This document shows positions 1 to 64,000 of a DNA stretch of 64,000 nucleotides, piece by piece. Every line of letters begins with the position of its first letter. The stretch's first letter is position 1. This DNA is from Dysgonamonadaceae bacterium (GTDB lineage Bacteria; Bacteroidota; Bacteroidia; Bacteroidales; Azobacteroidaceae): contig JAIRVZ010000128.1 of the NCBI GenBank assembly GCA_031253625.1, forward strand, positions 31,307 to 95,306, read 5' to 3'. The position numbers and the translations under genes were made by a program. The notes beneath the pieces are model-generated. The model was not told the DNA's origin. It saw only the letters and a list, made by a program, of their open reading frames with translations, and searched no databases.

Positions 1-855
1 GTGAAATGGTTTCACAAACAGAACGGCATTATTACAATTAGTTGGCATCCCACCAATCCGATTACTTCGCAATGGACAGGTCGCGCTATATCTCCCAACG
101 GACCGGGTTCGGCTTGGGATATTAAAAAATTCACTTCAGGACGGTATGCAGAACCTGATTCAGTCAACGATTTTGAAATAAAAGCAGATTCTCTGAATGC
201 CGTAAAATCTATTCTTCCCGGTGGAGAAAACCATGCCATGTTCAACGAATGGTTAGATATTTTGGCTGATTATTTCAAGACTTGGACTGACGATGGCGGA
301 AAGCCGATACCTTTTATTTTTCGCCCGTGGCACGAACATTCGGGAACATTCTTTTGGTGGGGACGCGAAAGATGTACCGACGAAGAATATGCCGAATTGT
401 GGAGATATACTGTTAATTATCTAAGAGATAAAGGATTACATAATATTTTATATGCCTATAATACCGATAAAGTATATTCGTTGGAAGACTTTATGCGCGG
501 GTATCCGGGCGACGAATATATTGATATGTTATCTATTGACTGGTATGGTTCGGGCGAAGAATTTAATGCATTGGTTGATACGGCGTTGAATTTTGCTACA
601 CGAGCAGCGGAGGAAAAAGGCAAATTATTTGCATTGAGCGAATGTGGCAATGTCAGCCAAGATATGGTTGATATATTGAAAAAATATAAAGTGTCTTATT
701 TCCTGACTTGGAGAAATGCTCCTCCAAGATATGCCCTTCCTGCCGACGTGATTGAAAGAATGGAACAGCAAAGGGAAGAAACGAATAAACAATTAAGACA
801 AATGTATGCCGACCCACATACGCTTTTCCTGAAAGATATTCAGAATGTTAAATAA
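1..855 (+). CDS. Glycoside hydrolase family 26-like (beta-mannanase-like), 5' end truncated by the window edge
   Basis: Frame is open from base 1. Motif FRPWHEHSGTFFWWG resembles the GH26 acid/base region, and LSECG fits the nucleophile region. Confidence 0.7.
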   Translation: MKWFHKQNGIITISWHPTNPITSQWTGRAISPNGPGSAWDIKKFTSGRYAEPDSVNDFEIKADSLNAVKSILPGGENHAMFNEWLDILADYFKTWTDDGGKPIPFIFRPWHEHSGTFFWWGRERCTDEEYAELWRYTVNYLRDKGLHNILYAYNTDKVYSLEDFMRGYPGDEYIDMLSIDWYGSGEEFNALVDTALNFATRAAEEKGKLFALSECGNVSQDMVDILKKYKVSYFLTWRNAPPRYALPADVIERMEQQREETNKQLRQMYADPHTLFLKDIQNVK

Positions 856-3397
856 AAAACTGATTTACACATTAGTTTTGTGGTGTGTATGCGGATTAAT
901 GGCATATGCCCAAGAATTTAAACTGAACATAAACTCCGGTTATTTTCAAAACCGGGGAGTAGATGTAATGGCATTTGACGATATTTATCCCGAAGGGCAT
1001 CAGAGCGGTGTGAGTATCATTATGCATGGTAATCGTATAGCAACCAATGGAGATATACGCTTTGAACCTACGCCCGGGCAATGGCAACCTGTACCGAAAC
1101 AGCGTGAGCGGAAAATGGATGAAGCGGCTAACACGATTACAACATGGCTCAGTTTCCCTGACTCTTCACACCATCAAACCGGTTTCAATCCGATGATTTA
1201 CCCCGATTTTGTATTTAACTACACGGTAACAGTCAGAGGTGAAGGGGTTTCAGTAATTGTTACGGTCGATTTAGACCGTCCCATTCCGGAAGAATTTATA
1301 GGTAAATTAGGTTTCAATTTGGAGTTATTCCCCGGTGCATTATTCGGTAAGCCATGGATTATGGATGATAAACAAGGTATATTTCCTCAACAACCTAATG
1401 CTCCTGTATTGGTGCATCCGGAAAATAACGCACATACCGGCAATTTCAATCCCGACGGAAAAGCTGACTTTGAACGCTTGTCGGGCTATCATCGCGGATA
1501 TAACCCAATATTGGCCGGTGATATTATTGCCGAACCTTACGCCATAGGAAGACGTTTTGTAGTGCGTCCAGACGACCCCGCCAACAGGTTCGTAATCGAG
1601 AGCAAGGGAACAGAACTAAAATTGTATGACGGGCGGATGAACCACAACAACGGTTGGTTCGTGGTCCGTAGCGACATTGCTCTGGGAAAAACTACGGAGG
1701 CAATCAAATGGGTAATTACGCCCAATGTAGTAGAAGATTGGAAATATAAGCCTGTAGTACAAACCTCTCAAATAGGCTATCATCCTGAGCAACCAAAAGT
1801 CGCCATCATCGAAATAGACAAACGCGAAAGCAATCGTGAGCTCCCAACCCTTTACAAAATTACGGAAACCGGAGAACAAAAAGTTTTTTCGGATGCTGGA
1901 GTAGAGTGGGGACAGTTCTTACGCTACAACTACCTGAAGTTCGACTTTTCGCATATCAAAGAGGAAGGATTATATCAAGTGCATTACGGTTCGTCTGTTT
2001 CGTCTATATTCAGGATAGCCCGCGATGTATATGACCGTGGAATTTGGCAGCCGGTATTGGAATACTTCTTGCCGGTTCAAATGTGTCACATGCGGGTAAA
2101 CGAAAAATATCGCGTATGGCACGATTTCTGCCACTTAGACGATGCACGTATGGCCCCTGTTGATTACAACCATATTGACGGATATGTGCAAGGTCCTTCA
2201 ACGTTGACAAAATTTCAACCGGGCGATGTCGTTCCGGGACTTAACCGTGGCGGTTGGCATGATGCCGGAGATTTCGATTTGCGCATAGAATCGCAAGCAG
2301 GAGAATGTTACATACTTGCTTTGACATACGAAACTTTTGATGTAAACTATGATGCAACCGCTATCGACCAATCTAAGCTAATAGTAGAGATACACGAGCC
2401 GGATGGCAAGAACGACATACTTCAACAAATCGAACATGGCTTGCTGTCTGTCGTAGGAGCCTATCGTTCAATGGGAAGACTCTACCGTGGAATTATATGT
2501 AACAACTTGAGACAATATGTATTGTTGGGAGATGCCGGAGCAATGACCGACGGTATCAAAGGAAACGACGACGACCGTTGGGTTTTTACAGAAGACAATC
2601 CTCCGCGCGAACTTATGGCTGCTGCCGGTTTGGCTGCCTCATCGCGAGCCTTGAAAAATTATAACGACACATTGAGCATGCAAGCTCTTGAAGCTGCCGA
2701 AACAATATTTAAGGCGACGGCATTGCAAACGCTGCCGAACCTTGTAGTCAACGAGAGTGCTAAATCTGCCAAAATACAGGCAGCTGTCGAGTTATATCTT
2801 GCTACAGGGAAAAAAGAATACAAAGATTTTCTTCTTTCGGAAACCGGATATATTGTTGCAAGCATCGACCGCATGGGTTGGTTTATCGGACGTGCAGAGC
2901 AAAAGATGAATGATGCGAAATTTACTAAAGCTATCAAGAACGCGCTACCCAGATACAAGCAAGAATTAGAAAAACTTAGTGCCGAAACGCCTTATGGCAT
3001 ACCTTATCGGCCGCATATATGGGGAGCAGGTTGGGATATTCAGCGTTTGGGTTATCAATATTATTTTCTCCATAAATCCTATCCAGAAATATTCGAACCA
3101 AATATGGTATTTAATGCGCTCAACTTTATACTTGGAAACCACCCCGGCTCTAACACAGCCTCTTTTGCTTCCGGTATAGGTGCAAAATCGGCTATTCCGG
3201 GTTATGGACTCAACCGTGCCGACTGGTCGTATATTCCCGGAGGAGTAGTATCGGGAACAGCCTTGATACGTCCCGATTTCCCCGAACTGTTAGAGTTCCC
3301 TTACCTGTGGCAACAAGTGGAATACGTTATGGGAGGCGGTTCTTCGCATTATATGTTTTTGGTCTTAGCGGCGCAGAAGATTTTGAAAGAGAAATAA
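845..3397 (+). CDS. Glycoside hydrolase family 9-like protein with N-terminal signal peptide
   Basis: 850-aa ORF overlapping the upstream gene by 11 nt. Hydrophobic N-terminus, and GGWHDAGDFDLR matches the GH9 GGWxDAGD signature. Confidence 0.7.
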   Translation: MLNKKLIYTLVLWCVCGLMAYAQEFKLNINSGYFQNRGVDVMAFDDIYPEGHQSGVSIIMHGNRIATNGDIRFEPTPGQWQPVPKQRERKMDEAANTITTWLSFPDSSHHQTGFNPMIYPDFVFNYTVTVRGEGVSVIVTVDLDRPIPEEFIGKLGFNLELFPGALFGKPWIMDDKQGIFPQQPNAPVLVHPENNAHTGNFNPDGKADFERLSGYHRGYNPILAGDIIAEPYAIGRRFVVRPDDPANRFVIESKGTELKLYDGRMNHNNGWFVVRSDIALGKTTEAIKWVITPNVVEDWKYKPVVQTSQIGYHPEQPKVAIIEIDKRESNRELPTLYKITETGEQKVFSDAGVEWGQFLRYNYLKFDFSHIKEEGLYQVHYGSSVSSIFRIARDVYDRGIWQPVLEYFLPVQMCHMRVNEKYRVWHDFCHLDDARMAPVDYNHIDGYVQGPSTLTKFQPGDVVPGLNRGGWHDAGDFDLRIESQAGECYILALTYETFDVNYDATAIDQSKLIVEIHEPDGKNDILQQIEHGLLSVVGAYRSMGRLYRGIICNNLRQYVLLGDAGAMTDGIKGNDDDRWVFTEDNPPRELMAAAGLAASSRALKNYNDTLSMQALEAAETIFKATALQTLPNLVVNESAKSAKIQAAVELYLATGKKEYKDFLLSETGYIVASIDRMGWFIGRAEQKMNDAKFTKAIKNALPRYKQELEKLSAETPYGIPYRPHIWGAGWDIQRLGYQYYFLHKSYPEIFEPNMVFNALNFILGNHPGSNTASFASGIGAKSAIPGYGLNRADWSYIPGGVVSGTALIRPDFPELLEFPYLWQQVEYVMGGGSSHYMFLVLAAQKILKEK

Positions 3398-3493
3398 AAT
3401 TTGATAATGGGAGAGTTTTAAAAAGTTTCAAGTCCTTCTTCAAATCAAATTGTTGTCCCTGTCTGTGAAACATTGGGGATTGACAACAAAATT

Positions 3494-3516
3494 ATGGCCG
3501 AAAAATTTTCGGCCAT
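3494..3516. terminator. Hairpin between convergent genes (bidirectional terminator candidate)
   Basis: ATGGCCG-AAAAATTTT-CGGCCAT perfect palindrome between the GH9 (+) and GH57 (-) stop codons. A second hairpin, TTGTTGTC...GACAACAA, lies just upstream. Confidence 0.6.
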
Positions 3517-3566
3517 TTTATGTAAAAGTGAAAATCACATTTTATGATTTACATAAGATTGCTTTA

Positions 3567-4859
3567 TTAAACAGCTTTCTTCTTTTTCAATTTAGTCAAA
3601 TCACTTTCTAACTTGGCAATTGTATTTTCCTGATTGCGGATAGTAGTTAGCAGTGCATTGAGTTCTTCGTTGTCGATAGAGATCGGATATTGTGCGTTTA
3701 CCCTCGTAATAAAATCGCTAAGTACATTCATGTAATTGCTGAATGCATCATAAGCGTTTTCGTAAGGGCTGTATACGCTTGGTCCCGGGAAATACTTGGT
3801 GCTCATGAAGCGGAAATGATCGCTTACTTGCAAGTAAATCCAATCTTGTTTAATGCGACGGTCTGCGCACAACATTACTCGTTCTCCAATGTTGTATAGT
3901 TTCTTCAATGCTTCTCGTTGAAGGGTATTACCTGTCCAAGCACTTGTATCTCTTTCTTCGCCCGACCATGAGCAAGGATATGGAGCCGAAATTTTATCGA
4001 CAGGTTTTAATTTATTGAGAACTTCTGATGGAGTGGAGAAACTGATTGCTTTATCTAAGGCAAATTTAGGTAACGCTTTGAAAAACTCGAAGATACCTGT
4101 GTCTGCCGGCTGTACGCTGCCCAACGTTTCGTAATTCATGAATAAATTAATCAATTGTTCGGATTCGGGTAGTGCGTTAATCCAATTGATAAATTTATCG
4201 GCAGTCAAAGGATAATCGCTCCAGCTGTAATTAGAAAAACGGAACATAATATCTTCGCTGAACTTCATATTCCGCAACAATAGTTTCAACCCCGGACTTG
4301 ATACCGAATTATACAAATAATTAGGACTTTTCCAACCCAGCAAGTGTTTGGCTCCTTCAGTTAACATTCCTTTGTAGCCCATCCGGTGCACCATATCTCC
4401 GATTTCGTCGGAATAAATTAACTCTGTATTCCGGAATACTTTAGGTTTTTTTCCGAATAACAGCTCGATTTTTTCTGCGTGATCCTCCACTTGCTTTTTG
4501 AATTCATCTTCACTGTATAAGCAAGATAAAGAATGTCCGTAAGTTTCGGAAAGGAATTCCACACAACCTGTTTGAGCAAGTTCTTTGAGTCCGTCGATTG
4601 CCTCGGGAACATATATTTCCAATTGTTCCAAAACGGCTCCGGAAACAGAAAATGCAACTTTAAATTTACCGTTATGCGCATTGATTAAGTCCAACAGCAT
4701 GGCATTTGCTCTCAAAAAAGAACGGTCGGCAATTCCTCGCAGAATATCCTCGTTTGAAAAATCATCATAATAGTAGTGGTCACTACCTATATCGAAAAAG
4801 CGATACCGTTTTAATCTTACCGGCTGATGTATTTGAAAATAAAGACAGATAGTTTTCAT
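3567..4859 (-). CDS. Glycoside hydrolase family 57 (alpha-amylase/branching-enzyme family)
   Basis: 430-aa ORF. The N-terminus ICLYFQIHQPVRLKRYRFFDIG is typical of GH57, and the gene is clustered with a GT4 gene and a debranching enzyme gene. Confidence 0.8.
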   Translation of the reverse strand: MKTICLYFQIHQPVRLKRYRFFDIGSDHYYYDDFSNEDILRGIADRSFLRANAMLLDLINAHNGKFKVAFSVSGAVLEQLEIYVPEAIDGLKELAQTGCVEFLSETYGHSLSCLYSEDEFKKQVEDHAEKIELLFGKKPKVFRNTELIYSDEIGDMVHRMGYKGMLTEGAKHLLGWKSPNYLYNSVSSPGLKLLLRNMKFSEDIMFRFSNYSWSDYPLTADKFINWINALPESEQLINLFMNYETLGSVQPADTGIFEFFKALPKFALDKAISFSTPSEVLNKLKPVDKISAPYPCSWSGEERDTSAWTGNTLQREALKKLYNIGERVMLCADRRIKQDWIYLQVSDHFRFMSTKYFPGPSVYSPYENAYDAFSNYMNVLSDFITRVNAQYPISIDNEELNALLTTIRNQENTIAKLESDLTKLKKKKAV

Positions 4860-4871
4860 ATATTTTATTTT

Positions 4872-6131
4872 TTATTTCATTACACTTTCATAAATTTTAC
4901 GGACTTTCTGCCCTGCATATTCCCATTTAATTTCGTTTACCTCTTTAAGTCCTTCTTCTTTAAGATACTCGAACATAGACGGATAAGTAATAATCGAATA
5001 CATCGCATCGGCCATATATTCAATATCCCAATAATCTGTTTTGATAGCGTTGGTCAGAATTTCGGCACATCCCGATTGTTTGGAAATAATACTCGGAACA
5101 CCGCATTGCATCGCCTCTAAAGGAGAGATTCCAAAAGGTTCGGAAACAGAAGGCATCACATAAACATCGCTTGATTTGAGCATTTCATACACCTGTTTTC
5201 CTTTTAAGAATCCTGTAAAATGGAATTTATCAGCGATATTTCTTTGTGCCGCCAAGCGAATCATTTGATTCATCATATCACCACTTCCGGCCATTACAAA
5301 CCTCACATTGTCAGTCTTTTTCAGTACGCGAGCAGCGGCTTCGACGAAGTATTCCGGCCCTTTTTGCATGGTGATCCGGCCTAAAAACGTAATTACTTTG
5401 TCTTTCGTTCCTTTTTTCGATTGAATTGCTTCTATTTCAGGAGACAAAGGCTCTACTGCATTGTGAACGGTCGTTACTTTTTTCGGATCCTGATGATATT
5501 TCTCGATTACAATGTTGCGAGTTAGATTACTAACGGTAATGATATGGTCAGCATTATCCATTCCATCTTTTTCAATTGCGTATACACGCGGATTCACGTT
5601 TCCTCGACTTCTGTCGAAATCCGTTGCATGAACGTGTATAACCAATGGCTTGCCGGTTATCGTTTTGGCGTGCAATCCTGCGGGATAAGTCAACCAATCG
5701 TGCGAATGTATAATGTCGAAATTATTACTTCTTGCAATCACGCCTGCGACAATGGAATAATTATTGATTTCTTCCAATAAATTATCCGGATAACGGCCTG
5801 AGAATTCAATTGTTCCGAATTCATTTGTATTCAAGTATCTGAAATCGGAATAAATATGATCCCTCAAAGTATAATAATCTTGAGGATCCATATATTTACC
5901 AAATCGTTCCCGCACTTTCTCGGGAGAAACATCTTTCCAAACCAACGGAGTATTACAGGATCCGATGATTTTAAGAAAACTCTGGTCTTCATCTCCCCAT
6001 GGTTTAGGAATTACAAAAGTAATATCCATATCAGGTTGCATAGCCATGCCTTTAGTCAGACCATAGCTGGCGGTTCCCAATCCTCCCAATATGTGAGGTG
6101 GAAACTCCCACCCAAACATTAATGCTTTCAT
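4872..6131 (-). CDS. Glycosyltransferase family 4, glycogen synthase-like
   Basis: 419-aa ORF with N-terminal FPPHILGGLGTA and C-terminal EPFGISPLEAM (GT-B E-x7-E region). It has a 4-nt overlap with the upstream debranching enzyme gene. Confidence 0.75.
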   Translation of the reverse strand: MKALMFGWEFPPHILGGLGTASYGLTKGMAMQPDMDITFVIPKPWGDEDQSFLKIIGSCNTPLVWKDVSPEKVRERFGKYMDPQDYYTLRDHIYSDFRYLNTNEFGTIEFSGRYPDNLLEEINNYSIVAGVIARSNNFDIIHSHDWLTYPAGLHAKTITGKPLVIHVHATDFDRSRGNVNPRVYAIEKDGMDNADHIITVSNLTRNIVIEKYHQDPKKVTTVHNAVEPLSPEIEAIQSKKGTKDKVITFLGRITMQKGPEYFVEAAARVLKKTDNVRFVMAGSGDMMNQMIRLAAQRNIADKFHFTGFLKGKQVYEMLKSSDVYVMPSVSEPFGISPLEAMQCGVPSIISKQSGCAEILTNAIKTDYWDIEYMADAMYSIITYPSMFEYLKEEGLKEVNEIKWEYAGQKVRKIYESVMK

Positions 6132-8071
6132 TGATTATATGATTCAAGTAATTTTAACACTCTAAGTACCATAGATACATTCATGGCGAAAGAAATAGCG
6201 CCTCCGCTTTTGAATGGCGGGTTCCCGTCGAAAAGTTCGGAAAGAGAACCGATACAGTGCGTACTCATTTCTTCGTCTAATCCGATTAACATTCTCTCTA
6301 CGAAAGAGATACCGCTCATCTTATACAGTTTTAAATATGCCTCCAAGTAAAACCCTAACAGCCAAGGCCATACGGTTCCCTGATGATACGAAAGGTCTCT
6401 TTCTCTTTGAGAACCTATATAATAAGGTCTATACCCTTCGCTTTTCGGACTCAAAGAGCGAAGTCCTTTGGGTGTTACGAGTTCTTTGGTAACGATATTC
6501 AATACGGATCTTTTTTGCATTCTATCTAATGGAGAATAATCGAGCGCAACGGCCATGATCATATTCGGGCGAACACTCCAATCCACGTAATCTCCGTCGA
6601 TGTAATCGTATAAATAGTCATATCCATTAAGGAATGTTTCAACGAAAGAGTTTTTAGTCTGTTCTGCTAATTTTTCCAAGTTGGCAGCTTTTTTCGTATT
6701 CTCGTTTTGAGATTCCATGTCGGCAGCAAATTTCAAAGCATTGTACCACAAAGCATTAAATTCAACGATATATCCGGAACGAGGAATAATCGGACGGCCG
6801 TCGATTGTCGAATTCATCCAAGTAACAGCTTGATTTTTTCCGTCGGAATACAATAAACCGTTATCTTCTAAACGCAAGTTGTTGTGTTTGTTTTTTCGGA
6901 TATAGGATATGATTTCGGATATAAAATCTCCGTAAAGTTTTGAACATTGTTCTTTTCCGCACGATTTAGCATATTGTTGTATGCTCCAAACTACCCACAA
7001 CAAAACATCAGGTGCATCTATTTCTCGAATAACTTTATCTTTTTCTCCGGTTTCCATAAACCGACGCAATGCAGGAATAGCTGTGGTCAAGATTTTTTCG
7101 AAACGCACCGGATCATCGATAGAAAGCGTTGCTCCCGGAGTTGAAATAAACAAATCTCGTGCTCGCACTTTAAACCACGGATAACCGGCTAATAAATAAG
7201 CATCATTTTCAGTTGGGCGGTGATAGAACTGTTGCGCTGAATTTTTCAGACAATTGTAAAAATTTGTACGAGGAGTTCGTGACGCTGCCTCTTCATCAAA
7301 AATATTTTTCAGTTTTTTTGTTTCGACAGGCGATTCTCCGGCAGAAAAATAAACGGATTCACCTTTTTTAATAGGTAATTCGAAATATCCCGGTACATAT
7401 AAATCTTCTTTGTACGGAAATCCGCGTTCCTGTTCTTTCGAATATTCTATTCCTTTATACCAGTTGGGTTCGAAAATAAAATCACAATATTTACTGAACT
7501 GCATGTGTAATTCGGGATAACCTTCATACATACAGGTTTTTATACCATTTTCGATTTCGGTATAATTTCTATTTACAGCATTGTTTTCGACCATCAGGCT
7601 ATTTACATTCCTGAATGCTAAAAACGGCTTAAACCGGAGTGTAGTAGGAGAGTGAGCTTCCAATAAAGTATACTTTATCATCGCTCTATTTTCGAATGTT
7701 GTGAAAATTGTTTCTTTAGAAAGAATAACACCTCCAACCCGATATATTTTTTTCGGAAGAGTATCGCATTCGAACTGACGAATGTATTTGTGTCCGTTGG
7801 GACTGAAACAATTTCCTCCGTATTTATGCAATCCAAGGTTAAATTCTGCGCCATGTTGTATGACCGTTTCATCCAGCGTCGACAACATAACGTGATTATC
7901 GTTATCCAAAGCCGGAACAGGCATAACCAATAATCCGTGGTATTTTCTTGTATTACAGTCAACTATCGTTGTACAGTGATATGCTCCTATTCGATTGGTT
8001 CTCAAAACCTCCCTGTTGAGAGATTCTTCGAGATTAATCATTAACGTTTTATCAAATTTCAGATAATTCAT
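6128..8071 (-). CDS. Glycogen debranching enzyme (N-terminal domain plus amylo-alpha-1,6-glucosidase domain)
   Basis: 647-aa ORF. YHQGTVWPWLLG is typical of the GDE C-terminal six-hairpin domain. Sits in a glycogen gene cluster. Confidence 0.75.
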   Translation of the reverse strand: MNYLKFDKTLMINLEESLNREVLRTNRIGAYHCTTIVDCNTRKYHGLLVMPVPALDNDNHVMLSTLDETVIQHGAEFNLGLHKYGGNCFSPNGHKYIRQFECDTLPKKIYRVGGVILSKETIFTTFENRAMIKYTLLEAHSPTTLRFKPFLAFRNVNSLMVENNAVNRNYTEIENGIKTCMYEGYPELHMQFSKYCDFIFEPNWYKGIEYSKEQERGFPYKEDLYVPGYFELPIKKGESVYFSAGESPVETKKLKNIFDEEAASRTPRTNFYNCLKNSAQQFYHRPTENDAYLLAGYPWFKVRARDLFISTPGATLSIDDPVRFEKILTTAIPALRRFMETGEKDKVIREIDAPDVLLWVVWSIQQYAKSCGKEQCSKLYGDFISEIISYIRKNKHNNLRLEDNGLLYSDGKNQAVTWMNSTIDGRPIIPRSGYIVEFNALWYNALKFAADMESQNENTKKAANLEKLAEQTKNSFVETFLNGYDYLYDYIDGDYVDWSVRPNMIMAVALDYSPLDRMQKRSVLNIVTKELVTPKGLRSLSPKSEGYRPYYIGSQRERDLSYHQGTVWPWLLGFYLEAYLKLYKMSGISFVERMLIGLDEEMSTHCIGSLSELFDGNPPFKSGGAISFAMNVSMVLRVLKLLESYNQ

Positions 8072-8207
8072 ATCAATTTTCTATTTCTTTTGAATATATA
8101 ACGCTTATTTCGGCAAAATGTTCATTATTTTTCCAAAAATATTAATAATTTTCACACTTTCAAAAAAATACTATATATTTTTTTATTTTTGCTATTATTT
8201 TTGCAAA

Positions 8208-8918
8208 ATGAAATTTGAATCTAAGTGCATACTCTATGCTTTATTTGTTCCTTTGTTGCTCGTAATCATAATATGGGTGATTCATATTTTTCAATGGGAG
8301 TTGCATACCTGTTGGAAAAATCTTGGGATATATCCCAGATCAGTTCAAGGATTGATGGGCATTTTAACCAGTCCGTTGATTCATGGTAGTTTCAAACATC
8401 TATTTTCTAACACCGTACCGTTGTTTATTTTAGGCTGGTGTTTGTTTTATTTTTATAAAGATTTGAGTTACTTGGTTTTTCCTATAATATGGATTGGCAC
8501 AGGCTTTATTACATGGTGCATCGGTCGGGAATCGTGGCACATCGGAGCCAGCGGATTAATTTACGGAATGTCGTTTTTCTTGTTTTTCAGCGGATTATTC
8601 CGAAAATATATTCCATTATTGGCAATTTCATTATTAGTTACTTTTTTATACGGAAGTATAATTTTCAGTATGCTGCCTGTTTCCGAGTTGGTTGACTGTA
8701 CCATATCGTGGGAGGGACACCTTTCCGGAGGAATTACCGGATTATTTGCAGCGATTATTTTTAGAAATAAAGGGCCTCAAAAACCGGCAGGGCCGTTTGA
8801 TAACGAAATTGAAGAAGAGGAGGAAGAAAATATTGAACTTAACTGTAAAAGTGGTGAAACCGAAAAATCCGGAACGGATTTAATCTCGGTAGCCGGATGT
8901 GAAACGTTCGGAAATTAA
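8208..8918 (+). CDS. Rhomboid family intramembrane serine protease
   Basis: Multi-TM ORF with a GASGLIYG (GxSG) motif and a downstream His-containing TM (WEGHLSGG). ATG at 8208 is preferred over the ORF-track start at 8118, which lies in AT-rich promoter sequence. Confidence 0.7.
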   Translation: MKFESKCILYALFVPLLLVIIIWVIHIFQWELHTCWKNLGIYPRSVQGLMGILTSPLIHGSFKHLFSNTVPLFILGWCLFYFYKDLSYLVFPIIWIGTGFITWCIGRESWHIGASGLIYGMSFFLFFSGLFRKYIPLLAISLLVTFLYGSIIFSMLPVSELVDCTISWEGHLSGGITGLFAAIIFRNKGPQKPAGPFDNEIEEEEEENIELNCKSGETEKSGTDLISVAGCETFGN

Positions 8919-8948
8919 AAAAGGCCGTTCGTTTGAACAGCCTTTTTT
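8917..8948. terminator. Bidirectional rho-independent terminator candidate
   Basis: AAAAAAGGC...GCCTTTTTT hairpin between the convergent rhomboid (+) and rpsO (-) genes. Confidence 0.65.
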
Positions 8949-8967
8949 CCAATGTTTTCGAAAAGAA

Positions 8968-9237
8968 TCATTTTCTGATTCCCAACTCTTTGATAATGCT
9001 ACGATATCTTTCGATATCTTTATCTTTAAGATAATCAAGCAAACGACGACGTTTACCTACCAACATTCTCAAAGATCTTTCCGTGCTATAATCCTTCTTA
9101 TTTAACTTGAGGTGCTCAGTTAAATGCGAAATACGGTATGAAAACAATGCTATCTGTCCCTCTGCAGAACCGGTATCAGTGTTAGACTTTCCGTACTTTG
9201 CGAAGATTTCTTTCTTCTTTTCTGAATCTAAATACAT
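8968..9237 (-). CDS. rpsO: 30S ribosomal protein S15
   Basis: 89-aa ORF with the canonical S15 sequence ([22 protein letters not shown]...[12 protein letters not shown]). Confidence 0.95.
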
Positions 9238-9268
9238 GATTTTGTATATTAATTAATAAAACGAGCGG

Positions 9269-9276
9269 CAAAGGTA
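9269..9276 (-). promoter_or_regulatory. Bacteroidota -7 promoter box (TAccTTTG on the minus strand) for rpsO
   Basis: The reverse complement of CAAAGGTA is TACCTTTG, about 30 nt upstream of the rpsO start. Confidence 0.55.
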
Positions 9277-9286
9277 AGATAAATAA

Positions 9287-9312
9287 TTGAAAGTTGAAAA
9301 TTGAAAATTGAA
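9287..9312. repeat. Tandem heptamer repeat TTGAAA(A/G), about 3.7 copies
   Basis: Reads TTGAAAG TTGAAAA TTGAAAA TTGAA in the rpsO / ORF6N divergent intergenic region. Confidence 0.8.
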
Positions 9313-9401
9313 TTTTTTTGAAAAAGGCTATTAAAGATTGGCGTTTTTCCGAATCATTTTTTACTTTTGTCCTATATTGATTAATCAAGACAAATTATTT
9401 T

Positions 9402-10001
9402 ATGAGCAAAGCAAACCTAACAAAAACTTCGGTTGATTCCAAAGAATATGAATCCTCCAATCTATTACGCTTTCAAAACGAAAGTAAATTGCAAATTGTC
9501 GGAAATAAAATTTTTGAAATTAGAGGTCAAAAAATAATGCTTGACTTCGACCTTGCCGAATTATACGAAGTGGAAACAAAGCGTATTAATGAGGCTGTTC
9601 GCAGAAATATTGAGCGATTTCCCCAACGATTTATGTTTCGACTTACACAGGAAGAATGGAATATGATGCGGTCGCAATTTGCGACCGCATACAATCAGCG
9701 GAAACGAAATATAGGTATTACGCCTTTTGCATTTACAGAACACGGTGTAACTATGTTAGCAAGTGTTTTGAAAAGCAAAAAAGCAATTCAAATGAATATT
9801 GTTATTGTAGAGGCGTTTATCGCTCTAAAAGAATTTGCGTTGAATTATCATGAACTTTCGTATAAACTCAAGCAATTGGAAGAAAAATATGACCAACAAT
9901 TTACCGATATTACCGAGGCAATCAACTACTTACTTCAAAAGGATAAAGTTGAAGTGGAACAACGGCAAAGAAGAAGAATCGGATTTAATGTAAAAGATTG
10001 A
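9402..10001 (+). CDS. ORF6N domain-containing (KilA-N-like DNA-binding) protein
   Basis: 199-aa ORF. IMLDFDLAELYEVETKRINEAVRRNIERFPQRFMFRLTQEEW matches the ORF6N family signature. A TActTTTG box lies at 9362-9369. Confidence 0.7.
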   Translation: MSKANLTKTSVDSKEYESSNLLRFQNESKLQIVGNKIFEIRGQKIMLDFDLAELYEVETKRINEAVRRNIERFPQRFMFRLTQEEWNMMRSQFATAYNQRKRNIGITPFAFTEHGVTMLASVLKSKKAIQMNIVIVEAFIALKEFALNYHELSYKLKQLEEKYDQQFTDITEAINYLLQKDKVEVEQRQRRRIGFNVKD

Positions 10002-10025
10002 ATATTGCCTGTTCCCAATTCTGTT

Positions 10026-11813
10026 TTAATCAAGCTTTAATACCGCTAAAAACGCTTTTTGCGGAACCTCAACATTCCCAACCTGTTTCATGCGTTTTTT
10101 ACCTTCTTTTTGTTTTTCCAGCAATTTGCGTTTGCGCGAAATATCGCCACCGTAACATTTGGCAGTTACGTCTTTGCGCACTGCTTTGATGGTCTCTCGT
10201 GCAATGATTTTAGCACCGATAGCTGCTTGAATGGCTACATCGAACTGTTGGCGTGGAATTAATTCTTTTAATTTTTCGCACATGCGACGTCCGAAATTAA
10301 CTGCGTTATCGGCGTGAGTTAATGTGGATAATGCATCGACAGGTTCGCTATTTAAAAGTATATCTAATTTAACCAATTTGGATGGACGATAATCGTGCAT
10401 ATGATAGTCGAATGAGGCATACCCTTTGGATATACTTTTCAGTTTGTCATAAAAGTCAATTACGATTTCGCCTAAAGGCAGGTCGTATATGATTTCGACA
10501 CGGTCGCCCGAAATGTAATTCTGCTTAACCAAAATACCTCGTTTGCCCAAGCAAAGCGTCATAATCGGACCAATGTATACTGTACTTGTAATAACAGATG
10601 CGCGAATGTATGGTTCGTCGATGTGTTCGATTAAAGTAAGATCGGGTAATCCGGCAGGATTATGTACTTCTGCGCAATTTCCTTTTTTATCATATACCTT
10701 ATAAGATACGTTCGGAACTGTAGTGATAACATCCATATCAAATTCGCGGTCCAAACGTTCTTGAACGATTTCCATGTGCAATAATCCTAAGAAACCGCAA
10801 CGGAATCCAAAACCTAAAGCGACAGACGATTCGGGTTGAAAAGTGAGTGACGCATCGTTCAATTGTAGCTTTTCTAAAGAAGTTCTGAGGTTTTCAAAGT
10901 CTTCGCTGTCAATTGGATATAATCCGGCAAACACCATTGGCTTGACTTCTTCAAAGCCTTCAATCGCTTTTCCGCATGGATTTTTCACATGGGTAATCGT
11001 GTCGCCTACCTTAACCTCTTTTGAAGTTTTGATTCCTGAAATGATATATCCTACGTCTCCACAAGAAACTTCTTCCCGTGGCATCATATCTAATTTTAAA
11101 ATGCCGACTTCGTCTGCGTCATATTCTTTTTCGGTAGCAACGAATTTTACTAAATCTCCCTTTTTGATAGAGCCGTTGAAGATTTTATAATAAGCAATAA
11201 TTCCTCTGAACGGATTAAAAACCGAGTCGAAAATCAGTGCTTGTAACGGTGCATTCACATCTCCTTTTGGAGCGGGAACCCGCTCTATGATTGCTTTCAG
11301 TATATCCATCACGCCCTCTCCGGTTTTGCCGCTGGCGCGAATAATGGTATCTCGAGATACTCCCAATAATTCGACTATTTGGTCTTCTACTTCCTCCGGC
11401 ATGGCACTTGGTAAGTCGATTTTATTCAGGATAGGAATAATATCCAAGTCATTTTCGATTGCCATGTATAAGTTGGAAATTGTTTGTGCTTGAATGCCTT
11501 GTGCAGCATCGACAATGAGCAATGCACCTTCGCAGGCAGCAATCGAGCGGGACACTTCGTATGAGAAATCCACATGTCCCGGAGTATCTATCAGGTTCAG
11601 TGTATACTTTTCTCCATTAAAAGTATACTCCATTTGTATAGCATGACTTTTGATAGTAATACCTCGTTCGCGCTCCAAATCCATATTGTCTAAGATTTGG
11701 GCCTGCAAATTTTTCCCATCGATGGTTTGAGTATATTCTAACAAGCGGTCGGCCAATGTGCTTTTTCCGTGGTCGATATGCGCTATAATACAAAAATTAC
11801 GGATATTATTCAT
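10026..11813 (-). CDS. lepA: Translation elongation factor 4 (LepA)
   Basis: 595-aa ORF with GTPase motifs [14 protein letters not shown] and NKID, and a conserved LepA C-terminus. Confidence 0.95.
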
Positions 11814-11844
11814 CTTAAAAATAAGTAATTTTTATTTTGGAGTG

Positions 11845-11852
11845 CAAAGATA
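11845..11852 (-). promoter_or_regulatory. -7 promoter box (TAtcTTTG on the minus strand) for lepA
   Basis: The reverse complement of CAAAGATA is TATCTTTG, about 32 nt upstream of the lepA ATG. Confidence 0.5.
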
Positions 11853-12376
11853 CATGAATTTATTGGCTAAACGGTTATTTTGGGTATAGTTTTTTGTAAA
11901 TATTGAAATGATATACCGACGGTATTTGAAAATGGTATACCGGTGGTATTTAAAAAGGTATATGCTATTGTATATAAAAATGTATATACTGTATGTGCTT
12001 TAAAAGTATATACCGAATTGTCTGAGAAAGTGTGCTCTTTTTGCAAAAAAATGAATATTTCAGAAAGTTTAAAGCGATTTTTTTTTGCGATTTTTGGTGT
12101 TTTTTTGATTTTTCACCCGTTTTTGATAGTTTTTTTCTGTGTTTTGCAATTTTTTAATTAATTTTAACGAAATATTGTTGGAAGTATATACTAAAGATGT
12201 ATACATTTGCAATGTGAAAGATAGAGAAACAGTATATGTATATAGTATTTATTAAAAGTGTTTATTGATAGTATTTATTAAAAGTATTTATTTTCGGTAT
12301 TCTAGTTGAGTATATACTATGTTTTTGTTTACTTTGTTTGTGAGGTTGAAATCTTGAAGAGTTTAGGAATGAATTT

Positions 12377-12616
12377 ATGAAGATTTTATCGTTGAAATTA
12401 GATGATAGTATTTTTTTTGAAACGGAAGAATTACTGAACTATGTAAAAATACCGAGAAATCGTTATATCAATGATGCAATACTTCATTACAATAAATATC
12501 ACAAGAAAAGTTTTCTTGCAAAAAAGATAGAAAATGAATCTAATTTAGTGAGAGAAGAGTCAGTAAGAATATTATCTGAATTTGAGAAACTTAATGAAGA
12601 ACGTAGACCAATTTGA
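12377..12616 (+). CDS. Putative antitoxin (ribbon-helix-helix-like) of a MazEF/PemIK-type module
   Basis: 79-aa ORF immediately upstream of and overlapping a PemK/MazF-like toxin gene. The N-terminal beta-strand/helix pattern is ILSLKLDDSIFFETEELL. Confidence 0.55.
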   Translation: MKILSLKLDDSIFFETEELLNYVKIPRNRYINDAILHYNKYHKKSFLAKKIENESNLVREESVRILSEFEKLNEERRPI

Positions 12617-12941
12617 TATTTGGATGTCGGATATATCTTACTCACAGGGAGAAGAAAGAGGTTCTTTGTATTTGTTGATATTACAGAATTCAATATTGAA
12701 TGAATTTCATCCTACGGTTATTGTTTGTCCGATGACGACAAATATTGTTTCAGGAAGTGAAATTTTGAGAGTATATGTTCCGGGAGAAAGCACGCAAATA
12801 GAAAAAGCTTGTGATGTGGTAATCGACCAGATAAGAGTAATTGGAACTGAGAGGTTAGTTAGAAAAAAAGGAAAATTACCGATGGAGTATGCTGAAAAAG
12901 TTAAAGAAAATATAAAAATTGTAATGGATATAGATATATGA
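12594..12941 (+). CDS. mazF: Type II toxin, PemK/MazF family endoribonuclease
   Basis: Shows the MazF-fold pattern: FDIWMSDI...RGSLYLLILQN...HPTVIVCPMTT...VVIDQIRVIGTERL. ATG at 12594 is preferred over TTG at 12582, and the gene overlaps the antitoxin 3' end. Confidence 0.8.
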   Translation: MKNVDQFDIWMSDISYSQGEERGSLYLLILQNSILNEFHPTVIVCPMTTNIVSGSEILRVYVPGESTQIEKACDVVIDQIRVIGTERLVRKKGKLPMEYAEKVKENIKIVMDIDI

Positions 12942-13069
12942 ATGCAACAGAATTATATGTTTATCAGTCGATTGGGGCAGGTTCCGTGACAATATTAATA
13001 GTTATTGCTGTTTTAATTATTGGCTATGGATTTTACAGGCGAATAAAATTAAGCTCAAAAGGATGGTAA
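12938..13069 (+). CDS. Small (43 aa) single-pass membrane peptide, start overlapping the mazF stop (ATGA)
   Basis: Hand-translated as MNATELYVYQSIGAGSVTILIVIAVLIIGYGFYRRIKLSSKGW. It has a hydrophobic core followed by a basic tail and is below the 60-aa cutoff of the ORF track. Confidence 0.4.
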   Translation: MNATELYVYQSIGAGSVTILIVIAVLIIGYGFYRRIKLSSKGW

Positions 13070-13306
13070 ATTATACAAAAAATATATATGATATAGATTA
13101 TAAGTAAGGATTGTTCAGGATATTACACGCACTTATTCAGGGTATTACACACACACTTACGCACATAAGATAAAAGAATTTTACTGCAAAGCGCAGAAAG
13201 GGTAAAGGATAAATTGAATACACACACGCTAGATTTATGCAATGCAGTTAGAAAGGGATGAAAGTTTTTATTAACTTTCGTCCCTAAAATTTTATAAAGA
13301 GAAAAA

Positions 13307-14086
13307 ATGGAGGTTAAAATGAAAATAAAAGAAATAATAAGTGAAATTGAAAAGCATGCTCCGCTCATGTTGCAAGAAAGTTATGATAATGCAGGCATAC
13401 AAGTTGGAGATGTTAATCAACAAGCAACCGGTGCGTTACTTTGCTTGGATGTTGTGGAAAGTATAATAGACGAAGCTTGCGAGCGGAATTGTAACCTGAT
13501 AATCTCTCATCATCCGTTGATTTTTAATCCATTGAAATCATTAACAGGAAAGAATTATATCGAAAGATGTATCATTAAAGCCATTCAAAAAGGAATTGTA
13601 ATTTACAGCGCTCATACGAATTTGGATAATGCTGTCGGAGGAATTAATTACAAGCTTGCGGAAAAAATAGGATTACAAAATGTTCAACATATTTCGGAGC
13701 AAATTGAGACGGGCGTTGTTGGCGAATTAACATCTTCTTTGAGTGAGCAATCTTTTTTGCATCATCTGAAAGATATTTTTCATACCGGTTCATTAAAATA
13801 TTCTCCTTTAAGAAATAAAGACGTGAAAAAAATTGCTGTTTGTGGAGGAAGCGGTTCTTTTCTGATTCCGGATGCCATTGCGTTGGGAGCTGATGTTTTT
13901 ATCACCGGAGAAGCCAAGTACAACGACTATTATAATGTCGAAAATAACATTTTACTTGTCGTAATCGGACATTATGAATCGGAAGTATGCACAAAAGAAA
14001 TCTTTTTTGAAATAATTACAAAAAAATTCCCTAACTTTGCCGTTCATTTTTCAAATGTGAATTCAAATCCCGTAAATTATTTATAA
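13307..14086 (+). CDS. Nif3-like dinuclear metal centre protein (YbgI / GTP cyclohydrolase 1 type 2 family)
   Basis: 259-aa ORF with NLIISHHPLIF, a SAHTNLD motif and a C-terminal GHYESE. The typical Nif3 / COG1579 zinc-ribbon gene pair follows. Confidence 0.8.
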   Translation: MEVKMKIKEIISEIEKHAPLMLQESYDNAGIQVGDVNQQATGALLCLDVVESIIDEACERNCNLIISHHPLIFNPLKSLTGKNYIERCIIKAIQKGIVIYSAHTNLDNAVGGINYKLAEKIGLQNVQHISEQIETGVVGELTSSLSEQSFLHHLKDIFHTGSLKYSPLRNKDVKKIAVCGGSGSFLIPDAIALGADVFITGEAKYNDYYNVENNILLVVIGHYESEVCTKEIFFEIITKKFPNFAVHFSNVNSNPVNYL

Positions 14087-14095
14087 TCAAGATAT

Positions 14096-14863
14096 ATGGC
14101 TAAAGAGAAAGAGAAAAAAGTAGTTGAGAAAGAATTGTCAGTTGAGGAAAAACTCAGTGCATTATATCAACTTCAAACTATTCTGTCGGAGATAGATAAA
14201 ATTAAAACGTTGCGAGGTGAACTTCCCTTGGAAGTGCAAGACCTTGAAGATGAAGTTGCCGGTTTGCAAACGCGCATACAAAATTTCCAAACGGAGATGA
14301 AAGATTTTGATGTGGCAATCGGACAGCAGAAAATCAAAATAAAAGATGCAAGCGATTTAATTGCTAAGTACAACGAACAGTTGGAAAATGTGCGTAACAA
14401 CCGCGAATTCGATAGTTTGACCAAAGAAGTGGAATTTCAAGGATTGGAAGTTGAATTGGCCGAAAAACGTATTCGCGAATTTACTGCCGAATCAAAACAA
14501 CTGAACGAAGAAATCCAAAAGTCTAAAACTAGATTGGACGAACGTAAAGCGGATTTGGTTTCCAAGAAAGGCGAATTGGATGAAATCATTTCGGAAACAA
14601 GAATCCAAGAAGACCAATTGAGAGAAAAAGCAAAAGAAATTGAAGCTACAATTGAACCTCGTTTGTTAATGGCTTTCAAACGGATTCGTAAAAGTGCTCA
14701 CAATGGTTTGGCTGTGGTTTATATTCAAAGAGATGCCTGTGGAGGTTGTTTCAATAAAATACCGCCACAAAGGCAATTAGACATCAAACTTCGTAAAAAA
14801 ATCATCGTTTGCGAACACTGCGGACGCATTATGATTGACCCGCAGCTTGCCGGAGTCGAATAA
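14096..14863 (+). CDS. Coiled-coil protein with C-terminal C4 zinc ribbon (COG1579 family)
   Basis: Long heptad-rich sequence ending in CGGCFNKIPPQ...CEHCGRI. This family is conserved as the downstream partner of Nif3. Confidence 0.75.
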   Translation: MAKEKEKKVVEKELSVEEKLSALYQLQTILSEIDKIKTLRGELPLEVQDLEDEVAGLQTRIQNFQTEMKDFDVAIGQQKIKIKDASDLIAKYNEQLENVRNNREFDSLTKEVEFQGLEVELAEKRIREFTAESKQLNEEIQKSKTRLDERKADLVSKKGELDEIISETRIQEDQLREKAKEIEATIEPRLLMAFKRIRKSAHNGLAVVYIQRDACGGCFNKIPPQRQLDIKLRKKIIVCEHCGRIMIDPQLAGVE

Positions 14864-16196
14864 AGAAGTGTTAGCGAAAGTACAAAGTTATATTGAAAAG
14901 CAGAATCTGCTAAGCCCCAATGCCCGATTAATTGTCGGATTAAGTGGCGGAGCAGATTCTGTTGCTTTATTATATGTACTTCAACAATTAGGATATGAAT
15001 GCGTTGCTGCTCATTGCAATTTTCATTTAAGAGGAGATGAGTCATTGCGCGACGAATTGTTTGCAAGAGATTATGCCGAATCTTTGGGTATTCCTTTCCG
15101 GAAAATTGATTTCGGCACAGAAATCTATGCTTTTAATAAAGGTATCTCTATCGAAATGGCCGCCAGAGAACTGCGCTATGAATGGTTTGAAAAATTGCGA
15201 ATAGAATTTGATTCTGAAGCTGTTGCTGTAGCCCATCATCAAAACGACAGCGTTGAAACTTTTTTGTTAAATCTCATCAGAGGTACCGGCATACACGGAT
15301 TGACCGGAATTAAACCGAAATCTCTTCATGTTGTCCGGCCTTTTTTATGTCTCACACGAGATGAAATTCTGTCTTATATCCGGTGGGAAAATCTCTCTTA
15401 CGTTACGGATAGCTCTAATTTACAGGATGATTATATCAGAAATAAAATCCGGTTGAATATTCTTCCGGAAATGCAAATGATTAATCCGGCTGTGGATGAG
15501 GCGATTTTGAGAACGATAAAGAATCTTCAACAAGCCGCAAACATATATGATTCGGATATAAAAACGGCAGAAAAACAAGTTTTTGATGCCGAAAAAAAAC
15601 AGATTTCCATACCGAAACTTCAATCTTATATCGAACCAGAAACACTTCTTTATGAAATATTAAGACCATTCGGATTTAATTCAACGGTAGTTAAAGAAAT
15701 AATGCAATCGTTGACCGGTCAGCCGGGAAAAGAGTTTTATTCTCCTGAATTTAAGCTAATAAAGGATAGAGATGTTTTGTTAATAACTCAAAAGCAGTAT
15801 ATCGAAGAACCGGATTACTACGAAATTGAAAAAAGGGTAGGAGAGAGCTCTATTAATCTCCCTTTTCAGTTGGAATCGAATTTTGTAGAAAAAACCTCTG
15901 AATTTGAAATCCTCAAAGATAAAAAGATAGCCTGTTTTGATGCCGGACAATTGAAATTTCCGCTAATACTCAGGCGTTGGCAGTTTGGTGATTGGTTTAT
16001 CCCTTTTGGCATGAACGGTTCCCGAAAATTGAGCGACTATTTTTCCGATCAAAAATTCAGTAAAATAGATAAGGAGCAAATTTGGTTACTGTGCAGTGGC
16101 GATGATATTATTTGGATTGTCGGTGAACGAACTGATAATCGTTATCGGGTAAAGAACGCTACGCAAGAGATTTGCATAATTAAAATCAAAGGTTAA
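14835..16196 (+). CDS. tilS: tRNA(Ile)-lysidine synthetase
   Basis: PP-loop motif GLSGGADS and a TilS-like C-terminal domain. The start is uncertain: TTG at 14835 overlaps the upstream gene, and an in-frame GTG at 14868 is an alternative. Confidence 0.85.
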   Translation: MTRSLPESNKEVLAKVQSYIEKQNLLSPNARLIVGLSGGADSVALLYVLQQLGYECVAAHCNFHLRGDESLRDELFARDYAESLGIPFRKIDFGTEIYAFNKGISIEMAARELRYEWFEKLRIEFDSEAVAVAHHQNDSVETFLLNLIRGTGIHGLTGIKPKSLHVVRPFLCLTRDEILSYIRWENLSYVTDSSNLQDDYIRNKIRLNILPEMQMINPAVDEAILRTIKNLQQAANIYDSDIKTAEKQVFDAEKKQISIPKLQSYIEPETLLYEILRPFGFNSTVVKEIMQSLTGQPGKEFYSPEFKLIKDRDVLLITQKQYIEEPDYYEIEKRVGESSINLPFQLESNFVEKTSEFEILKDKKIACFDAGQLKFPLILRRWQFGDWFIPFGMNGSRKLSDYFSDQKFSKIDKEQIWLLCSGDDIIWIVGERTDNRYRVKNATQEICIIKIKG

Positions 16197-16300
16197 AGTT
16201 CTCCGGTATGGAAATTCTCTTAATAATATAGCCTAAAAAAAAGTTTTTTACGAAAAATATTATACATTTGCACAGTTTTGATATTAAAATACATCTTTAT

Positions 16301-16885
16301 ATGAGTGCAAACAAAAAACTTGGAGCAAGAATTAAACAACTGCGAGAATCAAAATCAATCAGCTTGGAAGAAATGGCTGTGCGTTCCGGATTAGACATTG
16401 CTCAAATCCAAAAAGTGGAAGAAATGGATCATCTTCCTTCTTTATCTCCGTTAATCAAAATAGCCCGTGTTTTGGGTGTCAGATTAGGTACATTTTTGGA
16501 TGACAGTGACGAATTTGGCCCGGTTGTATCCCGAAGAGAACGCCATACTAAAACTGTCAGCTTTACTACAAGCGAAACGGAAACGGAAGAGCGCAAGCAC
16601 ATGGAATATTATGCCCTTTCTGCATCTAAAGCAGGCCGGCACATGGAGCCCTTTATCATCCAAATTGCACCTACTGAAGTGGGCGTAAATTTTGTAACTT
16701 CCACCCACGAAGGAGAAGAATTTATTTTTTGCCTCGAAGGCAGCGTCGAAATTACTTACGGTAACAGTATGTATCTGTTGGAAGAAGGCGATAGCATTTA
16801 CTACGATTCTATCGTAGCGCATCACGTCCATGCAGCCGATGAACAAGGTGCAAAAATTTTAGCCGTAGTTTACACTCCAATGTAA
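16301..16885 (+). CDS. XRE-family HTH plus cupin domain transcriptional regulator
   Basis: N-terminal HTH (LGARIKQLRESKSISLEEMAVRSGL) and a C-terminal cupin (HEGEEFIFCLEG...GDSIYYDS..H). A TAcaTTTG box at 16263-16270 supports the ATG at 16301. Confidence 0.75.
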   Translation: MSANKKLGARIKQLRESKSISLEEMAVRSGLDIAQIQKVEEMDHLPSLSPLIKIARVLGVRLGTFLDDSDEFGPVVSRRERHTKTVSFTTSETETEERKHMEYYALSASKAGRHMEPFIIQIAPTEVGVNFVTSTHEGEEFIFCLEGSVEITYGNSMYLLEEGDSIYYDSIVAHHVHAADEQGAKILAVVYTPM

Positions 16886-16954
16886 TTAAGAATTAAGAAT
16901 TAAGAGAGTAATGAATTTTCTTAATTCTTAATTCTTAATTCTTAATTCTTAATT
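16884..16954. repeat. Hairpin built from tandem heptamers: (AATTAAG)x3 opposite (CTTAATT)x5
   Basis: AATTAAGAATTAAGAATTAAGAG ... CTTAATTCTTAATTCTTAATTCTTAATTCTTAATT, located between the XRE-cupin stop and the acyl-CoA ligase start. Confidence 0.85.
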
Positions 16955-16962
16955 CATCTTTT

Positions 16963-18615
16963 ATGCAATTAACAGAAAAAACTGTCGGGCAATGGCTCGA
17001 ATATTGGGCGGAAACAACTCCCGACAAAGAATATGTTGTTTATTCCGACCGCGACTTGCGTTTCACTTGGAAACAATTCAATGAGCGAGTGGATAATATG
17101 GCCAAGGGCTTATTGGCTATCGGAGTAAAACCCGGTGACCACGTCGGTATTTGGGCAACTAATGTACCCGACTGGCTTACCTTCCTTTATGCCGGAGCCA
17201 AGATAGGCGCGGTTTTGGTAACGATTAATACCAGTTACAAACAGCATGAATTGGAATTCTTGGTAAATAATTCCGATATACATACACTTTGTATTACCGA
17301 AGGAGTTTTTGACGGAAGCTATGTCGATATGGTTTATGAAATGGCTCCCGAACTGAAAACATCTCAACGTGGATATTTAAAGAGTGACCGTTTCCCGAGA
17401 TTGAAAAATGTTGTTTTTATAGGACAACAAAAATTCAGGGGAATGTATAATACTCCTGAAATTTTATTGCTTGGTAAAAATGTATCGGACGAACTATTGA
17501 ACGATGCCAAAAAGAAAGTTACCTGTCACGATGTGGTTAATATGCAATATACTTCAGGAACAACAGGATTTCCGAAGGGAGTGATGCTTACTCATTATAA
17601 TGTCGTTAATAATGGATTCTTCACAGGAGAAGGAATGGGATTTACACAGGATGACAAACTTTGTTGTTGTGTGCCTCTGTTCCATTGTTTCGGGGTAACG
17701 TTGGCTACAATGGCATGTTTAACACATGGATCCACTCAGGTGATGGTCGAAAAATTCGACCCGTTGGTAGTGCTGGCATCGGTTCATAAAGAAAGATGTA
17801 CTGTTTTACATGGTGTTCCGACTATGTTTATTGCAGAATTGAACCACCCGATGTTTGATATGTTCGATGTAAGTTCTTTGCGTACTGGAATTATGGCCGG
17901 CGCTTTGTGTCCCATAGAGCTAATGCGTAGAGTTACGGATAAACTGCACGTTACCCATATTACCAGTGTATACGGACTCACAGAATGTTCTCCCGGTATG
18001 ACTCATTCCGTATTGGAAGATCCGTTTGAGGCGCGTTGTACGACTGTTGGAAAAGAATATCCTTTTACCGAAGTCAAAGTAGTAAATCCTGAAACAGGCG
18101 AAGAATGTCCTGTCGGTGTACAAGGCGAAATTTGCTGCCGTGGATATTTGGTAATGAAAGGATATTATAAAAATTCGCAAGCAACAACCGAGGCCATTGA
18201 TAAAGACGGCTTTTTACACTCCGGCGATTTGGGAATAAAAGATGAAAATGGCTATTACCGCATCACAGGCCGTATAAAAGACATGATTATACGCGGAGGA
18301 GAAAATATTTATCCTCGTGAAGTCGAAGAGTTTTTGTATCACTTGGAAGGCATCAAAGACATTCAGGTAGCCGGAATTCCTTCCGAAAAATATGGAGAAG
18401 AAGTGGGTGCTTACATTATTCTGAAAGATGGAGTAACGCTAACTCCCGAAGAAATAAAAGACTTTTGCCGCGGACAGATTGCTCGCCATAAAATCCCCAA
18501 GTACATCTTTTTTGTCAAAGAATTTCCGATGACAGGAAGTGGAAAAATTCAAAAATACAAACTGAAAGATATTGGTTTGAAAATGCTGAAAGAACAAGGA
18601 ATCGAAGTTATATAG
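16963..18615 (+). CDS. AMP-binding enzyme (acyl-CoA synthetase / fatty-acid-CoA ligase family)
   Basis: 550-aa ORF with the adenylation motifs [27 protein letters not shown] and GKIQK. Confidence 0.85.
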
Positions 18616-18629
18616 CAATTCATTACATT

Positions 18630-21326
18630 ATGAGGTCTATCTTTTTTAAACTGGTTCACAAGAACCTTCAGAGCCAAGTTGGAACTGAGCATGAAAAACG
18701 TATTTCCCAAGACTTAAAAGCTTCTGCGCTGAAAAAATCGGAGCAGATTCTTCAGGAGTTAAATTCAAATCTTCAAGGGTTGACTGAAGAAGAAGTAAAT
18801 AACCGGCTCGATACTTACGGGCGGAATGTTGTAGTACATGACAAACCGAAACCATGGTATTTACAACTGCTTTTGGCTTTCAATAATCCATTTAATTATG
18901 TGTTGTTCGTTCTTGCCTTGGTATCGGTTTTGACCGGCGACTATACGGGAATGACCATCATCGTAGCCATGGTGTTATTGTCTGTTGTTATCAAATTTAC
19001 ACAGGAATATAAGTCCGGTAAAAGTGCGGAGGCCTTGAAAGCGATGGTACACACGAACTGTACCGTAACAAGAATATCGGCAACCGGAAAATCCGAAAAC
19101 AAGGAAATCCATATCGAAGAACTTGTTCCCGGAGATATTATTCAATTAGCTGCCGGAGATATAATTCCTGCGGATGTCAGGATAATTCACAGTAAAGACC
19201 TTTATATCTCTCAATCGGCCTTAACCGGAGAATCTTTACCGGTCGAAAAAAGCGATGTGGCTACCGGCACGGATAATGTTCTTGATATTAAGAACCTGTG
19301 TTTCATGGGTACAAATGTCGACATTGGAACTGCTACGGCAATTGTACTTAGTACGGGTGCAAACACTTATTTTGGTTCTATGGCCAAAGCCCTCACCACC
19401 TCCACAACCCAGCAAACAAATTTTGATATTGGAGTAAACAAAGTCAGTTGGTTGCTTATCAAGTTTATGTTGATAATGGTGCCTGTGGTGTTCTTTATAT
19501 CCGGATTTACAAAAGGAAACTGGTTGGATGCGCTGATGTTTGCCTTATCGGTAGCTGTCGGACTTACTCCTGAAATGTTACCCGTTGTTGTAACAAGCAA
19601 TTTGGCCAAAGGCGCTATGCGTATGTCCAAGGAAAAAGTGGTGGTGAAAAAGCTGAATGCCATTCAGAATTTTGGAGCAATGAATGTTTTGTGTACAGAT
19701 AAAACAGGAACACTTACACAAGACAAAATCATTGTAGTAAAGCATTTGGATATTTTCATGCAAGATAGCGCCAAAGTATTTGAATTAGCCTGTTTCAACA
19801 GTTACTTCCAGTCAGGATTGAAAAATCAAATGGACATAGCCATACTTGAAAATGAAGATGCCCGGAAATGCAAAGATGATGCCGCATCTTGGAAAAGCTT
19901 AGATGAGATTCCTTACGACTTTGTACGCCGGCGTATGTCTGTTGTTTTGCAACAAACAGGCGGAATGCCTATGATAATTACCAAGGGAGCAGTCGATGAA
20001 ATGCTGGCATGTACTTCATCTGTAAATACGCCATCCGGAGAAGTTCCTTTAACAGAAGAATTAAAGGCCGAAATATATAAAAATGTATCATCACTCAATG
20101 AAGACGGTTTAAGGGTACTTGCAGTAGCACACCGTATTTTTGATAAAAACCACGATAATGTTTACACCGTAGCAGATGAATCCGAGTTGGTATTGGATGG
20201 CTTTGTTGCATTCCTTGACCCTCCTAAGGAAACAGCCAAATTAGCGCTCGAATCCTTGAAAGAGAATGGTATCAAAGTAATGGTATTGACCGGAGACAAT
20301 GATGTTATCGCAGGGAAAGTATGTAGGGAAGTCGGATTAGTATTCGACAAAATTATTACCGGAAACGAATTAGACGACTTATCGGATGCGGAAGCCTCTG
20401 ATTTGATTGAAAAACATCAGATTTTTGCAAGGTTAACGCCCATGCAAAAAGGAAGAATTGTTAACTTATTGCGACAAAACGGTCATGTAGTAGGATATAT
20501 GGGAGATGGTATCAATGACGCGGTTTCGTTGAGAAATGCGGATATTGGTATTTCCGTAGATACAGCGGTAGATATTGCCAAAGAAAGCGCCGACCTGATT
20601 TTGTTGGAAAAGAGCTTGATGGTGTTAGACCGGGGTGTGATAGAAGGGCGTAAGACTTTTGCCAATACAATGAAATATATTAAGATTACGGCAAGTTCGA
20701 ACTTTGGAAACGTATTTTCTTTATTAGGTGCAAGCGCTATGTTTCCTTTTCTTCCAATGCTTCCAATACAAATTTTAATTTTGAACCTGCTTTACGACTT
20801 TTCTCAAATTTCTATCCCTTGGGATAATGTCGATAAAGAATTTTTAGCAAAACCAAGGAAATGGATTGCAACAGATATTAAACGCTTTATGATTATAATA
20901 GGGCCTTCCAGTTCTATATTTGATTATGCAACTTTTGGTTTAATGTATCTGATAATATGTCCAATGGCCTTTGGCGGACTTGAGTATGGCGCTTTATCTA
21001 CACAACAGCAACTGATATTTGCCGGAATGTTCCAAACGGGTTGGTTTATAGAAAGCTTGTTCACACAAACATTAGTAGTACAAGTGCTTAGAACAGAAAA
21101 AATACCATTCTTCCAATCAAGACCGAGTTTGTTGGTTTTCTCAACAGCTATGTTGCTCTTAATTGTCGGAGTTTTATTGCCTTATACAGGTATTGGAAAA
21201 GCCATAGGATTTGTTCCGCTTCCGCTACATTATTATTACTGGTTAGTAGCTATTTTATTCTGTTATATAACGTTAGCTCAAATACTTAAGAGATGGTATA
21301 TTAAAAGATATAATAGTTGGTTGTAG
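18630..21326 (+). CDS. mgtA: Magnesium-translocating P-type ATPase
   Basis: 898-aa ORF with P-type motifs TGES, DKTGTLT and GDGINDA, about 10 TM segments, and an MgtA-like N-terminus. Confidence 0.85.
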   Translation: MRSIFFKLVHKNLQSQVGTEHEKRISQDLKASALKKSEQILQELNSNLQGLTEEEVNNRLDTYGRNVVVHDKPKPWYLQLLLAFNNPFNYVLFVLALVSVLTGDYTGMTIIVAMVLLSVVIKFTQEYKSGKSAEALKAMVHTNCTVTRISATGKSENKEIHIEELVPGDIIQLAAGDIIPADVRIIHSKDLYISQSALTGESLPVEKSDVATGTDNVLDIKNLCFMGTNVDIGTATAIVLSTGANTYFGSMAKALTTSTTQQTNFDIGVNKVSWLLIKFMLIMVPVVFFISGFTKGNWLDALMFALSVAVGLTPEMLPVVVTSNLAKGAMRMSKEKVVVKKLNAIQNFGAMNVLCTDKTGTLTQDKIIVVKHLDIFMQDSAKVFELACFNSYFQSGLKNQMDIAILENEDARKCKDDAASWKSLDEIPYDFVRRRMSVVLQQTGGMPMIITKGAVDEMLACTSSVNTPSGEVPLTEELKAEIYKNVSSLNEDGLRVLAVAHRIFDKNHDNVYTVADESELVLDGFVAFLDPPKETAKLALESLKENGIKVMVLTGDNDVIAGKVCREVGLVFDKIITGNELDDLSDAEASDLIEKHQIFARLTPMQKGRIVNLLRQNGHVVGYMGDGINDAVSLRNADIGISVDTAVDIAKESADLILLEKSLMVLDRGVIEGRKTFANTMKYIKITASSNFGNVFSLLGASAMFPFLPMLPIQILILNLLYDFSQISIPWDNVDKEFLAKPRKWIATDIKRFMIIIGPSSSIFDYATFGLMYLIICPMAFGGLEYGALSTQQQLIFAGMFQTGWFIESLFTQTLVVQVLRTEKIPFFQSRPSLLVFSTAMLLLIVGVLLPYTGIGKAIGFVPLPLHYYYWLVAILFCYITLAQILKRWYIKRYNSWL

Positions 21327-21348
21327 TTCAAAAAAATAAAAATATGAA

Positions 21349-21386
21349 AAGAGGGCTGTTTCAAACGAGACAGCCCTCTTTTCTTT
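21349..21386 (+). terminator. Rho-independent terminator after mgtA
   Basis: GAGGGCTGT...ACAGCCCTC stem followed by TTTTCTTT. The same stem sequence is used in the trp attenuator at 24984. Confidence 0.8.
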
Positions 21387-21615
21387 GGCATCATTGTCCC
21401 CTTTTTTTTTTAAGGCTGAAAGCCTTTAATCAATGGCAAATGTAAAACTTTTTTACAGTCTTAACTTTTTATGCAGGCAAAGTTAGGAATTCCAAAAAAT
21501 TACATCTAATATATGTTTGCAATTTGCTTTTTTGTATAGATAAAGCTATATTTTTATCAAATATTTTGTTGTTATTGTAGATTTGTCTATATTTGCAGTC
21601 GAAATAAAAGAAGAT

Positions 21616-21906
21616 ATGTACAACGAATTATATGAAAAAGCCGGAAGCGAAATAATCCGGGAAATTGGGAAACGATACAGTGATTATCGGAAACGGATAG
21701 GATATACTCAAAAAGAAGTTTCCAAAAAATCGGGTTTGAGCGTATTTACAATCAGTTCTTTTGAAAATGGTTCTTCTACCGGAATCACATTGGCTTCGTT
21801 TATCAAACTACTTCGAGCGATTGACAGTTTGGATGAAATAGAAAAACTATTGCCGGAATTACCCGAAAGTCCGCGAGCATTATTTAAGAAACAGAGTAAA
21901 AAGTAA
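21616..21906 (+). CDS. hipB: HipB-like XRE-family HTH antitoxin
   Basis: Contains the HTH GYTQKEVSKKSGLSVFTISSFENG and sits 3 nt upstream of the hipA-like gene. A TAtaTTTG box at 21588-21595 favours the ATG at 21616 over the ORF-track start at 21583. Confidence 0.7.
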   Translation: MYNELYEKAGSEIIREIGKRYSDYRKRIGYTQKEVSKKSGLSVFTISSFENGSSTGITLASFIKLLRAIDSLDEIEKLLPELPESPRALFKKQSKK

Positions 21907-21909
21907 ACT

Positions 21910-23163
21910 ATGGAAACAAATGTAGTAAAAGTAAAACTATGGGGAATAGATGTAGGTTATCTTTCGTGGGATAAGAAAGCAGGCGTTGCTGTTTTTGAAT
22001 ATGAATCTTTATTTCTTGAACAGGGATTGGATATTGCGCCTTTGACAATGCCCATAAACGCACCTCGCAGTCAAAAGCATCTACCGTGGACAGGCGACAA
22101 AGACAAACTTTATCAAGGACTTCCGTCAATGATAGCGGATTCTTTACCCGACAAATGGGGAAATTCTCTTTTTAAGGCTTGGTTGCGGGACAATAATATT
22201 CCGACTAAAAAAACAACTCCGGTTGACCATCTTTCGTTTATCGGCAGTCGGGCAATGGGCGCATTGGAATATGAGCCTGCACAAAAACTCGGAGATAATT
22301 CCGCTTTTTCGGTCAATGTACAAAGGCTGTACGAGTTTGCCAAACAAGTGTTAAACGAAAGAGAAACAACCTTGTTGAATCAAGAAAACTCTATTCTGTG
22401 GCAGGATTTGATAAAAATAAGTTCGTCGCCGGGCGGAAAACGCCCGAAAGCGATTGTTGCTTTAAATAAAAATACAGGCAAAGTAATCTCCGGTCAAGGA
22501 ATAATTCCCGAAGGATTTCAGCATTATATCCTAAAATATGATGATAATTCCGTTTATCCTTTTGCCAAATTAGAGTATGTTTACTACCAAATGGCTTTGG
22601 ATGCCGGAATTGAAATGATGCCGTCGGAACTAAAAACATACGAAGGAATAACGCACTTTCTTACTCAACGTTTCGACCGCATCGGGAACGAAAAAATACA
22701 TACGCAAACATTAGGGGCGATGTCGCCTGCAAGCGATAGTTACGAAGAAATTTTTGCAACAATTCGACGATTAAATTTGCCATACGAAGACAGCAAGCAA
22801 CAATATCTGCGAATGGTTTTTAATGTGATAGCTCGAAATGTAGATGACCATTCAAAGAATTTTTCGTTTTGTATGAACCGCAATGGAGTTTGGCGATTAT
22901 CCCCTGCTTATGATTTGACTTACAGCGTAGATTTAACTGCGCCTGCTTATTCCAACAGACATTCATTAACTGTGAATGGCAAGAACGAGGACATTACTCG
23001 CGAAGACTTGGAAATTGTCGGTTTGAATAATGATATACAAGATTACAAAACTTTGATTGATACAGTCGCTAATGCAGTCGCTAAATTTAAAGATTATGCA
23101 ACGAATTTGGGAATTGATGGAAAATTAATCGAAAGTATTAAGAGTGATTTTGTAAAAATTTAA
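21910..23163 (+). CDS. hipA: HipA-family serine/threonine kinase toxin
   Basis: 417-aa ORF with a HipA N-terminal coupling region (LWGIDVGYLSW), a catalytic region (ARNVDDHSKNFSF) and SPAYDL. Confidence 0.85.
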   Translation: METNVVKVKLWGIDVGYLSWDKKAGVAVFEYESLFLEQGLDIAPLTMPINAPRSQKHLPWTGDKDKLYQGLPSMIADSLPDKWGNSLFKAWLRDNNIPTKKTTPVDHLSFIGSRAMGALEYEPAQKLGDNSAFSVNVQRLYEFAKQVLNERETTLLNQENSILWQDLIKISSSPGGKRPKAIVALNKNTGKVISGQGIIPEGFQHYILKYDDNSVYPFAKLEYVYYQMALDAGIEMMPSELKTYEGITHFLTQRFDRIGNEKIHTQTLGAMSPASDSYEEIFATIRRLNLPYEDSKQQYLRMVFNVIARNVDDHSKNFSFCMNRNGVWRLSPAYDLTYSVDLTAPAYSNRHSLTVNGKNEDITREDLEIVGLNNDIQDYKTLIDTVANAVAKFKDYATNLGIDGKLIESIKSDFVKI

Positions 23164-23373
23164 GATAAAAAAGTAGTAATTTTGCCTCGTAGTTTTATGC
23201 AGACAAAGGCAGGACACGAGTGGTCAAATAAGACTTGTAGAACCGCCCTAAAGGGGCTTGTTATTTAAATTTACCCCTGCAGGGATGGGTAGCATAATAA
23301 ACGCGTTATCCTAAAATTTCGACCACTACGCGGTAATAGATAAATTATTAAATTGATAAATAAATTTGAATTT

Positions 23374-24528
23374 CTAATCTGCTACTGGACGAACAGACAA
23401 GCCGAGCGACTTGCCGCTCCAACCGAACCTGTGCACGCCGCCGTAACGGAAGTACATGCAGTACGCGCTGCCGTCGACGCAATCGTACTGCGCACTACTC
23501 CAAAAGTAGCCGTCCGAGCCAACGTAGTCGAACGCTCCGTCGATGCTGTGGTGACAGCCCGCGGCAGGCAAAAAGATACATTTACCACTTGCTCGGTCGG
23601 TAAATCGACCACCGTATACACCGTTTCGGGTTGTCCATTCGTATTTAACATAAGTCATATCTGTTAAACTTTCCATTTCTGCGCTTGTTGGAACTCGGTA
23701 ACCGGCAGGACTTGGGTCGTTAGCAGGCAGCCAAGTGGTGGATTTGGAATAATTACTATTGTAATAGTCGTCGTAAAGCAAGAAGTTAGTTGTGGGGCTA
23801 TTCCATTGGTAATAACCACCGTAATCTTCAGGGGAGGAGGCACCTACGTTACGAGTTGCCCATTTAACGCCGTTAATTAAAACCCATTTTTCTTCATCTT
23901 CTGCTTGCGTAACTTCAACTTCAGCAGTCTTGGCTCCGCAGGCAAATATTAGCATAGCTTTTCGCTCATCGAAAGTTTCATTCTCTGAAACAGTTACTGT
24001 AATGGATAAATCCCCACTACCGATTTTGGGAGATACTTTGCACCAATCTGTTTCTCCGGAAACTGTCCAATCGCCATTACTTGAAACTTCAATTGTTTTG
24101 CTACCATCCTCAGATTCAAAAGATAAAGCATTCGTATCTAAATTAATGTAGAGAGATTCTTCTTTTGCTGCTTGTGTAACTTTAACTTCAGCGATTTCTG
24201 CCCCACATCTGAATATTAGCGTAGCTTTCCGCTTATCGGGCGATTCATTTTTCGAAACAATTATCGAAACAGCTGAATTTCCATTACCGGTTTTGGACGA
24301 TACCTCGCACCAATCCGTTTCACCTAAAATAGTCCAATCACCATTACTAGAAACTTTTATCGTTTGACTTCCGGTTTTGGATTCAAAAGTTAGTGCGTCT
24401 GTTTCTAAATTGATGTAAAGAAGTTCTTCTTTTTCAGTACATCCGCTAAAGATTAGTAAAGATAAAAACAAGCATTTAAAAATATTGGCAACAAAAAACT
24501 TGAATATTCGCAATGTGTTCTTTCTCAT
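23374..24528 (-). CDS. Lipoprotein with two tandem BACON domains and a C-terminal Fibrobacter succinogenes major paralogous (FISUMP) domain
   Basis: Lipobox LIFSGC. Two ~90-aa repeats (LYINL.T.AL.FES..GS.TI.VSSNGDWT..GETDWC.VS...) are followed by WATRNVGA...YYQWN...LPAAG...YFWSS. Confidence 0.8.
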   Translation of the reverse strand: MRKNTLRIFKFFVANIFKCLFLSLLIFSGCTEKEELLYINLETDALTFESKTGSQTIKVSSNGDWTILGETDWCEVSSKTGNGNSAVSIIVSKNESPDKRKATLIFRCGAEIAEVKVTQAAKEESLYINLDTNALSFESEDGSKTIEVSSNGDWTVSGETDWCKVSPKIGSGDLSITVTVSENETFDERKAMLIFACGAKTAEVEVTQAEDEEKWVLINGVKWATRNVGASSPEDYGGYYQWNSPTTNFLLYDDYYNSNYSKSTTWLPANDPSPAGYRVPTSAEMESLTDMTYVKYEWTTRNGVYGGRFTDRASGKCIFLPAAGCHHSIDGAFDYVGSDGYFWSSAQYDCVDGSAYCMYFRYGGVHRFGWSGKSLGLSVRPVAD

Positions 24529-24585
24529 GATATAGTTATTTAGACGACAAATATATGATTTTTTAATAACGCAGTAAAATATTTT

Positions 24586-24770
24586 AAAACCTTATTTCTA
24601 CCTTATTTTTCTAACAAAACAACCTCAGTAGCCTGAAAACAAGCTCCATAAACCTTCAACCTAATTACCTCATTTTAACAGACAATAAGGTAATAAGGTT
24701 TATGTTTGATGTATTAACCTGTTGCTACTGAGGTTGTTTTGTTAGAAAAATAAGGTAGAAATAAGGTTTT
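24586..24770. repeat. 47-bp perfect inverted repeat flanking a 91-nt, itself partly palindromic, spacer (MITE-like or long hairpin element)
   Basis: 24586-24632 is the exact reverse complement of 24724-24770 (checked base by base). The spacer contains CATAAACCTT...AAGGTTTATG. Confidence 0.9.
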
Positions 24771-24852
24771 TACTCTATATCTTTTATAAGCAAAATCTGT
24801 ACAAGGGCATTAATTTTTCTGAAAATATTTTGCAACTTATCAAAATAGTTTT

Positions 24853-24860
24853 TACATTTG
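24853..24860 (+). promoter_or_regulatory. trp operon promoter: -7 box TAcaTTTG with a TTTG -33 element at 24829-24832
   Basis: Matches the Bacteroidota consensus TTTG...TAnnTTTG, with 20 nt between the elements. It lies 18 nt upstream of the leader-peptide ATG. Confidence 0.65.
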
Positions 24861-24877
24861 CAGCCGAATAACGAAAA

Positions 24878-24940
24878 ATGATGAAAACAATGTTAGCAAA
24901 TATGTATTGGTGGCGTTTCTTACAATTCAAAAAATCGTAA
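24878..24940 (+). CDS. trp leader peptide, 20 codons, with tandem Trp codons
   Basis: Hand-translated as MMKTMLANMYWWRFLQFKKS, followed by a stop codon. TGG TGG lies at 24908-24913. It is followed by a strong terminator and then trpB. Confidence 0.7.
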   Translation: MMKTMLANMYWWRFLQFKKS

Positions 24941-24983
24941 GGGGCGAGGCTATATATGTAAACTATAAAAATAGAAACATAAA

Positions 24984-25021
24984 AAGAGGGCTGTTGTACT
25001 TACGACAGCCCTCTTTTCTTT
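24984..25021 (+). terminator. Attenuator terminator of the trp leader
   Basis: AAGAGGGCTGT-loop-ACAGCCCTCTT followed by TTCTTT. It lies between the leader peptide and trpB. Confidence 0.8.
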
Positions 25022-25025
25022 AAAA

Positions 25026-25068
25026 ACTCTGTGAAACTCCGTGAAGTTAACTCCGTGAGACTCCGTGT
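25026..25068 (+). repeat. Four tandem copies of ACTC(C/T)GTG(A/T)
   Basis: Reads ACTCTGTGA, ACTCCGTGA, ACTCCGTGA and ACTCCGTGT at 10-13 nt spacing, between the attenuator and the trpB start. Confidence 0.8.
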
Positions 25069-25104
25069 TAAAAAATTAAGTAATAATAAAATAAAAAAAA
25101 GAAA

Positions 25105-26286
25105 ATGTATCAGGTAAACGAAAATGGTTATTATGGAGATTTCGGAGGAGCTTATATCCCCGAAATACTGCATCAATGCGTGGAAAACTTGAAAAATATC
25201 TATTTGCAAGTATTGGAAAGTGACAGTTTCAAGCAGGAATTTGATGCTTTGTTGCGCGATTATGTCGGGCGACCTTCTCCGCTCTATTTGTCTAAAAGAC
25301 TGAGCGAAAAATACAATGCGAAAATTTATCTTAAACGCGAAGATTTGAACCATACGGGCGCGCACAAAATCAACAATACGATTGGACAGATTTTATTGGC
25401 ACGTCGCATGGGAAAAACCCGCATCATCGCAGAAACAGGAGCCGGACAACACGGTGTCGCTACTGCTACCGTATGTGCGCTAATGAATATGGAATGTGTT
25501 GTATACATGGGAAAAACAGACGTGGAACGGCAACATGCCAATGTGCAAAAAATGGAAATGTTGGGCGCAACTGTCGTCCCTGTTACATCAGGAAATATGA
25601 CTTTGAAAGATGCCACCAATGAAGCCATTCGCGATTGGTGTTGTCATCCTTCCGATACTTACTACATTATCGGCTCTACCGTTGGGCCGCATCCTTATCC
25701 CGATATGGTTGCACGCCTGCAATCGGTTATCAGCGAAGAAATCAAAAAACAATTATTGGAAAAAGAAGGACGAGAATATCCCGATTATCTGATTGCCTGC
25801 GTAGGTGGAGGAAGTAATGCTGCCGGAACCATCTATCATTTTTTAAACGACGAAAGAGTAAAAATCGTTTTGACCGAAGCCGGAGGAAAAGGCATCCATT
25901 CCGGAATGAGTGCAGCGACCATACAACTTGGAAAAACCGGAATCTTACACGGAGCACGTACCTTGGTGATGCAAGACGAAGACGGACAAATTGAAGAACC
26001 TTATTCCATTTCTGCCGGTTTGGATTACCCCGGAATTGGCCCGCTCCACGCCAATTTATCTACAACCAAACGTGCAACTGTTTTTGCCATAGACGATGAC
26101 GAGGCCTTACAAGCTGCCTTCGAACTAACCCGCTTGGAAGGAATCATTCCCGCATTGGAAAGTGCTCACGCTTTAGGCGTTTTAAGCAAAATGAAATTCA
26201 AACCCGAAGACGTCGTTGTCCTTACCGTTTCAGGACGAGGCGACAAAGACTTAGATACCTACATACAACACAAAATTAATCATTAA
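25105..26286 (+). CDS. trpB: Tryptophan synthase beta chain
   Basis: 393-aa ORF with the PLP-lysine region [11 protein letters not shown] and the GGGSNA motif. Confidence 0.95.
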
Positions 26287-26308
26287 ACACTAATCATTAA
26301 TCATTATT

Positions 26309-27712
26309 ATGCAGTTTACATTTAGAACAAATAGCAAACAGGTGATGGGTGATTTACATACACCCGTTAGCACTTACTTGAAAATGAGGGATATATACCC
26401 GGAATCCGCTTTGTTGGAAAGTTCCGATTACCACGGAAACGAAAATAGTCAATCATACATCGCTTTGTGTCCTGTGGCCTCTATCGGCATCAACAACGGA
26501 GAAAGCACAGCCGTATTTCCCGATGATAGCCGCCAAGTAACATCGTTAACAGAATCATACGGAATGACTGATGCCATGAATGATTTTCTCAACCGATTTT
26601 CTATCGAAGGCGCACACAAAGAAGTCTGCGGATTATTTGGCTATACGGCTTTCGATGCCGTTCGTTATCTCGAACCCATACCGGTAATGGAATCGCATCA
26701 TGCCGAAAATGATGCTCCCGATATGCTTTACATCTTGTATAAATACATACTCGTTTTCAACCATTTCAAAAATGAATTGACGTTGATAGAACTTCTTCTT
26801 CCCAACGAGCCAAGTAACTTACAAGAAATAGAAACACTGATTGAAAACAGAAATTTTGCCTCTTACAATTTCCATTTGGACGGAGAAGAAACTTCGCCCA
26901 TTACCGACGAAGAATATATGGATTCGGTTCGTCAGGGAATTAAACATTGTATGCGGGGAGATGTTTTTCAGATTGTGTTGAGCCGTCGGTTCGAACAAGC
27001 TTTCAAAGGAGATGATTTCAAGGTTTACCGCGCTTTGCGGAGCGTGAATCCTTCTCCTTATCTTTTTTATTTCGATTTTGGAGGATTCCGTATTTTCGGT
27101 TCTTCTCCCGAAACGCACTGCAAGGTGGAAAACGGTCACGCAAGCATCGACCCCATTGCCGGAACTGCTTTCCGTACAGGAAATACGGCAATCGATAAGC
27201 AACGAACAGAATCGCTACTGACCGATCCGAAAGAGAATGCTGAACACGTTATGTTGGTCGACCTCGCCCGAAACGACTTGAGCCGGAATGCTCACAACGT
27301 TCATTTGGATTTTTATAAAGAAGTACAATATTACAGTCACGTTATCCATTTGGTTTCGCGTGTTTCGGGAGAAATCAATCCGGATAGTAATCCTGTAAAA
27401 ACTTACTTAGACACATTTCCTGCCGGAACATTGAGTGGAGCACCAAAAGTACGTGCCATGCAGCTGATAAGCGAAATCGAGAAACACAACCGAGGTGCTT
27501 ATGGCGGATGTATCGGGGTAATCGGTCTCAACGGAAACATCAATCAGGCAATCACTATTCGCTCTTTTGTCAGTCGCGGAAATATTTTGTATTATCAGGC
27601 AGGTGCCGGAATCGTTGCCCAAAGCGTTGCAGAACGCGAATTACAAGAAGTAAACAGCAAATTAGGCGCATTGAAAAAAGCCATCAATATAGCAACAACG
27701 TTAAAGAATTAA
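26309..27712 (+). CDS. trpE: Anthranilate synthase component I
   Basis: 467-aa ORF with the chorismate-binding motifs SPE...GTLSGAPK and GAYGG. Confidence 0.9.
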   Translation: MQFTFRTNSKQVMGDLHTPVSTYLKMRDIYPESALLESSDYHGNENSQSYIALCPVASIGINNGESTAVFPDDSRQVTSLTESYGMTDAMNDFLNRFSIEGAHKEVCGLFGYTAFDAVRYLEPIPVMESHHAENDAPDMLYILYKYILVFNHFKNELTLIELLLPNEPSNLQEIETLIENRNFASYNFHLDGEETSPITDEEYMDSVRQGIKHCMRGDVFQIVLSRRFEQAFKGDDFKVYRALRSVNPSPYLFYFDFGGFRIFGSSPETHCKVENGHASIDPIAGTAFRTGNTAIDKQRTESLLTDPKENAEHVMLVDLARNDLSRNAHNVHLDFYKEVQYYSHVIHLVSRVSGEINPDSNPVKTYLDTFPAGTLSGAPKVRAMQLISEIEKHNRGAYGGCIGVIGLNGNINQAITIRSFVSRGNILYYQAGAGIVAQSVAERELQEVNSKLGALKKAINIATTLKN

Positions 27713-27717
27713 ATAAA

Positions 27718-28287
27718 ATGAAGATATTACTATTAGACAATTACGACTCCTTCACTTACAATTTATTACACATTTTGAAGGAATTAGGAGCAGATGCGGA
27801 AGTTCACCGCAACGATAAAATATCATTAGATGAAGTAGAACGTTTCGATAAAATCTTGCTTTCTCCCGGTCCCGGAATTCCCGAAGAGGCAGGAATTTTG
27901 TTGCCGCTCATTCGTCGATATGCTCCGACAAAAAGTATTTTGGGCGTATGCCTCGGAGAACAAGCCATCGCTGAAGCATTCGGAGCACAACTACTCAATC
28001 TTACTAACGTGCATCATGGCGTATGTTCCGATATCCGGATAAAAGCAAAAGACGAACCTTTGTTTCGCGGGTTAGGAATCGGTTTCCATGCCGGACGCTA
28101 TCACTCTTGGGTTGTTTCGCACGAGAATTTTCCCGATTGTTTGGAAATAACTGCCGAAGACCGGGAAGAAAAACAAATCATGGCTTTGCGCCACCGCACG
28201 TATGATGTGCGGGGAATACAATTTCATCCCGAATCTGTTTTAACGCCGAAAGGCAAAGTAATTATTGCTAATTGGTTACAAAATTAA
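27718..28287 (+). CDS. trpG: Anthranilate synthase component II (glutamine amidotransferase)
   Basis: MKILLLDNYDSFTYN..., GVCLGEQA (catalytic Cys) and the HPES motif. The ORF-track start at 27508 lies inside trpE in another frame and is rejected. Confidence 0.9.
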   Translation: MKILLLDNYDSFTYNLLHILKELGADAEVHRNDKISLDEVERFDKILLSPGPGIPEEAGILLPLIRRYAPTKSILGVCLGEQAIAEAFGAQLLNLTNVHHGVCSDIRIKAKDEPLFRGLGIGFHAGRYHSWVVSHENFPDCLEITAEDREEKQIMALRHRTYDVRGIQFHPESVLTPKGKVIIANWLQN

Positions 28288-28327
28288 AAATCAAAACCGT
28301 TCAGTCAAGAGAATTTCGTTTTTTCCC

Positions 28328-28406
28328 GTCATTGCGAGGAGGAACGACGAAGCAAACCAGAAGACATGAAAAACTGGTTTGCTTCGAACAAAGCCCTCGC
28401 AATGAC
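28328..28406. repeat. Nested inverted repeat (REP-like) between trpG and trpD
   Basis: The outer arm GTCATTGCGAGG pairs with CCTCGCAATGAC, and the inner arm CGAAGCAAACCAG pairs with CTGGTTTGCTTCG. Confidence 0.85.
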
Positions 28407-28448
28407 GAACACGAGTTTGTTTAACTAAACGACATTAAATTAAAAAAT

Positions 28449-29447
28449 ATGAAGCAAATATTATACAGATTATTCGAACATCAGTATTTGGGACGCGACG
28501 AAGCCCGACAAATACTTCAAAACATTACCGAAGGAAAATACAACGATTCGCAAATCGCCAGTTTGATTACGGTCTTCCTGATGCGTAGTATTTCCGTAGA
28601 AGAATTAACCGGATTTAGAGAGGCATTGCTGGAAATGCGAGTACCTATCGACCTGTCGGAATATCGTCCGATTGATATTGTTGGTACCGGTGGAGATGGA
28701 AAAAACACTTTCAACATCAGCACAACCTCTTGTTTTGTTGTTGCCGGAGCTGGTTATCCGGTGGTCAAGCACGGAAATGCCGGAGCAACTTCGATAAGCG
28801 GTGCCAGCAATGTGATGGAACAACATGGTGTGAAATTCACAACCAACATCGACCAATTGCGTCGTTCTTTAGACGATTCCGGCATTGCTTATTTGCATGC
28901 TCCGTTGTTTAATCCTGCTTTGAAAGCTGTGGCACCGGTACGCAAAATGCTGGGCGTGCGCAGCTTTTTCAATATGTTAGGGCCATTGGTCAATCCGGTT
29001 ATACCAACTTATCAATTGTTGGGAGTATACAATTTACCGCTATTGCGTTTATACAACTATACTTATCAGGAAAGCGGAACCCGTTTTGCCGTTGTACACA
29101 GTTTAGATGGTTTCGACGAAATTTCTCTGACATCGGAATTCAAAGTGGCTACTTCCGACAAAGAAAAATTATACACTCCCGAAATGCTTGGATTCAAACG
29201 CTATACGGAAGACGATTTATACGGAGGTTCCACAGTCGAGGAAGTTGCCCTGATTTTCGATGCTGTTCTGGAAAACAGAGCAACTGAGGCGCAAAAAAAT
29301 TGTGTTATCGTTAATTCGGCATTCGCCATTCAGGTTATTTGTCCCGAAAAAACGATAGAAACTTGTATCGACGAAGCGCGAGAATCTCTTGAAAGTGGAA
29401 AAGCCTTGCAATCTCTCAAACGTTTTTTAGCTATTAATCAATCATGA
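28449..29447 (+). CDS. trpD: Anthranilate phosphoribosyltransferase
   Basis: 332-aa ORF with DIVGTGGDG and the KHGN motif. Confidence 0.9.
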   Translation: MKQILYRLFEHQYLGRDEARQILQNITEGKYNDSQIASLITVFLMRSISVEELTGFREALLEMRVPIDLSEYRPIDIVGTGGDGKNTFNISTTSCFVVAGAGYPVVKHGNAGATSISGASNVMEQHGVKFTTNIDQLRRSLDDSGIAYLHAPLFNPALKAVAPVRKMLGVRSFFNMLGPLVNPVIPTYQLLGVYNLPLLRLYNYTYQESGTRFAVVHSLDGFDEISLTSEFKVATSDKEKLYTPEMLGFKRYTEDDLYGGSTVEEVALIFDAVLENRATEAQKNCVIVNSAFAIQVICPEKTIETCIDEARESLESGKALQSLKRFLAINQS

Positions 29448-30256
29448 AAGATATACTACAAGAAATTATAGACAACAAACGAATGGAAGTCTTGAAACAA
29501 AAAGAGGCTGTTCCTTTGGAATCGTTAATTGAATTAACTGCAGACAGATTCTGTGAATCCTGTTCTATGCGGGCATCTTTAGAAAAATCAGTATCCGGAA
29601 TTATTGCCGAATTCAAGCGGAAAAGTCCCTCGAAAGGCTGGTTATTTCCGGGTGCGGAAATCGCAGAAATTGTTCCGGCTTATGAAAAAGGAGGAGCCTC
29701 TGCCTGTTCGATTCTTACCGACCACAATTATTTTGGAGGTTCGTTAAGCGATTTGCAAAAAGCACGCGAATTGGTTAAAATGCCGTTGTTGCGAAAAGAA
29801 TTTATTGTCGACCCATATCAACTGTATCAAGCCAAATTGATGGGAGCCGATGCCATTTTATTAATCGCATCTTGCTTAAAAATAGAAGAATGTCGTATAT
29901 TGGCAGAAATTGCTCATACTTTAAGTTTGGAAGTCTTATTGGAAATTCACAACGAAAAAGAGTTGGAATATCTCGGTGAAAACATCGATATGTTGGGCGT
30001 AAATAATCGCAACTTAGGAACATTCGATACCGACATAAACAATTCTTTCCATTTGGTTGAAAAAATGAATCAGCGTTCACAGCAAATAGGAGGGAAGGCT
30101 CCGCTTTTAATCGCTGAAAGTGGGATCTCTGACCCGAAAACCGTTTTGCAATTGCGTGAAGCTGGTTTCAAAGGCTTTTTAATAGGTGAAACTTTCATGA
30201 AGACGAAGTACCCCGGAGAAACATTGTCTTTATTTATTAAAGAAATTTACCCCTAA
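29444..30256 (+). CDS. trpC: Indole-3-glycerol phosphate synthase
   Basis: 270-aa ORF with EFKRKSPSKG, DAILLI and NNRNL motifs. It has an ATGA overlap with trpD. Confidence 0.9.
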   Translation: MKDILQEIIDNKRMEVLKQKEAVPLESLIELTADRFCESCSMRASLEKSVSGIIAEFKRKSPSKGWLFPGAEIAEIVPAYEKGGASACSILTDHNYFGGSLSDLQKARELVKMPLLRKEFIVDPYQLYQAKLMGADAILLIASCLKIEECRILAEIAHTLSLEVLLEIHNEKELEYLGENIDMLGVNNRNLGTFDTDINNSFHLVEKMNQRSQQIGGKAPLLIAESGISDPKTVLQLREAGFKGFLIGETFMKTKYPGETLSLFIKEIYP

Positions 30257-30346
30257 ATCCCCTAAAGGGGACTTTAGTTTCTGAAAAGACCGATTGAAGC
30301 TAAGGTTTTATGCACTCCAAAGTCCCCTTTAGGGGATTTAGGGGTA
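30248..30346. repeat. 28-bp perfect inverted repeat spanning the trpC stop codon and the trpC-trpF spacer
   Basis: TACCCCTAAATCCCCTAAAGGGGACTTT (30248-30275) is the exact reverse complement of 30319-30346. Each arm contains its own CCCCTAAAGGGG palindrome. Confidence 0.9.
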
Positions 30347-30363
30347 GAAAAAAGAGAATTATT

Positions 30364-31767
30364 ATGATTATAAAAGTATGCGGAATGAAAAATCCTGAAA
30401 ATATTTCGGGAGTAATTGGGTTGGGAGTCAACTGGATAGGATTTATTTTTTACGAAAAATCAGCACGATATTTCGGAGATAATCCTGTTTCAATATCCTC
30501 CGGAAACACATTCAAGAAAATAGGCGTATTTGTAAATGCAACTTGCGAACAAATTCTTCAAACCGCTACCACACATCGATTGGATTATATTCAATTGCAT
30601 GGAGATGAAACACCCGAATTTTGTTGCCAATTGCAAAAACAAGGAATCGCTATTATCAAGGCATTTTCAATATCATCTGTTAAAGATTTGGAAAAAACTT
30701 CGGAATATGAAGGAAAAGCAGATTATTTTCTGTTTGATACTAAATGTGAGACTTACGGAGGTTCAGGCAAATCATTCGACTGGTCTATTTTATCTGCTTA
30801 TGAAGGAAAGACTCCATTTTTGTTGAGCGGAGGAATCAATCCTCAAAGCATTCAAACCATCAACGATTTTTATCATCCGCAACTTGCAGGAATTGACCTC
30901 AACAGCGGTTTTGAAATCGAACCGGGATTAAAAGACGTTCAAGAATTATCAGATTTTTTAAAAAATTACAATAATCAAATAAAATTATTCATCATGAATC
31001 GTATAACAAATTTATTTAATACAAAAAAATTGGGAATACTATCTGTTTATTTCACAGCTGGTTATCCAAATCTCAACGACACGACAACCATATTAAAAGA
31101 GTTGCAAGCAAAAGGCATTGACTTGGTTGAAATCGGTATCCCTTTCTCCGATCCGATGGCCGATGGACCGGTTATCCAACAAGCTGCAACACAAGCTCTT
31201 CGCAACGGAATGTCGTTGAAAAAGTTATTTGAACAACTCAACGATATTCGCAAGGAAATTCATATCCCACTGATACTTATGGGTTATCTGAATCCCGTTA
31301 TGCAATACGGATTTGAAAATTTCTGTCGCGATTGTGCCAAAGTTGGTATCGATGGAATGATTATCCCCGATCTTCCGTTTGCCGATTATATATCCGAATA
31401 CAAAGCCATTGCGGAGCAATACAATTTGAAGATGATAATGCTTATCACACCCGAAACTTCAGAAGAACGTATTCACCAAATCGACACTAACACCGATGGA
31501 TTTATCTACATGGTTTCGAGTGCAGCAACCACCGGAGCACAACAAAGTTTCGACGAACAAAAGCAAGCTTATTTCAGTCGCATCAATAATATGGCATTGC
31601 GTAATTCTCTCCTTGTAGGATTCGGTATCAGCAACAAAGCCACTCTCGACGCTGTCAACACTTATTCTTCAGGCGGTATTATCGGAAGTAAATTTATCCA
31701 GTTATTGCAAAGCGAAACAACTCCGGAAAAGGCTGTCGATAAATTATTGGAAGTACTTGGATTTTGA
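30364..31767 (+). CDS. trpFA: Phosphoribosylanthranilate isomerase (30364-30993) continuous in frame with tryptophan synthase alpha chain (30994-31767)
   Basis: TrpF-like MIIKVCGM...LSGGI...IDLNSGFE for about 210 aa, then MNRITNLF...[17 protein letters not shown] (TrpA), with no stop codon between them. Frame verified codon by codon across 30937-30999. Confidence 0.8.
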
Positions 31768-31784
31768 AAGGTAACTTTTTTTCC

Positions 31785-31792
31785 TATCTTTG
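31785..31792 (+). promoter_or_regulatory. -7 promoter box TAtcTTTG for regulator copy 1
   Basis: The same box and downstream leader are repeated nearly identically at 36718. Confidence 0.55.
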
Positions 31793-31835
31793 CATTGATT
31801 TTTCCATACACAGGAATTAAGAAAGCAATAACAAA

Positions 31836-33638
31836 ATGAAACTTACAACCCGATTTTTTATTCAGGGATTACTTTGTCTATTTATCTGTTTTATTTCTGC
31901 AACAGCTATTTATGGACAAAATAACGACTTTCAGCACAAGAAAGATTCGCTGCTAAACGTAATCGCATCTACACAAGGTGAAGAAAAATTAAAAGCTTAC
32001 GGAGTATTGACAAATTCACAACTGCAATTTCCGGATGAAGAAATTGATTCAAAGTTACAATACATAAATGACTTTATCCTCGAAGCGCGCAAACAAAAAA
32101 ACAAAGAATACGAAAGCATAGCATATAGAAATAAACTTGCTTGTTTTTGGAATCACTTAAAATTTGATGAATTTGATCGAGTAGTAAACGAATACCTATC
32201 TTTCTTTAAGAAAAATAATTTCCATGGAAACTACTACGATTTCTATGAGTGTTTGATACTGCGACGATACGGTGGAACGAATAATTACAAACACATGATA
32301 GAAGGAGTCAAGGAAATGTATATAGAAGCCCAACAAGAAGATTGCTTATATGGAATAATTAAAGCGACCTCTCTAATAGCCAATATATATATCGAAGAAA
32401 AACGCTATGAAGAAGCCGAAAAATACTATCGAGAAACAATAAAAAATGCACTTAAACTGATTAAAGAAGAACCCGGCCAACTTAATAATTATCGCTTAGT
32501 GTCAAGCGGATACTACGGATTGTCAAATGCTTTGTGGGCACAAAATAAGATAAACGAGTTACTTTCTTTAATGCCTGTTTGGAAAAAACATACGACCGTA
32601 TTTGAAAAAAAATTCGATTATCCCGAACCGAATTTAAGGTATTACTATAAGTGTTACGCTGAGATTTACATCGAAAAGGGCGAATACGATTTAGCCGAGT
32701 CATATTGCGATTCCATGAAATCAATAATCTCTCCTTTGGAATTGTTCTTTGTATGGAATATCAAAGCTGCTATTTGTAACGGACGCGAAGAGTACGATAG
32801 CGCTATTAATTGGATCGATAAAATTATTGAGGATAGAACGAATCTCGGAGATTTATCTCAAGTAATTTTCTGTTTAATAAAAAAAGCATCCATGCTAAGC
32901 GAAATGGGGCGCGCAAAAGAATTATATTCGGTTTTTGACAGCTATATTGAACTCAACGATTCTCTCCGCCTGTTGGAAAACAACGCCCAGCTCGACGAAA
33001 TCCGTACTCAATACGAAGTTGACAAATATGTTGCCGAAAAAGAACAACAACGTATAATTATTTTTTCTTTGATCGTTGTCTGCGTCGTGTCGTTAATCGC
33101 CCTCGGAATATGGATATACTACTACCGGAAAGTTACTCAAAAAAATCGCACATTAGCACAACAAATCAAAAAATTAACTATCCAACAGGAAGAACAAATC
33201 AATGAAATGCTTGCCAAAACCTCATTTTTATCTGATTCTCCTAACGAAACAACCGCAGTAGAAACAACAATCAACCCCGACCTGTGTATCGAAAGCCGAA
33301 TGGATAAATTGTGTATTGCTATCCGCGACCTCTTACTTAAAGAAAAGATTTACCGTAACTCAACTATTACTCAAGAACAAGTGGTTGAAAGATTGGGTAC
33401 AAACAAAAATGTATTTGCCAAAGCTATGGAATACTGTTTAAAAACGACATTCAAAGATTATGTTAACTCCCTTCGTTTGAAAGATGCCGTGCAGCTACTC
33501 GAACATTCCGACCTGTCGATAGAAGAAATTTCTGAAATGATAGGCTTCGGAACAATACGCACACTTCAAAACCAATTCAATACCAAATACAACATGACAC
33601 CCAAAAACTACCGGTATTTGGCAAAAACAACAATGTAA
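31836..33638 (+). CDS. Membrane-anchored one-component regulator: signal peptide, TPR-like extracytoplasmic domain, single TM, coiled coil, C-terminal AraC-type HTH (copy 1)
   Basis: 600 aa. Hydrophobic N-terminus, helical-repeat region rich in Y/E/K/A, TM segment IIIFSLIVVCVVSLIALGIWIYYY, and C-terminus NSLRLKDAVQLLEHSDLSIEEISEMIGFGTIRTLQNQFNTKYNMTPKNYR. Confidence 0.75.
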   Translation: MKLTTRFFIQGLLCLFICFISATAIYGQNNDFQHKKDSLLNVIASTQGEEKLKAYGVLTNSQLQFPDEEIDSKLQYINDFILEARKQKNKEYESIAYRNKLACFWNHLKFDEFDRVVNEYLSFFKKNNFHGNYYDFYECLILRRYGGTNNYKHMIEGVKEMYIEAQQEDCLYGIIKATSLIANIYIEEKRYEEAEKYYRETIKNALKLIKEEPGQLNNYRLVSSGYYGLSNALWAQNKINELLSLMPVWKKHTTVFEKKFDYPEPNLRYYYKCYAEIYIEKGEYDLAESYCDSMKSIISPLELFFVWNIKAAICNGREEYDSAINWIDKIIEDRTNLGDLSQVIFCLIKKASMLSEMGRAKELYSVFDSYIELNDSLRLLENNAQLDEIRTQYEVDKYVAEKEQQRIIIFSLIVVCVVSLIALGIWIYYYRKVTQKNRTLAQQIKKLTIQQEEQINEMLAKTSFLSDSPNETTAVETTINPDLCIESRMDKLCIAIRDLLLKEKIYRNSTITQEQVVERLGTNKNVFAKAMEYCLKTTFKDYVNSLRLKDAVQLLEHSDLSIEEISEMIGFGTIRTLQNQFNTKYNMTPKNYRYLAKTTM

Positions 33639-33666
33639 CTTATTGATATTCAATGCGCTGATAAAA

Positions 33667-33693
33667 TTTCGCTTTTTCGTGCTATTTTTTCGC
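33667..33693 (+). promoter_or_regulatory. Two TTTCGC motifs spaced exactly 21 bp apart, upstream of the fibre-1 promoter (candidate operator)
   Basis: TTTCGC at 33667 and 33688. The -7 box lies 27 nt downstream of the second motif. The geometry is analogous to the TTGGCC array at 38586-38654. Confidence 0.4.
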
Positions 33694-33714
33694 GTCGTTT
33701 TTCATCCTTCATTC

Positions 33715-33722
33715 TACTTTTG
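33715..33722 (+). promoter_or_regulatory. -7 promoter box TActTTTG for fibre gene 1
   Basis: A positionally equivalent TAccTTTG box occurs at 38677 upstream of fibre gene 2. Confidence 0.5.
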
Positions 33723-33813
33723 TGTTGTAAATTAATTTGTCGAAAAAAAAGAAAACGACAATTTATTCACACAACACATGCTAAGTTAAACATGAGGTTT
33801 AATAATTCATTAT

Positions 33814-33944
33814 CTCCGGTGTTTCTTTATCCTTATTAGGAAATTCGATAGTCCATATTTGCGAAAATACGGCGAATAGGCTTTTTGTGAAAAAAGTTTC
33901 TTTTTTATCTTTTTTATTTATGTGTATGATAAAGGACACCGGAG
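33814..33944 (+). promoter_or_regulatory. Conserved long-range inverted repeat in the fibre-1 leader
   Basis: CTCCGGTGTTTCTTTATC (33814-33831) pairs with GATAAAGGACACCGGAG (33928-33944). The same pair is present in copy 2 at 38760-38778 and 38877-38893. Confidence 0.6.
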
Positions 33945-33991
33945 TTTTTTTCAATTAACAATTAATACATACTAAAAAATAAAAAAAGAAA

Positions 33992-36634
33992 ATGATTATG
34001 AAAACTATTCAAAAAACAACAAAAACAAAGAATTTAAAGAAATTAAAGAACTTGAGGATTCTAAGAGAAGTAATGTCGTTAATATCCTTAATATCCTTAA
34101 TGGCGATAACGCCCCTACAAGCACAAGTGAAAATCGGCCAAGATGCTGAACCTAAAAAAGGTGCGGTGTTGGAATTAAACAGCAACTCAGAAGGTTATAT
34201 CGGAGGCTTGCGACTGCCCAATATATGGATAACAGATATAAATGTTATCCCGGCAAGTTTCACCGAAAACGGATTAAACACTACAGAAAAAGATTCCTTG
34301 GCAGGAGCAATCATTTACAACACAAATCCCGGATTAAAAAACGATGCCAACGAAACCACCGGAACCGGGGTGTATTATTGGACAGGAACAAAATGGGTAA
34401 AAGAAGTCAACAATAGTCGCACCACAGTAGTAGACCGCACTGCACCGATAACGGTAGCAAAGACCACAGCAGGAACCACAGATACATATACTGTAGGAAT
34501 TTCGACCGGAACAACAGGACAAGTGCTGACAACCAACGCATCGGGTAGTGCAATATGGGCAAATGTTCCTCCTCCAACCGTAACTGTCAATAACGGATTA
34601 ACACAACTTACAGATGCTGCGAAAACAATTCAACTGGGAGGTAGCTTAATTCAGAATACTGAGGTTAAAACCGGCACTAACAGTATGGTTTTTAGCACTA
34701 ATGGCGGCTCGCAAGGTCTGACGATTAAGAATGATTTTGTTGGAATTGGTGGAATTTCTACAATAAATAAATTTTATGTTAATGGAATATCTCGTATATC
34801 AGACGGCTTGGCTGTCGGCGGTGTGAATGTTCCGGACGGTTATATGTTGTATGTAGATGGAGGAAATTCTTATTTCAGCAATCGTGTAGGCATTGGAACT
34901 CCACCGAATAGTAATTATAGATTAACTGTTTCCGAAAAAGCCTATGTACAAGACGTTTTGCATGTCGGTGGAACTACTACTACAACCAACAAATTATTTG
35001 TTAATGGAAATACTCGTATAGAAGGCGGCTTAGGCGTTGGAGGAATTAATCCCACATATTGGTTAGATGTTAACGGAACTTCTCGCTTTTCAGGGAGTAT
35101 GTGGATCAACCCAAACCCTCAGCATGGCTCCGCCTCAGGAAGATTAGGCGTTGGAGTTGCACCCGGTACCAACCCCGATGCGTTAGTTCATATAAAAAAA
35201 GGAAATTACGCATATGAACATCTTCTTTTGCTGGAAGATGAATTTATACCTTCCATGCGTTTAGTCTTACCTAAAGATGCTGTAATGGACAGTCAACCCG
35301 ATTACAGACTGGGAATGATAATGTTTGGTAGAGACAACGCTATGCATCCGACATATCCCACATCTCCCAGCAATTGGGCTTGGGGTAACGGTTACAAACC
35401 GTATGCTCACATTGAAGTAGTAAGAACTGTAACCGGTAGCTCCATAGGTGGAACAATGAGATTTGCAACAGCCAATGGTTTTGAAAGTAATGGATTGGGC
35501 AGTGATACTGTAAGAATGACAATTAGCGATCGTGGAAACGTAGGTATCGGAATAGGTAAAAATCTCGCTTCAACAAGACTACACATTCAAACAGAAGGCA
35601 CAACGTCAAAACCTGTTGCAGGATTCACACTTGTCGACGGAACACAAGGACTCGGAAAAGTGCTGACATCAAATGCTTCCGGAGTAGGAACATGGAAGGA
35701 TTTACCTGCTGTTTTGAGCGATCTCGAACCTTGGTATGAGAGAAATACAGAAGGCCCTGCAACCCAAAATAATAAAGATGCTTATTTGAGAGCAAATGTG
35801 GCTCTCGGGTTTAGTAATGTCGGAGGTTTCCCTCAAATTGCAATAACAGACGAAGGTGCGGGAGTAGACCAGAATATCCGCCTGTATGTTAACGGAAATA
35901 CGGTTAATACAAATGATGTGCATGTTCATCACCGGATAGGGATTGGCATTGTTGGCGATGATAATCAAGGATATGTTCCTAAGGCGGCATTACACATTGT
36001 TAATAACCACCCGACACATGGCGCCAAACGTGCTGATATTGATATTTCAACATTTAGAGGAGAAGAAATGGAGCTGGATGATGGAACTCCGACACTCAAT
36101 TTTAAGACTTCGCGAGGCGAATGGACAGCACAATCTGATGCCAATGTCGACGATGTAATCGGTAAAATCCTTTTCCGACCAAACCAAGCAGAAACTGCTG
36201 CTTCTGCATCAATCACAGCAACTTACAAAGGAAATTATTCGGCCAAATTAGATTTCAAGGCAGAAGAATTTTATTTCAATGGAACAGCAATTGGCAGTAT
36301 TGTTTCCGACCGTCGTTTGAAAACAAACATCACTCCGTCGAAATACGGTTTATCGGAAATCATGCAATTACAACCGGTAAATTACGAACTGAAAAGCAAA
36401 CTGGGAGTTGAGCGTGTAGGCTTTATCGCCCAAGAAGTTCAACCGATTATACCCGAAGTAGTATCAGGCACCGAAGGCGACCTCAACAAAGGCGAAACAT
36501 TGTCTATTGCATATAGCGAGTTAGTGCCGGTATTGACAAAAGCCATTCAGGAACAGCAAACTCAAATCGAATCGCAACAAAAAATTATCGAACAATTAGA
36601 AGCCCGCTTGAAAGCGTTAGAGGCAGCAAAGTAA
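33992..36634 (+). CDS. Secreted fibre protein with C-terminal S74-type intramolecular chaperone (tail fibre domain-containing protein), copy 1
   Basis: 880 aa. Signal peptide ending PLQAQ. Conserved N-domain VKIGQDAEPKKGAVLELNS...GVYYWTGTKWVKE. The C-terminus SDRRLKTNITPSKYGLSEIMQLQPVNYE...GFIAQEVQPIIPEVV plus a coiled coil is typical of the endosialidase chaperone family. Confidence 0.8.
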   Translation: MIMKTIQKTTKTKNLKKLKNLRILREVMSLISLISLMAITPLQAQVKIGQDAEPKKGAVLELNSNSEGYIGGLRLPNIWITDINVIPASFTENGLNTTEKDSLAGAIIYNTNPGLKNDANETTGTGVYYWTGTKWVKEVNNSRTTVVDRTAPITVAKTTAGTTDTYTVGISTGTTGQVLTTNASGSAIWANVPPPTVTVNNGLTQLTDAAKTIQLGGSLIQNTEVKTGTNSMVFSTNGGSQGLTIKNDFVGIGGISTINKFYVNGISRISDGLAVGGVNVPDGYMLYVDGGNSYFSNRVGIGTPPNSNYRLTVSEKAYVQDVLHVGGTTTTTNKLFVNGNTRIEGGLGVGGINPTYWLDVNGTSRFSGSMWINPNPQHGSASGRLGVGVAPGTNPDALVHIKKGNYAYEHLLLLEDEFIPSMRLVLPKDAVMDSQPDYRLGMIMFGRDNAMHPTYPTSPSNWAWGNGYKPYAHIEVVRTVTGSSIGGTMRFATANGFESNGLGSDTVRMTISDRGNVGIGIGKNLASTRLHIQTEGTTSKPVAGFTLVDGTQGLGKVLTSNASGVGTWKDLPAVLSDLEPWYERNTEGPATQNNKDAYLRANVALGFSNVGGFPQIAITDEGAGVDQNIRLYVNGNTVNTNDVHVHHRIGIGIVGDDNQGYVPKAALHIVNNHPTHGAKRADIDISTFRGEEMELDDGTPTLNFKTSRGEWTAQSDANVDDVIGKILFRPNQAETAASASITATYKGNYSAKLDFKAEEFYFNGTAIGSIVSDRRLKTNITPSKYGLSEIMQLQPVNYELKSKLGVERVGFIAQEVQPIIPEVVSGTEGDLNKGETLSIAYSELVPVLTKAIQEQQTQIESQQKIIEQLEARLKALEAAK

Positions 36635-36717
36635 TTCTAAATTAATAAGTTTTCGTTGTTTTAATTTCTTCATTTCCATAAAATATGGGAAAATATATCA
36701 ATTTTGCAAATTTTCTT

Positions 36718-36725
36718 TATCTTTG
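36718..36725 (+). promoter_or_regulatory. -7 promoter box TAtcTTTG for regulator copy 2
   Basis: Duplicate of 31785-31792, with a near-identical leader. Confidence 0.55.
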
Positions 36726-36777
36726 CATTGGTAGTTACCATTTTTCCATACACAGGAATTAAGAAAGCAATAACAAA

Positions 36778-38565
36778 ATGAAACTTACAACCCGATTTTT
36801 TATTCAGGGATTACTTTGTCTATTTATCTGTTTTATTTCTGCAACAGCTATTTACGGACAAAACAACGACTTTCAGCACAAAAAAGATTCGCTGCTAAAA
36901 ATAATCGCCTCAACACAAGGCAAGGAAAAATTGGCGACATACAAACAACTAACGAATTCAAACTTTCACTTTCCGGAAGAGGAGATTAATATTAAACTGC
37001 AGTATATAAAAGATTTTATTCGCGAAGCGCGAAAACAGCAAAATAAAAAATACGAGAATGATGCTTACAGAGCAGAACTTGCTTGTTTGTGGAATAATTT
37101 AATGTTTGACAAATTTGAGCAAGAAGCGAAGCGATATCTACCTTTTTTTAAGGAGAATGGGTACAGTGAAAATTACTACGATATTTATGCCTGTATGATA
37201 ATCCGACAATACGGAAATGATAATTCCAAAGGCCTTACAGAAGGCACGAAAGAAATGTATGCAGAAGCCAAACAAGAAGATAACTTATATGGAATGTCCA
37301 AAGCAACCTATTTATTAGCAGAAATGTATTTTGTGGAAGAAAGATTTGATGATGCTGAAAAATACTATAACGAAACAATAAAAAATGTTTTATTACTGAT
37401 AAAAAATGCACCCGATAAATCTGACAATTACGACCTTGTGTCGTTTGGATATTATGGATTAGCACTCGCTCTGACACACCAAAAGAAAACAAATGAATTA
37501 CTTTTACTAATGCCTGTTTGGGAACAACATATAATTGCTTTTGAAAAAGCTTTCTGTTATTCCGAGCGACAAAAAAGATATTACTATAAAATCAAAGCTA
37601 AAATTTGTCTTTACAAAAAAGAATACGAAAAAGCTGAATTGTATTGCGATTCTATAGATGCAATAACTCCTTCTGTAGAATTATTTTTATCATGGGATTT
37701 AAGAGCTGACATTTGTGAAGCACGCGAAGAATATGATAAAGCCATTGATTGGATTGACAAAATCATATCATTCAACTCTAACATTGAAGAAACAATCAGC
37801 ATGGTGCATTTATTAAGATTAAAGTCGGAATATTTAAGCAAGATGGGAAGAGCGGAAGAATCATATTCGTTTTCAGAAATGGCATTTCAATATAATGATT
37901 CTCTTCGTACGTTAAAAACCAACGCCCAGCTCGATGAAATCCGTACCCAATACGAAGTAGACAAGCATGTTGCCAAAGAAGAACGCCAGCGCATAATTAT
38001 TTTTTCTTTGATTAGTGGCTGCATCGTGTTGCTCCTCGCACTTGGAATATGGATACATTACAGCCGGAAAATTACCCAAAAGAACCGCATATTGGCGCAT
38101 CAAATCAGAGAATTGACCATTCAACAAGAAGGGCAAATCAATGAAATGCTTACCAAAACCTCTTTTGTGCCGGAAGAAGAAAAACCGGAAACTGTTGACA
38201 GCGACTTATGTGTCGAAAGCCGTATGGATAAATTGTGTATCGCTATTCGTGATCTTTTGCTCAAGGAAAAGATATACCGCAACCCTGCCATTACCCAAGA
38301 TCTTGTGATTGAACAGTTGAGAACAAGCAGAAGATTATTCTCCGAAGCCTTTGAATATTGTTTCAACATGAAATTCAATGATTACATCAATTCCCTTCGT
38401 CTGAAAGATGCTGTAGTGCTCCTCGAACAATCCGATTTGTCAATAGAAGAAATTTCCGATAAGGTTGGTTTCGGAGCGGCACGTACTTTCCGGCGACAAT
38501 TTAGTGAAAAATACGGTATATCTCCCAAAAATTACAGAGATGAGAATGTAACCAGAATCTCCTAA
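36778..38565 (+). CDS. Membrane-anchored TPR / AraC-HTH one-component regulator (copy 2, paralogue of 31836-33638)
   Basis: 595 aa. The first 40 residues are identical to copy 1, and the domain order, juxtamembrane block NAQLDEIRTQYEVDK and HTH region are the same. Confidence 0.75.
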   Translation: MKLTTRFFIQGLLCLFICFISATAIYGQNNDFQHKKDSLLKIIASTQGKEKLATYKQLTNSNFHFPEEEINIKLQYIKDFIREARKQQNKKYENDAYRAELACLWNNLMFDKFEQEAKRYLPFFKENGYSENYYDIYACMIIRQYGNDNSKGLTEGTKEMYAEAKQEDNLYGMSKATYLLAEMYFVEERFDDAEKYYNETIKNVLLLIKNAPDKSDNYDLVSFGYYGLALALTHQKKTNELLLLMPVWEQHIIAFEKAFCYSERQKRYYYKIKAKICLYKKEYEKAELYCDSIDAITPSVELFLSWDLRADICEAREEYDKAIDWIDKIISFNSNIEETISMVHLLRLKSEYLSKMGRAEESYSFSEMAFQYNDSLRTLKTNAQLDEIRTQYEVDKHVAKEERQRIIIFSLISGCIVLLLALGIWIHYSRKITQKNRILAHQIRELTIQQEGQINEMLTKTSFVPEEEKPETVDSDLCVESRMDKLCIAIRDLLLKEKIYRNPAITQDLVIEQLRTSRRLFSEAFEYCFNMKFNDYINSLRLKDAVVLLEQSDLSIEEISDKVGFGAARTFRRQFSEKYGISPKNYRDENVTRIS

Positions 38566-38581
38566 TTTTTAACATTTGTAT

Positions 38582-38665
38582 AAAATTGGCCGCTTTTTGT
38601 ACAGTTTTGGCCTGTATTTGTGCAAAATTGGCCGTCCTTTGCGCAGTTTTGGCCTGTCCTTTTTA
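38582..38665 (+). promoter_or_regulatory. Two 42-nt tandem repeats carrying four TTGGCC motifs phased at exactly 21 bp (candidate AraC-type operator array)
   Basis: TTGGCC at 38586, 38607, 38628 and 38649. The last copy sits at the -33 position relative to the -7 box at 38677. Confidence 0.6.
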
Positions 38666-38676
38666 GTCCTTCGCTT

Positions 38677-38684
38677 TACCTTTG
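38677..38684 (+). promoter_or_regulatory. -7 promoter box TAccTTTG for fibre gene 2
   Basis: Consensus TAnnTTTG, about 270 nt upstream of the fibre-2 start. It is positionally equivalent to 33715. Confidence 0.5.
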
Positions 38685-38955
38685 TCCTATAAGTAAGTTG
38701 AAGAATAAAACAAAAAAATTATTCACACGACACAACTAAAAAGTTTAATAATTCATTATCTCCGGTGTTTCCTTTATCATTATTAGGAAATTTAGTAATC
38801 CATATTTGTGAAAATACGGCAAGCAGGCTTTTTGTGAAAAAAGTTTTCTTTTTTATCTTTTTTTATTTATGTGTGTGATAAAGGACACCGGAGTTAATTT
38901 TAACAAAGGAAATAAACAGTAAAATACATTATACTAATAAAAATAAAAAAAGAAA

Positions 38956-41900
38956 GTGATTATGAGAGTTATTCAAAAAACAAAAGTTTTAAATGTCTTA
39001 ATGGTTTTAATGTCCTTAATGCCATTAGTTACTACACAAGCACAAGTGAAAATCGGCCAAGATGCCGAACCCGTCAAAGGCACAGTATTGGAATTAAACA
39101 GCAATCCGGGAGGTTATATCGGTGGTTTGCGATTGACTAATGTATCTTTGGCAAGTATAACCGATTTAACACGGCTTAGCGAAACTCCCTCGGATGTGGC
39201 AGATTTGAAAGGAGCGATTGTTTACAATACAAACCCTGCCATAATCGGTGGAAATGGAACAGGTGTTTATTACTGGGATGGTGCCAAATGGGTAAAAGAT
39301 GCCGGCGCAACAGTTGATTTGGATGCTTGGTTAACAAAAGGAAATGCCGGAACAGATGCCTCGGTTAATTTTATCGGCACAAAAGATTATCAACCTCTAC
39401 AGTTCAAAATAGGCAATGTCTCAAATGTTGCCACGCATGCCGGACGACTTGCTACAACAACCACTTCTTTTGGCTTTAATGCCTTAGGCAAAAACACAAT
39501 AGGGATTCGTAATACCGCCGTAGGCGTGAATGCTTTATTTTCCAACACTCAAGGCAGTAGCAATACCGCTGTGGGAGACAGTGCATTGTATAAAAACACT
39601 ACAGGTTATGGAAACGCAGCAGTAGGTTATGCTGCGCTTGCGAACAATGTCAATGGTTTTGGGAATACCGCAATGGGCGATAGCGCATTACAAAATTCTA
39701 CAGGTAGCAGCAATACAGGAGTGGGGTATCATGCACTTGAAAGAAACACTGCAGCAGGGGTTAGGAATACCGCCATGGGTGCTTATGCGTTGCAAGGTAA
39801 TGCTTCTTCGTCTACCGGTGGAACAGGCAATACTGCGATAGGTTATGCTGCACTAAGAGATAAGCATTCTAATAGTAACTATAATACTGCAATTGGCGAC
39901 AGCGCATTAGCAAAGGTCAGTTATTCTTCCAACAACAATACAGCCATTGGTCATAAAGCCGGAAGTGAGATAACAAACGGCAAAAACAATATTGCTGTAG
40001 GAGTTAACGCACAGGTATATAAAAATGGTTCTGATACTTCTTCCGACCACCAGCTTGCTATCGGTAAGTTTATTTATGGAGTAACAGGCGATACTGAAGC
40101 CAATGCAAAAGTAGGTATCGGAACAAATAACCCTACTCGAAAACTCCATATCGACAATGGAACAACCAACGGAGCAATAAGAATTGTTGACGGAACAGAA
40201 GGACTTAATAAAGTATTGGCCTCCGCTGCCGACGGTACCGGAACATGGAAAGACCCCAATACAATTATCGACGCATGGTTTATCACAGGAAATTCCGGAA
40301 CAAACTCATCTAATTTTATTGGCACAAAAGATAATCAGTCATTGAGATTCAAAGTGAACAACACTCACGCCGGAATAATCATTCCCGGTAAAAGTAGTGT
40401 GGCGTTCGGGTACAACGCAGGGCCAAAATTCGATGGATCAGAGGCAGGAAATACTGCTTTCGGAACAAATGCGCTTGCTATGAGTGATTACCGCCAGTCT
40501 CATAATACCGCCATAGGTTATAATACGCTTGCAAACAATTTTGATACTAACCTCACCTGGGGTAACCATAATACGGCAATAGGTAGTAACGCGCTTGCAG
40601 CCAATAAAACCGGCAATTATAACACGGCCGTAGGTAGTTATGCGCTTGCTGCACATGCCGGCTATCTTTATGGTGGTGCAAATACAGCCATAGGTAGTCG
40701 TGCGCTTGCTAAAAGTACTTCCGGACAAGATAATACAGCCGTAGGTAATAATGCGCTTGCAGTAAGTGATGGAGTCTCTTATAGTACAGCCGTAGGTAGT
40801 GAAGCACTTGCTGCAAATACAAACGGCTCTTATAATACCGCCGTAGGTTATAAGTCGCTTGCAGCCAACAAAACCAGCCATAGGAATACCTCCATAGGTT
40901 ATGAGGCGCTTACTAAAAGTACAGCAGGCTGGAATACAGCTGTAGGTTATCAGGCGCTTGCCTCCGACACTACCGGTACTGATAATGTTGCTTTGGGAGT
41001 TTCAGCTCTTTACTGGAATGGAAAAGGGAGCTATAATGTTGCCGTAGGAGTGAGTGCTCTAAACAGCAACAGAGCAAGCAGTAATACGGCCGTAGGTTAT
41101 GAAGCGCATTGTACAATTGTCAATGGCGAATTTAATACAGCGTTAGGATATCGTGCCATGGGTAATGGCGGATCCATGTCCAGTGAGTATACTGGCAGTC
41201 GTAATACGGCCGTAGGCGACAGCGCATTGTATGGAATTACTTCCGGTAACCGCAATGTAGGTATTGGAGTTAAAGCAGGAAGTAATATACGAAGCGGTCA
41301 TAATAATATCACCATAGGAGTCAACGCACAGGTGGTGGGTATTAGCAACCAGATTTCGATTGCCAACCTGATATACGCAACCGGAGCAACCGGAGAGGCT
41401 AATACCGGAAATGTAGGTCTCGGAACAAACGACCCTCAAGCAAGACTACATATCGTTAAAGGAACTTCAGCTAACGGATTTATACTTCAAGACGGAATAA
41501 CAGCAAATCCTAACAATTATGTACTGACTGCCGATGCTCAAGGAGTTGGAACATGGAAACCGGCCGGTGGCGCCATCGAACCTTGGTATAAGATAGGAAG
41601 CAGTCCGGCTGCTCCGTCAACTTTAAATACAGACGATTCTTATTTGATGGCCAAAGTTGCTATTGGAGCTAACGCTATTGCTACTGTTCATGAAAATCAG
41701 GCTCAATTAACCGTCGTAGGCGGAGATGTTTCTATTCAAGGAATTACTGTTGGGACAGGAAAAGGCAACGATAATACAAATACTGCCGTAGGTCGTAATA
41801 CATTAAGCAAACTTCAACCAAGAGAAGCAACTGAAACAGAAATTGCAGGTGCTAGTCATGAAGATCGAATAGGAGTTACATATGGAGATGGAAGATATAA

Positions 41901-42663
41901 TTTAGCATTCGGTAGCGGTACAGGTTGGAATATAACAACCGGAACAGGTAACATAATAATGGGTAGTATTACTGATTTATCAACCGGAAGATTTAACACT
42001 GCGATTGGATGTCGTTCTAGTGTGAGTCCTAATGATAATCATCAAATTTCAATACATAATTTGATAAATGCAACAGGTGCAACAGGCGTAATGCACTCAA
42101 ATCCAGCTATATCAGATGATTATGTAGGCGAAGGAAAAGTGGGTATCGGAACAAATCGGCCTAAAGCAAAATTACATGTTATGCTTACAAATGGTATATC
42201 GAAAACTTATGAGCCGGGTTTTATGCTTCAAGATGGAAGTCAAGAAGACGGTTATGTGCTGACATCAAATGCCGACGGATTAGCCAAATGGATGGAACCT
42301 AACGGAACCGGTTCAGATCGTCGCTTGAAAACAAACATTACTCCCTCAAAATATGGCTTATCGGAAATCATGAAATTACAACCGGTAAACTACGAATTGA
42401 TAAGCAAACCCGGAGTTGAACGTGTAGGCTTCATTGCCCAAGAAGTTAAACAGATAATTCCCGAAGTTGTTCTTGGAACTGAAGGCGATCTCGAAAAAGG
42501 TGAAACATTATCTGTTGTTTATGGCGAATTTGCTCCGGTATTAACAAAAGCCATTCAAGAACAACAAACTCAAATCGAATCATTGCTAAACTTAGTTGAA
42601 TCACAACAAAAAATTATCGAACAATTAGAAGCCCGCTTGAAAGCATTAGAAACAGCGAAGTAA
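38956..42663 (+). CDS. Secreted repeat-rich fibre/adhesin with C-terminal S74-type intramolecular chaperone, copy 2
   Basis: 1235 aa. The ORF track uses GTG at 38956; an ATG lies at 38962. Same N-domain and C-terminal SDRRLK chaperone domain as copy 1, with a central region of many NTA(V/I)G..AL repeats. Confidence 0.8.
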   Translation: MIMRVIQKTKVLNVLMVLMSLMPLVTTQAQVKIGQDAEPVKGTVLELNSNPGGYIGGLRLTNVSLASITDLTRLSETPSDVADLKGAIVYNTNPAIIGGNGTGVYYWDGAKWVKDAGATVDLDAWLTKGNAGTDASVNFIGTKDYQPLQFKIGNVSNVATHAGRLATTTTSFGFNALGKNTIGIRNTAVGVNALFSNTQGSSNTAVGDSALYKNTTGYGNAAVGYAALANNVNGFGNTAMGDSALQNSTGSSNTGVGYHALERNTAAGVRNTAMGAYALQGNASSSTGGTGNTAIGYAALRDKHSNSNYNTAIGDSALAKVSYSSNNNTAIGHKAGSEITNGKNNIAVGVNAQVYKNGSDTSSDHQLAIGKFIYGVTGDTEANAKVGIGTNNPTRKLHIDNGTTNGAIRIVDGTEGLNKVLASAADGTGTWKDPNTIIDAWFITGNSGTNSSNFIGTKDNQSLRFKVNNTHAGIIIPGKSSVAFGYNAGPKFDGSEAGNTAFGTNALAMSDYRQSHNTAIGYNTLANNFDTNLTWGNHNTAIGSNALAANKTGNYNTAVGSYALAAHAGYLYGGANTAIGSRALAKSTSGQDNTAVGNNALAVSDGVSYSTAVGSEALAANTNGSYNTAVGYKSLAANKTSHRNTSIGYEALTKSTAGWNTAVGYQALASDTTGTDNVALGVSALYWNGKGSYNVAVGVSALNSNRASSNTAVGYEAHCTIVNGEFNTALGYRAMGNGGSMSSEYTGSRNTAVGDSALYGITSGNRNVGIGVKAGSNIRSGHNNITIGVNAQVVGISNQISIANLIYATGATGEANTGNVGLGTNDPQARLHIVKGTSANGFILQDGITANPNNYVLTADAQGVGTWKPAGGAIEPWYKIGSSPAAPSTLNTDDSYLMAKVAIGANAIATVHENQAQLTVVGGDVSIQGITVGTGKGNDNTNTAVGRNTLSKLQPREATETEIAGASHEDRIGVTYGDGRYNLAFGSGTGWNITTGTGNIIMGSITDLSTGRFNTAIGCRSSVSPNDNHQISIHNLINATGATGVMHSNPAISDDYVGEGKVGIGTNRPKAKLHVMLTNGISKTYEPGFMLQDGSQEDGYVLTSNADGLAKWMEPNGTGSDRRLKTNITPSKYGLSEIMKLQPVNYELISKPGVERVGFIAQEVKQIIPEVVLGTEGDLEKGETLSVVYGEFAPVLTKAIQEQQTQIESLLNLVESQQKIIEQLEARLKALETAK

Positions 42664-42681
42664 CTCGGCTATTTGGGGGAG

Positions 42682-42708
42682 GAGGTTCCTCACATAGTGA
42701 GGAACCTC
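42682..42708 (+). terminator. Terminator hairpin after fibre gene 2
   Basis: A 12-bp perfect stem, GAGGTTCCTCAC-ATA-GTGAGGAACCTC, with no clear U-tract. Confidence 0.6.
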
Positions 42709-42814
42709 AGCATGAAATTCCATAAATTTTCTTTATTTTGAGTTCTAATACGAAGCATAAGAGATGAAGTCACAAAAAAATTGATTACCTTTGTACTAAA
42801 CTATTCGAATAAAT

Positions 42815-45316
42815 ATGAAACTGACTTCTTTAACAGCGCTTCTTTTTTGGTGTGTATTTTCGTTTTCTTTGTCTGCTAAAGTTTGGATCAATGAGTTGAT
42901 GCAAAGTAATATAGATCTTGTTCGAGATGATTTACAAGAATTTCCCGATAGTTGGATTGAACTGTATAACGACTCTGAAGTAGCAGTAAATCTTCAAAAT
43001 TGGATTATTTCGGATGCTGTTAGTCTTCAGAATAGTAATGGTTGGAGGTTCAGTGTTACCATTGCTCCCAAATCCTATCAGTTGATTTATGCAGATAAGG
43101 CCTCTCAGGGCTTACATACGCATTTTCGGTTAGACAGCAGCAAAGGTGGCGCAGTCTATCTATTCGATGCAAGTGGTAATCAAGTCGATGCAGTTACAGG
43201 TATTCCACAACAGCCTGCACCTAACATTGCTTATGGAAGAATCAGCGATGGTAACAATTTGTGGGCGTATTTTGTGACGGCAACACCCAAGGCGGCTAAT
43301 CAGGGAAAATATACGAATATACTTTTGTCCCCACCCGTTTTTAGTCAGGTAGGTGGCATTTTCAAAAACAGCGTGAATGTGAGGTTATATTTGCCTTCCG
43401 GCACACCGAGTGGAGTTGTCATGTCAAATATTCACTATACATTGGATAATACCGAACCGACCGTGAATTCTCCGGCATACACAAGTGAATTAACTATTTC
43501 TCAAACAACTGTTGTACGGGCAAAATTGATTCATCCCGATTATTTGAGCGACCGCTCTAAAGTGCACACATACATCATTTCAACAAAAGATTTTCCGTTG
43601 CCGGTAATCTCTATCAGCACAGATCCTTCTTATTTGTGGGATGATGAGTTCGGTATTTATTGTCAGGGAAATGGTAAATATGGTGTGTCCGGTAAAGGAA
43701 CAAATTATCCCGTAAATTGGAATAATGATTGGCGTAGGCCAATCAATTTCGAATATTTCCCGGAAGGAAGTAATACGAGTGTTTTGAACCAGCTGGGTGA
43801 ATTTCGGATTGCCGGTGCATGGGCGCGTGCCAACCCACAAAAACCGTTTATTGTTTATGGGAATAAACGTTTTGGGCCAAACAAACGGTATGACTATGAT
43901 TTATTCAAAGAAAAACCCAATCAGGAAATCAAATCGTTTATGGTTCGTAATTCCGGCAACGATTTTTGGTATACACATTTCCGTGATGCTGCCATTCAAC
44001 TGTTTTTTGGCGGTAAGGTCGACCTCGATTATCAAGCTTATCAACCGGCAATACTTTATTTGAATGGGCAATATTGGGGAATTCAAAATTTGCGTGAACG
44101 GTCGACCGAAGATTTTGTTTTGGCTAATTATGGAACAGAAAATATTGATTTATTCAAGAATTGGTGGATATTAAAAGCAGGTGATTGGACTGCTATGGAT
44201 CAACTGATGAACGAATTACGAAAAACACCCGCTTCACAACGAAATTATCAATGGATTATGGATCAAGTCGATTTAGACGAATTTATCAATTATATGATTT
44301 TACAGATCTATGTTTCCAATACCGATTTCCCGGGTAATAATACGGTTTTGTGGCGACCTCGCCAAGCCAACAGTAAATGGCGGTTCATTTTGAAAGATAC
44401 GGATCATGGTTTGGGTATTTGGGGTAGTAATCCGGTAGATCATAATGCTTTGAGTTACAACATCAACGGTAACGACGATGCTCGGAAATTGTTTAATGCT
44501 TTGCTTACACAAGATTCTTTTAAGAAAAATTTTTACAAGCGTTTTGCCATTTATATGGGCGATTTACTTCATTACAGATCGACTTCGCAAGTAATTGACA
44601 GTATTCAAGCAATGTTAGAACCTGCTATGGAAGATCACTTAAACTACTGGCAACAACATAATTATGAAAGCTACGGAATACAAAGAATGTGGTGGCGAAA
44701 TATGGATTCATGGAGATATGAAGTTTATAAAATGAAAGATTGGTGCAATGGAAGAAATGCGTATGTTTATCAACACATACGTTCTCAATTCGGATTAGGA
44801 ACGATTATGTCATTAACGTATGAAACCGCAAATAATTTGTCAGGAACACCTGTCGTATCTATTAATGGTATTCATATGCGAAATTTCGGATTAAATGGCT
44901 CTTATTTCCAAAAAGAAACAATAGAATTGCATTACGATGGAAATTCTCCACATTACGGTTGGGAAATTACACAAACTGTGAATGGAGCAACAACAACTAC
45001 AACTTACTATCAAAAGGATTTATCATATTTGGTTGCAGATAAATGTACTTCCATGAAGATTAAACTCGTAAATAATCCTACCTCTCAGCCGCAACATGAA
45101 ATGCCGGAAGTCAATCTTTCAGTTTTTGATAATCAATTGATCGTTTCGAATTTACAACGTCCTTCCATAATTTCAGTTTATGACGTTAGCGGGAAGTTGA
45201 TTACGGAAACAACGACATCCAACTATTCACTGACTATTCCTATTGAACAAAAAGGCGTATTCATCGTGAAAATCCAAAATGAAGTACAAAGATTGACGCA
45301 GAAGGTAGTGTTGTAG
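42815..45316 (+). CDS. CotH kinase-family protein with N-terminal lamin-tail-like domain and C-terminal T9SS sorting domain
   Basis: 833 aa. Signal peptide and an LTD-like WINELMQSN...SWIELYN. CotH-like core (YLWDDEFGIY, NFEYF, VRNSGNDF, DTDHGLG). The C-terminus VYDVSGKLI...GVFIVKIQNE...KVVL is typical of the Por secretion tail. Confidence 0.75.
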   Translation: MKLTSLTALLFWCVFSFSLSAKVWINELMQSNIDLVRDDLQEFPDSWIELYNDSEVAVNLQNWIISDAVSLQNSNGWRFSVTIAPKSYQLIYADKASQGLHTHFRLDSSKGGAVYLFDASGNQVDAVTGIPQQPAPNIAYGRISDGNNLWAYFVTATPKAANQGKYTNILLSPPVFSQVGGIFKNSVNVRLYLPSGTPSGVVMSNIHYTLDNTEPTVNSPAYTSELTISQTTVVRAKLIHPDYLSDRSKVHTYIISTKDFPLPVISISTDPSYLWDDEFGIYCQGNGKYGVSGKGTNYPVNWNNDWRRPINFEYFPEGSNTSVLNQLGEFRIAGAWARANPQKPFIVYGNKRFGPNKRYDYDLFKEKPNQEIKSFMVRNSGNDFWYTHFRDAAIQLFFGGKVDLDYQAYQPAILYLNGQYWGIQNLRERSTEDFVLANYGTENIDLFKNWWILKAGDWTAMDQLMNELRKTPASQRNYQWIMDQVDLDEFINYMILQIYVSNTDFPGNNTVLWRPRQANSKWRFILKDTDHGLGIWGSNPVDHNALSYNINGNDDARKLFNALLTQDSFKKNFYKRFAIYMGDLLHYRSTSQVIDSIQAMLEPAMEDHLNYWQQHNYESYGIQRMWWRNMDSWRYEVYKMKDWCNGRNAYVYQHIRSQFGLGTIMSLTYETANNLSGTPVVSINGIHMRNFGLNGSYFQKETIELHYDGNSPHYGWEITQTVNGATTTTTYYQKDLSYLVADKCTSMKIKLVNNPTSQPQHEMPEVNLSVFDNQLIVSNLQRPSIISVYDVSGKLITETTTSNYSLTIPIEQKGVFIVKIQNEVQRLTQKVVL

Positions 45317-45319
45317 AAT

Positions 45320-46363
45320 TTAAACAACCACTTTTGAAAAAGGTACTGCATCCATCGGACAAAAATCATTATTCAAATACTTGAAATGTCCGCTCATTGC
45401 TACCATGGCAGCATTGTCGGTCGTGAAAGCAAATGGTGGAATATAAATTTTCCAATGATATTTTTGTGCGTGTTCTTCAAATGCTGCTCTTAATCCGGAA
45501 TTGGCAGAAACGCCTCCGGCAACAGCAACTTCTTTTATTTTTAAGTCTTTAGCAGCTTTGCGCAATTTATCCATCAAAATTTCGATGATGGTATATTGTA
45601 AGCTTGCACAAAGATCGGCTTTATTTTCTTCGATGAAATGGGGATTTTTCTTTAATTCATCCCGGAGTAAATACAAAAAAGAAGTTTTCAAACCACTGAA
45701 ACTATAATTGTAATCGGGTATTTGAGGTTTGTTCAATTTAAAAGCTTTTGGATTACCTTCTTTTGCCAACCGATCGACAACCGGACCACCGGGATAGGGT
45801 AGTCCCATTACCTTGGCGCATTTATCGAAAGCTTCGCCTGCAGCATCATCGATTGTTTGTCCCACAACTTCCATATCGTTATAAGCTCGAACTAAAATGA
45901 TTTGGGAATTTCCTCCCGAAACCAATAAGCAGAGAAATGGAAAAGAAGGATGATTTGCATCCGATTCGTTTTGTTTGATAAAATGAGCTAAAACATGCGC
46001 TTGCAAGTGGTTTATTTCAACCATAGGAATATTCAATGCCGTGGAAAACCCTTTTGCAAAAGATGTTCCGACCAATAGAGAGCCTAAAAGTCCCGGGCCG
46101 CGGGTAAAAGCAATTGCGCTTAAATCCTCTTTATTTATTCCCGCTTGTTTCAAAGCTGCGTGGATAACCGGAATTATATTTTGCTGGTGTGCCCGGGAAG
46201 CCAATTCCGGAACCACTCCACCGTATGCTTCGTGTATCTTCTGATTAGCAATTATATTTGACAACAAAACACCGTTTTTCAGTACCGCGGCAGAGGTGTC
46301 GTCACAAGAAGATTCGATTCCTAAAATAGTAACATCCATGCGATTATTCATTTTATCATTCAT
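45320..46363 (-). CDS. tsaD: tRNA N6-adenosine threonylcarbamoyltransferase
   Basis: ILGIESSCDDTS, the HQQNI..., GGVSAN motif and the Kae1/TsaD fold. The real start may be the internal Met at 46339. Confidence 0.9.
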   Translation of the reverse strand: MNDKMNNRMDVTILGIESSCDDTSAAVLKNGVLLSNIIANQKIHEAYGGVVPELASRAHQQNIIPVIHAALKQAGINKEDLSAIAFTRGPGLLGSLLVGTSFAKGFSTALNIPMVEINHLQAHVLAHFIKQNESDANHPSFPFLCLLVSGGNSQIILVRAYNDMEVVGQTIDDAAGEAFDKCAKVMGLPYPGGPVVDRLAKEGNPKAFKLNKPQIPDYNYSFSGLKTSFLYLLRDELKKNPHFIEENKADLCASLQYTIIEILMDKLRKAAKDLKIKEVAVAGGVSANSGLRAAFEEHAQKYHWKIYIPPFAFTTDNAAMVAMSGHFKYLNNDFCPMDAVPFSKVVV

Positions 46364-46477
46364 TCTATAAATTTTTGTGCAAAATTAAGGAAAACTTATC
46401 GCTTATTTTTATAGTTTTGTGCATAAATTCTAAAAAAGTGCCTTATCAGAAAAATTAAGTACATAATTTTCGGAAGT

Positions 46478-49400
46478 TTGCTTTTCCTGTGTTTGTTTTA
46501 TATCATTCCTGCAGGCCTGTTGTCTATTCCTTGGGTGCAAAAAAAGATCTCGGTAATTGTTTCCGAAAAACTTCATGACACTTTAGGTGTACCGGTTAGT
46601 ATCGGTAACATTAATTTTAAGTTATTCAATAAACTTGTTATAAGAGACGTATATCTGGAAGATCAACAAGGAGAAGTTTTGCTTCAAGTCAAACGTTTGG
46701 GAGTTGGATTTGATTTTTTGCCTTTGTTCAGGGGTGAAATAAGATTCAATTCTGCGCAATTGTCTTGTTTTCAATTTAATTTGACGAAAGAAAACGATCA
46801 ATCTCCTCTTAATCTTCAATTTGTAATCGATGCTTTTGCGAGTAGAGATACAACGAAAAAGAAAAGCAATATTGATTTGGCGATTAAAAGTCTTAGTTTA
46901 CAAAAAGGAGTTTTTACTTTCAATGTACAGGATGCTCCGGAAACTCAAGGGAAGTTTAATGCTAAGCGCATGGAATTGAGAGATATATCTTCCAAAATTC
47001 GAATCGAAAATTTAACGAATTCAGAGTTAGTAGCTAAGATCGACCGGTTTAGTTTTAAAGAACAATCAGGATTAGTTGTCCGAAGAATTGCTTTTGGGTT
47101 GGATTTTTCAAAAGACAGCGCTTCAATAAAAAAACTGGAAATACTCTTGCCACATAGTTCTTTGGTGATGGAAAACGTTTTTGCTGATTTCAAAGACGTT
47201 TCCGGTATGAACGATTATATTAATAATTCGCTAATCTCATTGCAAATATCTCCTTCCAAAATTTGTTTGCAAGATCTAAAAGCCTTTGTGCCTGCTTTTG
47301 CCAACGACAAGGATTTGTTGAACGTTCAAGGAAAAGTTTCCGGCAAAATGAATAATCTCCAATTAATCGACTTTTTGTTGACTGATCATGATAGATTGTC
47401 ATTCCAAGCCGATATGTCGCTCGAAAATTTAACTAACGAGGAAGAAATATTTATTTTCGGAGCAGTGAAGAGATCTTTTGTTTCTGCTGCCGAAATAGAA
47501 AGAATTGCGAATATTTTCAGCGAAAACCCGATTAATCTTCCACAAGAAGTTTTCCGATTGGGAAATGTCCGGTTTGAAGGTGAAATATCCGGTCGTTTTC
47601 GCCATCTGACAGCTTTTGGGTTGTTCAGTACAGATATTGGGAATATACGCACAGATATTGTTATCGGGAAAAACCGGACAAATTTCATCAGAGGTACAAT
47701 CAGATCACATGATATTGACTTGAGAAGGCTCCTTTTGAATGATAATTACGGAATTGTCAATTTCAATATTTTGGTAGATGCGCAACAAAACCAGAATAAT
47801 AAATACGAAGGAACTGTGAATGCTCAAGTTAACAGCATTGAATTTAAGCGTTATACTTACGAAAATATTAACTTTAAAGGCGATTTTACCGAGAATAGCT
47901 TTAAAGGAACACTTGATATCGACAATCCTAATGGTAAATTGTCTTCTAAAGGATTTGTTCAGTTGAATGGAGATAAATCTGTGTTTAATTTTTTAGCCAA
48001 GGCCGAACATATTAAATTGGATCAATTAAACTTAAGCAAGAAGTATATAGATTCGGATTTGTCATTCAAATTAAAGGTCGATTTCACCGGAAATAATATA
48101 GATAATTTATTGGGTCGCATCGGTATAAAAGATGTCCAGTTTAAAACCAAAGACGGAGAATATAATTTAGATACGTTGTCTGTTTCATCTTACATAACAG
48201 AAATGAATGATAAGGTGCTGAGTGTCAACTCGGATTTACTAAAAGGAACTATGGTTGGCAATTATTCGCTCAAAGATATTGTTCCTGCACTTCGGGAAAC
48301 CGGAAGCCTTTTCTTACCCGCAATTATTAAAGCACCCCAAAAGAAAGTTGTTTCGAAAAATAATGTTAAACTGGATATAACCATCGGAGATTTGGAGCAG
48401 GTTGCATCTGTTTTCGATCTGCCTTTTGTTTTGTATGAAAATACGATAATAAAGGGCAATTACAATCATGACTCCATCAAATTTAATATGGAAGTATTGT
48501 TGCCCAAGAGTTTAATAAATAAAATGCAATTAAAAGATTGCTATATCAAGCTTGAAAATAAAAATGATAAAGAGGCGATACTTTTGGTTGATGTGACTCA
48601 GTTAAAGGGAAATAAAACGAATAAGATTGCGTCTACTTTTAATATTTCCGATAATAAAATTTCTTCGAAACTGAAGTGGAACAATAGAACTGACCAATAT
48701 AACGGTATTATTAATATTTTGGCCACACTGACGGAGCAACCGGGAACTTTTCCTCTAAAAACCGAAATAGACTTGTTGGAATCGAAAGTAACCTTTAAAG
48801 ATTCTATTTGGAATATCAATCCTTCGCAGATCGTTTTGGATTCGGCCAAAATAAAAATAAATCAATTATATCTGAATCATGCCGATCAGCATGTGAAAGT
48901 AAATGGAGTGATTTCAAAATATCCGGAAGACAGCCTTTGGGTCGATTTGAACAAGGTAAATTTGGATTATATATTTGATATTATAAATCTTCGTGCATTT
49001 GAATTAGGAGGAATTGTTTCGGGAACTGCTACAGGAAACGATTTATATCATACTCGGCAATTGTCTACAAACTTGAGTGTTGAAGCCTTTTCTTTCAATA
49101 AGTCAGTGGTAGGAGATCTAACTTTACTTGGGACATGGGATGACGAAAAACAAGGAATTCAAATGTTGGGCGATGTTTATAAAAACGATTCCAGCAGTAT
49201 GAAAGTCGATGGGATGATTTTCCCCGTAAAAAAAGCCTTGGATTTCAAATTCAATGCAAAGAATGTCGATGCATCTTTTCTCCGGCGATATTTGGATAAG
49301 GTAACTAAAGATATTTCCGGATTGGTCACCGGAGAAGTTAACTTATTTGGTAATTTCTCGAACATTACATTTTCAGGAGATGCTTTTGTAAAAAACGGAA

Positions 49401-50920
49401 GTTTTAGAATTGACTTTTTGAACACGACTTATACTTTCTCCGATTATATACACTTGAAACCGGATGAAATTTCTATTAATAATGTTACATTTTATGATAA
49501 GTTCGGAAACAAAGCATTGGTTAATGGCTCTGTAAAACACCATTATTTAAATGATTTTGTATTTTCAGCCAATATGAATGCAAATAACTTCTTGGTTTTT
49601 AATGCAACAGAGCGGGCAAATCCCTTATTTTTTGGAACTGCATTCGGGACGGGGCGTCTTGATATCACCGGAAATGAAAGTCAAATTGATTTCGACATAA
49701 GAATGAGAACCAATGAAAATACCAGAATAACATTGAATTTCATGGAACAAAGCGATGTCGTTGAATATAATTTTATCAATTTTGTTTCAAGAAATGCTCC
49801 CGAACCCATCACCTTAGATAAGATATTTTCTCAATACGCCAGCAAGCCCATTTACATGAGATCTGAATCGGGGGCGGATCTCAGATTTAATTTGCAATTA
49901 GCAGCAACTCCGGATGCTACCATCGAGTTAATCATGGATCCGGTCAGCGGAGATAGAATTAAAGGTTCCGGACAGGGAAATATCAATATTCAATATGGGA
50001 CAAATTCACCGCTGAAACTTTTTGGAAGATTTGTGTTGGAAAGAGGAACGTATAATTTTAGTTTGCAGCAGGTTATACATCGAGAATTCCAAATTCGCAG
50101 TGGAAGTTATGTTGCATTCAATGGCGATCCTTTTGCTGCAACTTTAGATGTTACAGCCATTTATGCACTTTCTGCTAATATTTCTGATTTGAGTGAAAGC
50201 TTGGCACAAGATAGAATGCGCATCCCGATTAATTGTGTTTTGAAAATTACCGGTGCTTTGGAACGACCGAATATTAAATTTGATATTGAGGCTCCGAATT
50301 CAGATGCAAGTCTTGAGCGGCAAATCAGGGCGTTTATCAGCACAGAGGAAATGATGAACCGTCAAGTGATTTATTTATTGGCTCTCAATAGATTTTATAC
50401 TTTAGAGTCATCGGGAGGGACAACTACACAAAGAAATAATGCATTAGCCGATCTTCTCGCATCTACTTTTTCATCTCAGCTATCGAGTTTGTTGGGCTCC
50501 ATAAGTGAGAATGTTCAGGTTGGAGCATTCTATACAACAAACAACAATAGTGCTTTTTCGGATACGGAAATGGCACTTATGTTATCCAGTCAGTTGTTGA
50601 ATAACCGATTGATTATCAATGGTAATTTTGGCTACAGGGACAATCCGATAAGGAATACGAGTTTTATTGGCGATTTTGATGTGGAATTTAAACTTACGAG
50701 AGTAGGCGATATTCGTTTGAGAGCATATAACCATTATAACGACAGAATTTATTCTCTTCGATCTGCTTATACAACACAAGGTCTCGGGCTTTTATTCATA
50801 AGAGATTTCAATAATTTCAGGTATCTCTTTAGAAGAAGAACATTTCCCGTTTCTCCACTTTCGGTGCCGACGCCACCGGTTGTGACGAACGATTCGATTA
50901 CTTCATATATTTTTCATTAA
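46478..50920 (+). CDS. tamB: Translocation and assembly module protein TamB-like (DUF490 C-terminus)
   Basis: 1480-aa ORF with an N-terminal TM anchor and long beta-rich sequence, divergent from tsaD. The start is uncertain (see findings). Confidence 0.75.
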   Translation: MLFLCLFYIIPAGLLSIPWVQKKISVIVSEKLHDTLGVPVSIGNINFKLFNKLVIRDVYLEDQQGEVLLQVKRLGVGFDFLPLFRGEIRFNSAQLSCFQFNLTKENDQSPLNLQFVIDAFASRDTTKKKSNIDLAIKSLSLQKGVFTFNVQDAPETQGKFNAKRMELRDISSKIRIENLTNSELVAKIDRFSFKEQSGLVVRRIAFGLDFSKDSASIKKLEILLPHSSLVMENVFADFKDVSGMNDYINNSLISLQISPSKICLQDLKAFVPAFANDKDLLNVQGKVSGKMNNLQLIDFLLTDHDRLSFQADMSLENLTNEEEIFIFGAVKRSFVSAAEIERIANIFSENPINLPQEVFRLGNVRFEGEISGRFRHLTAFGLFSTDIGNIRTDIVIGKNRTNFIRGTIRSHDIDLRRLLLNDNYGIVNFNILVDAQQNQNNKYEGTVNAQVNSIEFKRYTYENINFKGDFTENSFKGTLDIDNPNGKLSSKGFVQLNGDKSVFNFLAKAEHIKLDQLNLSKKYIDSDLSFKLKVDFTGNNIDNLLGRIGIKDVQFKTKDGEYNLDTLSVSSYITEMNDKVLSVNSDLLKGTMVGNYSLKDIVPALRETGSLFLPAIIKAPQKKVVSKNNVKLDITIGDLEQVASVFDLPFVLYENTIIKGNYNHDSIKFNMEVLLPKSLINKMQLKDCYIKLENKNDKEAILLVDVTQLKGNKTNKIASTFNISDNKISSKLKWNNRTDQYNGIINILATLTEQPGTFPLKTEIDLLESKVTFKDSIWNINPSQIVLDSAKIKINQLYLNHADQHVKVNGVISKYPEDSLWVDLNKVNLDYIFDIINLRAFELGGIVSGTATGNDLYHTRQLSTNLSVEAFSFNKSVVGDLTLLGTWDDEKQGIQMLGDVYKNDSSSMKVDGMIFPVKKALDFKFNAKNVDASFLRRYLDKVTKDISGLVTGEVNLFGNFSNITFSGDAFVKNGSFRIDFLNTTYTFSDYIHLKPDEISINNVTFYDKFGNKALVNGSVKHHYLNDFVFSANMNANNFLVFNATERANPLFFGTAFGTGRLDITGNESQIDFDIRMRTNENTRITLNFMEQSDVVEYNFINFVSRNAPEPITLDKIFSQYASKPIYMRSESGADLRFNLQLAATPDATIELIMDPVSGDRIKGSGQGNINIQYGTNSPLKLFGRFVLERGTYNFSLQQVIHREFQIRSGSYVAFNGDPFAATLDVTAIYALSANISDLSESLAQDRMRIPINCVLKITGALERPNIKFDIEAPNSDASLERQIRAFISTEEMMNRQVIYLLALNRFYTLESSGGTTTQRNNALADLLASTFSSQLSSLLGSISENVQVGAFYTTNNNSAFSDTEMALMLSSQLLNNRLIINGNFGYRDNPIRNTSFIGDFDVEFKLTRVGDIRLRAYNHYNDRIYSLRSAYTTQGLGLLFIRDFNNFRYLFRRRTFPVSPLSVPTPPVVTNDSITSYIFH

Positions 50921-52041
50921 AATACTTTACTCAACCAAAGTCCGAAGAAACGGTCATAAACAGAATAAATATTGTTTTCCTGTGTGATGATCTCTTTATC
51001 AAGAAGTTGCGTGGCACTTGTCTGTACCGACCCCGACGAATGTAAACCGTGCTTTTTGATAAATGCCCCTGAAGTAATGCCTTTAGCCTTTCCTTCTTTT
51101 GCAATGGCAAAAAGTAATTCTCTTTGCCGTTCAGGCAATAGATTTAATGTATTAGCAAACAAATTTTCATACGAAAAAATCCTGCTGTTTATTGCTTCAA
51201 AAAATTGCTCTTCCGTACATTCCTCATCTTCATTTAGTAGCGAAAAAAGTTCGTTGTAAATCGCTTGAACATACCAAGTGTGCCCTTCAAAAAGTTGGTA
51301 TGCTTTTTTGATCAACTCTTTGGAAATTCGCTTTTTCCCCAATGTGAAAAGTCGACTTGCAAACTCTGTATATGCTTTCTCATCAATAACATCAAGAGTT
51401 AATAGAGCAGCACTTTGATAGAAAGGTCGTGAAGACGAGAAAAAAATATTTTGTAAAATATGCCTTTGACTTCCTGCAAACACAAATGTAGCATTTTTGC
51501 AATGCTGAACATACGTTCTTATTATTGCCTCAACGTTTTTTTCGGGATATTTGGCGATTTGTTGAAATTCATCAATAGCCACAATGCAAGGTTTATTGGC
51601 AAAGTCAATGTATTTAAAAATCTCTTCGAGCGTAAACTCCGGACTGCGAATATCGCCAATGCCAATATCAAAAACAGGTGTTCCGCTAATTTCGTCGAGT
51701 TTAAAAGCCGGGCGTAACGATGTTATGATTGAAAAAAACTGTTCAACAAACTTTTTACCTTTAGGCTTCAGACGTTCGAAAATTTCCTTACCTAACTTGA
51801 AAACAAACTCGCTGAGGTTGTTTGTTGCATAAATATCAATGTAGAATGTGTAGAAATGTTTTTGAATTTTGTTTTGCTGAAAACAATGCTCAATCAATCT
51901 TGTTTTTCCCATTCTGCGAGGAGAAATTAACACCAAATTGTTGCCGTTTGTTACTTTTCGGATAAACTCTGCACTTTCTTTTTCTCTGTCGCAGAAATAG
52001 TCTGAAGAAATATAACCGCTTATTATAAAAGGATTTCTCAT
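50917..52041 (-). CDS. AAA/ATPase_2-family ATP-binding protein (archaeal-type ATPase with C-terminal winged-helix-like region)
   Basis: FCDREKE...LVLISPRRMGKTRL (Walker A) and IVAIDEFQ (Walker B). Its stop codon overlaps the convergent tamB stop. Confidence 0.7.
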   Translation of the reverse strand: MRNPFIISGYISSDYFCDREKESAEFIRKVTNGNNLVLISPRRMGKTRLIEHCFQQNKIQKHFYTFYIDIYATNNLSEFVFKLGKEIFERLKPKGKKFVEQFFSIITSLRPAFKLDEISGTPVFDIGIGDIRSPEFTLEEIFKYIDFANKPCIVAIDEFQQIAKYPEKNVEAIIRTYVQHCKNATFVFAGSQRHILQNIFFSSSRPFYQSAALLTLDVIDEKAYTEFASRLFTLGKKRISKELIKKAYQLFEGHTWYVQAIYNELFSLLNEDEECTEEQFFEAINSRIFSYENLFANTLNLLPERQRELLFAIAKEGKAKGITSGAFIKKHGLHSSGSVQTSATQLLDKEIITQENNIYSVYDRFFGLWLSKVF

Positions 52042-52077
52042 AAAAATATAATTTTCTACAAAAGTAATTATTATTTT

Positions 52078-52134
52078 TTGATTATCAAATTTTAATAATC
52101 AAATTTTGATTATCATTTTTTAATAATCAAATTT
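52078..52134. repeat. About four tandem 14-bp repeats T(G/A)AT(T/A)ATCA(A/T)(A/T)TTT
   Basis: Reads TTGATTATCAAATTT, TAATAATCAAATTT, TGATTATCATTTTT and TAATAATCAAATTT, in the divergent region between the ATPase and exonuclease genes. Confidence 0.8.
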
Positions 52135-52220
52135 TAATAATGCAATCAGATGTGTTTTTTCTCCCTCTGCTTTGTTTTGGTATAGTTAAAACCTAACTTT
52201 GCAGAAAAATAAAAAGAACA

Positions 52221-52721
52221 ATGAAAAACTTTGCTGCCATTGATTTTGAAACCGCCAATCATCATCCTTCAAGTGTGTGTAGCGTAGGCATAGTGATTGT
52301 TCGTGATGGATTGATTACCGATAAAATTTATCGCTTAATTCGTCCCGAACCGGAATGGTATTCCTATTGGAACACGCAGATTCACGGATTGACCGCAACT
52401 GATACTGCCAACGAAAAAGTTTTTTCGCATGTATGGAAAGAAATTGCACCGAAAATCGAAGATTTACCTTTAGTGGCACATAACAGTCCTTTCGACGAAG
52501 GCTGTTTGCGGGCAGCACATCGCGTTTATCAAATGGATTATCCCGATTATGAATTTCATTGTACCTGTCGTACCTCTCGAAAAACGTTTGGGAAATTGTT
52601 GCCCAATCATCAATTGCACACTGTTGCAGCACATTGCGGATTCGACTTGATGAACCACCATCATGCTTTAGCTGATGCGGAAGCTTGTGCATGGATAGCC
52701 TTGAAAATTATTTCCAAATAA
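52221..52721 (+). CDS. DEDDh 3'-5' exonuclease (DnaQ/epsilon-like domain protein)
   Basis: Exo motifs AIDFETAN, AHNSPFDEG and HHALADAEA. A TAacTTTG box lies at 52194-52201, with TTTG at 52171. Confidence 0.8.
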   Translation: MKNFAAIDFETANHHPSSVCSVGIVIVRDGLITDKIYRLIRPEPEWYSYWNTQIHGLTATDTANEKVFSHVWKEIAPKIEDLPLVAHNSPFDEGCLRAAHRVYQMDYPDYEFHCTCRTSRKTFGKLLPNHQLHTVAAHCGFDLMNHHHALADAEACAWIALKIISK

Positions 52722-52773
52722 AAAATGGTTTGCATAATAATAGCATTACCTTTGCGGCAAATTATTATCTGAG

Positions 52774-53709
52774 ATGAACAGGACAAAGCTGGAAGGCCAC
52801 TTGATTGTAGCTACTGTCAGCACTATTTTCGGTTTAAATTTGATTGTTTCTAAGTTAGTCATTCCGAATGAAATTTCTCCCGGAGGATTGACTTTGGCTC
52901 GTATTCTTTTTGGTTGCATCGCTTTTTGGGTAACTTCTTTATTTACTAAAAAAGAAAAAATGGAAAAAAGCGATTTGTTGATGGTTTTTATTTGTTCCCT
53001 AACCGGGTTGGTATTAAATCAAGGAACCTTTTTGATTGGATTGAGTTCAACTTCTCCTGTAGATGCCTCTGTTTTAACCACATGCAGTCCGATGTTTGTA
53101 ATTGTCTTGGCATTCCTTTTTCTGAAGGAACCTATCACATGGAAAAAAGCCGGAGGAGTATTGATTGGTGCATCCGGAGCTATTTTCTTAGTTCTTTCCG
53201 GACATCACGTCGGAGGACAACATGCCGGTAGCGCATCCGGAAATCTGCTGATAATAACAAGCGGTTTTATGTATGCCATTTATTTAACGATAGCTAAACC
53301 GTTGACGTTGAAATACGGTTCCGTAACAATAATGAAATGGATGTTTTTGTTTGCAGCGGTAACGTTACTCCCGTTTTTTTACAATGATCTGATAGAAAGT
53401 CCGGCATTTCAAGCACCTTATAATCCGAATACGTTTGGGTATTTGTTTTTTATTCTTTTCGGTGCTACATACCTTACTTACGTCATGATTCCGATGGCAT
53501 TAAAACGAATTCGCCCGACAACATTCAGTATGTATAATTATATACAACCGTTGATAGCATCTTTAGTTGCAACTTCCATCGGACAAGATACCATTACATG
53601 GGAAAAAATTGTATCTGCCGCCTTTATTTTCACAGGGGTTTATTTGGTTGCAATCAGTAAATCGAGAGCAGATATGGAAGCAGAAGCGACTAAAAATTTG
53701 CAAAATTAA
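52774..53709 (+). CDS. EamA/DMT-family transporter
   Basis: 311 aa, about 10 TM segments in two EamA-like halves. Confidence 0.75.
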   Translation: MNRTKLEGHLIVATVSTIFGLNLIVSKLVIPNEISPGGLTLARILFGCIAFWVTSLFTKKEKMEKSDLLMVFICSLTGLVLNQGTFLIGLSSTSPVDASVLTTCSPMFVIVLAFLFLKEPITWKKAGGVLIGASGAIFLVLSGHHVGGQHAGSASGNLLIITSGFMYAIYLTIAKPLTLKYGSVTIMKWMFLFAAVTLLPFFYNDLIESPAFQAPYNPNTFGYLFFILFGATYLTYVMIPMALKRIRPTTFSMYNYIQPLIASLVATSIGQDTITWEKIVSAAFIFTGVYLVAISKSRADMEAEATKNLQN

Positions 53710-53749
53710 AAAAATGTATTACCTTTGCGTCCGCAATTACAAAAGATTT

Positions 53750-53831
53750 GCGGCTGTGGCGTAATTGGCAGCCGCGCCAGACTTAGGATCTGGTGCCGAG
53801 AGGCGTGGGGGTTCGAGTCCCTTCAGCCGCA
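53750..53831 (+). tRNA. tRNA-Leu (anticodon TAG), class II with long variable arm
   Basis: Acceptor GCGGCTG pairs with CAGCCGC. Anticodon stem CCAGA/TCTGG with loop CTTAGGA. Variable arm GCCGAGAGGC and T-loop TTCGAGT. A TAccTTTG box lies at 53720-53727. No encoded CCA. Confidence 0.85.
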
Positions 53832-53833
53832 CA

Positions 53834-53870
53834 AAAAAATCTCTTCAATTAACTTTGGAGAGATTTTTTG
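53834..53870 (+). terminator. Rho-independent terminator after tRNA-Leu
   Basis: AAAAATCTCTTC...GGAGAGATTTTTT hairpin with a U-tract. Confidence 0.7.
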
Positions 53871-53957
53871 TTGCTCAACTCTTTTTGACATTGTCTATTG
53901 CAAAAATTCCTCTAAATAACTACTTTTGTGGCTCGAAACAATTTATTATCAACCGAT

Positions 53958-55433
53958 ATGGAAAATCAGCTTTATATCTACAATACACTCGACAGGAAGA
54001 AAGAAGTTTTTGAACCGATAAACCCACCGCACGTGGGTATGTACGTGTGCGGACCTACTGTTTACAGTGATGTGCATTTGGGTAACTGTCGCACGTTTAT
54101 TTCATTCGATTTAATTTATCGGTATCTATTGCATCTTGGATACAAAGTGCGTTATGTGCGCAATATTACCGATGCGGGGCATTTGGAGGGAGATAATGAT
54201 GAGGGCGACGACAAATTCGCAAAAAAAGCCAAACTCGAACAGTTAGAGCCCATGGAAATCGTGCAAAAATATACGCTTGGTTTTCATGAAATTCTGCGCA
54301 TTTTTAACACACTTCCGCCAAGTATTGAGCCTACGGCTACAGGGCACATTATGGAACAAATCGAAATGATTAAAGAAATCATTGCTAACGGATATGCTTA
54401 TGAGATAGACGGAACGGTGTATTTCGATGTGGAAAAATACAGCCAAACGTGCAATTACGGCATCTTAACAAACAGAAAACTAGAAGATTTGCTCGAAGGA
54501 ACACGCGAACTCGGCGGACAAGACGAAAAACGCGGTCGCCTCGATTTTGCCCTTTGGATAAAAGCCAAACCCGAAACGCTTATGCAATGGCATTCGCCTT
54601 GGGGTTGGGGATTTCCGGGTTGGCACATCGAGTGTTCGGCAATGAGTACCAAGTATTTAGGTACAACATTCGACATTCACGGCGGTGGAATGGATTTACA
54701 AGCCACGCATCACACTAACGAAATAGCCCAATCAGAAGCGTGTAACCACACCGCACCCGCCAAATATTGGGTACACACGAATATGCTCACGGTAAACGGT
54801 GCGCGTATGTCAAAAACGGCAGGAAACGGATTTTTGCCGAAGGAGCTATTTACCGGCAATCACCCACTGCTCGAAAGAGGTTATTCGCCGATGACTGTAC
54901 GATTTTTTATGGCGCAGTCGCATTATCGCAGTACGCTTGATTTCAGCAATGAAGCACTGCAAGCTGCTGAAAAAGGATACAAAAAACTGATGGAAAGTCT
55001 TTCTACATTGGAAAAGATTATTCCGTCTGAAACGTCAAGTGTAAGCATCGCCGCACTGCACGATAACTGTTACACTGCAATGAACGACGACTTCAACAGT
55101 CCTGTCCTTATTTCGCATCTCTTTGAAGCTGTGCGTATTATCAATTCTGCCAATGATGGCAACGAAACACTGACCGCTAACGATTTGGAAATATTAAAAT
55201 CGTTGGTGCGCACATTTGTTTTTGATGTGCTCGGATTGATTGATGAAACCAAAGCGGCAGGCGCAAACGGCAATGCTATCAGCGGATTAATGGATTTGAT
55301 TAACGACATTCGCAAAACGGCTCGTGCCAATAAAGACTGGGCAACATCCGATAAAATTAGAAACGAATTAACAGCCCTTGGTTTCGAAATCAAAGATACC
55401 AAAGACGGTTTTGAATGGAAATTGAACAAATAA
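53958..55433 (+). CDS. cysS: Cysteine--tRNA ligase
   Basis: [16 protein letters not shown] (HIGH region), the KMSKT motif (RMSKTAGN) and the zinc-binding region WHIECS. ATG at 53958 is preferred over the ORF-track start at 53928. Confidence 0.95.
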
Positions 55434-55436
55434 ATA

Positions 55437-55838
55437 ATGGAAATCAAAGAGTTTTTTGAACAAGACAGATATGCCGCTCTTTCGGGAATCGAATTAGTTG
55501 ACGTCAAACAGGGATGGGCAAAAGCTCGCATGGAGATTAAAGATATTCATCTTAACTCCGGTAATGTGGTGCAAGGCGGTGCTATTTTTACTTTGGCTGA
55601 TTTGGCTTTTGCTGCTGCGGTTAATTCTTATGGAAATCTGGCATTAGGAATTCAAACAAGCATCAGTTACTTAAAAAGCGCTACGAAAGGTACTTTATTT
55701 GCAGAAGCCAAGGTAATTAACTTGCATAAAAAATTGGCTTATTTCCATGTAGATGTAACGGATGATAATGGAAATTTGATTGCCGTTTTTACTGCAACAG
55801 CCTACAGGAAAGAAATTCCGCTACCTTTCAATGTTTAA
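55437..55838 (+). CDS. PaaI-family hotdog-fold thioesterase
   Basis: 133 aa with a NSGNVVQGGAIFTLADLAF motif. Confidence 0.75.
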   Translation: MEIKEFFEQDRYAALSGIELVDVKQGWAKARMEIKDIHLNSGNVVQGGAIFTLADLAFAAAVNSYGNLALGIQTSISYLKSATKGTLFAEAKVINLHKKLAYFHVDVTDDNGNLIAVFTATAYRKEIPLPFNV

Positions 55839-56511
55839 TCCGCAAATACAATTCACAGCCGACGGTTCTCATACGCTTTACATTCCGGAAATGGAAGAGC
55901 ATTATCATTCGGTCAACGGAGCCATTCAAGAATCTCTGCACGTATATATTGAAGCCGGATTAAATCAATGTAAAAAAGAGACAATCAATGTGTTGGAATT
56001 TGGTTTCGGCACAGGATTGAATGCTTTTTTGACAATTGTCGAAGCCGAAAAAAGAAACCTGAATTGTAAATCGGCATTAGCCAAAATCAATTATACAACT
56101 ATTGAGAAATATCCCTTGCCGGTAGCTATAACCAATCAATTAAACTATGCAAAAGAATTTGCTATAAAATACCAACCCTATTTTTCTAAAATACACACCT
56201 GTGAATGGGGAAATTTCGTAAAAATTTCAACTCATTTTCAAATCAAAAAGATACAATCCGATTTCTCAGATTTTCAATTTGAAGACAATTATGATGTGAT
56301 ATTTTACGATGCTTTTGCTCCCGACAAACAGTCTGATGTGTGGCCCCAGGAGATTTTCAATAAAATATTCCAACATTCCAATCCTAATGCAATTCTCACT
56401 ACTTATTGCGCCAAAGGCAATATCAGAAGAATGATGCAAGCAGCAGGATTCCAAACAGAAAGAATTCCCGGCCCTCCGGGAAAACGAGAGATGCTGCGAG
56501 CGAGGAAATGA
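55831..56511 (+). CDS. MnmC/MnmD-like SAM-dependent tRNA methyltransferase (DUF752 type)
   Basis: FTADGSHTLYIPEMEEHYHSVNGAIQES, LEFGFGTGLN and DAFAP motifs. ATG at 55831 overlaps the upstream stop by 8 nt. Confidence 0.7.
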   Translation: MFNPQIQFTADGSHTLYIPEMEEHYHSVNGAIQESLHVYIEAGLNQCKKETINVLEFGFGTGLNAFLTIVEAEKRNLNCKSALAKINYTTIEKYPLPVAITNQLNYAKEFAIKYQPYFSKIHTCEWGNFVKISTHFQIKKIQSDFSDFQFEDNYDVIFYDAFAPDKQSDVWPQEIFNKIFQHSNPNAILTTYCAKGNIRRMMQAAGFQTERIPGPPGKREMLRARK

Positions 56512-56919
56512 TAGAACGCAGATGACGCGGATAACGCGGATTTTCGCAGATTAATTACTTCTTTTTTTGATTCGTTTTTTCCAGATAAACTCTATTAAGT
56601 CTACCAAAGAGAAAATAGCAATCAGATGAAAAATACTGATATTGACGTTGAATAGCAAAGATGAAAGATAACTGAAAATTATTAGTAATAAGCTGACAGA
56701 TAATATATTGACAGGAAACTCAAACGGCTCAAAATATTTTATTTTCAGCGTTAATTTAAGGTGGCGGTTTCTTTTACCTGTTTGCAGCCAAACAAAGTGG
56801 CAGAAAGAGAATAAGCAGGTACAGCCTAATTCTCAAGAGCGGCATTTTTGTCTTCATGTTCTTCACGGTTATTGTGATTTCCGCAAAGATAATAATTTTT
56901 TCTAATGCTGCGAGCTACA

Positions 56920-57762
56920 TCATTTTGATTTAATCACAGGGAAAGCAAATCCTATACCAACAGATAGGCGTAATCCCGACCAGTTAGCACCAAGGTTGTA
57001 TTCTTTTCCGGGAGAAGAAGAAATGACTGTAAGTGGTCTATAATAATCAGAAATATAGATAATGTCAATCGTGTTTTCATCTGCTGTTCTGATTTTTCCC
57101 GGACTGTCAAATAAATAACCGGCATTGATATTCAGCGACACAGTGTTTTTAAACCAAAATTGTAATCCTATATTAGGTTGAAGATACCAATTAACAGAAT
57201 TCCATTTGTATGATTCGTCTATTTTTTCAAATTCACCGCCCCATTGGCTTTGTTGCGGATTATACAAGTCGAAAAAATAATCACTGTTTCCTTCATTAAA
57301 AATAGGTCCGGTAGATACTCCTGCGTAAGCAGAAAGGCAAAAATCTTTCGCTATTGGAACGGACAGAAAATGGGCTTTGTAATATAAGCCTAAAGCATTA
57401 CCGGAAAAAACGATATCTCTCCTCATCTCTCCCGAATAATCGGCTAAATGATTCCGTCCACCGGTAGTGAAATAGTTATATTGCAATCCGATTTCGTGAA
57501 AAGAAAACTGTAATCCGAAGTAGGCATCATGAAATAAACCACCGGGGAAGTTTTCTGTGTTTTTATATTGAAAATCTGTGTCAAAATTGTCGTTGACTAC
57601 TCTCACAATATTTTTGACATCGTTTTCCAACAAGGATTTCATATCTCCCATTTGATAATTGGCTTTTCCCAAAGAATAGCCGAATACAAACTTTTGCGCC
57701 TGAGTAGGAAACGACAGTGCTATGCAAAATAATATAAAAAATGATTTTATTTGATTTTTCAT
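56920..57762 (-). CDS. Hypothetical outer-membrane beta-barrel-like protein
   Basis: Signal peptide ending TQAQ and an alternating aromatic/glycine-rich beta pattern. No family recognised. Confidence 0.45.
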   Translation of the reverse strand: MKNQIKSFFILFCIALSFPTQAQKFVFGYSLGKANYQMGDMKSLLENDVKNIVRVVNDNFDTDFQYKNTENFPGGLFHDAYFGLQFSFHEIGLQYNYFTTGGRNHLADYSGEMRRDIVFSGNALGLYYKAHFLSVPIAKDFCLSAYAGVSTGPIFNEGNSDYFFDLYNPQQSQWGGEFEKIDESYKWNSVNWYLQPNIGLQFWFKNTVSLNINAGYLFDSPGKIRTADENTIDIIYISDYYRPLTVISSSPGKEYNLGANWSGLRLSVGIGFAFPVIKSK

Positions 57763-57772
57763 GACGATTTAT

Positions 57773-58486
57773 TTAATAGTTACTAATATAAACTTCTGAT
57801 TCTAAAGGAGATAAAAAACTCTCCTTAAAGTAGGCTCTGACAACAAAATATGTGCTATTCCATTGAGAAAGTGTTACAACATAAGATGTTTCTTGTGTTG
57901 TACCTAACTTACCACTATGCCAATAGTCGTATACTTCATAACGGTCTACTTCTCCGTAAGCAGTGTCCGGCTTATCCCAAGATAATTTAAATGTCGTATC
58001 ACTTAATCTGTCATATCGAAGATTAAGAGATGGTATCGGATTTTGTTGTATAACTATTTTCCATTCAAATGTTTTTCCATAATATTCATAGCCTGCCATA
58101 TCGGCCAAACTTCCTGTGTTAGTACGACTGGAAGGAATATCACACTTCAGCGTATATTTACCGGGGTCTACCCACCAACTAAAAGAAAGATAAGGTGATG
58201 TCTTATTCGTATAGAATGTGTTGAAATTGTAATCTTCATTTTCACGATATAAGCGAAAAATTATGTCATTAACGTCATTGGGCAATTCGAAATCAAATTT
58301 TATAAAAAAATACTTGATGATGTATTCTCCATTTCCGTTTGTTGGAGCCTTTATTTGTATTTTATAATTAATGTCCTGTGGTTTTTTAATTTCCACAAAA
58401 TTTGTTTCCTCCAGTTCGTATTCACAACTTGTACAGAAAACGAGCAGTAAAACAATCCACAACCAATGAATAAGTTTTTTGTTCAT
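57773..58486 (-). CDS. Hypothetical lipoprotein (possible FN3-like C-terminal domain)
   Basis: Lipobox-like VFCTSC. It is adjacent to and co-oriented with the putative beta-barrel gene. Confidence 0.45.
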   Translation of the reverse strand: MNKKLIHWLWIVLLLVFCTSCEYELEETNFVEIKKPQDINYKIQIKAPTNGNGEYIIKYFFIKFDFELPNDVNDIIFRLYRENEDYNFNTFYTNKTSPYLSFSWWVDPGKYTLKCDIPSSRTNTGSLADMAGYEYYGKTFEWKIVIQQNPIPSLNLRYDRLSDTTFKLSWDKPDTAYGEVDRYEVYDYWHSGKLGTTQETSYVVTLSQWNSTYFVVRAYFKESFLSPLESEVYISNY

Positions 58487-58604
58487 AAAAAATTGATATA
58501 AAATATGTTTTTAATTTGGCACAAATATATTAATAATTATTATACCGCAATTTATAATTGCATGTTTTTATAATATCTTTTTGTGTTATTTGCGTTCAAA
58601 TAAA

Positions 58605-59489
58605 CTATTGAACAGCTTCCCTTATCACTGCAATATGCGCCGGAGTTGTTCCGCAACAGCCACCAATGATATTAGCGCCGGCATTGATAATTTGCGGAAT
58701 TAGTTTTTTCATCTGTTCGGGTGTTTCGAGATAGACGGTTTTTCCATCCCTGTATTCAGGCAAACCTGCGTTGGCTTGAACCAAAATCGGAGTATCAGGT
58801 GCAACTTCCCGCATTTGAGCTACAATTTGCGTCATATTTTCTAATCCGTTTCCGCAATTCGTGCCGATAATGTCGGCACCTGTATCTATACAAGCGGCAG
58901 CAATCTCAGCAGGAGAAACTCCCATCATGGTGCGGTATTCATTTTCTCCGATGGCATCAAATGTGAATGTGCAGATAATTTCTAATTGGGTATTTTCTTT
59001 AGCGGCACGAACGGCTAAGAGAGCTTCGTCTAAGTCGCTCATTGTTTCGATACAAACGGCATCCGCACCTCCTTTTTCCAATGCAACAACCTGTGTTTTG
59101 AAAGCCTCGTAAAGTTCTTCTTCCGTTACATCACCCATGACGAGCATTTTTCCGGTAGGGCCAACCGAACCAATCACCCAATGGTCGTCTTTGGCTACTT
59201 CTCTTGACAGGCGAGCGGCGGCTTCGTTGATTTCCGAAACGTTATCTGCCAAACCGAAATGTTCGAGTTTGAAAGATGTTCCGCCAAAACTGTTGGTTTC
59301 TATCATGTCGGAACCGGCATCGATATAACTTTGAGCGATTTCTCGCACTGCATCGGGGTGAGTTAAATTCCAAAGTTCGGGACATTCACCCGGTTGCAAA
59401 CCTTTTTGCAGGAGAAATGTTCCCCATGCTCCATCGGAAACGAGTATTTTTCCGGATTTTACTGCTGCAGTTATCGTTGTTCTGTTCAT
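58605..59489 (-). CDS. Homocysteine S-methyltransferase domain protein
   Basis: DGAWGT, IETNSF and C-terminal GGCCGTTPAHI (zinc-binding Cys pair). Confidence 0.8.
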   Translation of the reverse strand: MNRTTITAAVKSGKILVSDGAWGTFLLQKGLQPGECPELWNLTHPDAVREIAQSYIDAGSDMIETNSFGGTSFKLEHFGLADNVSEINEAAARLSREVAKDDHWVIGSVGPTGKMLVMGDVTEEELYEAFKTQVVALEKGGADAVCIETMSDLDEALLAVRAAKENTQLEIICTFTFDAIGENEYRTMMGVSPAEIAAACIDTGADIIGTNCGNGLENMTQIVAQMREVAPDTPILVQANAGLPEYRDGKTVYLETPEQMKKLIPQIINAGANIIGGCCGTTPAHIAVIREAVQ

Positions 59490-59515
59490 TTTTTATTGTT
59501 TTTGTATTATTTCAA

Positions 59516-60490
59516 TTATAGAAAATATGAATTGAAAATCGGCATAAGCCAAAAGTCAATTATTCCTAACCTGAAAATATAAGAGGTTATAAAAAATAGA
59601 AAGGTGAAAATAAGCAGATAAGTTACTAATTTATTATTTTCGTTCATGGCAAAGTAGAATCCGGATATAAATGCGATTGCAAAATAGATACTGGTTTGAA
59701 TTTCATTTACCATAAAGTCGAAGAAACAAATAAAAGCGAATAAGACGGCGACAAACAGGTATAAAAATTTGAAGAATAATGTCGTTCGAACTTTTTCGGA
59801 AAATCCTGATACGAAAATATTAACGGCAGCAAGTAGCAATAATAAAACAAGATACACCACTACAGCCCAGTCATACCATTGCAATTCTATCCAATCTACA
59901 GAGATAATTCCTTTGAAATAGGGAAGTCTTTCGACAAAAAAATTCAAATCTTTGCTGTATACACTCCATGCAAACAGGAATAAATAGACCGTAAATATTC
60001 CTAATAACGATGCAAAAAATGAACGGGCGTTAAATGCTCTGAACCATACAAAACCAACCCAAAACATTGGAATAAAGAGTAAAAGAGGCCACTTACATAA
60101 AACACTTCCGATAGTTAAAATCAATGCAATATTAAAAGAACCTATCTGAGAGTGATGATTATGGTAGTTTTTGAAAGAAATCAGCAAACACAAAACCATT
60201 GCAAAAGCAGAGATGGTAGGCTTTAAGTTATTATATAATATCGGATTAGATGCTGTAAATAACAAGAAGAGCGCCGCAGGTAAAAAAGTCTTTTTCTTTA
60301 TAATTTGGTATTCGTAACTGATTAGCGCCAACAGAACAGCAATACCGATTTGTATAATGAAAACAAGCCAAGGTTTATATTCGTTGAATGTTACTCCGGC
60401 AAATATACGGGCAAAAAATGCCAACACAATAATTACAGGAAAGATAAACACCCTGTCTGTCAGTATTTTATGTATTTGTTTAATACTCAT
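59516..60490 (-). CDS. Hypothetical polytopic membrane protein
   Basis: 324 aa, about 9 hydrophobic segments. Abuts the purD stop codon. Confidence 0.5.
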   Translation of the reverse strand: MSIKQIHKILTDRVFIFPVIIVLAFFARIFAGVTFNEYKPWLVFIIQIGIAVLLALISYEYQIIKKKTFLPAALFLLFTASNPILYNNLKPTISAFAMVLCLLISFKNYHNHHSQIGSFNIALILTIGSVLCKWPLLLFIPMFWVGFVWFRAFNARSFFASLLGIFTVYLFLFAWSVYSKDLNFFVERLPYFKGIISVDWIELQWYDWAVVVYLVLLLLLAAVNIFVSGFSEKVRTTLFFKFLYLFVAVLFAFICFFDFMVNEIQTSIYFAIAFISGFYFAMNENNKLVTYLLIFTFLFFITSYIFRLGIIDFWLMPIFNSYFL

Positions 60491-61759
60491 CTATAAATCA
60501 AAACCAATATCCGAACGGAAATATTTTCCTTCGAAATCAATTATTTTTGCATTTTTGAAAGATTGCTGTAATGCCTCTTCTTTGTTTTTTCCATAAGAAC
60601 TGACAGCGATTACACGTCCTCCGTTTGTAACAATATGGTTATTTTTTACGGTTGTTCCTGCGTGGAAAACGATACTTCCTTCCACTTTGTCTAATCCGGA
60701 AATAGCTTTTCCTTTTTCGTAATCGCCCGGATAACCACCTGATACCAACATCACTGTTACTGCGTTTCGGTTGTCAAAAACAAGTTGCTTTTTGTTTAAA
60801 TTACCATCGGCAACACCTTCCAGCAGGTCGACGAAATCAGATTTGATTCTCAGCATGACGACTTCGGTTTCCGGGTCGCCCATGCGGCAGTTGTATTCGA
60901 TAACCATAGGTTCTCCATCGACCTTGATTAATCCGATGAAAATAAATCCTTTATAATCAATGTTTTCTTGTTTTAGTCCGTTGACGGTTGGAATAACAAT
61001 CCGTTCTTCTACTTTCTTCATAAAAGCGTCGTTAGCAAACGGAACAGGAGAAACGGCTCCCATGCCTCCGGTATTCAAACCTGTATCGCCTTCTCCGATA
61101 CGTTTGTAATCTTTGGCTTCGGGTAAGATTTTGTAGGAATTTCCGTCAGTCATGACAAAAACAGAACATTCGATTCCGGAAAGAAATTCTTCGATAACAA
61201 CCGTACTGCTGGCATCGCCAAACATTCCACTCAACATGGCTGCCAATTCGTTTTCTGCCTCTTTCAAATCGTTGATAATCAAAACGCCTTTTCCAGCAGC
61301 TAATCCGTCGGCTTTCAATACATAAGGCGCTTTTAAAGAGTGTAGGAAAACAATTCCTTCCTGCAAATTTCTTTTGGTAACGCTCAGATAGCGAGCAGTC
61401 GGAATATGGTGGCGCATCATAAATGCTTTGGCGAAATCTTTACTTCCTTCCAACTGCGCACCTTCTTTGGAGGGGCCTATAACCGGAATTGTTTTCAATT
61501 GCGAATCTTGCTTGAAGAAATCGTAAACTCCCTTTACTAATGGGTCTTCAGGGCCTACAACTACCATTTGTATATCGTTTTGCAAAACAAATGCTTTGAT
61601 TGCGGGAAAATCATCGGCGGCAATAGCAATGTTTTGTCCTGCTTGCTCTGTTCCGGCATTTCCGGGAGCAATAAAAAGTTTATTTGTTTTAGGACTTTGC
61701 GCTATTTTCCAAGCCAATGCGTGTTCGCGGCCACCTGAGCCGAGGAGAAGAATATTCAT
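60491..61759 (-). CDS. purD: Phosphoribosylamine--glycine ligase
   Basis: [21 protein letters not shown]-grasp core and [10 protein letters not shown] motif. Confidence 0.95.
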
Positions 61760-61760
61760 A

Positions 61761-62960
61761 TTACTTTTTCTTTAATTCTAATTTTTGCTTTTCAATTTTT
61801 TCAACTTTTTCAGTTTTGAAGGTTTTATGTTTTCCGCTAAAAATTTCGTATTTGCGAAATTCGCACTCTAAAGCGCCATTAATCAGTTTGATTTTCGCGG
61901 AAGGTTTTAAACCTATGCTGTCTAAACCTTCTTGATTGGAAGTTATAATCCATATATCGTAGCCTTGGAAAACGTGTTTCATGCGTTCTCCCATCATGGT
62001 GTATAAATCCATTAGATCGCGAGGATTCAACCGTTCTCCATACGGAGGATTCGTTACCATTATTCCTTTTTCGGGCACTTGGGTGTATTGTTGCATCGAT
62101 TTGATTTCCAATTCGATATATTTATTTAATCCCGCTCGTTTTACATTTTTAGATGCTATGGAAATTGCTTTAGGTGATATATCCGAACCGTATATTTTAT
62201 AATTAAATTCGCGTTCGTTACTGTCGTCTTCGGATATCATTTGGAACAATTCTTCGTTGAAATCATCCCATTTTTCAAAAGCAAATTTATCGCGATAGAT
62301 TCCCGGAGCGATGTTCAAAGCTATCAATGCAGCCTCAATTAACAAAGTTCCGGAGCCGCACATAGGGTCTACAAAATTACACTGACCTTTCCAACCTGCT
62401 TTCAGGAGCATTCCGGCAGCAAGGACTTCGTTCAACGGAGCCTCAGTTTGGTCTTCTCTGTAACCTCTTTTGTGTAGGGATTCGCCTGAACTATCCAACG
62501 AAACCGTGCAATCTTTATGAGAAATATGGATGTGCAATTGAATATCCGGATTAGTAACGCGCACCGAAGGTTTTTCTTCCTGCTGTTCTTCAAAAAAATC
62601 CATGATGGCATCTTTGGTTCTGTAGGCTACAAATTTGGAGTGAGTGAAAGTTTCCGAATTCACTACGGCATCGACAGCAAAAGTTTTTTTACCTCCCAAG
62701 TATTTTTTCCAGTCGATTTTTTTTATCTGTTCGTAAACTTCGTCCGAACTTTTGGCAGTAAAACTACTGATGGGTTTCAATATCCTCAATGCTGTTCTTA
62801 AATGAAAATTGGCTTTATAGAGTAACTTCTTATCGCCTTCGAAAGATACCATTCGCCGGCCAATTTCGATATTATTGGCACCTAAGGCTATAAGTTCGGT
62901 AGCTAAGACATCTTCCAAACCATATAAGGTTTTTGCTACCATTTTGAATTCGTTGTTCAT
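61761..62960 (-). CDS. THUMP-domain class I SAM-dependent RNA methyltransferase
   Basis: N-terminal THUMP-like region, plus DPMCGSGT (SAM binding) and NPPYG catalytic motifs. Confidence 0.8.
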
Positions 62961-63025
62961 ATCTTTTGTTTTATATGATAAATGGAACCAGCGTACTGAG
63001 CGTACTGCCTAAGCAGGTAGGCTCT

Positions 63026-63496
63026 CTAACGAGAGCGGAAACCGAATGCTTTTCCGGTCATGTTATTTACTTCGACTTTCCAAACTTTTACGTTATTGAT
63101 TGCCGGAGTGGAATATTTAAATTCTCTGTCGGAATAATTCTTCATGAAGATGTTGAGGATTTCGATTTTTTTATCAAAATCTTCTTCAAAACTTACTGTT
63201 CCTTGGACAATTACACTTTTTGATTTCATCGTGTAGCTGCAAGCCATTTGAGCATCTTGAAACGATAAAGCATGGTCGGTACTGAAAGTGATACAAACGC
63301 GATTATTTCTTTTTAGTATATCCGTTTTGCGTCCTTCCTGACCCGAATGTAAGTAGATAATTCCATCTTTATATCCAAAATTCATGGGAAGTACATAAGG
63401 AGTCCCATCCGTATCAGCCAATCCGACATAGCAAACATCACATTTAGCGATGATTGCCTCCATTTCTTCTTTCGATGTAATAACTACAGAAGGCAT
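63026..63496 (-). CDS. Pyridoxamine 5'-phosphate oxidase-family flavoprotein
   Basis: 156 aa with a split-barrel pattern (CYVGLADTDGTPYVLPMNFGY...IYLHS). Confidence 0.65.
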   Translation of the reverse strand: MPSVVITSKEEMEAIIAKCDVCYVGLADTDGTPYVLPMNFGYKDGIIYLHSGQEGRKTDILKRNNRVCITFSTDHALSFQDAQMACSYTMKSKSVIVQGTVSFEEDFDKKIEILNIFMKNYSDREFKYSTPAINNVKVWKVEVNNMTGKAFGFRSR

Positions 63497-63509
63497 GTTT
63501 TTAATGATT

Positions 63510-63572
63510 AATGATTAGTGATTAATGATTAATGACTGAAATTTGATGATTGATCATTAATCACTAATCATT
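63510..63572. repeat. Hairpin built from TAATGAT-type heptamers (20-bp perfect arms)
   Basis: AATGATTAGTGATTAATGAT (63510-63529) is the exact reverse complement of 63553-63572. A related unpaired copy, CACTAATCATTAATCATT, lies after trpB at about 26288-26305. Confidence 0.85.
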
Positions 63573-64000
63573 TATTTAATTATATAAGTTCCTTTTCCTG
63601 AGCATATTTCAGATGCCTCGGTGATGATTACTGTTCTTACGCCTGATTCTAAGGCTTGGAAAGCATTTTCAAGTTTAGGTATCATTCCTCCGTTGATGAT
63701 TCCTTCTTCGACGTACTGTTTGAATAACTCTTTGTCGATTTTGGGAATAACGCTGTTATCGTCGTTTTCGTCTTTCAAAACACCTTTTTTCTCAAAGCAG
63801 TAAATCAATGTCACATCATAATCGTAAGATAACGATTTGGCTACTTCTCCGGCAATGGTATCTGCATTGGTATTCAGCAAATTACCTGCGCCATCGTGAG
63901 TAATGGACGACATTACAGGCACTACATTTTGTTTCAGAATTTCAATTAATGCCTCTGCGTTCACGAATCTAACGTCTCCGACAAAACCGTAATCAATATC
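63572..64000 (-). CDS. argB: Acetylglutamate kinase, C-terminal part (gene continues beyond the window)
   Basis: DYGFVGDV...NTNADT...GGMIPKLENAFQAL. The frame is open to base 64000. Confidence 0.85.
   Translation of the reverse strand, partial: DIDYGFVGDVRFVNAEALIEILKQNVVPVMSSITHDGAGNLLNTNADTIAGEVAKSLSYDYDVTLIYCFEKKGVLKDENDDNSVIPKIDKELFKQYVEEGIINGGMIPKLENAFQALESGVRTVIITEASEICSGKGTYIIK

What the first reader, a model, noticed from the sequence alone, without database searches (positions are those of the whole stretch)
31785..42663. Tandemly duplicated regulator-plus-fibre modules with no phage context
Two consecutive copies (~4.9 and ~5.9 kb) share the same two-gene architecture. Gene (i) encodes a regulator with a signal peptide, a TPR-like extracytoplasmic domain, one TM segment and a cytoplasmic AraC-type HTH. 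Gene (ii), 350-390 nt downstream, encodes a large Sec-signal-bearing fibre ending in a phage tailspike/endosialidase-type intramolecular chaperone domain. The copies are mosaic. They are near-identical at the regulator promoter and the first 40 codons, and clearly similar at the regulator juxtamembrane and HTH parts, the fibre leader, the fibre N-domain and the C-terminal chaperone. They diverge strongly in the sensor TPR region and the fibre central, presumably binding, region. That pattern fits cassette-like diversification of a sensor and its cognate surface fibre. No capsid, terminase, baseplate, integrase or T9SS C-terminal domain accompanies the fibres. I therefore infer a cellular, self-regulated surface fibre or adhesin system that I do not recognise as characterised.
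Basis: partly seen in the sequence, partly recalled or inferred. Interest (0 to 1): 0.8.

Follow-up and report, generated by a model that had tools for sequence, protein, structure and literature searches.

The report
Membrane regulator plus exported phage-like fibre
A termite-gut-type Bacteroidales chromosome carries two tandem copies of a two-gene unit, a membrane-spanning sensor-regulator followed by an exported, self-cleaving, phage-tail-fibre-like protein, joined by regulator-specific DNA repeats and a conserved folded RNA leader; nothing like it has been characterised.

Summary
Window 31785-42663 has two tandem modules. Each encodes a signal-peptide/TPR/one-TM/AraC regulator (63% identical pair) and a Sec-signal fibre that ends in Peptidase_S74. 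The mosaic similarity pattern is as described.

All 64 kb is housekeeping DNA (trp operon upstream, tsaD and tamB downstream), with no phage genes.

In related metagenome contigs, every S74 fibre with readable upstream sequence follows such a regulator. Arrays reach three modules and sit at different chromosomal sites. The pairing is confined to one Dysgonamonadaceae clade. Elsewhere the regulator family precedes T9SS adhesins, fimbrillins and other surface proteins.

Three new features sit between regulator and fibre:
1. Module-specific direct repeats with a 21-bp period, abutting an invariant TAnnTTTG promoter box. Their similarity tracks the regulator's HTH, not its sensor.
2. The 21-bp periodicity recurs beside distant family members.
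3. A ~135-nt leader with a long closing helix and two GNRA hairpins. It shows compensatory changes and has no Rfam match.

Best reading: a membrane-spanning one-component activator (SusR/BguR-like logic, different domains) drives its neighbouring fibre gene. The fibre is a domesticated tail fibre, exported by Sec and trimerised by its self-cleaving chaperone. Surface display, the signal sensed and the leader's role are inferred only.

The parts
31785..31792 (+). Promoter -7 box (TATCTTTG, matching Bacteroidetes TAnnTTTG) of regulator 1. The copy for regulator 2 is at 36718-36725.
   Evidence: Read from the sequence. It lies in the block that is 88-100% identical between modules. Promoter function is inferred from the known Bacteroides consensus.
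31836..33638 (+). Regulator 1 (600 aa): signal peptide, periplasmic TPR domain, one TM segment (residues 403-432), cytoplasmic AraC-type DNA-binding domain.
   Evidence: Pfam HTH_18 E 9e-13 and TPR_12 E 8e-9. Hydropathy profile. 63% identical to regulator 2.
33663..33694 (+). Module 1 candidate operator: two direct repeats (AAAATTTCGC / ATTTTTTCGCG) with cores 21 bp apart. The proximal core ends 22 nt before the -7 box.
   Evidence: Equivalent module-specific 21-bp repeats occur in all 15 modules.
33715..33722 (+). Fibre 1 promoter -7 box (TACTTTTG).
   Evidence: The TACyTTTG motif was located in each of the 15 modules, amid otherwise variable sequence.
33811..33947 (+). Conserved structured 5' leader, copy 1. 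P1 closing helix arms include 33814-33822 and 33936-33944. P2 GNRA hairpin at 33853-33872. P3 GNRA hairpin at 33881-33896. A U-rich tract follows.
   Evidence: Covariance model hit of 161.8 bits. Pair counts and covariation. No Rfam match.
33992..36634 (+). Fibre 1 (880 aa; likely start at 33998). Sec signal ending ...PLQA|Q, N-domain at 34124-34411, phage-tail-fibre-like shaft, S74 chaperone from Ser772 (nt 36305-36463), C-terminal coiled coil.
   Evidence: Pfam S74 E 1e-15. PHROG tail-fibre families. N-domain HMM. SDRRLK motif at residue 772. Precomputed PF26696 plus PF13884 on the near-identical database protein P0001, 878 aa.
36778..38565 (+). Regulator 2 (595 aa), same architecture as regulator 1.
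   Evidence: Pfam HTH_18 E 3e-16. AF2 model with pLDDT 85.9: eight TPR-like repeats (30-355), one helix 359-460 through the membrane, AraC domain 479-594. Foldseek hits to LGN TPR (E 7e-7) and the YesN AraC domain (TMt 0.85).
38574..38662 (+). Module 2 candidate operator: four direct repeats with cores WWTTGGCC at 38584, 38605, 38626 and 38647, exactly 21 bp apart.
   Evidence: (TRF period 21/42). Near-identical repeats occur in L015, whose regulator HTH is 95% identical while its sensor is only 52% identical.
38677..38684 (+). Fibre 2 promoter -7 box (TACCTTTG).
38757..38896 (+). Conserved structured 5' leader, copy 2.
   Evidence: Covariance model hit of 156.4 bits. MFE -40.6 kcal/mol, z = -5.4 against shuffles.
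38956..42663 (+). Fibre 2 (1235 aa; likely start at 38962). Sec signal, N-domain at 39043-39303, long NTAVG-type repeat region, S74 chaperone from Ser1120 (nt 42313-42474).
   Evidence: Pfam S74 E 2e-15. phrog_4636 tail spike E 3e-72. SDRRLK at residue 1120.

Best explanation
Each module is a two-gene regulatory and structural unit on the chromosome of a Dysgonamonadaceae bacterium.

Gene 1 encodes a membrane-spanning one-component transcription factor. After a cleaved signal peptide it has an eight-repeat TPR superhelix in the periplasm. One long helix crosses the inner membrane. A short linker leads to a cytoplasmic AraC-type DNA-binding domain. It contains no kinase or receiver domain. It is transcribed from its own small promoter, which is conserved between modules.

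When the TPR domain meets its cue, the protein binds two to four module-specific direct repeats. The cue is unknown; by structural analogy it is a peptide or protein. The repeats are spaced 21 bp apart and end just upstream of the -33 region of the fibre promoter (-7 box TACyTTTG). Binding there activates transcription.

The fibre mRNA starts with a leader of about 280-330 nt. The leader contains a conserved element of about 135 nt: a roughly 16-20-bp closing helix, two GNRA-capped hairpins and a U-rich tract. This element adds a second, post-initiation layer of control (stability, antitermination or translation), which I cannot resolve.

The fibre precursor is exported by Sec. Its C-terminal S74 intramolecular chaperone trimerises it, then cuts itself off at the Ser of SDRRLK. 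The mature product is a trimeric fibre derived from a phage tail fibre. It has a conserved N-terminal anchoring or trimerisation domain and a variable distal part.

Shown here: domain content, topology signals, gene order, conservation of the pairing, the operator repeats and their co-variation with the HTH, and the leader's pairing pattern.

Inferred: activation, the ligand, autocleavage, surface exposure, and an adhesin role, perhaps attachment in the termite gut.
For: - Domains and topology.
- Signal-peptide context across homologues. The fibre N-domain begins at about residue 20-57 (mostly 21-30) in all but a few of the 150 best of 1215 family representatives. A nearly invariant Gln follows the hydrophobic N-terminus in regulators and fibres, which fits the Bacteroidetes signal-peptidase-I 'Q-rule' (my knowledge).
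- Pairing. Every S74 fibre found with upstream sequence available has the regulator directly upstream on the same strand: the window (x2), L001 (x3), L006, L007, L008, L013, L016, L097 and L101. The truncated loci L015 and L020 show the same regulator-then-N-domain order but end before the fibre's C-terminus.
- Operator.
  - 21-bp direct repeats are specific to each module and sit at a fixed 22 nt from the -7 box in both window modules.
  - HTH identity correlates with repeat-region similarity (Spearman 0.57, Mantel p = 0.0004). Sensor identity does not (-0.24).
  - In 39 intergenic regions beside distant family members, offset 21 gives the best self-match in 16. It reaches at least 13 of 16 matches in 13 of them, against 0-2 for any other offset.
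  - AraC-type domains of Bacteroides hybrid two-component systems are predicted to bind direct repeats of two 14-bp sites with a 6-bp spacer (PMC3878776).
- Leader.
  - 98.1% of cells are paired, against 49-61% in slid controls. Four pairs change on both sides, against 0.8 in shuffles (0 of 500 reach the observed value).
  - RNAalifold recovers P1 and P2 independently.
  - Loops vary only within GNRA: GUGA, GCGA, GUAA, GAGA.
  - Divergent copies L099 and L010 keep the helices through further double changes and G-U pairs.
  - All 17 copies have the same orientation as the fibre gene.
- S74. The HMM hit is significant and the Ser-x5-Lys motif sits at the domain start. The fibre bodies match phage tail-fibre PHROGs.
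Against: - No experiment exists. Everything comes from uncultured metagenome bins.
- HTH-coding DNA and the repeats lie 80-220 bp apart. Co-inheritance of a recombination block could produce their correlation without any binding (caveat).
- No route across the outer membrane is evident. There is no lipobox and no T9SS CTD, so the fibre could be periplasmic or released.
- The leader alignment has low diversity, with an effective sequence number of 1.35. P3 competes with an alternative pairing to the U-tract.
- The transcription start is not mapped. The leader could in principle lie upstream of a second promoter, because CATATTTG inside P2 is one mismatch from the -7 consensus.
- One close regulator (L099, 59% identical) precedes a T9SS adhesin rather than a fibre. 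The regulator is therefore not fibre-specific.
Confidence: 0.6

Rival explanations
1. The fibres are leftovers of a prophage. Alternatively they are fibres for a tailocin, contractile injection system or gene-transfer agent encoded elsewhere, and the regulators are unrelated neighbours.
For: The S74 domain and the fibre bodies are homologous to phage tail fibres and tailspikes. NCBI names the proteins 'tail fiber domain-containing protein'.
Against: - No capsid, terminase, portal, sheath, baseplate or integrase gene occurs anywhere in the 64 kb.
- Modules in other contigs sit inside different housekeeping neighbourhoods.
- All family members carry an N-terminal Sec signal. That does not fit assembly onto a particle in the cytoplasm.
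- The best phage hits are 31-38% identical, and none of the listed top hits is from a Bacteroidota phage.
- One IMG/VR scan with the N-domain found nothing.
Confidence: 0.05
2. The inverted repeat in the intergenic region marks an invertible promoter (phase variation by site-specific recombination), as is common for Bacteroidales surface structures.
For: An imperfect inverted repeat of about 20 nt flanks roughly 80-115 bp upstream of a surface-protein gene. A near-consensus -7 box (CATATTTG) lies inside it.
Against: - All 17 copies, from several assemblies, are in one orientation.
- No recombinase gene lies in the window or beside the modules.
- Many arm differences are G-U compatible, which would be mismatches in a DNA repeat. 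The interior holds two GNRA hairpins with covariation.
- A perfect TAnnTTTG box lies outside the repeat and upstream of it in every module examined.
Confidence: 0.05
3. The regulator does control the fibre, but the fibre is not an anchored adhesin. It would instead be a released or vesicle-borne binding protein, a bacteriocin-like or decoy molecule, or a periplasmic structure.
For: - No known surface-anchoring or outer-membrane export signal is present.
- The variable distal region and tandem paralogues fit an arms-race molecule as well as they fit an adhesin.
- N-domain relatives carry lectin-like and Ig-like C-terminal domains of many kinds.
Against: The conserved N-domain directly after the signal peptide resembles the particle-attachment end of phage fibres, which suggests docking to a fixed cellular partner. 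This is an analogy only. Nothing here discriminates between the two readings.
Confidence: 0.2
4. The conserved intergenic block is a set of protein-binding DNA sites, for example looping sites for the regulator about 122 bp apart, and not an RNA.
For: The centres of the two arms are 122-125 bp apart in several modules, close to an integral number of helical turns. AraC itself works by looping (my knowledge).
Against: - The block is nearly identical between modules whose HTH domains differ by 35-65%. A module-specific regulator would not be expected to share it.
- G-U-compatible changes and GNRA loops are strand-specific RNA signatures.
- In L015, L016, L008, L099 and L010 insertions change the arm distance by 10-30 nt.
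Confidence: 0.08

Closest known systems
SusR and BguR, the membrane-spanning one-component regulators of Bacteroidota
   Same: The layout is the same: signal peptide, periplasmic sensor, single TM helix, cytoplasmic DNA-binding domain, no phosphorelay. Both act on an adjacent gene cluster and have direct-repeat DNA motifs. Reg2 gives a sub-threshold DUF6377 match across the last TPR, the TM segment and the juxtamembrane helix. DUF6377 proteins are reported in or beside carbohydrate-utilisation gene clusters, one of them a PUL.
   Different: - The sensor here is a TPR superhelix. BguR has a beta-propeller and SusR binds maltose.
- The output domain here is AraC/HTH_18. BguR has GerE and SusR its own HTH.
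- The target here is a single surface-protein gene, not a polysaccharide utilisation locus.
- The repeats are contiguous 21-bp units, not sites 67-77 bp apart.
- The DUF6377 threshold is not met (26.1 bits against 36.7).
AraC-type output domains of Bacteroides hybrid two-component systems
   Same: They share the DNA-binding domain family and predicted direct-repeat operators with a period of about 20 bp upstream of the regulated operon.
   Different: The window regulators have no histidine kinase or receiver domain and no Y_Y_Y/propeller sensor.
Phage tail fibres and tailspikes with a C-terminal intramolecular chaperone (endosialidase and T5 L-shaped-fibre type)
   Same: They share the Peptidase_S74 domain with a Ser...Lys motif at the cleavage site, a trimeric fibre-like body and a conserved N-terminus with a variable distal part. 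The chaperone mechanism itself is taken from my knowledge of those phage proteins.
   Different: The window fibres have a Sec signal peptide and a cellular N-terminal domain (PF26696) in place of a virion-attachment domain. Each has a dedicated chromosomal regulator. No phage genes are nearby.
TIGR04094, 'YSIRK-targeted surface antigen transcriptional regulator' of Firmicutes
   Same: It is an AraC-type regulator encoded next to the surface-protein gene it is named for. Reg2 gives a weak match (E 4e-7, 29 bits).
   Different: The match is far below that family's cutoff of 200 bits. TIGR04094 is a model named for regulators of Firmicutes surface antigens, a different phylum. I did not check its domain layout.
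ToxR, TcpP and CadC membrane-bound transcription factors
   Same: One polypeptide senses outside the cytoplasm and binds DNA while membrane-anchored (my knowledge).
   Different: The topology is opposite: in those proteins the DNA-binding domain is N-terminal. Their DNA-binding domain is a winged helix and they have no TPR sensor. This comparison was not tested here.

Membership tests
Peptidase_S74 / intramolecular chaperone of endosialidase (PF13884) | HMM score above the Pfam gathering threshold, located at the C-terminus | tested here: met
   58.1 and 57.0 bits against a cutoff of 22, at residues 772-824 of 880 and 1120-1173 of 1235.
Peptidase_S74 / intramolecular chaperone of endosialidase (PF13884) | Cleavage-site Ser with Lys five residues later (catalytic dyad) | tested here: met
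   SDRRLK at residues 772 and 1120. Variants SDARLK, SDERWK and SDHRLK occur in homologues. The role of the dyad is taken from my knowledge of endosialidase.
Peptidase_S74 / intramolecular chaperone of endosialidase (PF13884) | Trimerisation-dependent self-cleavage | not testable with these tools
   Requires expression and mass spectrometry.
AraC/XylS transcription factors (HTH_18, PF12833) | HMM above threshold, and a seven-helix double-HTH fold | tested here: met
   48.7 and 60.1 bits against 33.6. The AF2 model has seven helices in 479-594. Foldseek match to 3lsg with TMt 0.85 and 30% identity.
TPR superhelix sensor | Repeated helix-turn-helix pairs that form a superhelix | tested here: met
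   TPR_12 scores 36 bits against 30.1 in reg1. The AF2 model has 16 helices in 30-355 with pLDDT mostly above 90. Foldseek match to LGN/Pins TPR with E 7e-7.
Membrane-spanning one-component system (SusR/BguR kind) | Signal peptide, periplasmic sensor, single TM, cytoplasmic DNA-binding domain, no phosphorelay modules | tested here: met
   The definition is taken from the paper read.
SusR-like family (DUF6377, PF19904) | HMM score above the gathering threshold | tested here: not met
   Reg2 scores 26.1 bits against 36.7. Reg1 has no hit.
PTL_trimer (PF26696), the fibre N-domain | Pfam hit | tested here: inconclusive
   Precomputed hits are listed for the matching database proteins P0001 and P0006, and a 'weak' one in L001. 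The model is absent from the local Pfam copy. My own profile finds 1215 relatives. I could not learn what the family name stands for.
T9SS cargo | C-terminal sorting domain (PF18962) | tested here: not met
   Absent from both fibres. Present in the next gene, 42815-45316.
Prophage, tailocin or contractile injection system | Accompanying capsid, terminase, sheath, baseplate or integrase genes | tested here: not met
   None among about 45 ORFs of the window scanned with Pfam. None around modules in other contigs.
Invertible promoter (inverton) | Both orientations observed, and a nearby invertase | tested here: not met
   0 of 17 copies are inverted. No recombinase is adjacent.
Any Rfam family (for the leader) | Covariance-model match | tested here: not met
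   Only a chance-level miRNA hit at E 0.75. Nothing at gathering thresholds.
Known anti-phage defence systems (PADLOC) | HMM hit | tested here: not met
   No hit for any of the four proteins.

The most novel reading that the evidence does not exclude
Bacteroidales possess an unrecognised class of TPR/TM/AraC membrane one-component activators. Each is wired by its own 21-bp operator repeats to a single neighbouring surface-protein gene. In one termite-gut clade the partners are domesticated phage tail fibres. These fibres are exported by Sec and matured by their self-cleaving chaperone. They attach through a widespread, uncharacterised N-terminal domain, which would imply a new kind of cell appendage or a new outer-membrane display route. 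Their mRNAs carry a new structured cis-regulatory RNA with two GNRA hairpins. Recombination shuffles sensor, HTH-plus-operator and fibre parts as cassettes.
Probability: 0.35. Interest if true: 0.78.

Novelty: new variant of a known kind. Interest (0 to 1): 0.6.

Why it matters
- It would add a third type of membrane-spanning one-component regulator in Bacteroidota, and the first unrelated to glycan use. The paper read says that a comparable architecture had been described only for SusR.
- The paralogues look like a natural set of orthogonal regulator-operator pairs, which could be useful as genetic parts.
- It would show a phage tail fibre recruited as a Sec-exported cellular protein. It also points to a widespread N-terminal domain (over 1200 representative clusters) whose role in displaying lectin-like and Ig-like proteins in gut Bacteroidales is unknown.
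- The leader is a candidate new RNA motif.
- For termite-gut symbionts, variable fibres under sensor control are plausible attachment determinants.

Tried and rejected
- Sequence search of both fibres and of the N-domain profile against PDB found nothing.
- The AF2 monomer of the N-domain (pLDDT 85) has no significant fold match in PDB. It is probably an intertwined trimer that a monomer model cannot represent.
- The N-domain search in GTDB reference genomes found nothing, and one search in IMG/VR found nothing. The A5 alignment was too diverse for the locus finder.
- Three regulators could not be located on contigs.
- Literature searches for PF26696 / PTL_trimer and for S74 proteins in Bacteroidota gave nothing relevant.
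- The sigma-70 promoter and terminator scan was uninformative, as expected for Bacteroidetes.
- Autoregulation was rejected. No operator repeat lies upstream of either regulator gene.
- A sensor-fibre or sensor-operator correlation was not seen.
- Pairing of the leader's U-tract with the A-rich translation start region is stronger than for other genes in module 1 (-14.0 against -6.8 +/- 2.9 kcal/mol; 0 of 33 as good). It is not in module 2 (4 of 33 as good). I keep this only as a lead.
- The covariance model found no leader next to the 76 distant regulators.

Full report
**What is in the window**

Region 31785-42663 holds four + strand ORFs: reg1 31836-33638 (600 aa), fib1 33992-36634 (880 aa), reg2 36778-38565 (595 aa) and fib2 38956-42663 (1235 aa).

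Pfam gives HTH_18/AraC at the C-terminus of both regulators (E 9e-13 and 3e-16), with TPR hits in the N-terminal half. It gives Peptidase_S74 at the C-terminus of both fibres (E 1e-15 and 2e-15).

Hydropathy shows two hydrophobic segments in each regulator (2-28 and 403-432, the second followed by R/K). Each fibre has one N-terminal segment.

The regulators are 63% identical. The fibres align only over the signal and N-domain and over the last 116 residues, which are 83% identical.

At DNA level the regulator promoter and about the first 45 codons are 88-100% identical. The rest of the regulator gene is 60-83% identical and a core of the regulator-fibre spacer is 85-87% identical.

The sensor part is only slightly more diverged than the rest (58% against 66% protein identity).

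**Context**

The window matches a metagenome-assembled Dysgonamonadaceae genome; the near-identical fibre proteins and the identical regulator carry that name in NCBI.

- Upstream lies a trp operon with its Rfam Bacteroid-trp leader.
- Downstream lie a CotH/LTD protein with a T9SS sorting domain, then tsaD, a TamB-like gene, cysS and others.
- The remaining ORFs are housekeeping.
- There is no capsid, terminase, baseplate, sheath or integrase gene in the 64 kb.
- The nearest phage proteins are 31-38% identical, and none of the listed top hits is from a Bacteroidota phage.
- PADLOC finds nothing.

The prophage refutation test therefore fails.

**Conservation of the pairing**

Database searches with a fibre and with a regulator returned hits whose contig lengths coincide for at least ten contigs.

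Reading contigs confirms adjacency:
- L001 has three tandem modules.
- L006, L007, L008, L013, L015, L016 and L020 have one module each.
- L097 has a module between rodA and a PBP1a gene. L101 has one beside tpiA and folE.

Every S74-ending fibre with upstream sequence available is preceded by a regulator on the same strand.

The relationship is not exclusive:
- A regulator 59% identical to reg2 precedes a 1499-aa T9SS adhesin (L099).
- One at 44% identity precedes a 4761-aa T9SS adhesin (L004).
- Across 76 loci with 22-66% identical regulators in reference genomes of Tannerellaceae, Alistipes, Parabacteroides, Proteiniphilum and others, no S74 or N-domain gene lies within 10 kb.
- Their downstream genes often encode InlB-repeat, Laminin_G, Big_2, BspA-LRR, GLUG, fimbrillin, DUF3575 or T9SS-tagged proteins.

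The regulator family is therefore linked to surface-protein genes in general. The fibre partnership is a speciality of one clade, seen almost only in two sample sets (JGI 3300027891 and ERZ27257342).

**The regulator**

An AlphaFold model built on 34 homologues has mean pLDDT 85.9. It shows 16 helices forming eight TPR-like repeats (30-355). A single helix of about 100 residues (359-460) contains the TM segment. A disordered linker follows, then a seven-helix AraC domain (479-594).

Foldseek matches the sensor to LGN/Pins and kinesin-light-chain TPR domains and to the peptide-sensing NprR. It matches the C-terminus to the YesN AraC domain.

A nearly invariant Gln follows the N-terminal hydrophobic segment in the family alignment. 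To my knowledge this is typical of signal-peptidase-I substrates in Bacteroidetes.

The layout equals that of the membrane-spanning one-component regulators SusR and BguR. The BguR paper says that a comparable architecture had been described only for SusR. However, the sensor and DNA-binding domains here belong to other families, and the Pfam model for PUL-linked relatives (DUF6377) is not reached (26 bits against 36.7).

**The operator**

An alignment of 12 regulator-fibre spacers, extended to 15 modules, shows a TACyTTTG motif, a perfect match to the Bacteroidetes TAnnTTTG -7 box, in every module within otherwise variable sequence.

Immediately upstream lie two to four direct repeats with a 21-bp period. 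Their core differs between modules: TTTCGC in window module 1, TTGGCC in module 2, TTGTCC, CGGACTGTGTGG, ATTTGAAYGTT and others.
- In module 2 the cores sit at 38584, 38605, 38626 and 38647. TRF finds the array independently.
- In both window modules the last core ends 22 nt before the -7 box. That puts the last core roughly at -40 to -35, next to the -33 element.

Across the 15 modules, similarity of the repeat region correlates with identity of the HTH domain (Spearman 0.57, Mantel p = 0.0004). It does not correlate with the sensor (-0.24).
- Module 2 and L015 share their repeats. Their HTH is 95% identical, yet their sensors are only 52% identical.
- L001b and L016 share a distinct HTH type and a distinct repeat.

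Physical linkage could contribute to this correlation. A test free of that confound supports binding. In 39 spacers next to distant regulators, a 21-nt offset gives the best self-match in 16. It reaches at least 13 of 16 matches in 13 of them, against 0-2 for every other offset from 12 to 35.

Direct repeats of about this period are the predicted sites of AraC-type domains in Bacteroides.

No copy of the module-specific repeats precedes the regulator genes. The regulator promoters are almost identical between modules. I therefore find no sign of autoregulation.

**The leader**

Between the promoter and the start codon lies a block conserved more strongly than the coding sequences. It consists of:
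- an imperfect inverted repeat, AUCUCCGGUGUUUCCUUUAUC ... GAUAAAGGACACCGGAG;
- a first hairpin, CCAUAUUU-GUGA-AAAUACGG;
- a second hairpin, CUUUUU-GUGA-AAAAAG;
- a U-rich tract.

Evidence for an RNA structure:
- All 17 copies point the same way as the fibre gene. This argues against an invertible promoter.
- On a 15-sequence alignment my three-helix structure pairs 98.1% of cells, against 49-61% when partners are slid. Four pairs change on both sides, against 0.8 in shuffles (0 of 500 shuffles reach the observed value).
- RNAalifold recovers the closing helix and the first hairpin.
- A single copy folds with z = -5.4.
- The loops change only within GNRA (GUGA, GCGA, GUAA, GAGA).
- Many one-sided changes are G-U compatible.

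A covariance model found one further copy, at L010:223-382 (70 bits). It carries additional double changes in P1 and P2. It lies downstream of its own 21-bp repeats and -7 box, ahead of a 682-aa protein with a T9SS-like C-terminus and an S74-less N-domain protein.

Rfam has no match.

The diversity is low (effective sequence number 1.35). The second hairpin competes with pairing to the U-tract. I therefore rate the RNA reading as likely, not proven, and its function as open.

**The fibres**

The N-terminal hydrophobic stretch ends ...QA|QVKIGQD in all close homologues.

The following ~95-residue domain, listed as PF26696 'PTL_trimer' in precomputed annotations, is not in the local Pfam copy. 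My profile of it finds 1215 representative clusters. In nearly all of the 150 listed the domain starts at about residue 20-57.

Of 79 relatives scanned, 30 end in a Fib_succ_major domain and 14 in S74. Others carry Ig, PKD, Lcl_C or BACON domains. The domain therefore looks like a general N-terminal module of exported Bacteroidales binding proteins.

Its monomer model has no known fold match.

The fibre bodies match phage tail-fibre and tailspike PHROGs (phrog_4636 at E 3e-72 for fib2; phrog_1980 covering residues 563-878 of fib1).

The S74 domains begin with SDRRLK, the Ser...Lys arrangement of the self-cleaving chaperone.

No T9SS domain or lipobox is present. How or whether the fibre crosses the outer membrane is unknown.

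**Verdict**

The system is cellular and uncharacterised, the pairing is conserved, and the regulator very probably controls its neighbour.

It needs correction on autoregulation, on what co-varies, on taxonomic breadth and on the certainty of surface display.

The system works like SusR/BguR-type one-component control, applied to a domesticated phage fibre. It fails the sequence test for membership of the SusR-like family. I class it as a new variant of a known kind, with a candidate new RNA motif attached.

Noticed in passing
window 33952-33966; L006 about 5450-5500; L098 about 8135-8185: Between the leader and the fibre start codon lies a run of heptamer repeats (ACAATTA / CAATTAA). Its copy number varies between modules from about 1 to 6. 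This could tune leader length or be slippage-prone.
   Followed up: no
L010:501-2549 and L014:7303-9525: Two homologous proteins of 682 and 740 aa (50% identical) have no Pfam hit. Each has a signal peptide and a C-terminus that reads like a T9SS sorting domain. Each sits directly upstream of an N-domain protein that lacks S74. In L010 the pair is preceded by 21-bp repeats, a -7 box and a divergent leader.
   Followed up: partly
L099:7477-7644 and L010:223-382: The leader copies ahead of T9SS-type genes replace the U-rich tract with a short extra hairpin (CGGAU...AUCCG / UCGGA...UCCGA) and a GU-rich stretch. This suggests two subtypes of the RNA.
   Followed up: partly
window 42815-45316: The gene directly after fibre 2 encodes an 833-aa protein with LTD, CHB_HEX_C_1 and CotH kinase domains and a T9SS C-terminal domain. 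Whether it belongs functionally with the fibres is unknown.
   Followed up: no
window 24861-24995: An Rfam Bacteroid-trp leader (62.7 bits) lies upstream of the trp operon (25105-31767).
   Followed up: yes
window 30310-31767: A single 485-aa ORF carries both PRAI (trpF) and Trp_syntA (trpA) domains. It is either a fusion or a misjoined pair.
   Followed up: no
window 11814-13306: A 1.5-kb stretch between lepA and a NIF3 gene has no long ORF. GC is about 0.31 with strong G-over-C skew. It contains AT-rich tandem repeats of 24 nt (11906-12013) and 13/26 nt (12242-12292).
   Followed up: no
window 9402-10001 and 21910-23163: The only mobile-element-flavoured genes in the window are an ORF6N-domain protein and a HipA-like toxin kinase. 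Both lie more than 8 kb from the modules.
   Followed up: no
window 23374-24528 (- strand): A BACON plus Lcl_C protein. The same C-terminal domain types occur in relatives of the fibre N-domain family, but this protein lacks the N-domain.
   Followed up: partly
L100:8301-8962: Behind a full regulator, operator and leader, the fibre gene is reduced to small ORFs of 44 and 178 aa. The N-domain reading frame is broken near QVK(I)G. This looks like a decaying module.
   Followed up: no
fibre N-domain relatives P0111-P0247: The N-domain family is large. It includes many short proteins of about 100-130 aa that consist of the signal peptide plus the domain alone. One protein has eight tandem partial copies (P0161).
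   Followed up: no

Follow-up and report, generated by a model that had tools for sequence, protein, structure and literature searches.

Phased direct repeats between an AraC-type regulator gene and a fibre gene in a Dysgonamonadaceae genome: a candidate operator

What reads the four evenly spaced TTGGCC motifs that separate a regulator gene from a fibre gene in this Dysgonamonadaceae genome, and what would follow for the gene downstream? We analysed a 64,000-nucleotide stretch of DNA (the window) together with related loci from other genomes and metagenomes. From these comparisons we put the probability that the four units at 38573-38656 form the operator of the adjacent regulator, regulator 2, at about 0.75.

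The cassettes, the repeats and the fibre-2 promoter

The locus consists of two tandem cassettes on the + strand, in the order regulator 1, fibre 1, regulator 2 and fibre 2, after which comes a protein that carries a CotH domain and a T9SS sorting domain. Regulator copy 2 (36778-38565, +; 595 aa), delineated by Pfam, hydropathy and comparison with AraC-type domains in the PDB, matches at 100% identity a protein labelled by NCBI as coming from a Dysgonamonadaceae MAG. Its hydropathy profile shows a hydrophobic signal peptide or anchor at residues 2-27 and a strong, single membrane helix at residues 403-429, followed by basic residues. The sensor is of the TPR type, with weak Pfam TPR matches. 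The preliminary description of this DNA had called the gene adjoining the repeats an AraC-HTH gene, and Pfam agrees, with HTH_18 scoring 60.1 bits (cut-off 33.6) over residues 513-588 and HTH_AraC 43.5 bits. The AraC-type domain (residues ~485-590, coded by 38230-38547) is complete, comprising ~100 aa with two HTH motifs, and its PDB matches include YesN, an HTCS domain, Rns, ToxT, XylR, SoxS and MarA.

Regulator copy 1 (31836-33638, +; 600 aa) is 63% identical to copy 2 and is built of the same parts: an N-terminal anchor or signal, TPR, a membrane helix and a C-terminal AraC domain. The recognition helices differ, reading TNKNVF/GTIRTLQNQF in copy 1 versus TSRRLF/GAARTFRRQF in copy 2. A minus-strand ORF at 10026-11813, also of 595 aa, was considered as regulator copy 1 and rejected, as it is LepA. 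The gene presumed to be regulated by copy 2 is fibre 2 (38956-42663, +; 1235 aa), which may instead start at the ATG at 38962, while the presumed target of copy 1 is fibre 1 (33992-36634, +; 880 aa). Both fibres carry at their C-terminus Peptidase_S74, an intramolecular-chaperone domain. Neither the regulator nor the fibres are covered by a specific NCBIfam model.

Parts of the two cassettes are more alike than the rest. The regulator promoters and first 40 codons are identical between the copies (31790-31960 versus 36730-36900), so that residues 1-40 are 100% identical compared with 56% in the sensor, and these identical 5' ends suggest that gene conversion took place or that the cassette boundary is a recombination joint. 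Likewise, the last ~116 residues of the fibres (S74 and coiled coil; 36280-36634 versus 42310-42663) are 83% identical, outside which the fibres have diverged, and an 18-nt hairpin sequence is identical at 36589-36606 and 42618-42635. The conserved fibre ends could make cassette shuffling possible. Within the coding region of fibre 2, a 51-nt tandem repeat (2.7 copies, 40730-40865) encodes 17-residue repeats of an NTAVG...AL type that recur through these fibres and resemble trimeric adhesin head repeats.

Between regulator 2 and fibre 2, TTGGCC starts at 38586, 38607, 38628 and 38649 (+), exactly 21 bp apart; positions and spacing reproduce those given in the preliminary description. The hexamer is found 27 times in the 64-kb window versus 28 expected, and since it is not enriched across the window the cluster is a local feature. 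Tandem Repeats Finder delimits an array at 38574-38657 with a period of 42, 2.0 copies, 83% matches and a score of 119. The earlier count of 32 identical positions in a 42-nt tandem repeat was recovered in the register beginning at 38582; the best register begins at 38574 and gives 35/42, a value that is reached at lag 42 nowhere else in the window. A 17-nt unit, TTTGYRYANWWTTGGCC, matches the four operator places with 0 mismatches and has no other match in the 64 kb at up to 2 mismatches.

The phasing of the four sites at two helical turns stands as first described. The description of the sites can be refined, as each 21-bp unit holds not a single hexamer but two boxes, TTTGYRCA and TTGGCC, with centres ~10 bp apart. 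Delimited by the 21-bp register back from the -7 box, and each with an exact match to the 17-nt sequence, the units on the + strand are unit 1, the most distal (catTTGTATAaaaTTGGCCgc, 38573-38593), unit 2 (tttTTGTACAgttTTGGCCtg, 38594-38614), unit 3 (tatTTGTGCAaaaTTGGCCgt, 38615-38635) and the promoter-proximal unit 4 (38636-38656). In unit 4, box 1 is TTTGCGCA (38638-38645, +) and box 2 is TTGGCC (38649-38654, +). Units 1 and 2 constitute the upstream copy of the 42-nt duplication, and unit 3 is the counterpart of the distal unit in the two-unit operators of most related loci.

The repeats are followed by a predicted -7 promoter box, TACCTTTG (38677-38684, +), whose first base lies 28 bp beyond that of the last TTGGCC. 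It was judged by the consensus as quoted in PMC7366714; 22-23 loci carry an unvarying TAnnTTTG, always equally far from the repeats. From the -7 box alone, the fibre-2 start site would be placed at ~38689 ± 3, in which case unit 4 ends ~32 nt before it. Unit 4 and the -7 box are separated by 20 bp, a distance shared by all related loci, and the unit covers the place of a would-be -33 element, which agrees with the earlier remark that the last site lies at the -33 position relative to the box at 38677. In none of the operator promoters is a TTTG or TTG conserved at the canonical -33 distance from the -7 box. A T-tract, TTTTTA (38660-38665, +), lies between unit 4 and the -7 box, and is found at the same place in most related loci. 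A scan for sigma-70 promoters returned no more sites than in shuffled sequence, and the sigma-70 model is irrelevant for this phylum.

The intergenic region of copy 1 aligns with that of copy 2. It carries a putative operator of two units only, atgcgctgataaaaTTTCGCt and ttttcgtgctattTTTTCGCg (33653-33694, +), that is, one 42-nt module, with the core TTTTCG rather than TTGGCC and a -7 box, TACTTTTG, at 33715-33722 (+).

Conservation of the layout and the domain that probably reads the repeats

An alignment of the regulator family was used to fetch 62 loci. A scan of genome contigs yielded ~10 true relatives, mostly distant, and most of the informative loci came from metagenomes; all sequences compared are MAGs or metagenomes, from Dysgonamonadaceae and relatives. 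Isolate names suggest that the relatives are termite-gut MAGs. The target genes in the family encode surface proteins, mostly S74 fibres, the others being GLUG-repeat, Laminin_G_3, FG-GAP and outer-membrane beta-barrel proteins.

Two or four direct repeats with a 21-bp period were found downstream of the regulator at 22 loci (the window copies included) and in a second module of locus L032, and in all 22-23 they end 20 bp before the invariant TAnnTTTG. The preliminary description had made its proposal depend on phased repeats at orthologous loci, and there they are, in the same register. The distance from the repeats to the regulator stop codon ranges from 69 to 484 nt. Because only the distance to the -7 box is constant, the repeats belong to the downstream promoter and not to the 3' end of the regulator gene.

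Upstream of the -7 box, mean self-identity is 0.51 at lag 21 versus 0.21-0.34 at other lags from 8 to 35, and at 279 other TAnnTTTG sites the lag-21 value is 0.29. Since the anchor had been picked by maximising lag-21 similarity, a random-window control was run: the same best pick on 3000 random windows gave 6.5/21 matches on average versus 12.5/21 at the loci, and at least 12/21 matches were reached by 5% of the controls versus 64% of the loci. Moreover, when the anchor was set independently, as the first TAnnTTTG upstream of the leader RNA described below, the same box was obtained in 18 loci. Lag-21 similarity in the fixed register is weak at three loci (L028, L029 and L037); at L029 a 1-nt insertion shifts the register, and at L028 and L037 two units are still recognisable.

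The layout is absent from the distant homologues L005, L007 and L008 (35-37% identical). No repeats were found downstream of L005 and L008. Downstream of the L007 homologue (Parabacteroides sp. Marseille-P3160, 37% identical) there are four palindromic copies of GAGTATACTC at ~5830-5930, the first three ~22 bp apart, a repeat type unlike the family layout.

Four-unit operators with other cores are found at L024, L025, L029, L030, L032, the second module of L032 (L032b) and L033, and these arose independently. That they did so with different cores argues that the extra pair of units is useful rather than accidental. It also bears on the proposal that the 42-nt repeat is a neutral product of slipped-strand duplication between genes and serves no function. 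The distal pair does look like a recent tandem duplication (35/42 identical), two units suffice in copy 1 and most relatives, and copy number is labile, with 2 or 4 units and a 33-nt offset in L030. Neutrality would not, however, account for the independent four-unit operators with different cores, nor for L022, the orthologue of the regulator 2 locus, which keeps its four cores and has substitutions only in the spacer or at degenerate positions. We consider such a neutral origin exceedingly improbable. At L030 the unit pairs lie 33 bp apart rather than 42; same-face phasing of all four sites is accordingly not universal, and exact phasing between pairs seems dispensable for the operator we propose.

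If the repeats are read by the product of the adjacent gene, their sequence should follow its DNA-binding domain. The cores vary between paralogues (TTGGCC, TTGTCC, TTGTCG, TTTTCG, TTTTCC, TTGAAT, TTCGGACTG and others), and core identity is 0.77 within loci versus 0.47 between loci. Operator distance correlates with the distance between DNA-binding domains (r=0.65) and not with that between sensors (r=0.13); a partial Mantel test of operator against DNA-binding domain, with the sensor controlled, gave r=0.68 (p<=0.0005). Because the core co-varies with the adjacent domain, we assign the operator to copy 2 and not to copy 1 or a global factor. The repeats had been put forward as a strong candidate operator for regulator copy 2, a proposal that gains support from this tracking of core and domain and from the layout shared by 22-23 loci.

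The correspondence can be narrowed to two residues. In a directed table, the helix GF-xxxx-T/S-F/L-X572-X573-Q/L/I-F (regulator 2 numbering) was set against the core. Where core position 3 is G (17/17 loci), residue 573 is R; where it is T (6/6), the residue is N or I. Residue 572 is Q at every locus whose core position 6 is G (6/6) and at no other locus. The counts, 17/0/0/6 for residue 573 and 6/0/0/17 for residue 572, are without exception (Fisher p=1e-5 for each rule, with loci taken as independent and shared ancestry ignored). For L003, L009 and L038 the core was moved by 1 nt on visual inspection. When columns of the DNA-binding domain were compared with operator positions by an unbiased mutual-information scan, the 22 sequences gave too noisy a signal and the top pairs lay outside the recognition helices; for this reason the two-residue rule rests on the directed table. 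R573 presumably aligns with the helix-6 arginine of MarA, a residue that contacts bases in the MarA-DNA structure.

On a neighbour-joining tree of the domain the residue switches are scattered, which indicates several independent switch events. Sister pairs are L026/L040 and L032b/L029; L026 (RN, TTTTCC) sits beside L040 (RR, TTGTCC). The second regulator/operator/leader module of L032 (3840-5450 of that locus) comes after a short fibre of 305 aa. Its four units carry TGTGCCnnTTTTTCCT, its helix is GTARSFRNQF, and it fits the rule seen in L026. For the first helix, comparison by eye pairs the motif TNRRxF with TGCACA in the distal box and TNKNxF with GTGCT or GTGCG.

L022 offers a natural experiment of sorts. 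Its sensor is 49% identical to that of regulator 2 and its DNA-binding domain 96%, and it keeps all four TTGGCC units: the 8 substitutions in the 84 nt of its operator all fall outside the TTTG and TTGGCC boxes (p=0.004). Distances between DNA-binding domains and between sensors are uncorrelated across the family (r=-0.13), and sensors seem to have been exchanged onto a fixed module of DNA-binding domain and operator. The leader and operator of L022 are near-identical to those of the window.

These patterns also bear on a reading in which the repeats are phased T/A tracts that bend DNA, in the manner of an upstream promoter element, or sites of some other shared factor. T- and A-tracts do recur every ~10-11 bp through the units, and there is a small bump in self-identity at lags 10-11 (0.34). 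Bending or a shared factor would nevertheless not predict that G/C-rich cores are specific to each locus, or that they agree exactly with two residues of the recognition helix; it would also leave unexplained why the operator correlates with the DNA-binding domain but not the sensor, and the pattern at L022. We regard it as very unlikely.

Mode of action and known systems

Taking the repeats as the operator of regulator 2, we propose the following mechanism. Regulator 2 would be a one-component, membrane-anchored sensor, with TPR outside the cytoplasmic membrane and the AraC-type domain in the cytoplasm. One AraC-type domain would occupy one 21-bp unit, its first HTH reading the distal box TTTGYRCA and its second the proximal TTGGCC, one helical turn away. 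The bound monomers would be arranged head-to-tail and, because the units are spaced two helical turns apart, on a single face of the DNA. The basal state of the family would be two units occupied by one dimer, and here the two-unit module would have been duplicated as the 42-nt tandem repeat, yielding four sites for two dimers. A membrane-tethered regulator 2 would of necessity have to bring the DNA to the membrane, as is known for HTCS and SusR.

On perceiving a signal through its TPR domain, regulator 2 may recruit RNA polymerase from the -33 position, in a class II geometry, and so switch on fibre 2. That it acts as an activator is, on balance, the better-favoured expectation; activation by polymerase recruitment appears most likely because unit 4 would lie at -33, the -7 box is perfect and no TTTG is found at -33. 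The same protein might instead repress from the same sites, its occupancy of the -33 position blocking RNA polymerase until a signal frees the domain. Unit 4 covers the place where sigma would contact -33, and sites that overlap the polymerase footprint are typical of repressors too. The operator promoters, however, lack a conserved TTTG/TTG at -33 and so look activator-dependent, and the classic AraC-family proteins on direct repeats abutting -35 (AraC at I1-I2, RhaS, XylS and MelR) are activators. We consider repression unlikely.

In its geometry the candidate operator adds a new case to a known type. In Bacteroides, HTCS proteins have an AraC-type domain, and for them direct repeats with a mean spacing of 21 bp on one face of the DNA have been predicted (Ravcheev et al. 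2013, PMC3878776). Similarity between HTCS motifs follows similarity of the DNA-binding domains, and the regulator usually controls adjacent genes (PMC3878776); DNA binding by HTCS domains has been demonstrated experimentally at two such promoters (PMC11253607). The operators of the window and its relatives share both the direct-repeat spacing of ~21 bp and motifs that follow the domain. Pfam found no HisKA, HATPase or Response_reg in regulator 2, the matches being of TPR type, weak DUF6377 and HTH, and for want of a kinase or receiver it is not an HTCS. It also differs in having a TPR sensor, one membrane helix and a linker in place of a COG3292-type sensor, in that the targets here are surface fibres and other surface proteins and not polysaccharide utilisation loci, and in the four sites at the window locus rather than two.

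Classic AraC/XylS proteins are soluble, with an N-terminal ligand-binding and dimerisation domain, and act at sigma-70 -35/-10 promoters, whereas regulator 2 is predicted to be membrane-tethered, with an extracytoplasmic TPR sensor and a Bacteroidetes -7 promoter. Shared with them are the ~100-aa domain with two HTHs and half-sites of two boxes one helical turn apart; the four 21-bp units fall within the AraC/XylS half-site description of ~17-21 bp with two boxes ~10 bp apart. The head-to-tail half-sites with a 21-bp period, and a proximal site that on the predicted start would abut the -35/-33 region, likewise recall AraC at I1-I2, RhaS/RhaR, XylS and MelR, and MelR also uses four or more sites.

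With SusR, regulator 2 shares an extracytoplasmic sensor, one membrane helix and a C-terminal cytoplasmic HTH, and in both cases predicted direct-repeat operators adjoin the regulated genes. The DNA-binding domain of SusR is reported to be unlike that of any other family, while the one in regulator 2 is plainly AraC-type. DUF6377, a proxy for the SusR C-terminus, is below threshold in regulator 2 (residues 334-533, 26.1 bits, cut-off 36.7; Pfam), and the sites of SusR lie 67 or 77 bp apart (PMC3878776) compared with 21 here; by these two measures regulator 2 is not SusR-like. Like ToxR and CadC, regulator 2 would be a single polypeptide that senses outside and binds DNA inside, with no phosphotransfer, and ToxR too acts on direct repeats; their DNA-binding domain is N-terminal and of the OmpR winged-helix type, however, while that of regulator 2 is C-terminal and AraC-type. 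In the literature on TPR-AraC membrane regulators and Bacteroidetes S74 fibre proteins we found no description of this family, and both the regulator architecture (TPR, membrane helix, AraC) and the cassette family are apparently undescribed. Given an AraC-type domain, specialists would expect just this operator geometry, which makes it only moderately surprising.

The leader RNA, the cassettes as a system and other features of the window

The ~270 nt that separate the -7 box from the start codon of the fibre gene include the core of a predicted structured 5' leader RNA of the fibre mRNA (38760-38894, +), recognised by conservation and pairing. The corresponding core of copy 1 is at ~33813-33946; the two are ~95% conserved, far above the operator, and the leader is present in 16 further loci (L022-L030, L032-L034, L037, L038, L040 and L042). 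The fold is a 16-bp long-range stem that encloses two small GUGA-capped hairpins and a U-rich tract. RNAalifold and pair counting gave 30 pairs in 4 helices, with 98.3% of cells paired versus 48-64% when the partners were slid, and compensatory double changes occur in 8 pairs versus 2.5 in shuffles, none of 500 of which reached 8. Many of the G-U pairs are valid on the + strand only.

The 18-20 bp inverted repeat at 38760-38779 and 38877-38894 was also considered as an invertible promoter, which was ruled out by a single orientation in 19/19 copies. Because it is never inverted, has G-U pairs specific to the + strand and shows compensatory changes, it is read as an RNA leader. In Rfam 15, the region 38560-38970 has no match at the gathering threshold, the best sub-threshold hit being BTnc231 (20.5 versus 80.4 bits). 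The leader is a candidate for a new cis-regulatory RNA.

Taken together, the cassettes may each be self-contained, with a TPR sensor-AraC regulator, a private operator, a leader RNA and a fibre, and be mutually orthogonal, so that the set works as a switchboard coupling cues to fibres. We offer this tentatively, with the odds somewhat against it. If true, it would mean that specificity is reset by one or two recognition-helix substitutions (573 R/N for G/T; 572 R/Q for C/G), that recombination moves new sensors onto a fixed pair of DNA-binding domain and operator, and that the leader adds a second, RNA-level control step. Environmental sensing would thereby be linked to the expression of phage-tail-fibre-like surface proteins. 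The operator is in any case a concrete, testable proposal with a two-residue/two-base rule for an AraC-type domain, and such recognition rules are, to our knowledge, rare for the AraC family. Looking forward, the engineering of Bacteroidales could draw on the many paralogous pairs of regulator and operator as ready-made orthogonal parts.

Several other features of the window were recorded. A Bacteroidete tryptophan peptide leader RNA (RF01692, 62.7 bits) lies at 24861-24995 and is followed by ORFs from 25105 up to a fused TrpF-TrpA gene at 30310-31767; the fibre cassettes come directly after what is probably a trp operon, of which TrpF-TrpA, the last gene, is the one annotated here. In the 1.5-kb gap that follows lepA and precedes two small overlapping ORFs at ~12378-12616 and ~12600-12943, there are tandem repeats of 24 nt (11906-12013) and of 26 nt (12242-12292, 96% identical), in which motifs like GTATATAC abound. 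Finally, a 14/28-nt tandem repeat of TTTTAATAATCAAA (4.7 copies, 52076-52141) occupies the divergent intergenic region between 50917-52041 (minus) and 52221-52721 (plus), and may be another operator-like array.
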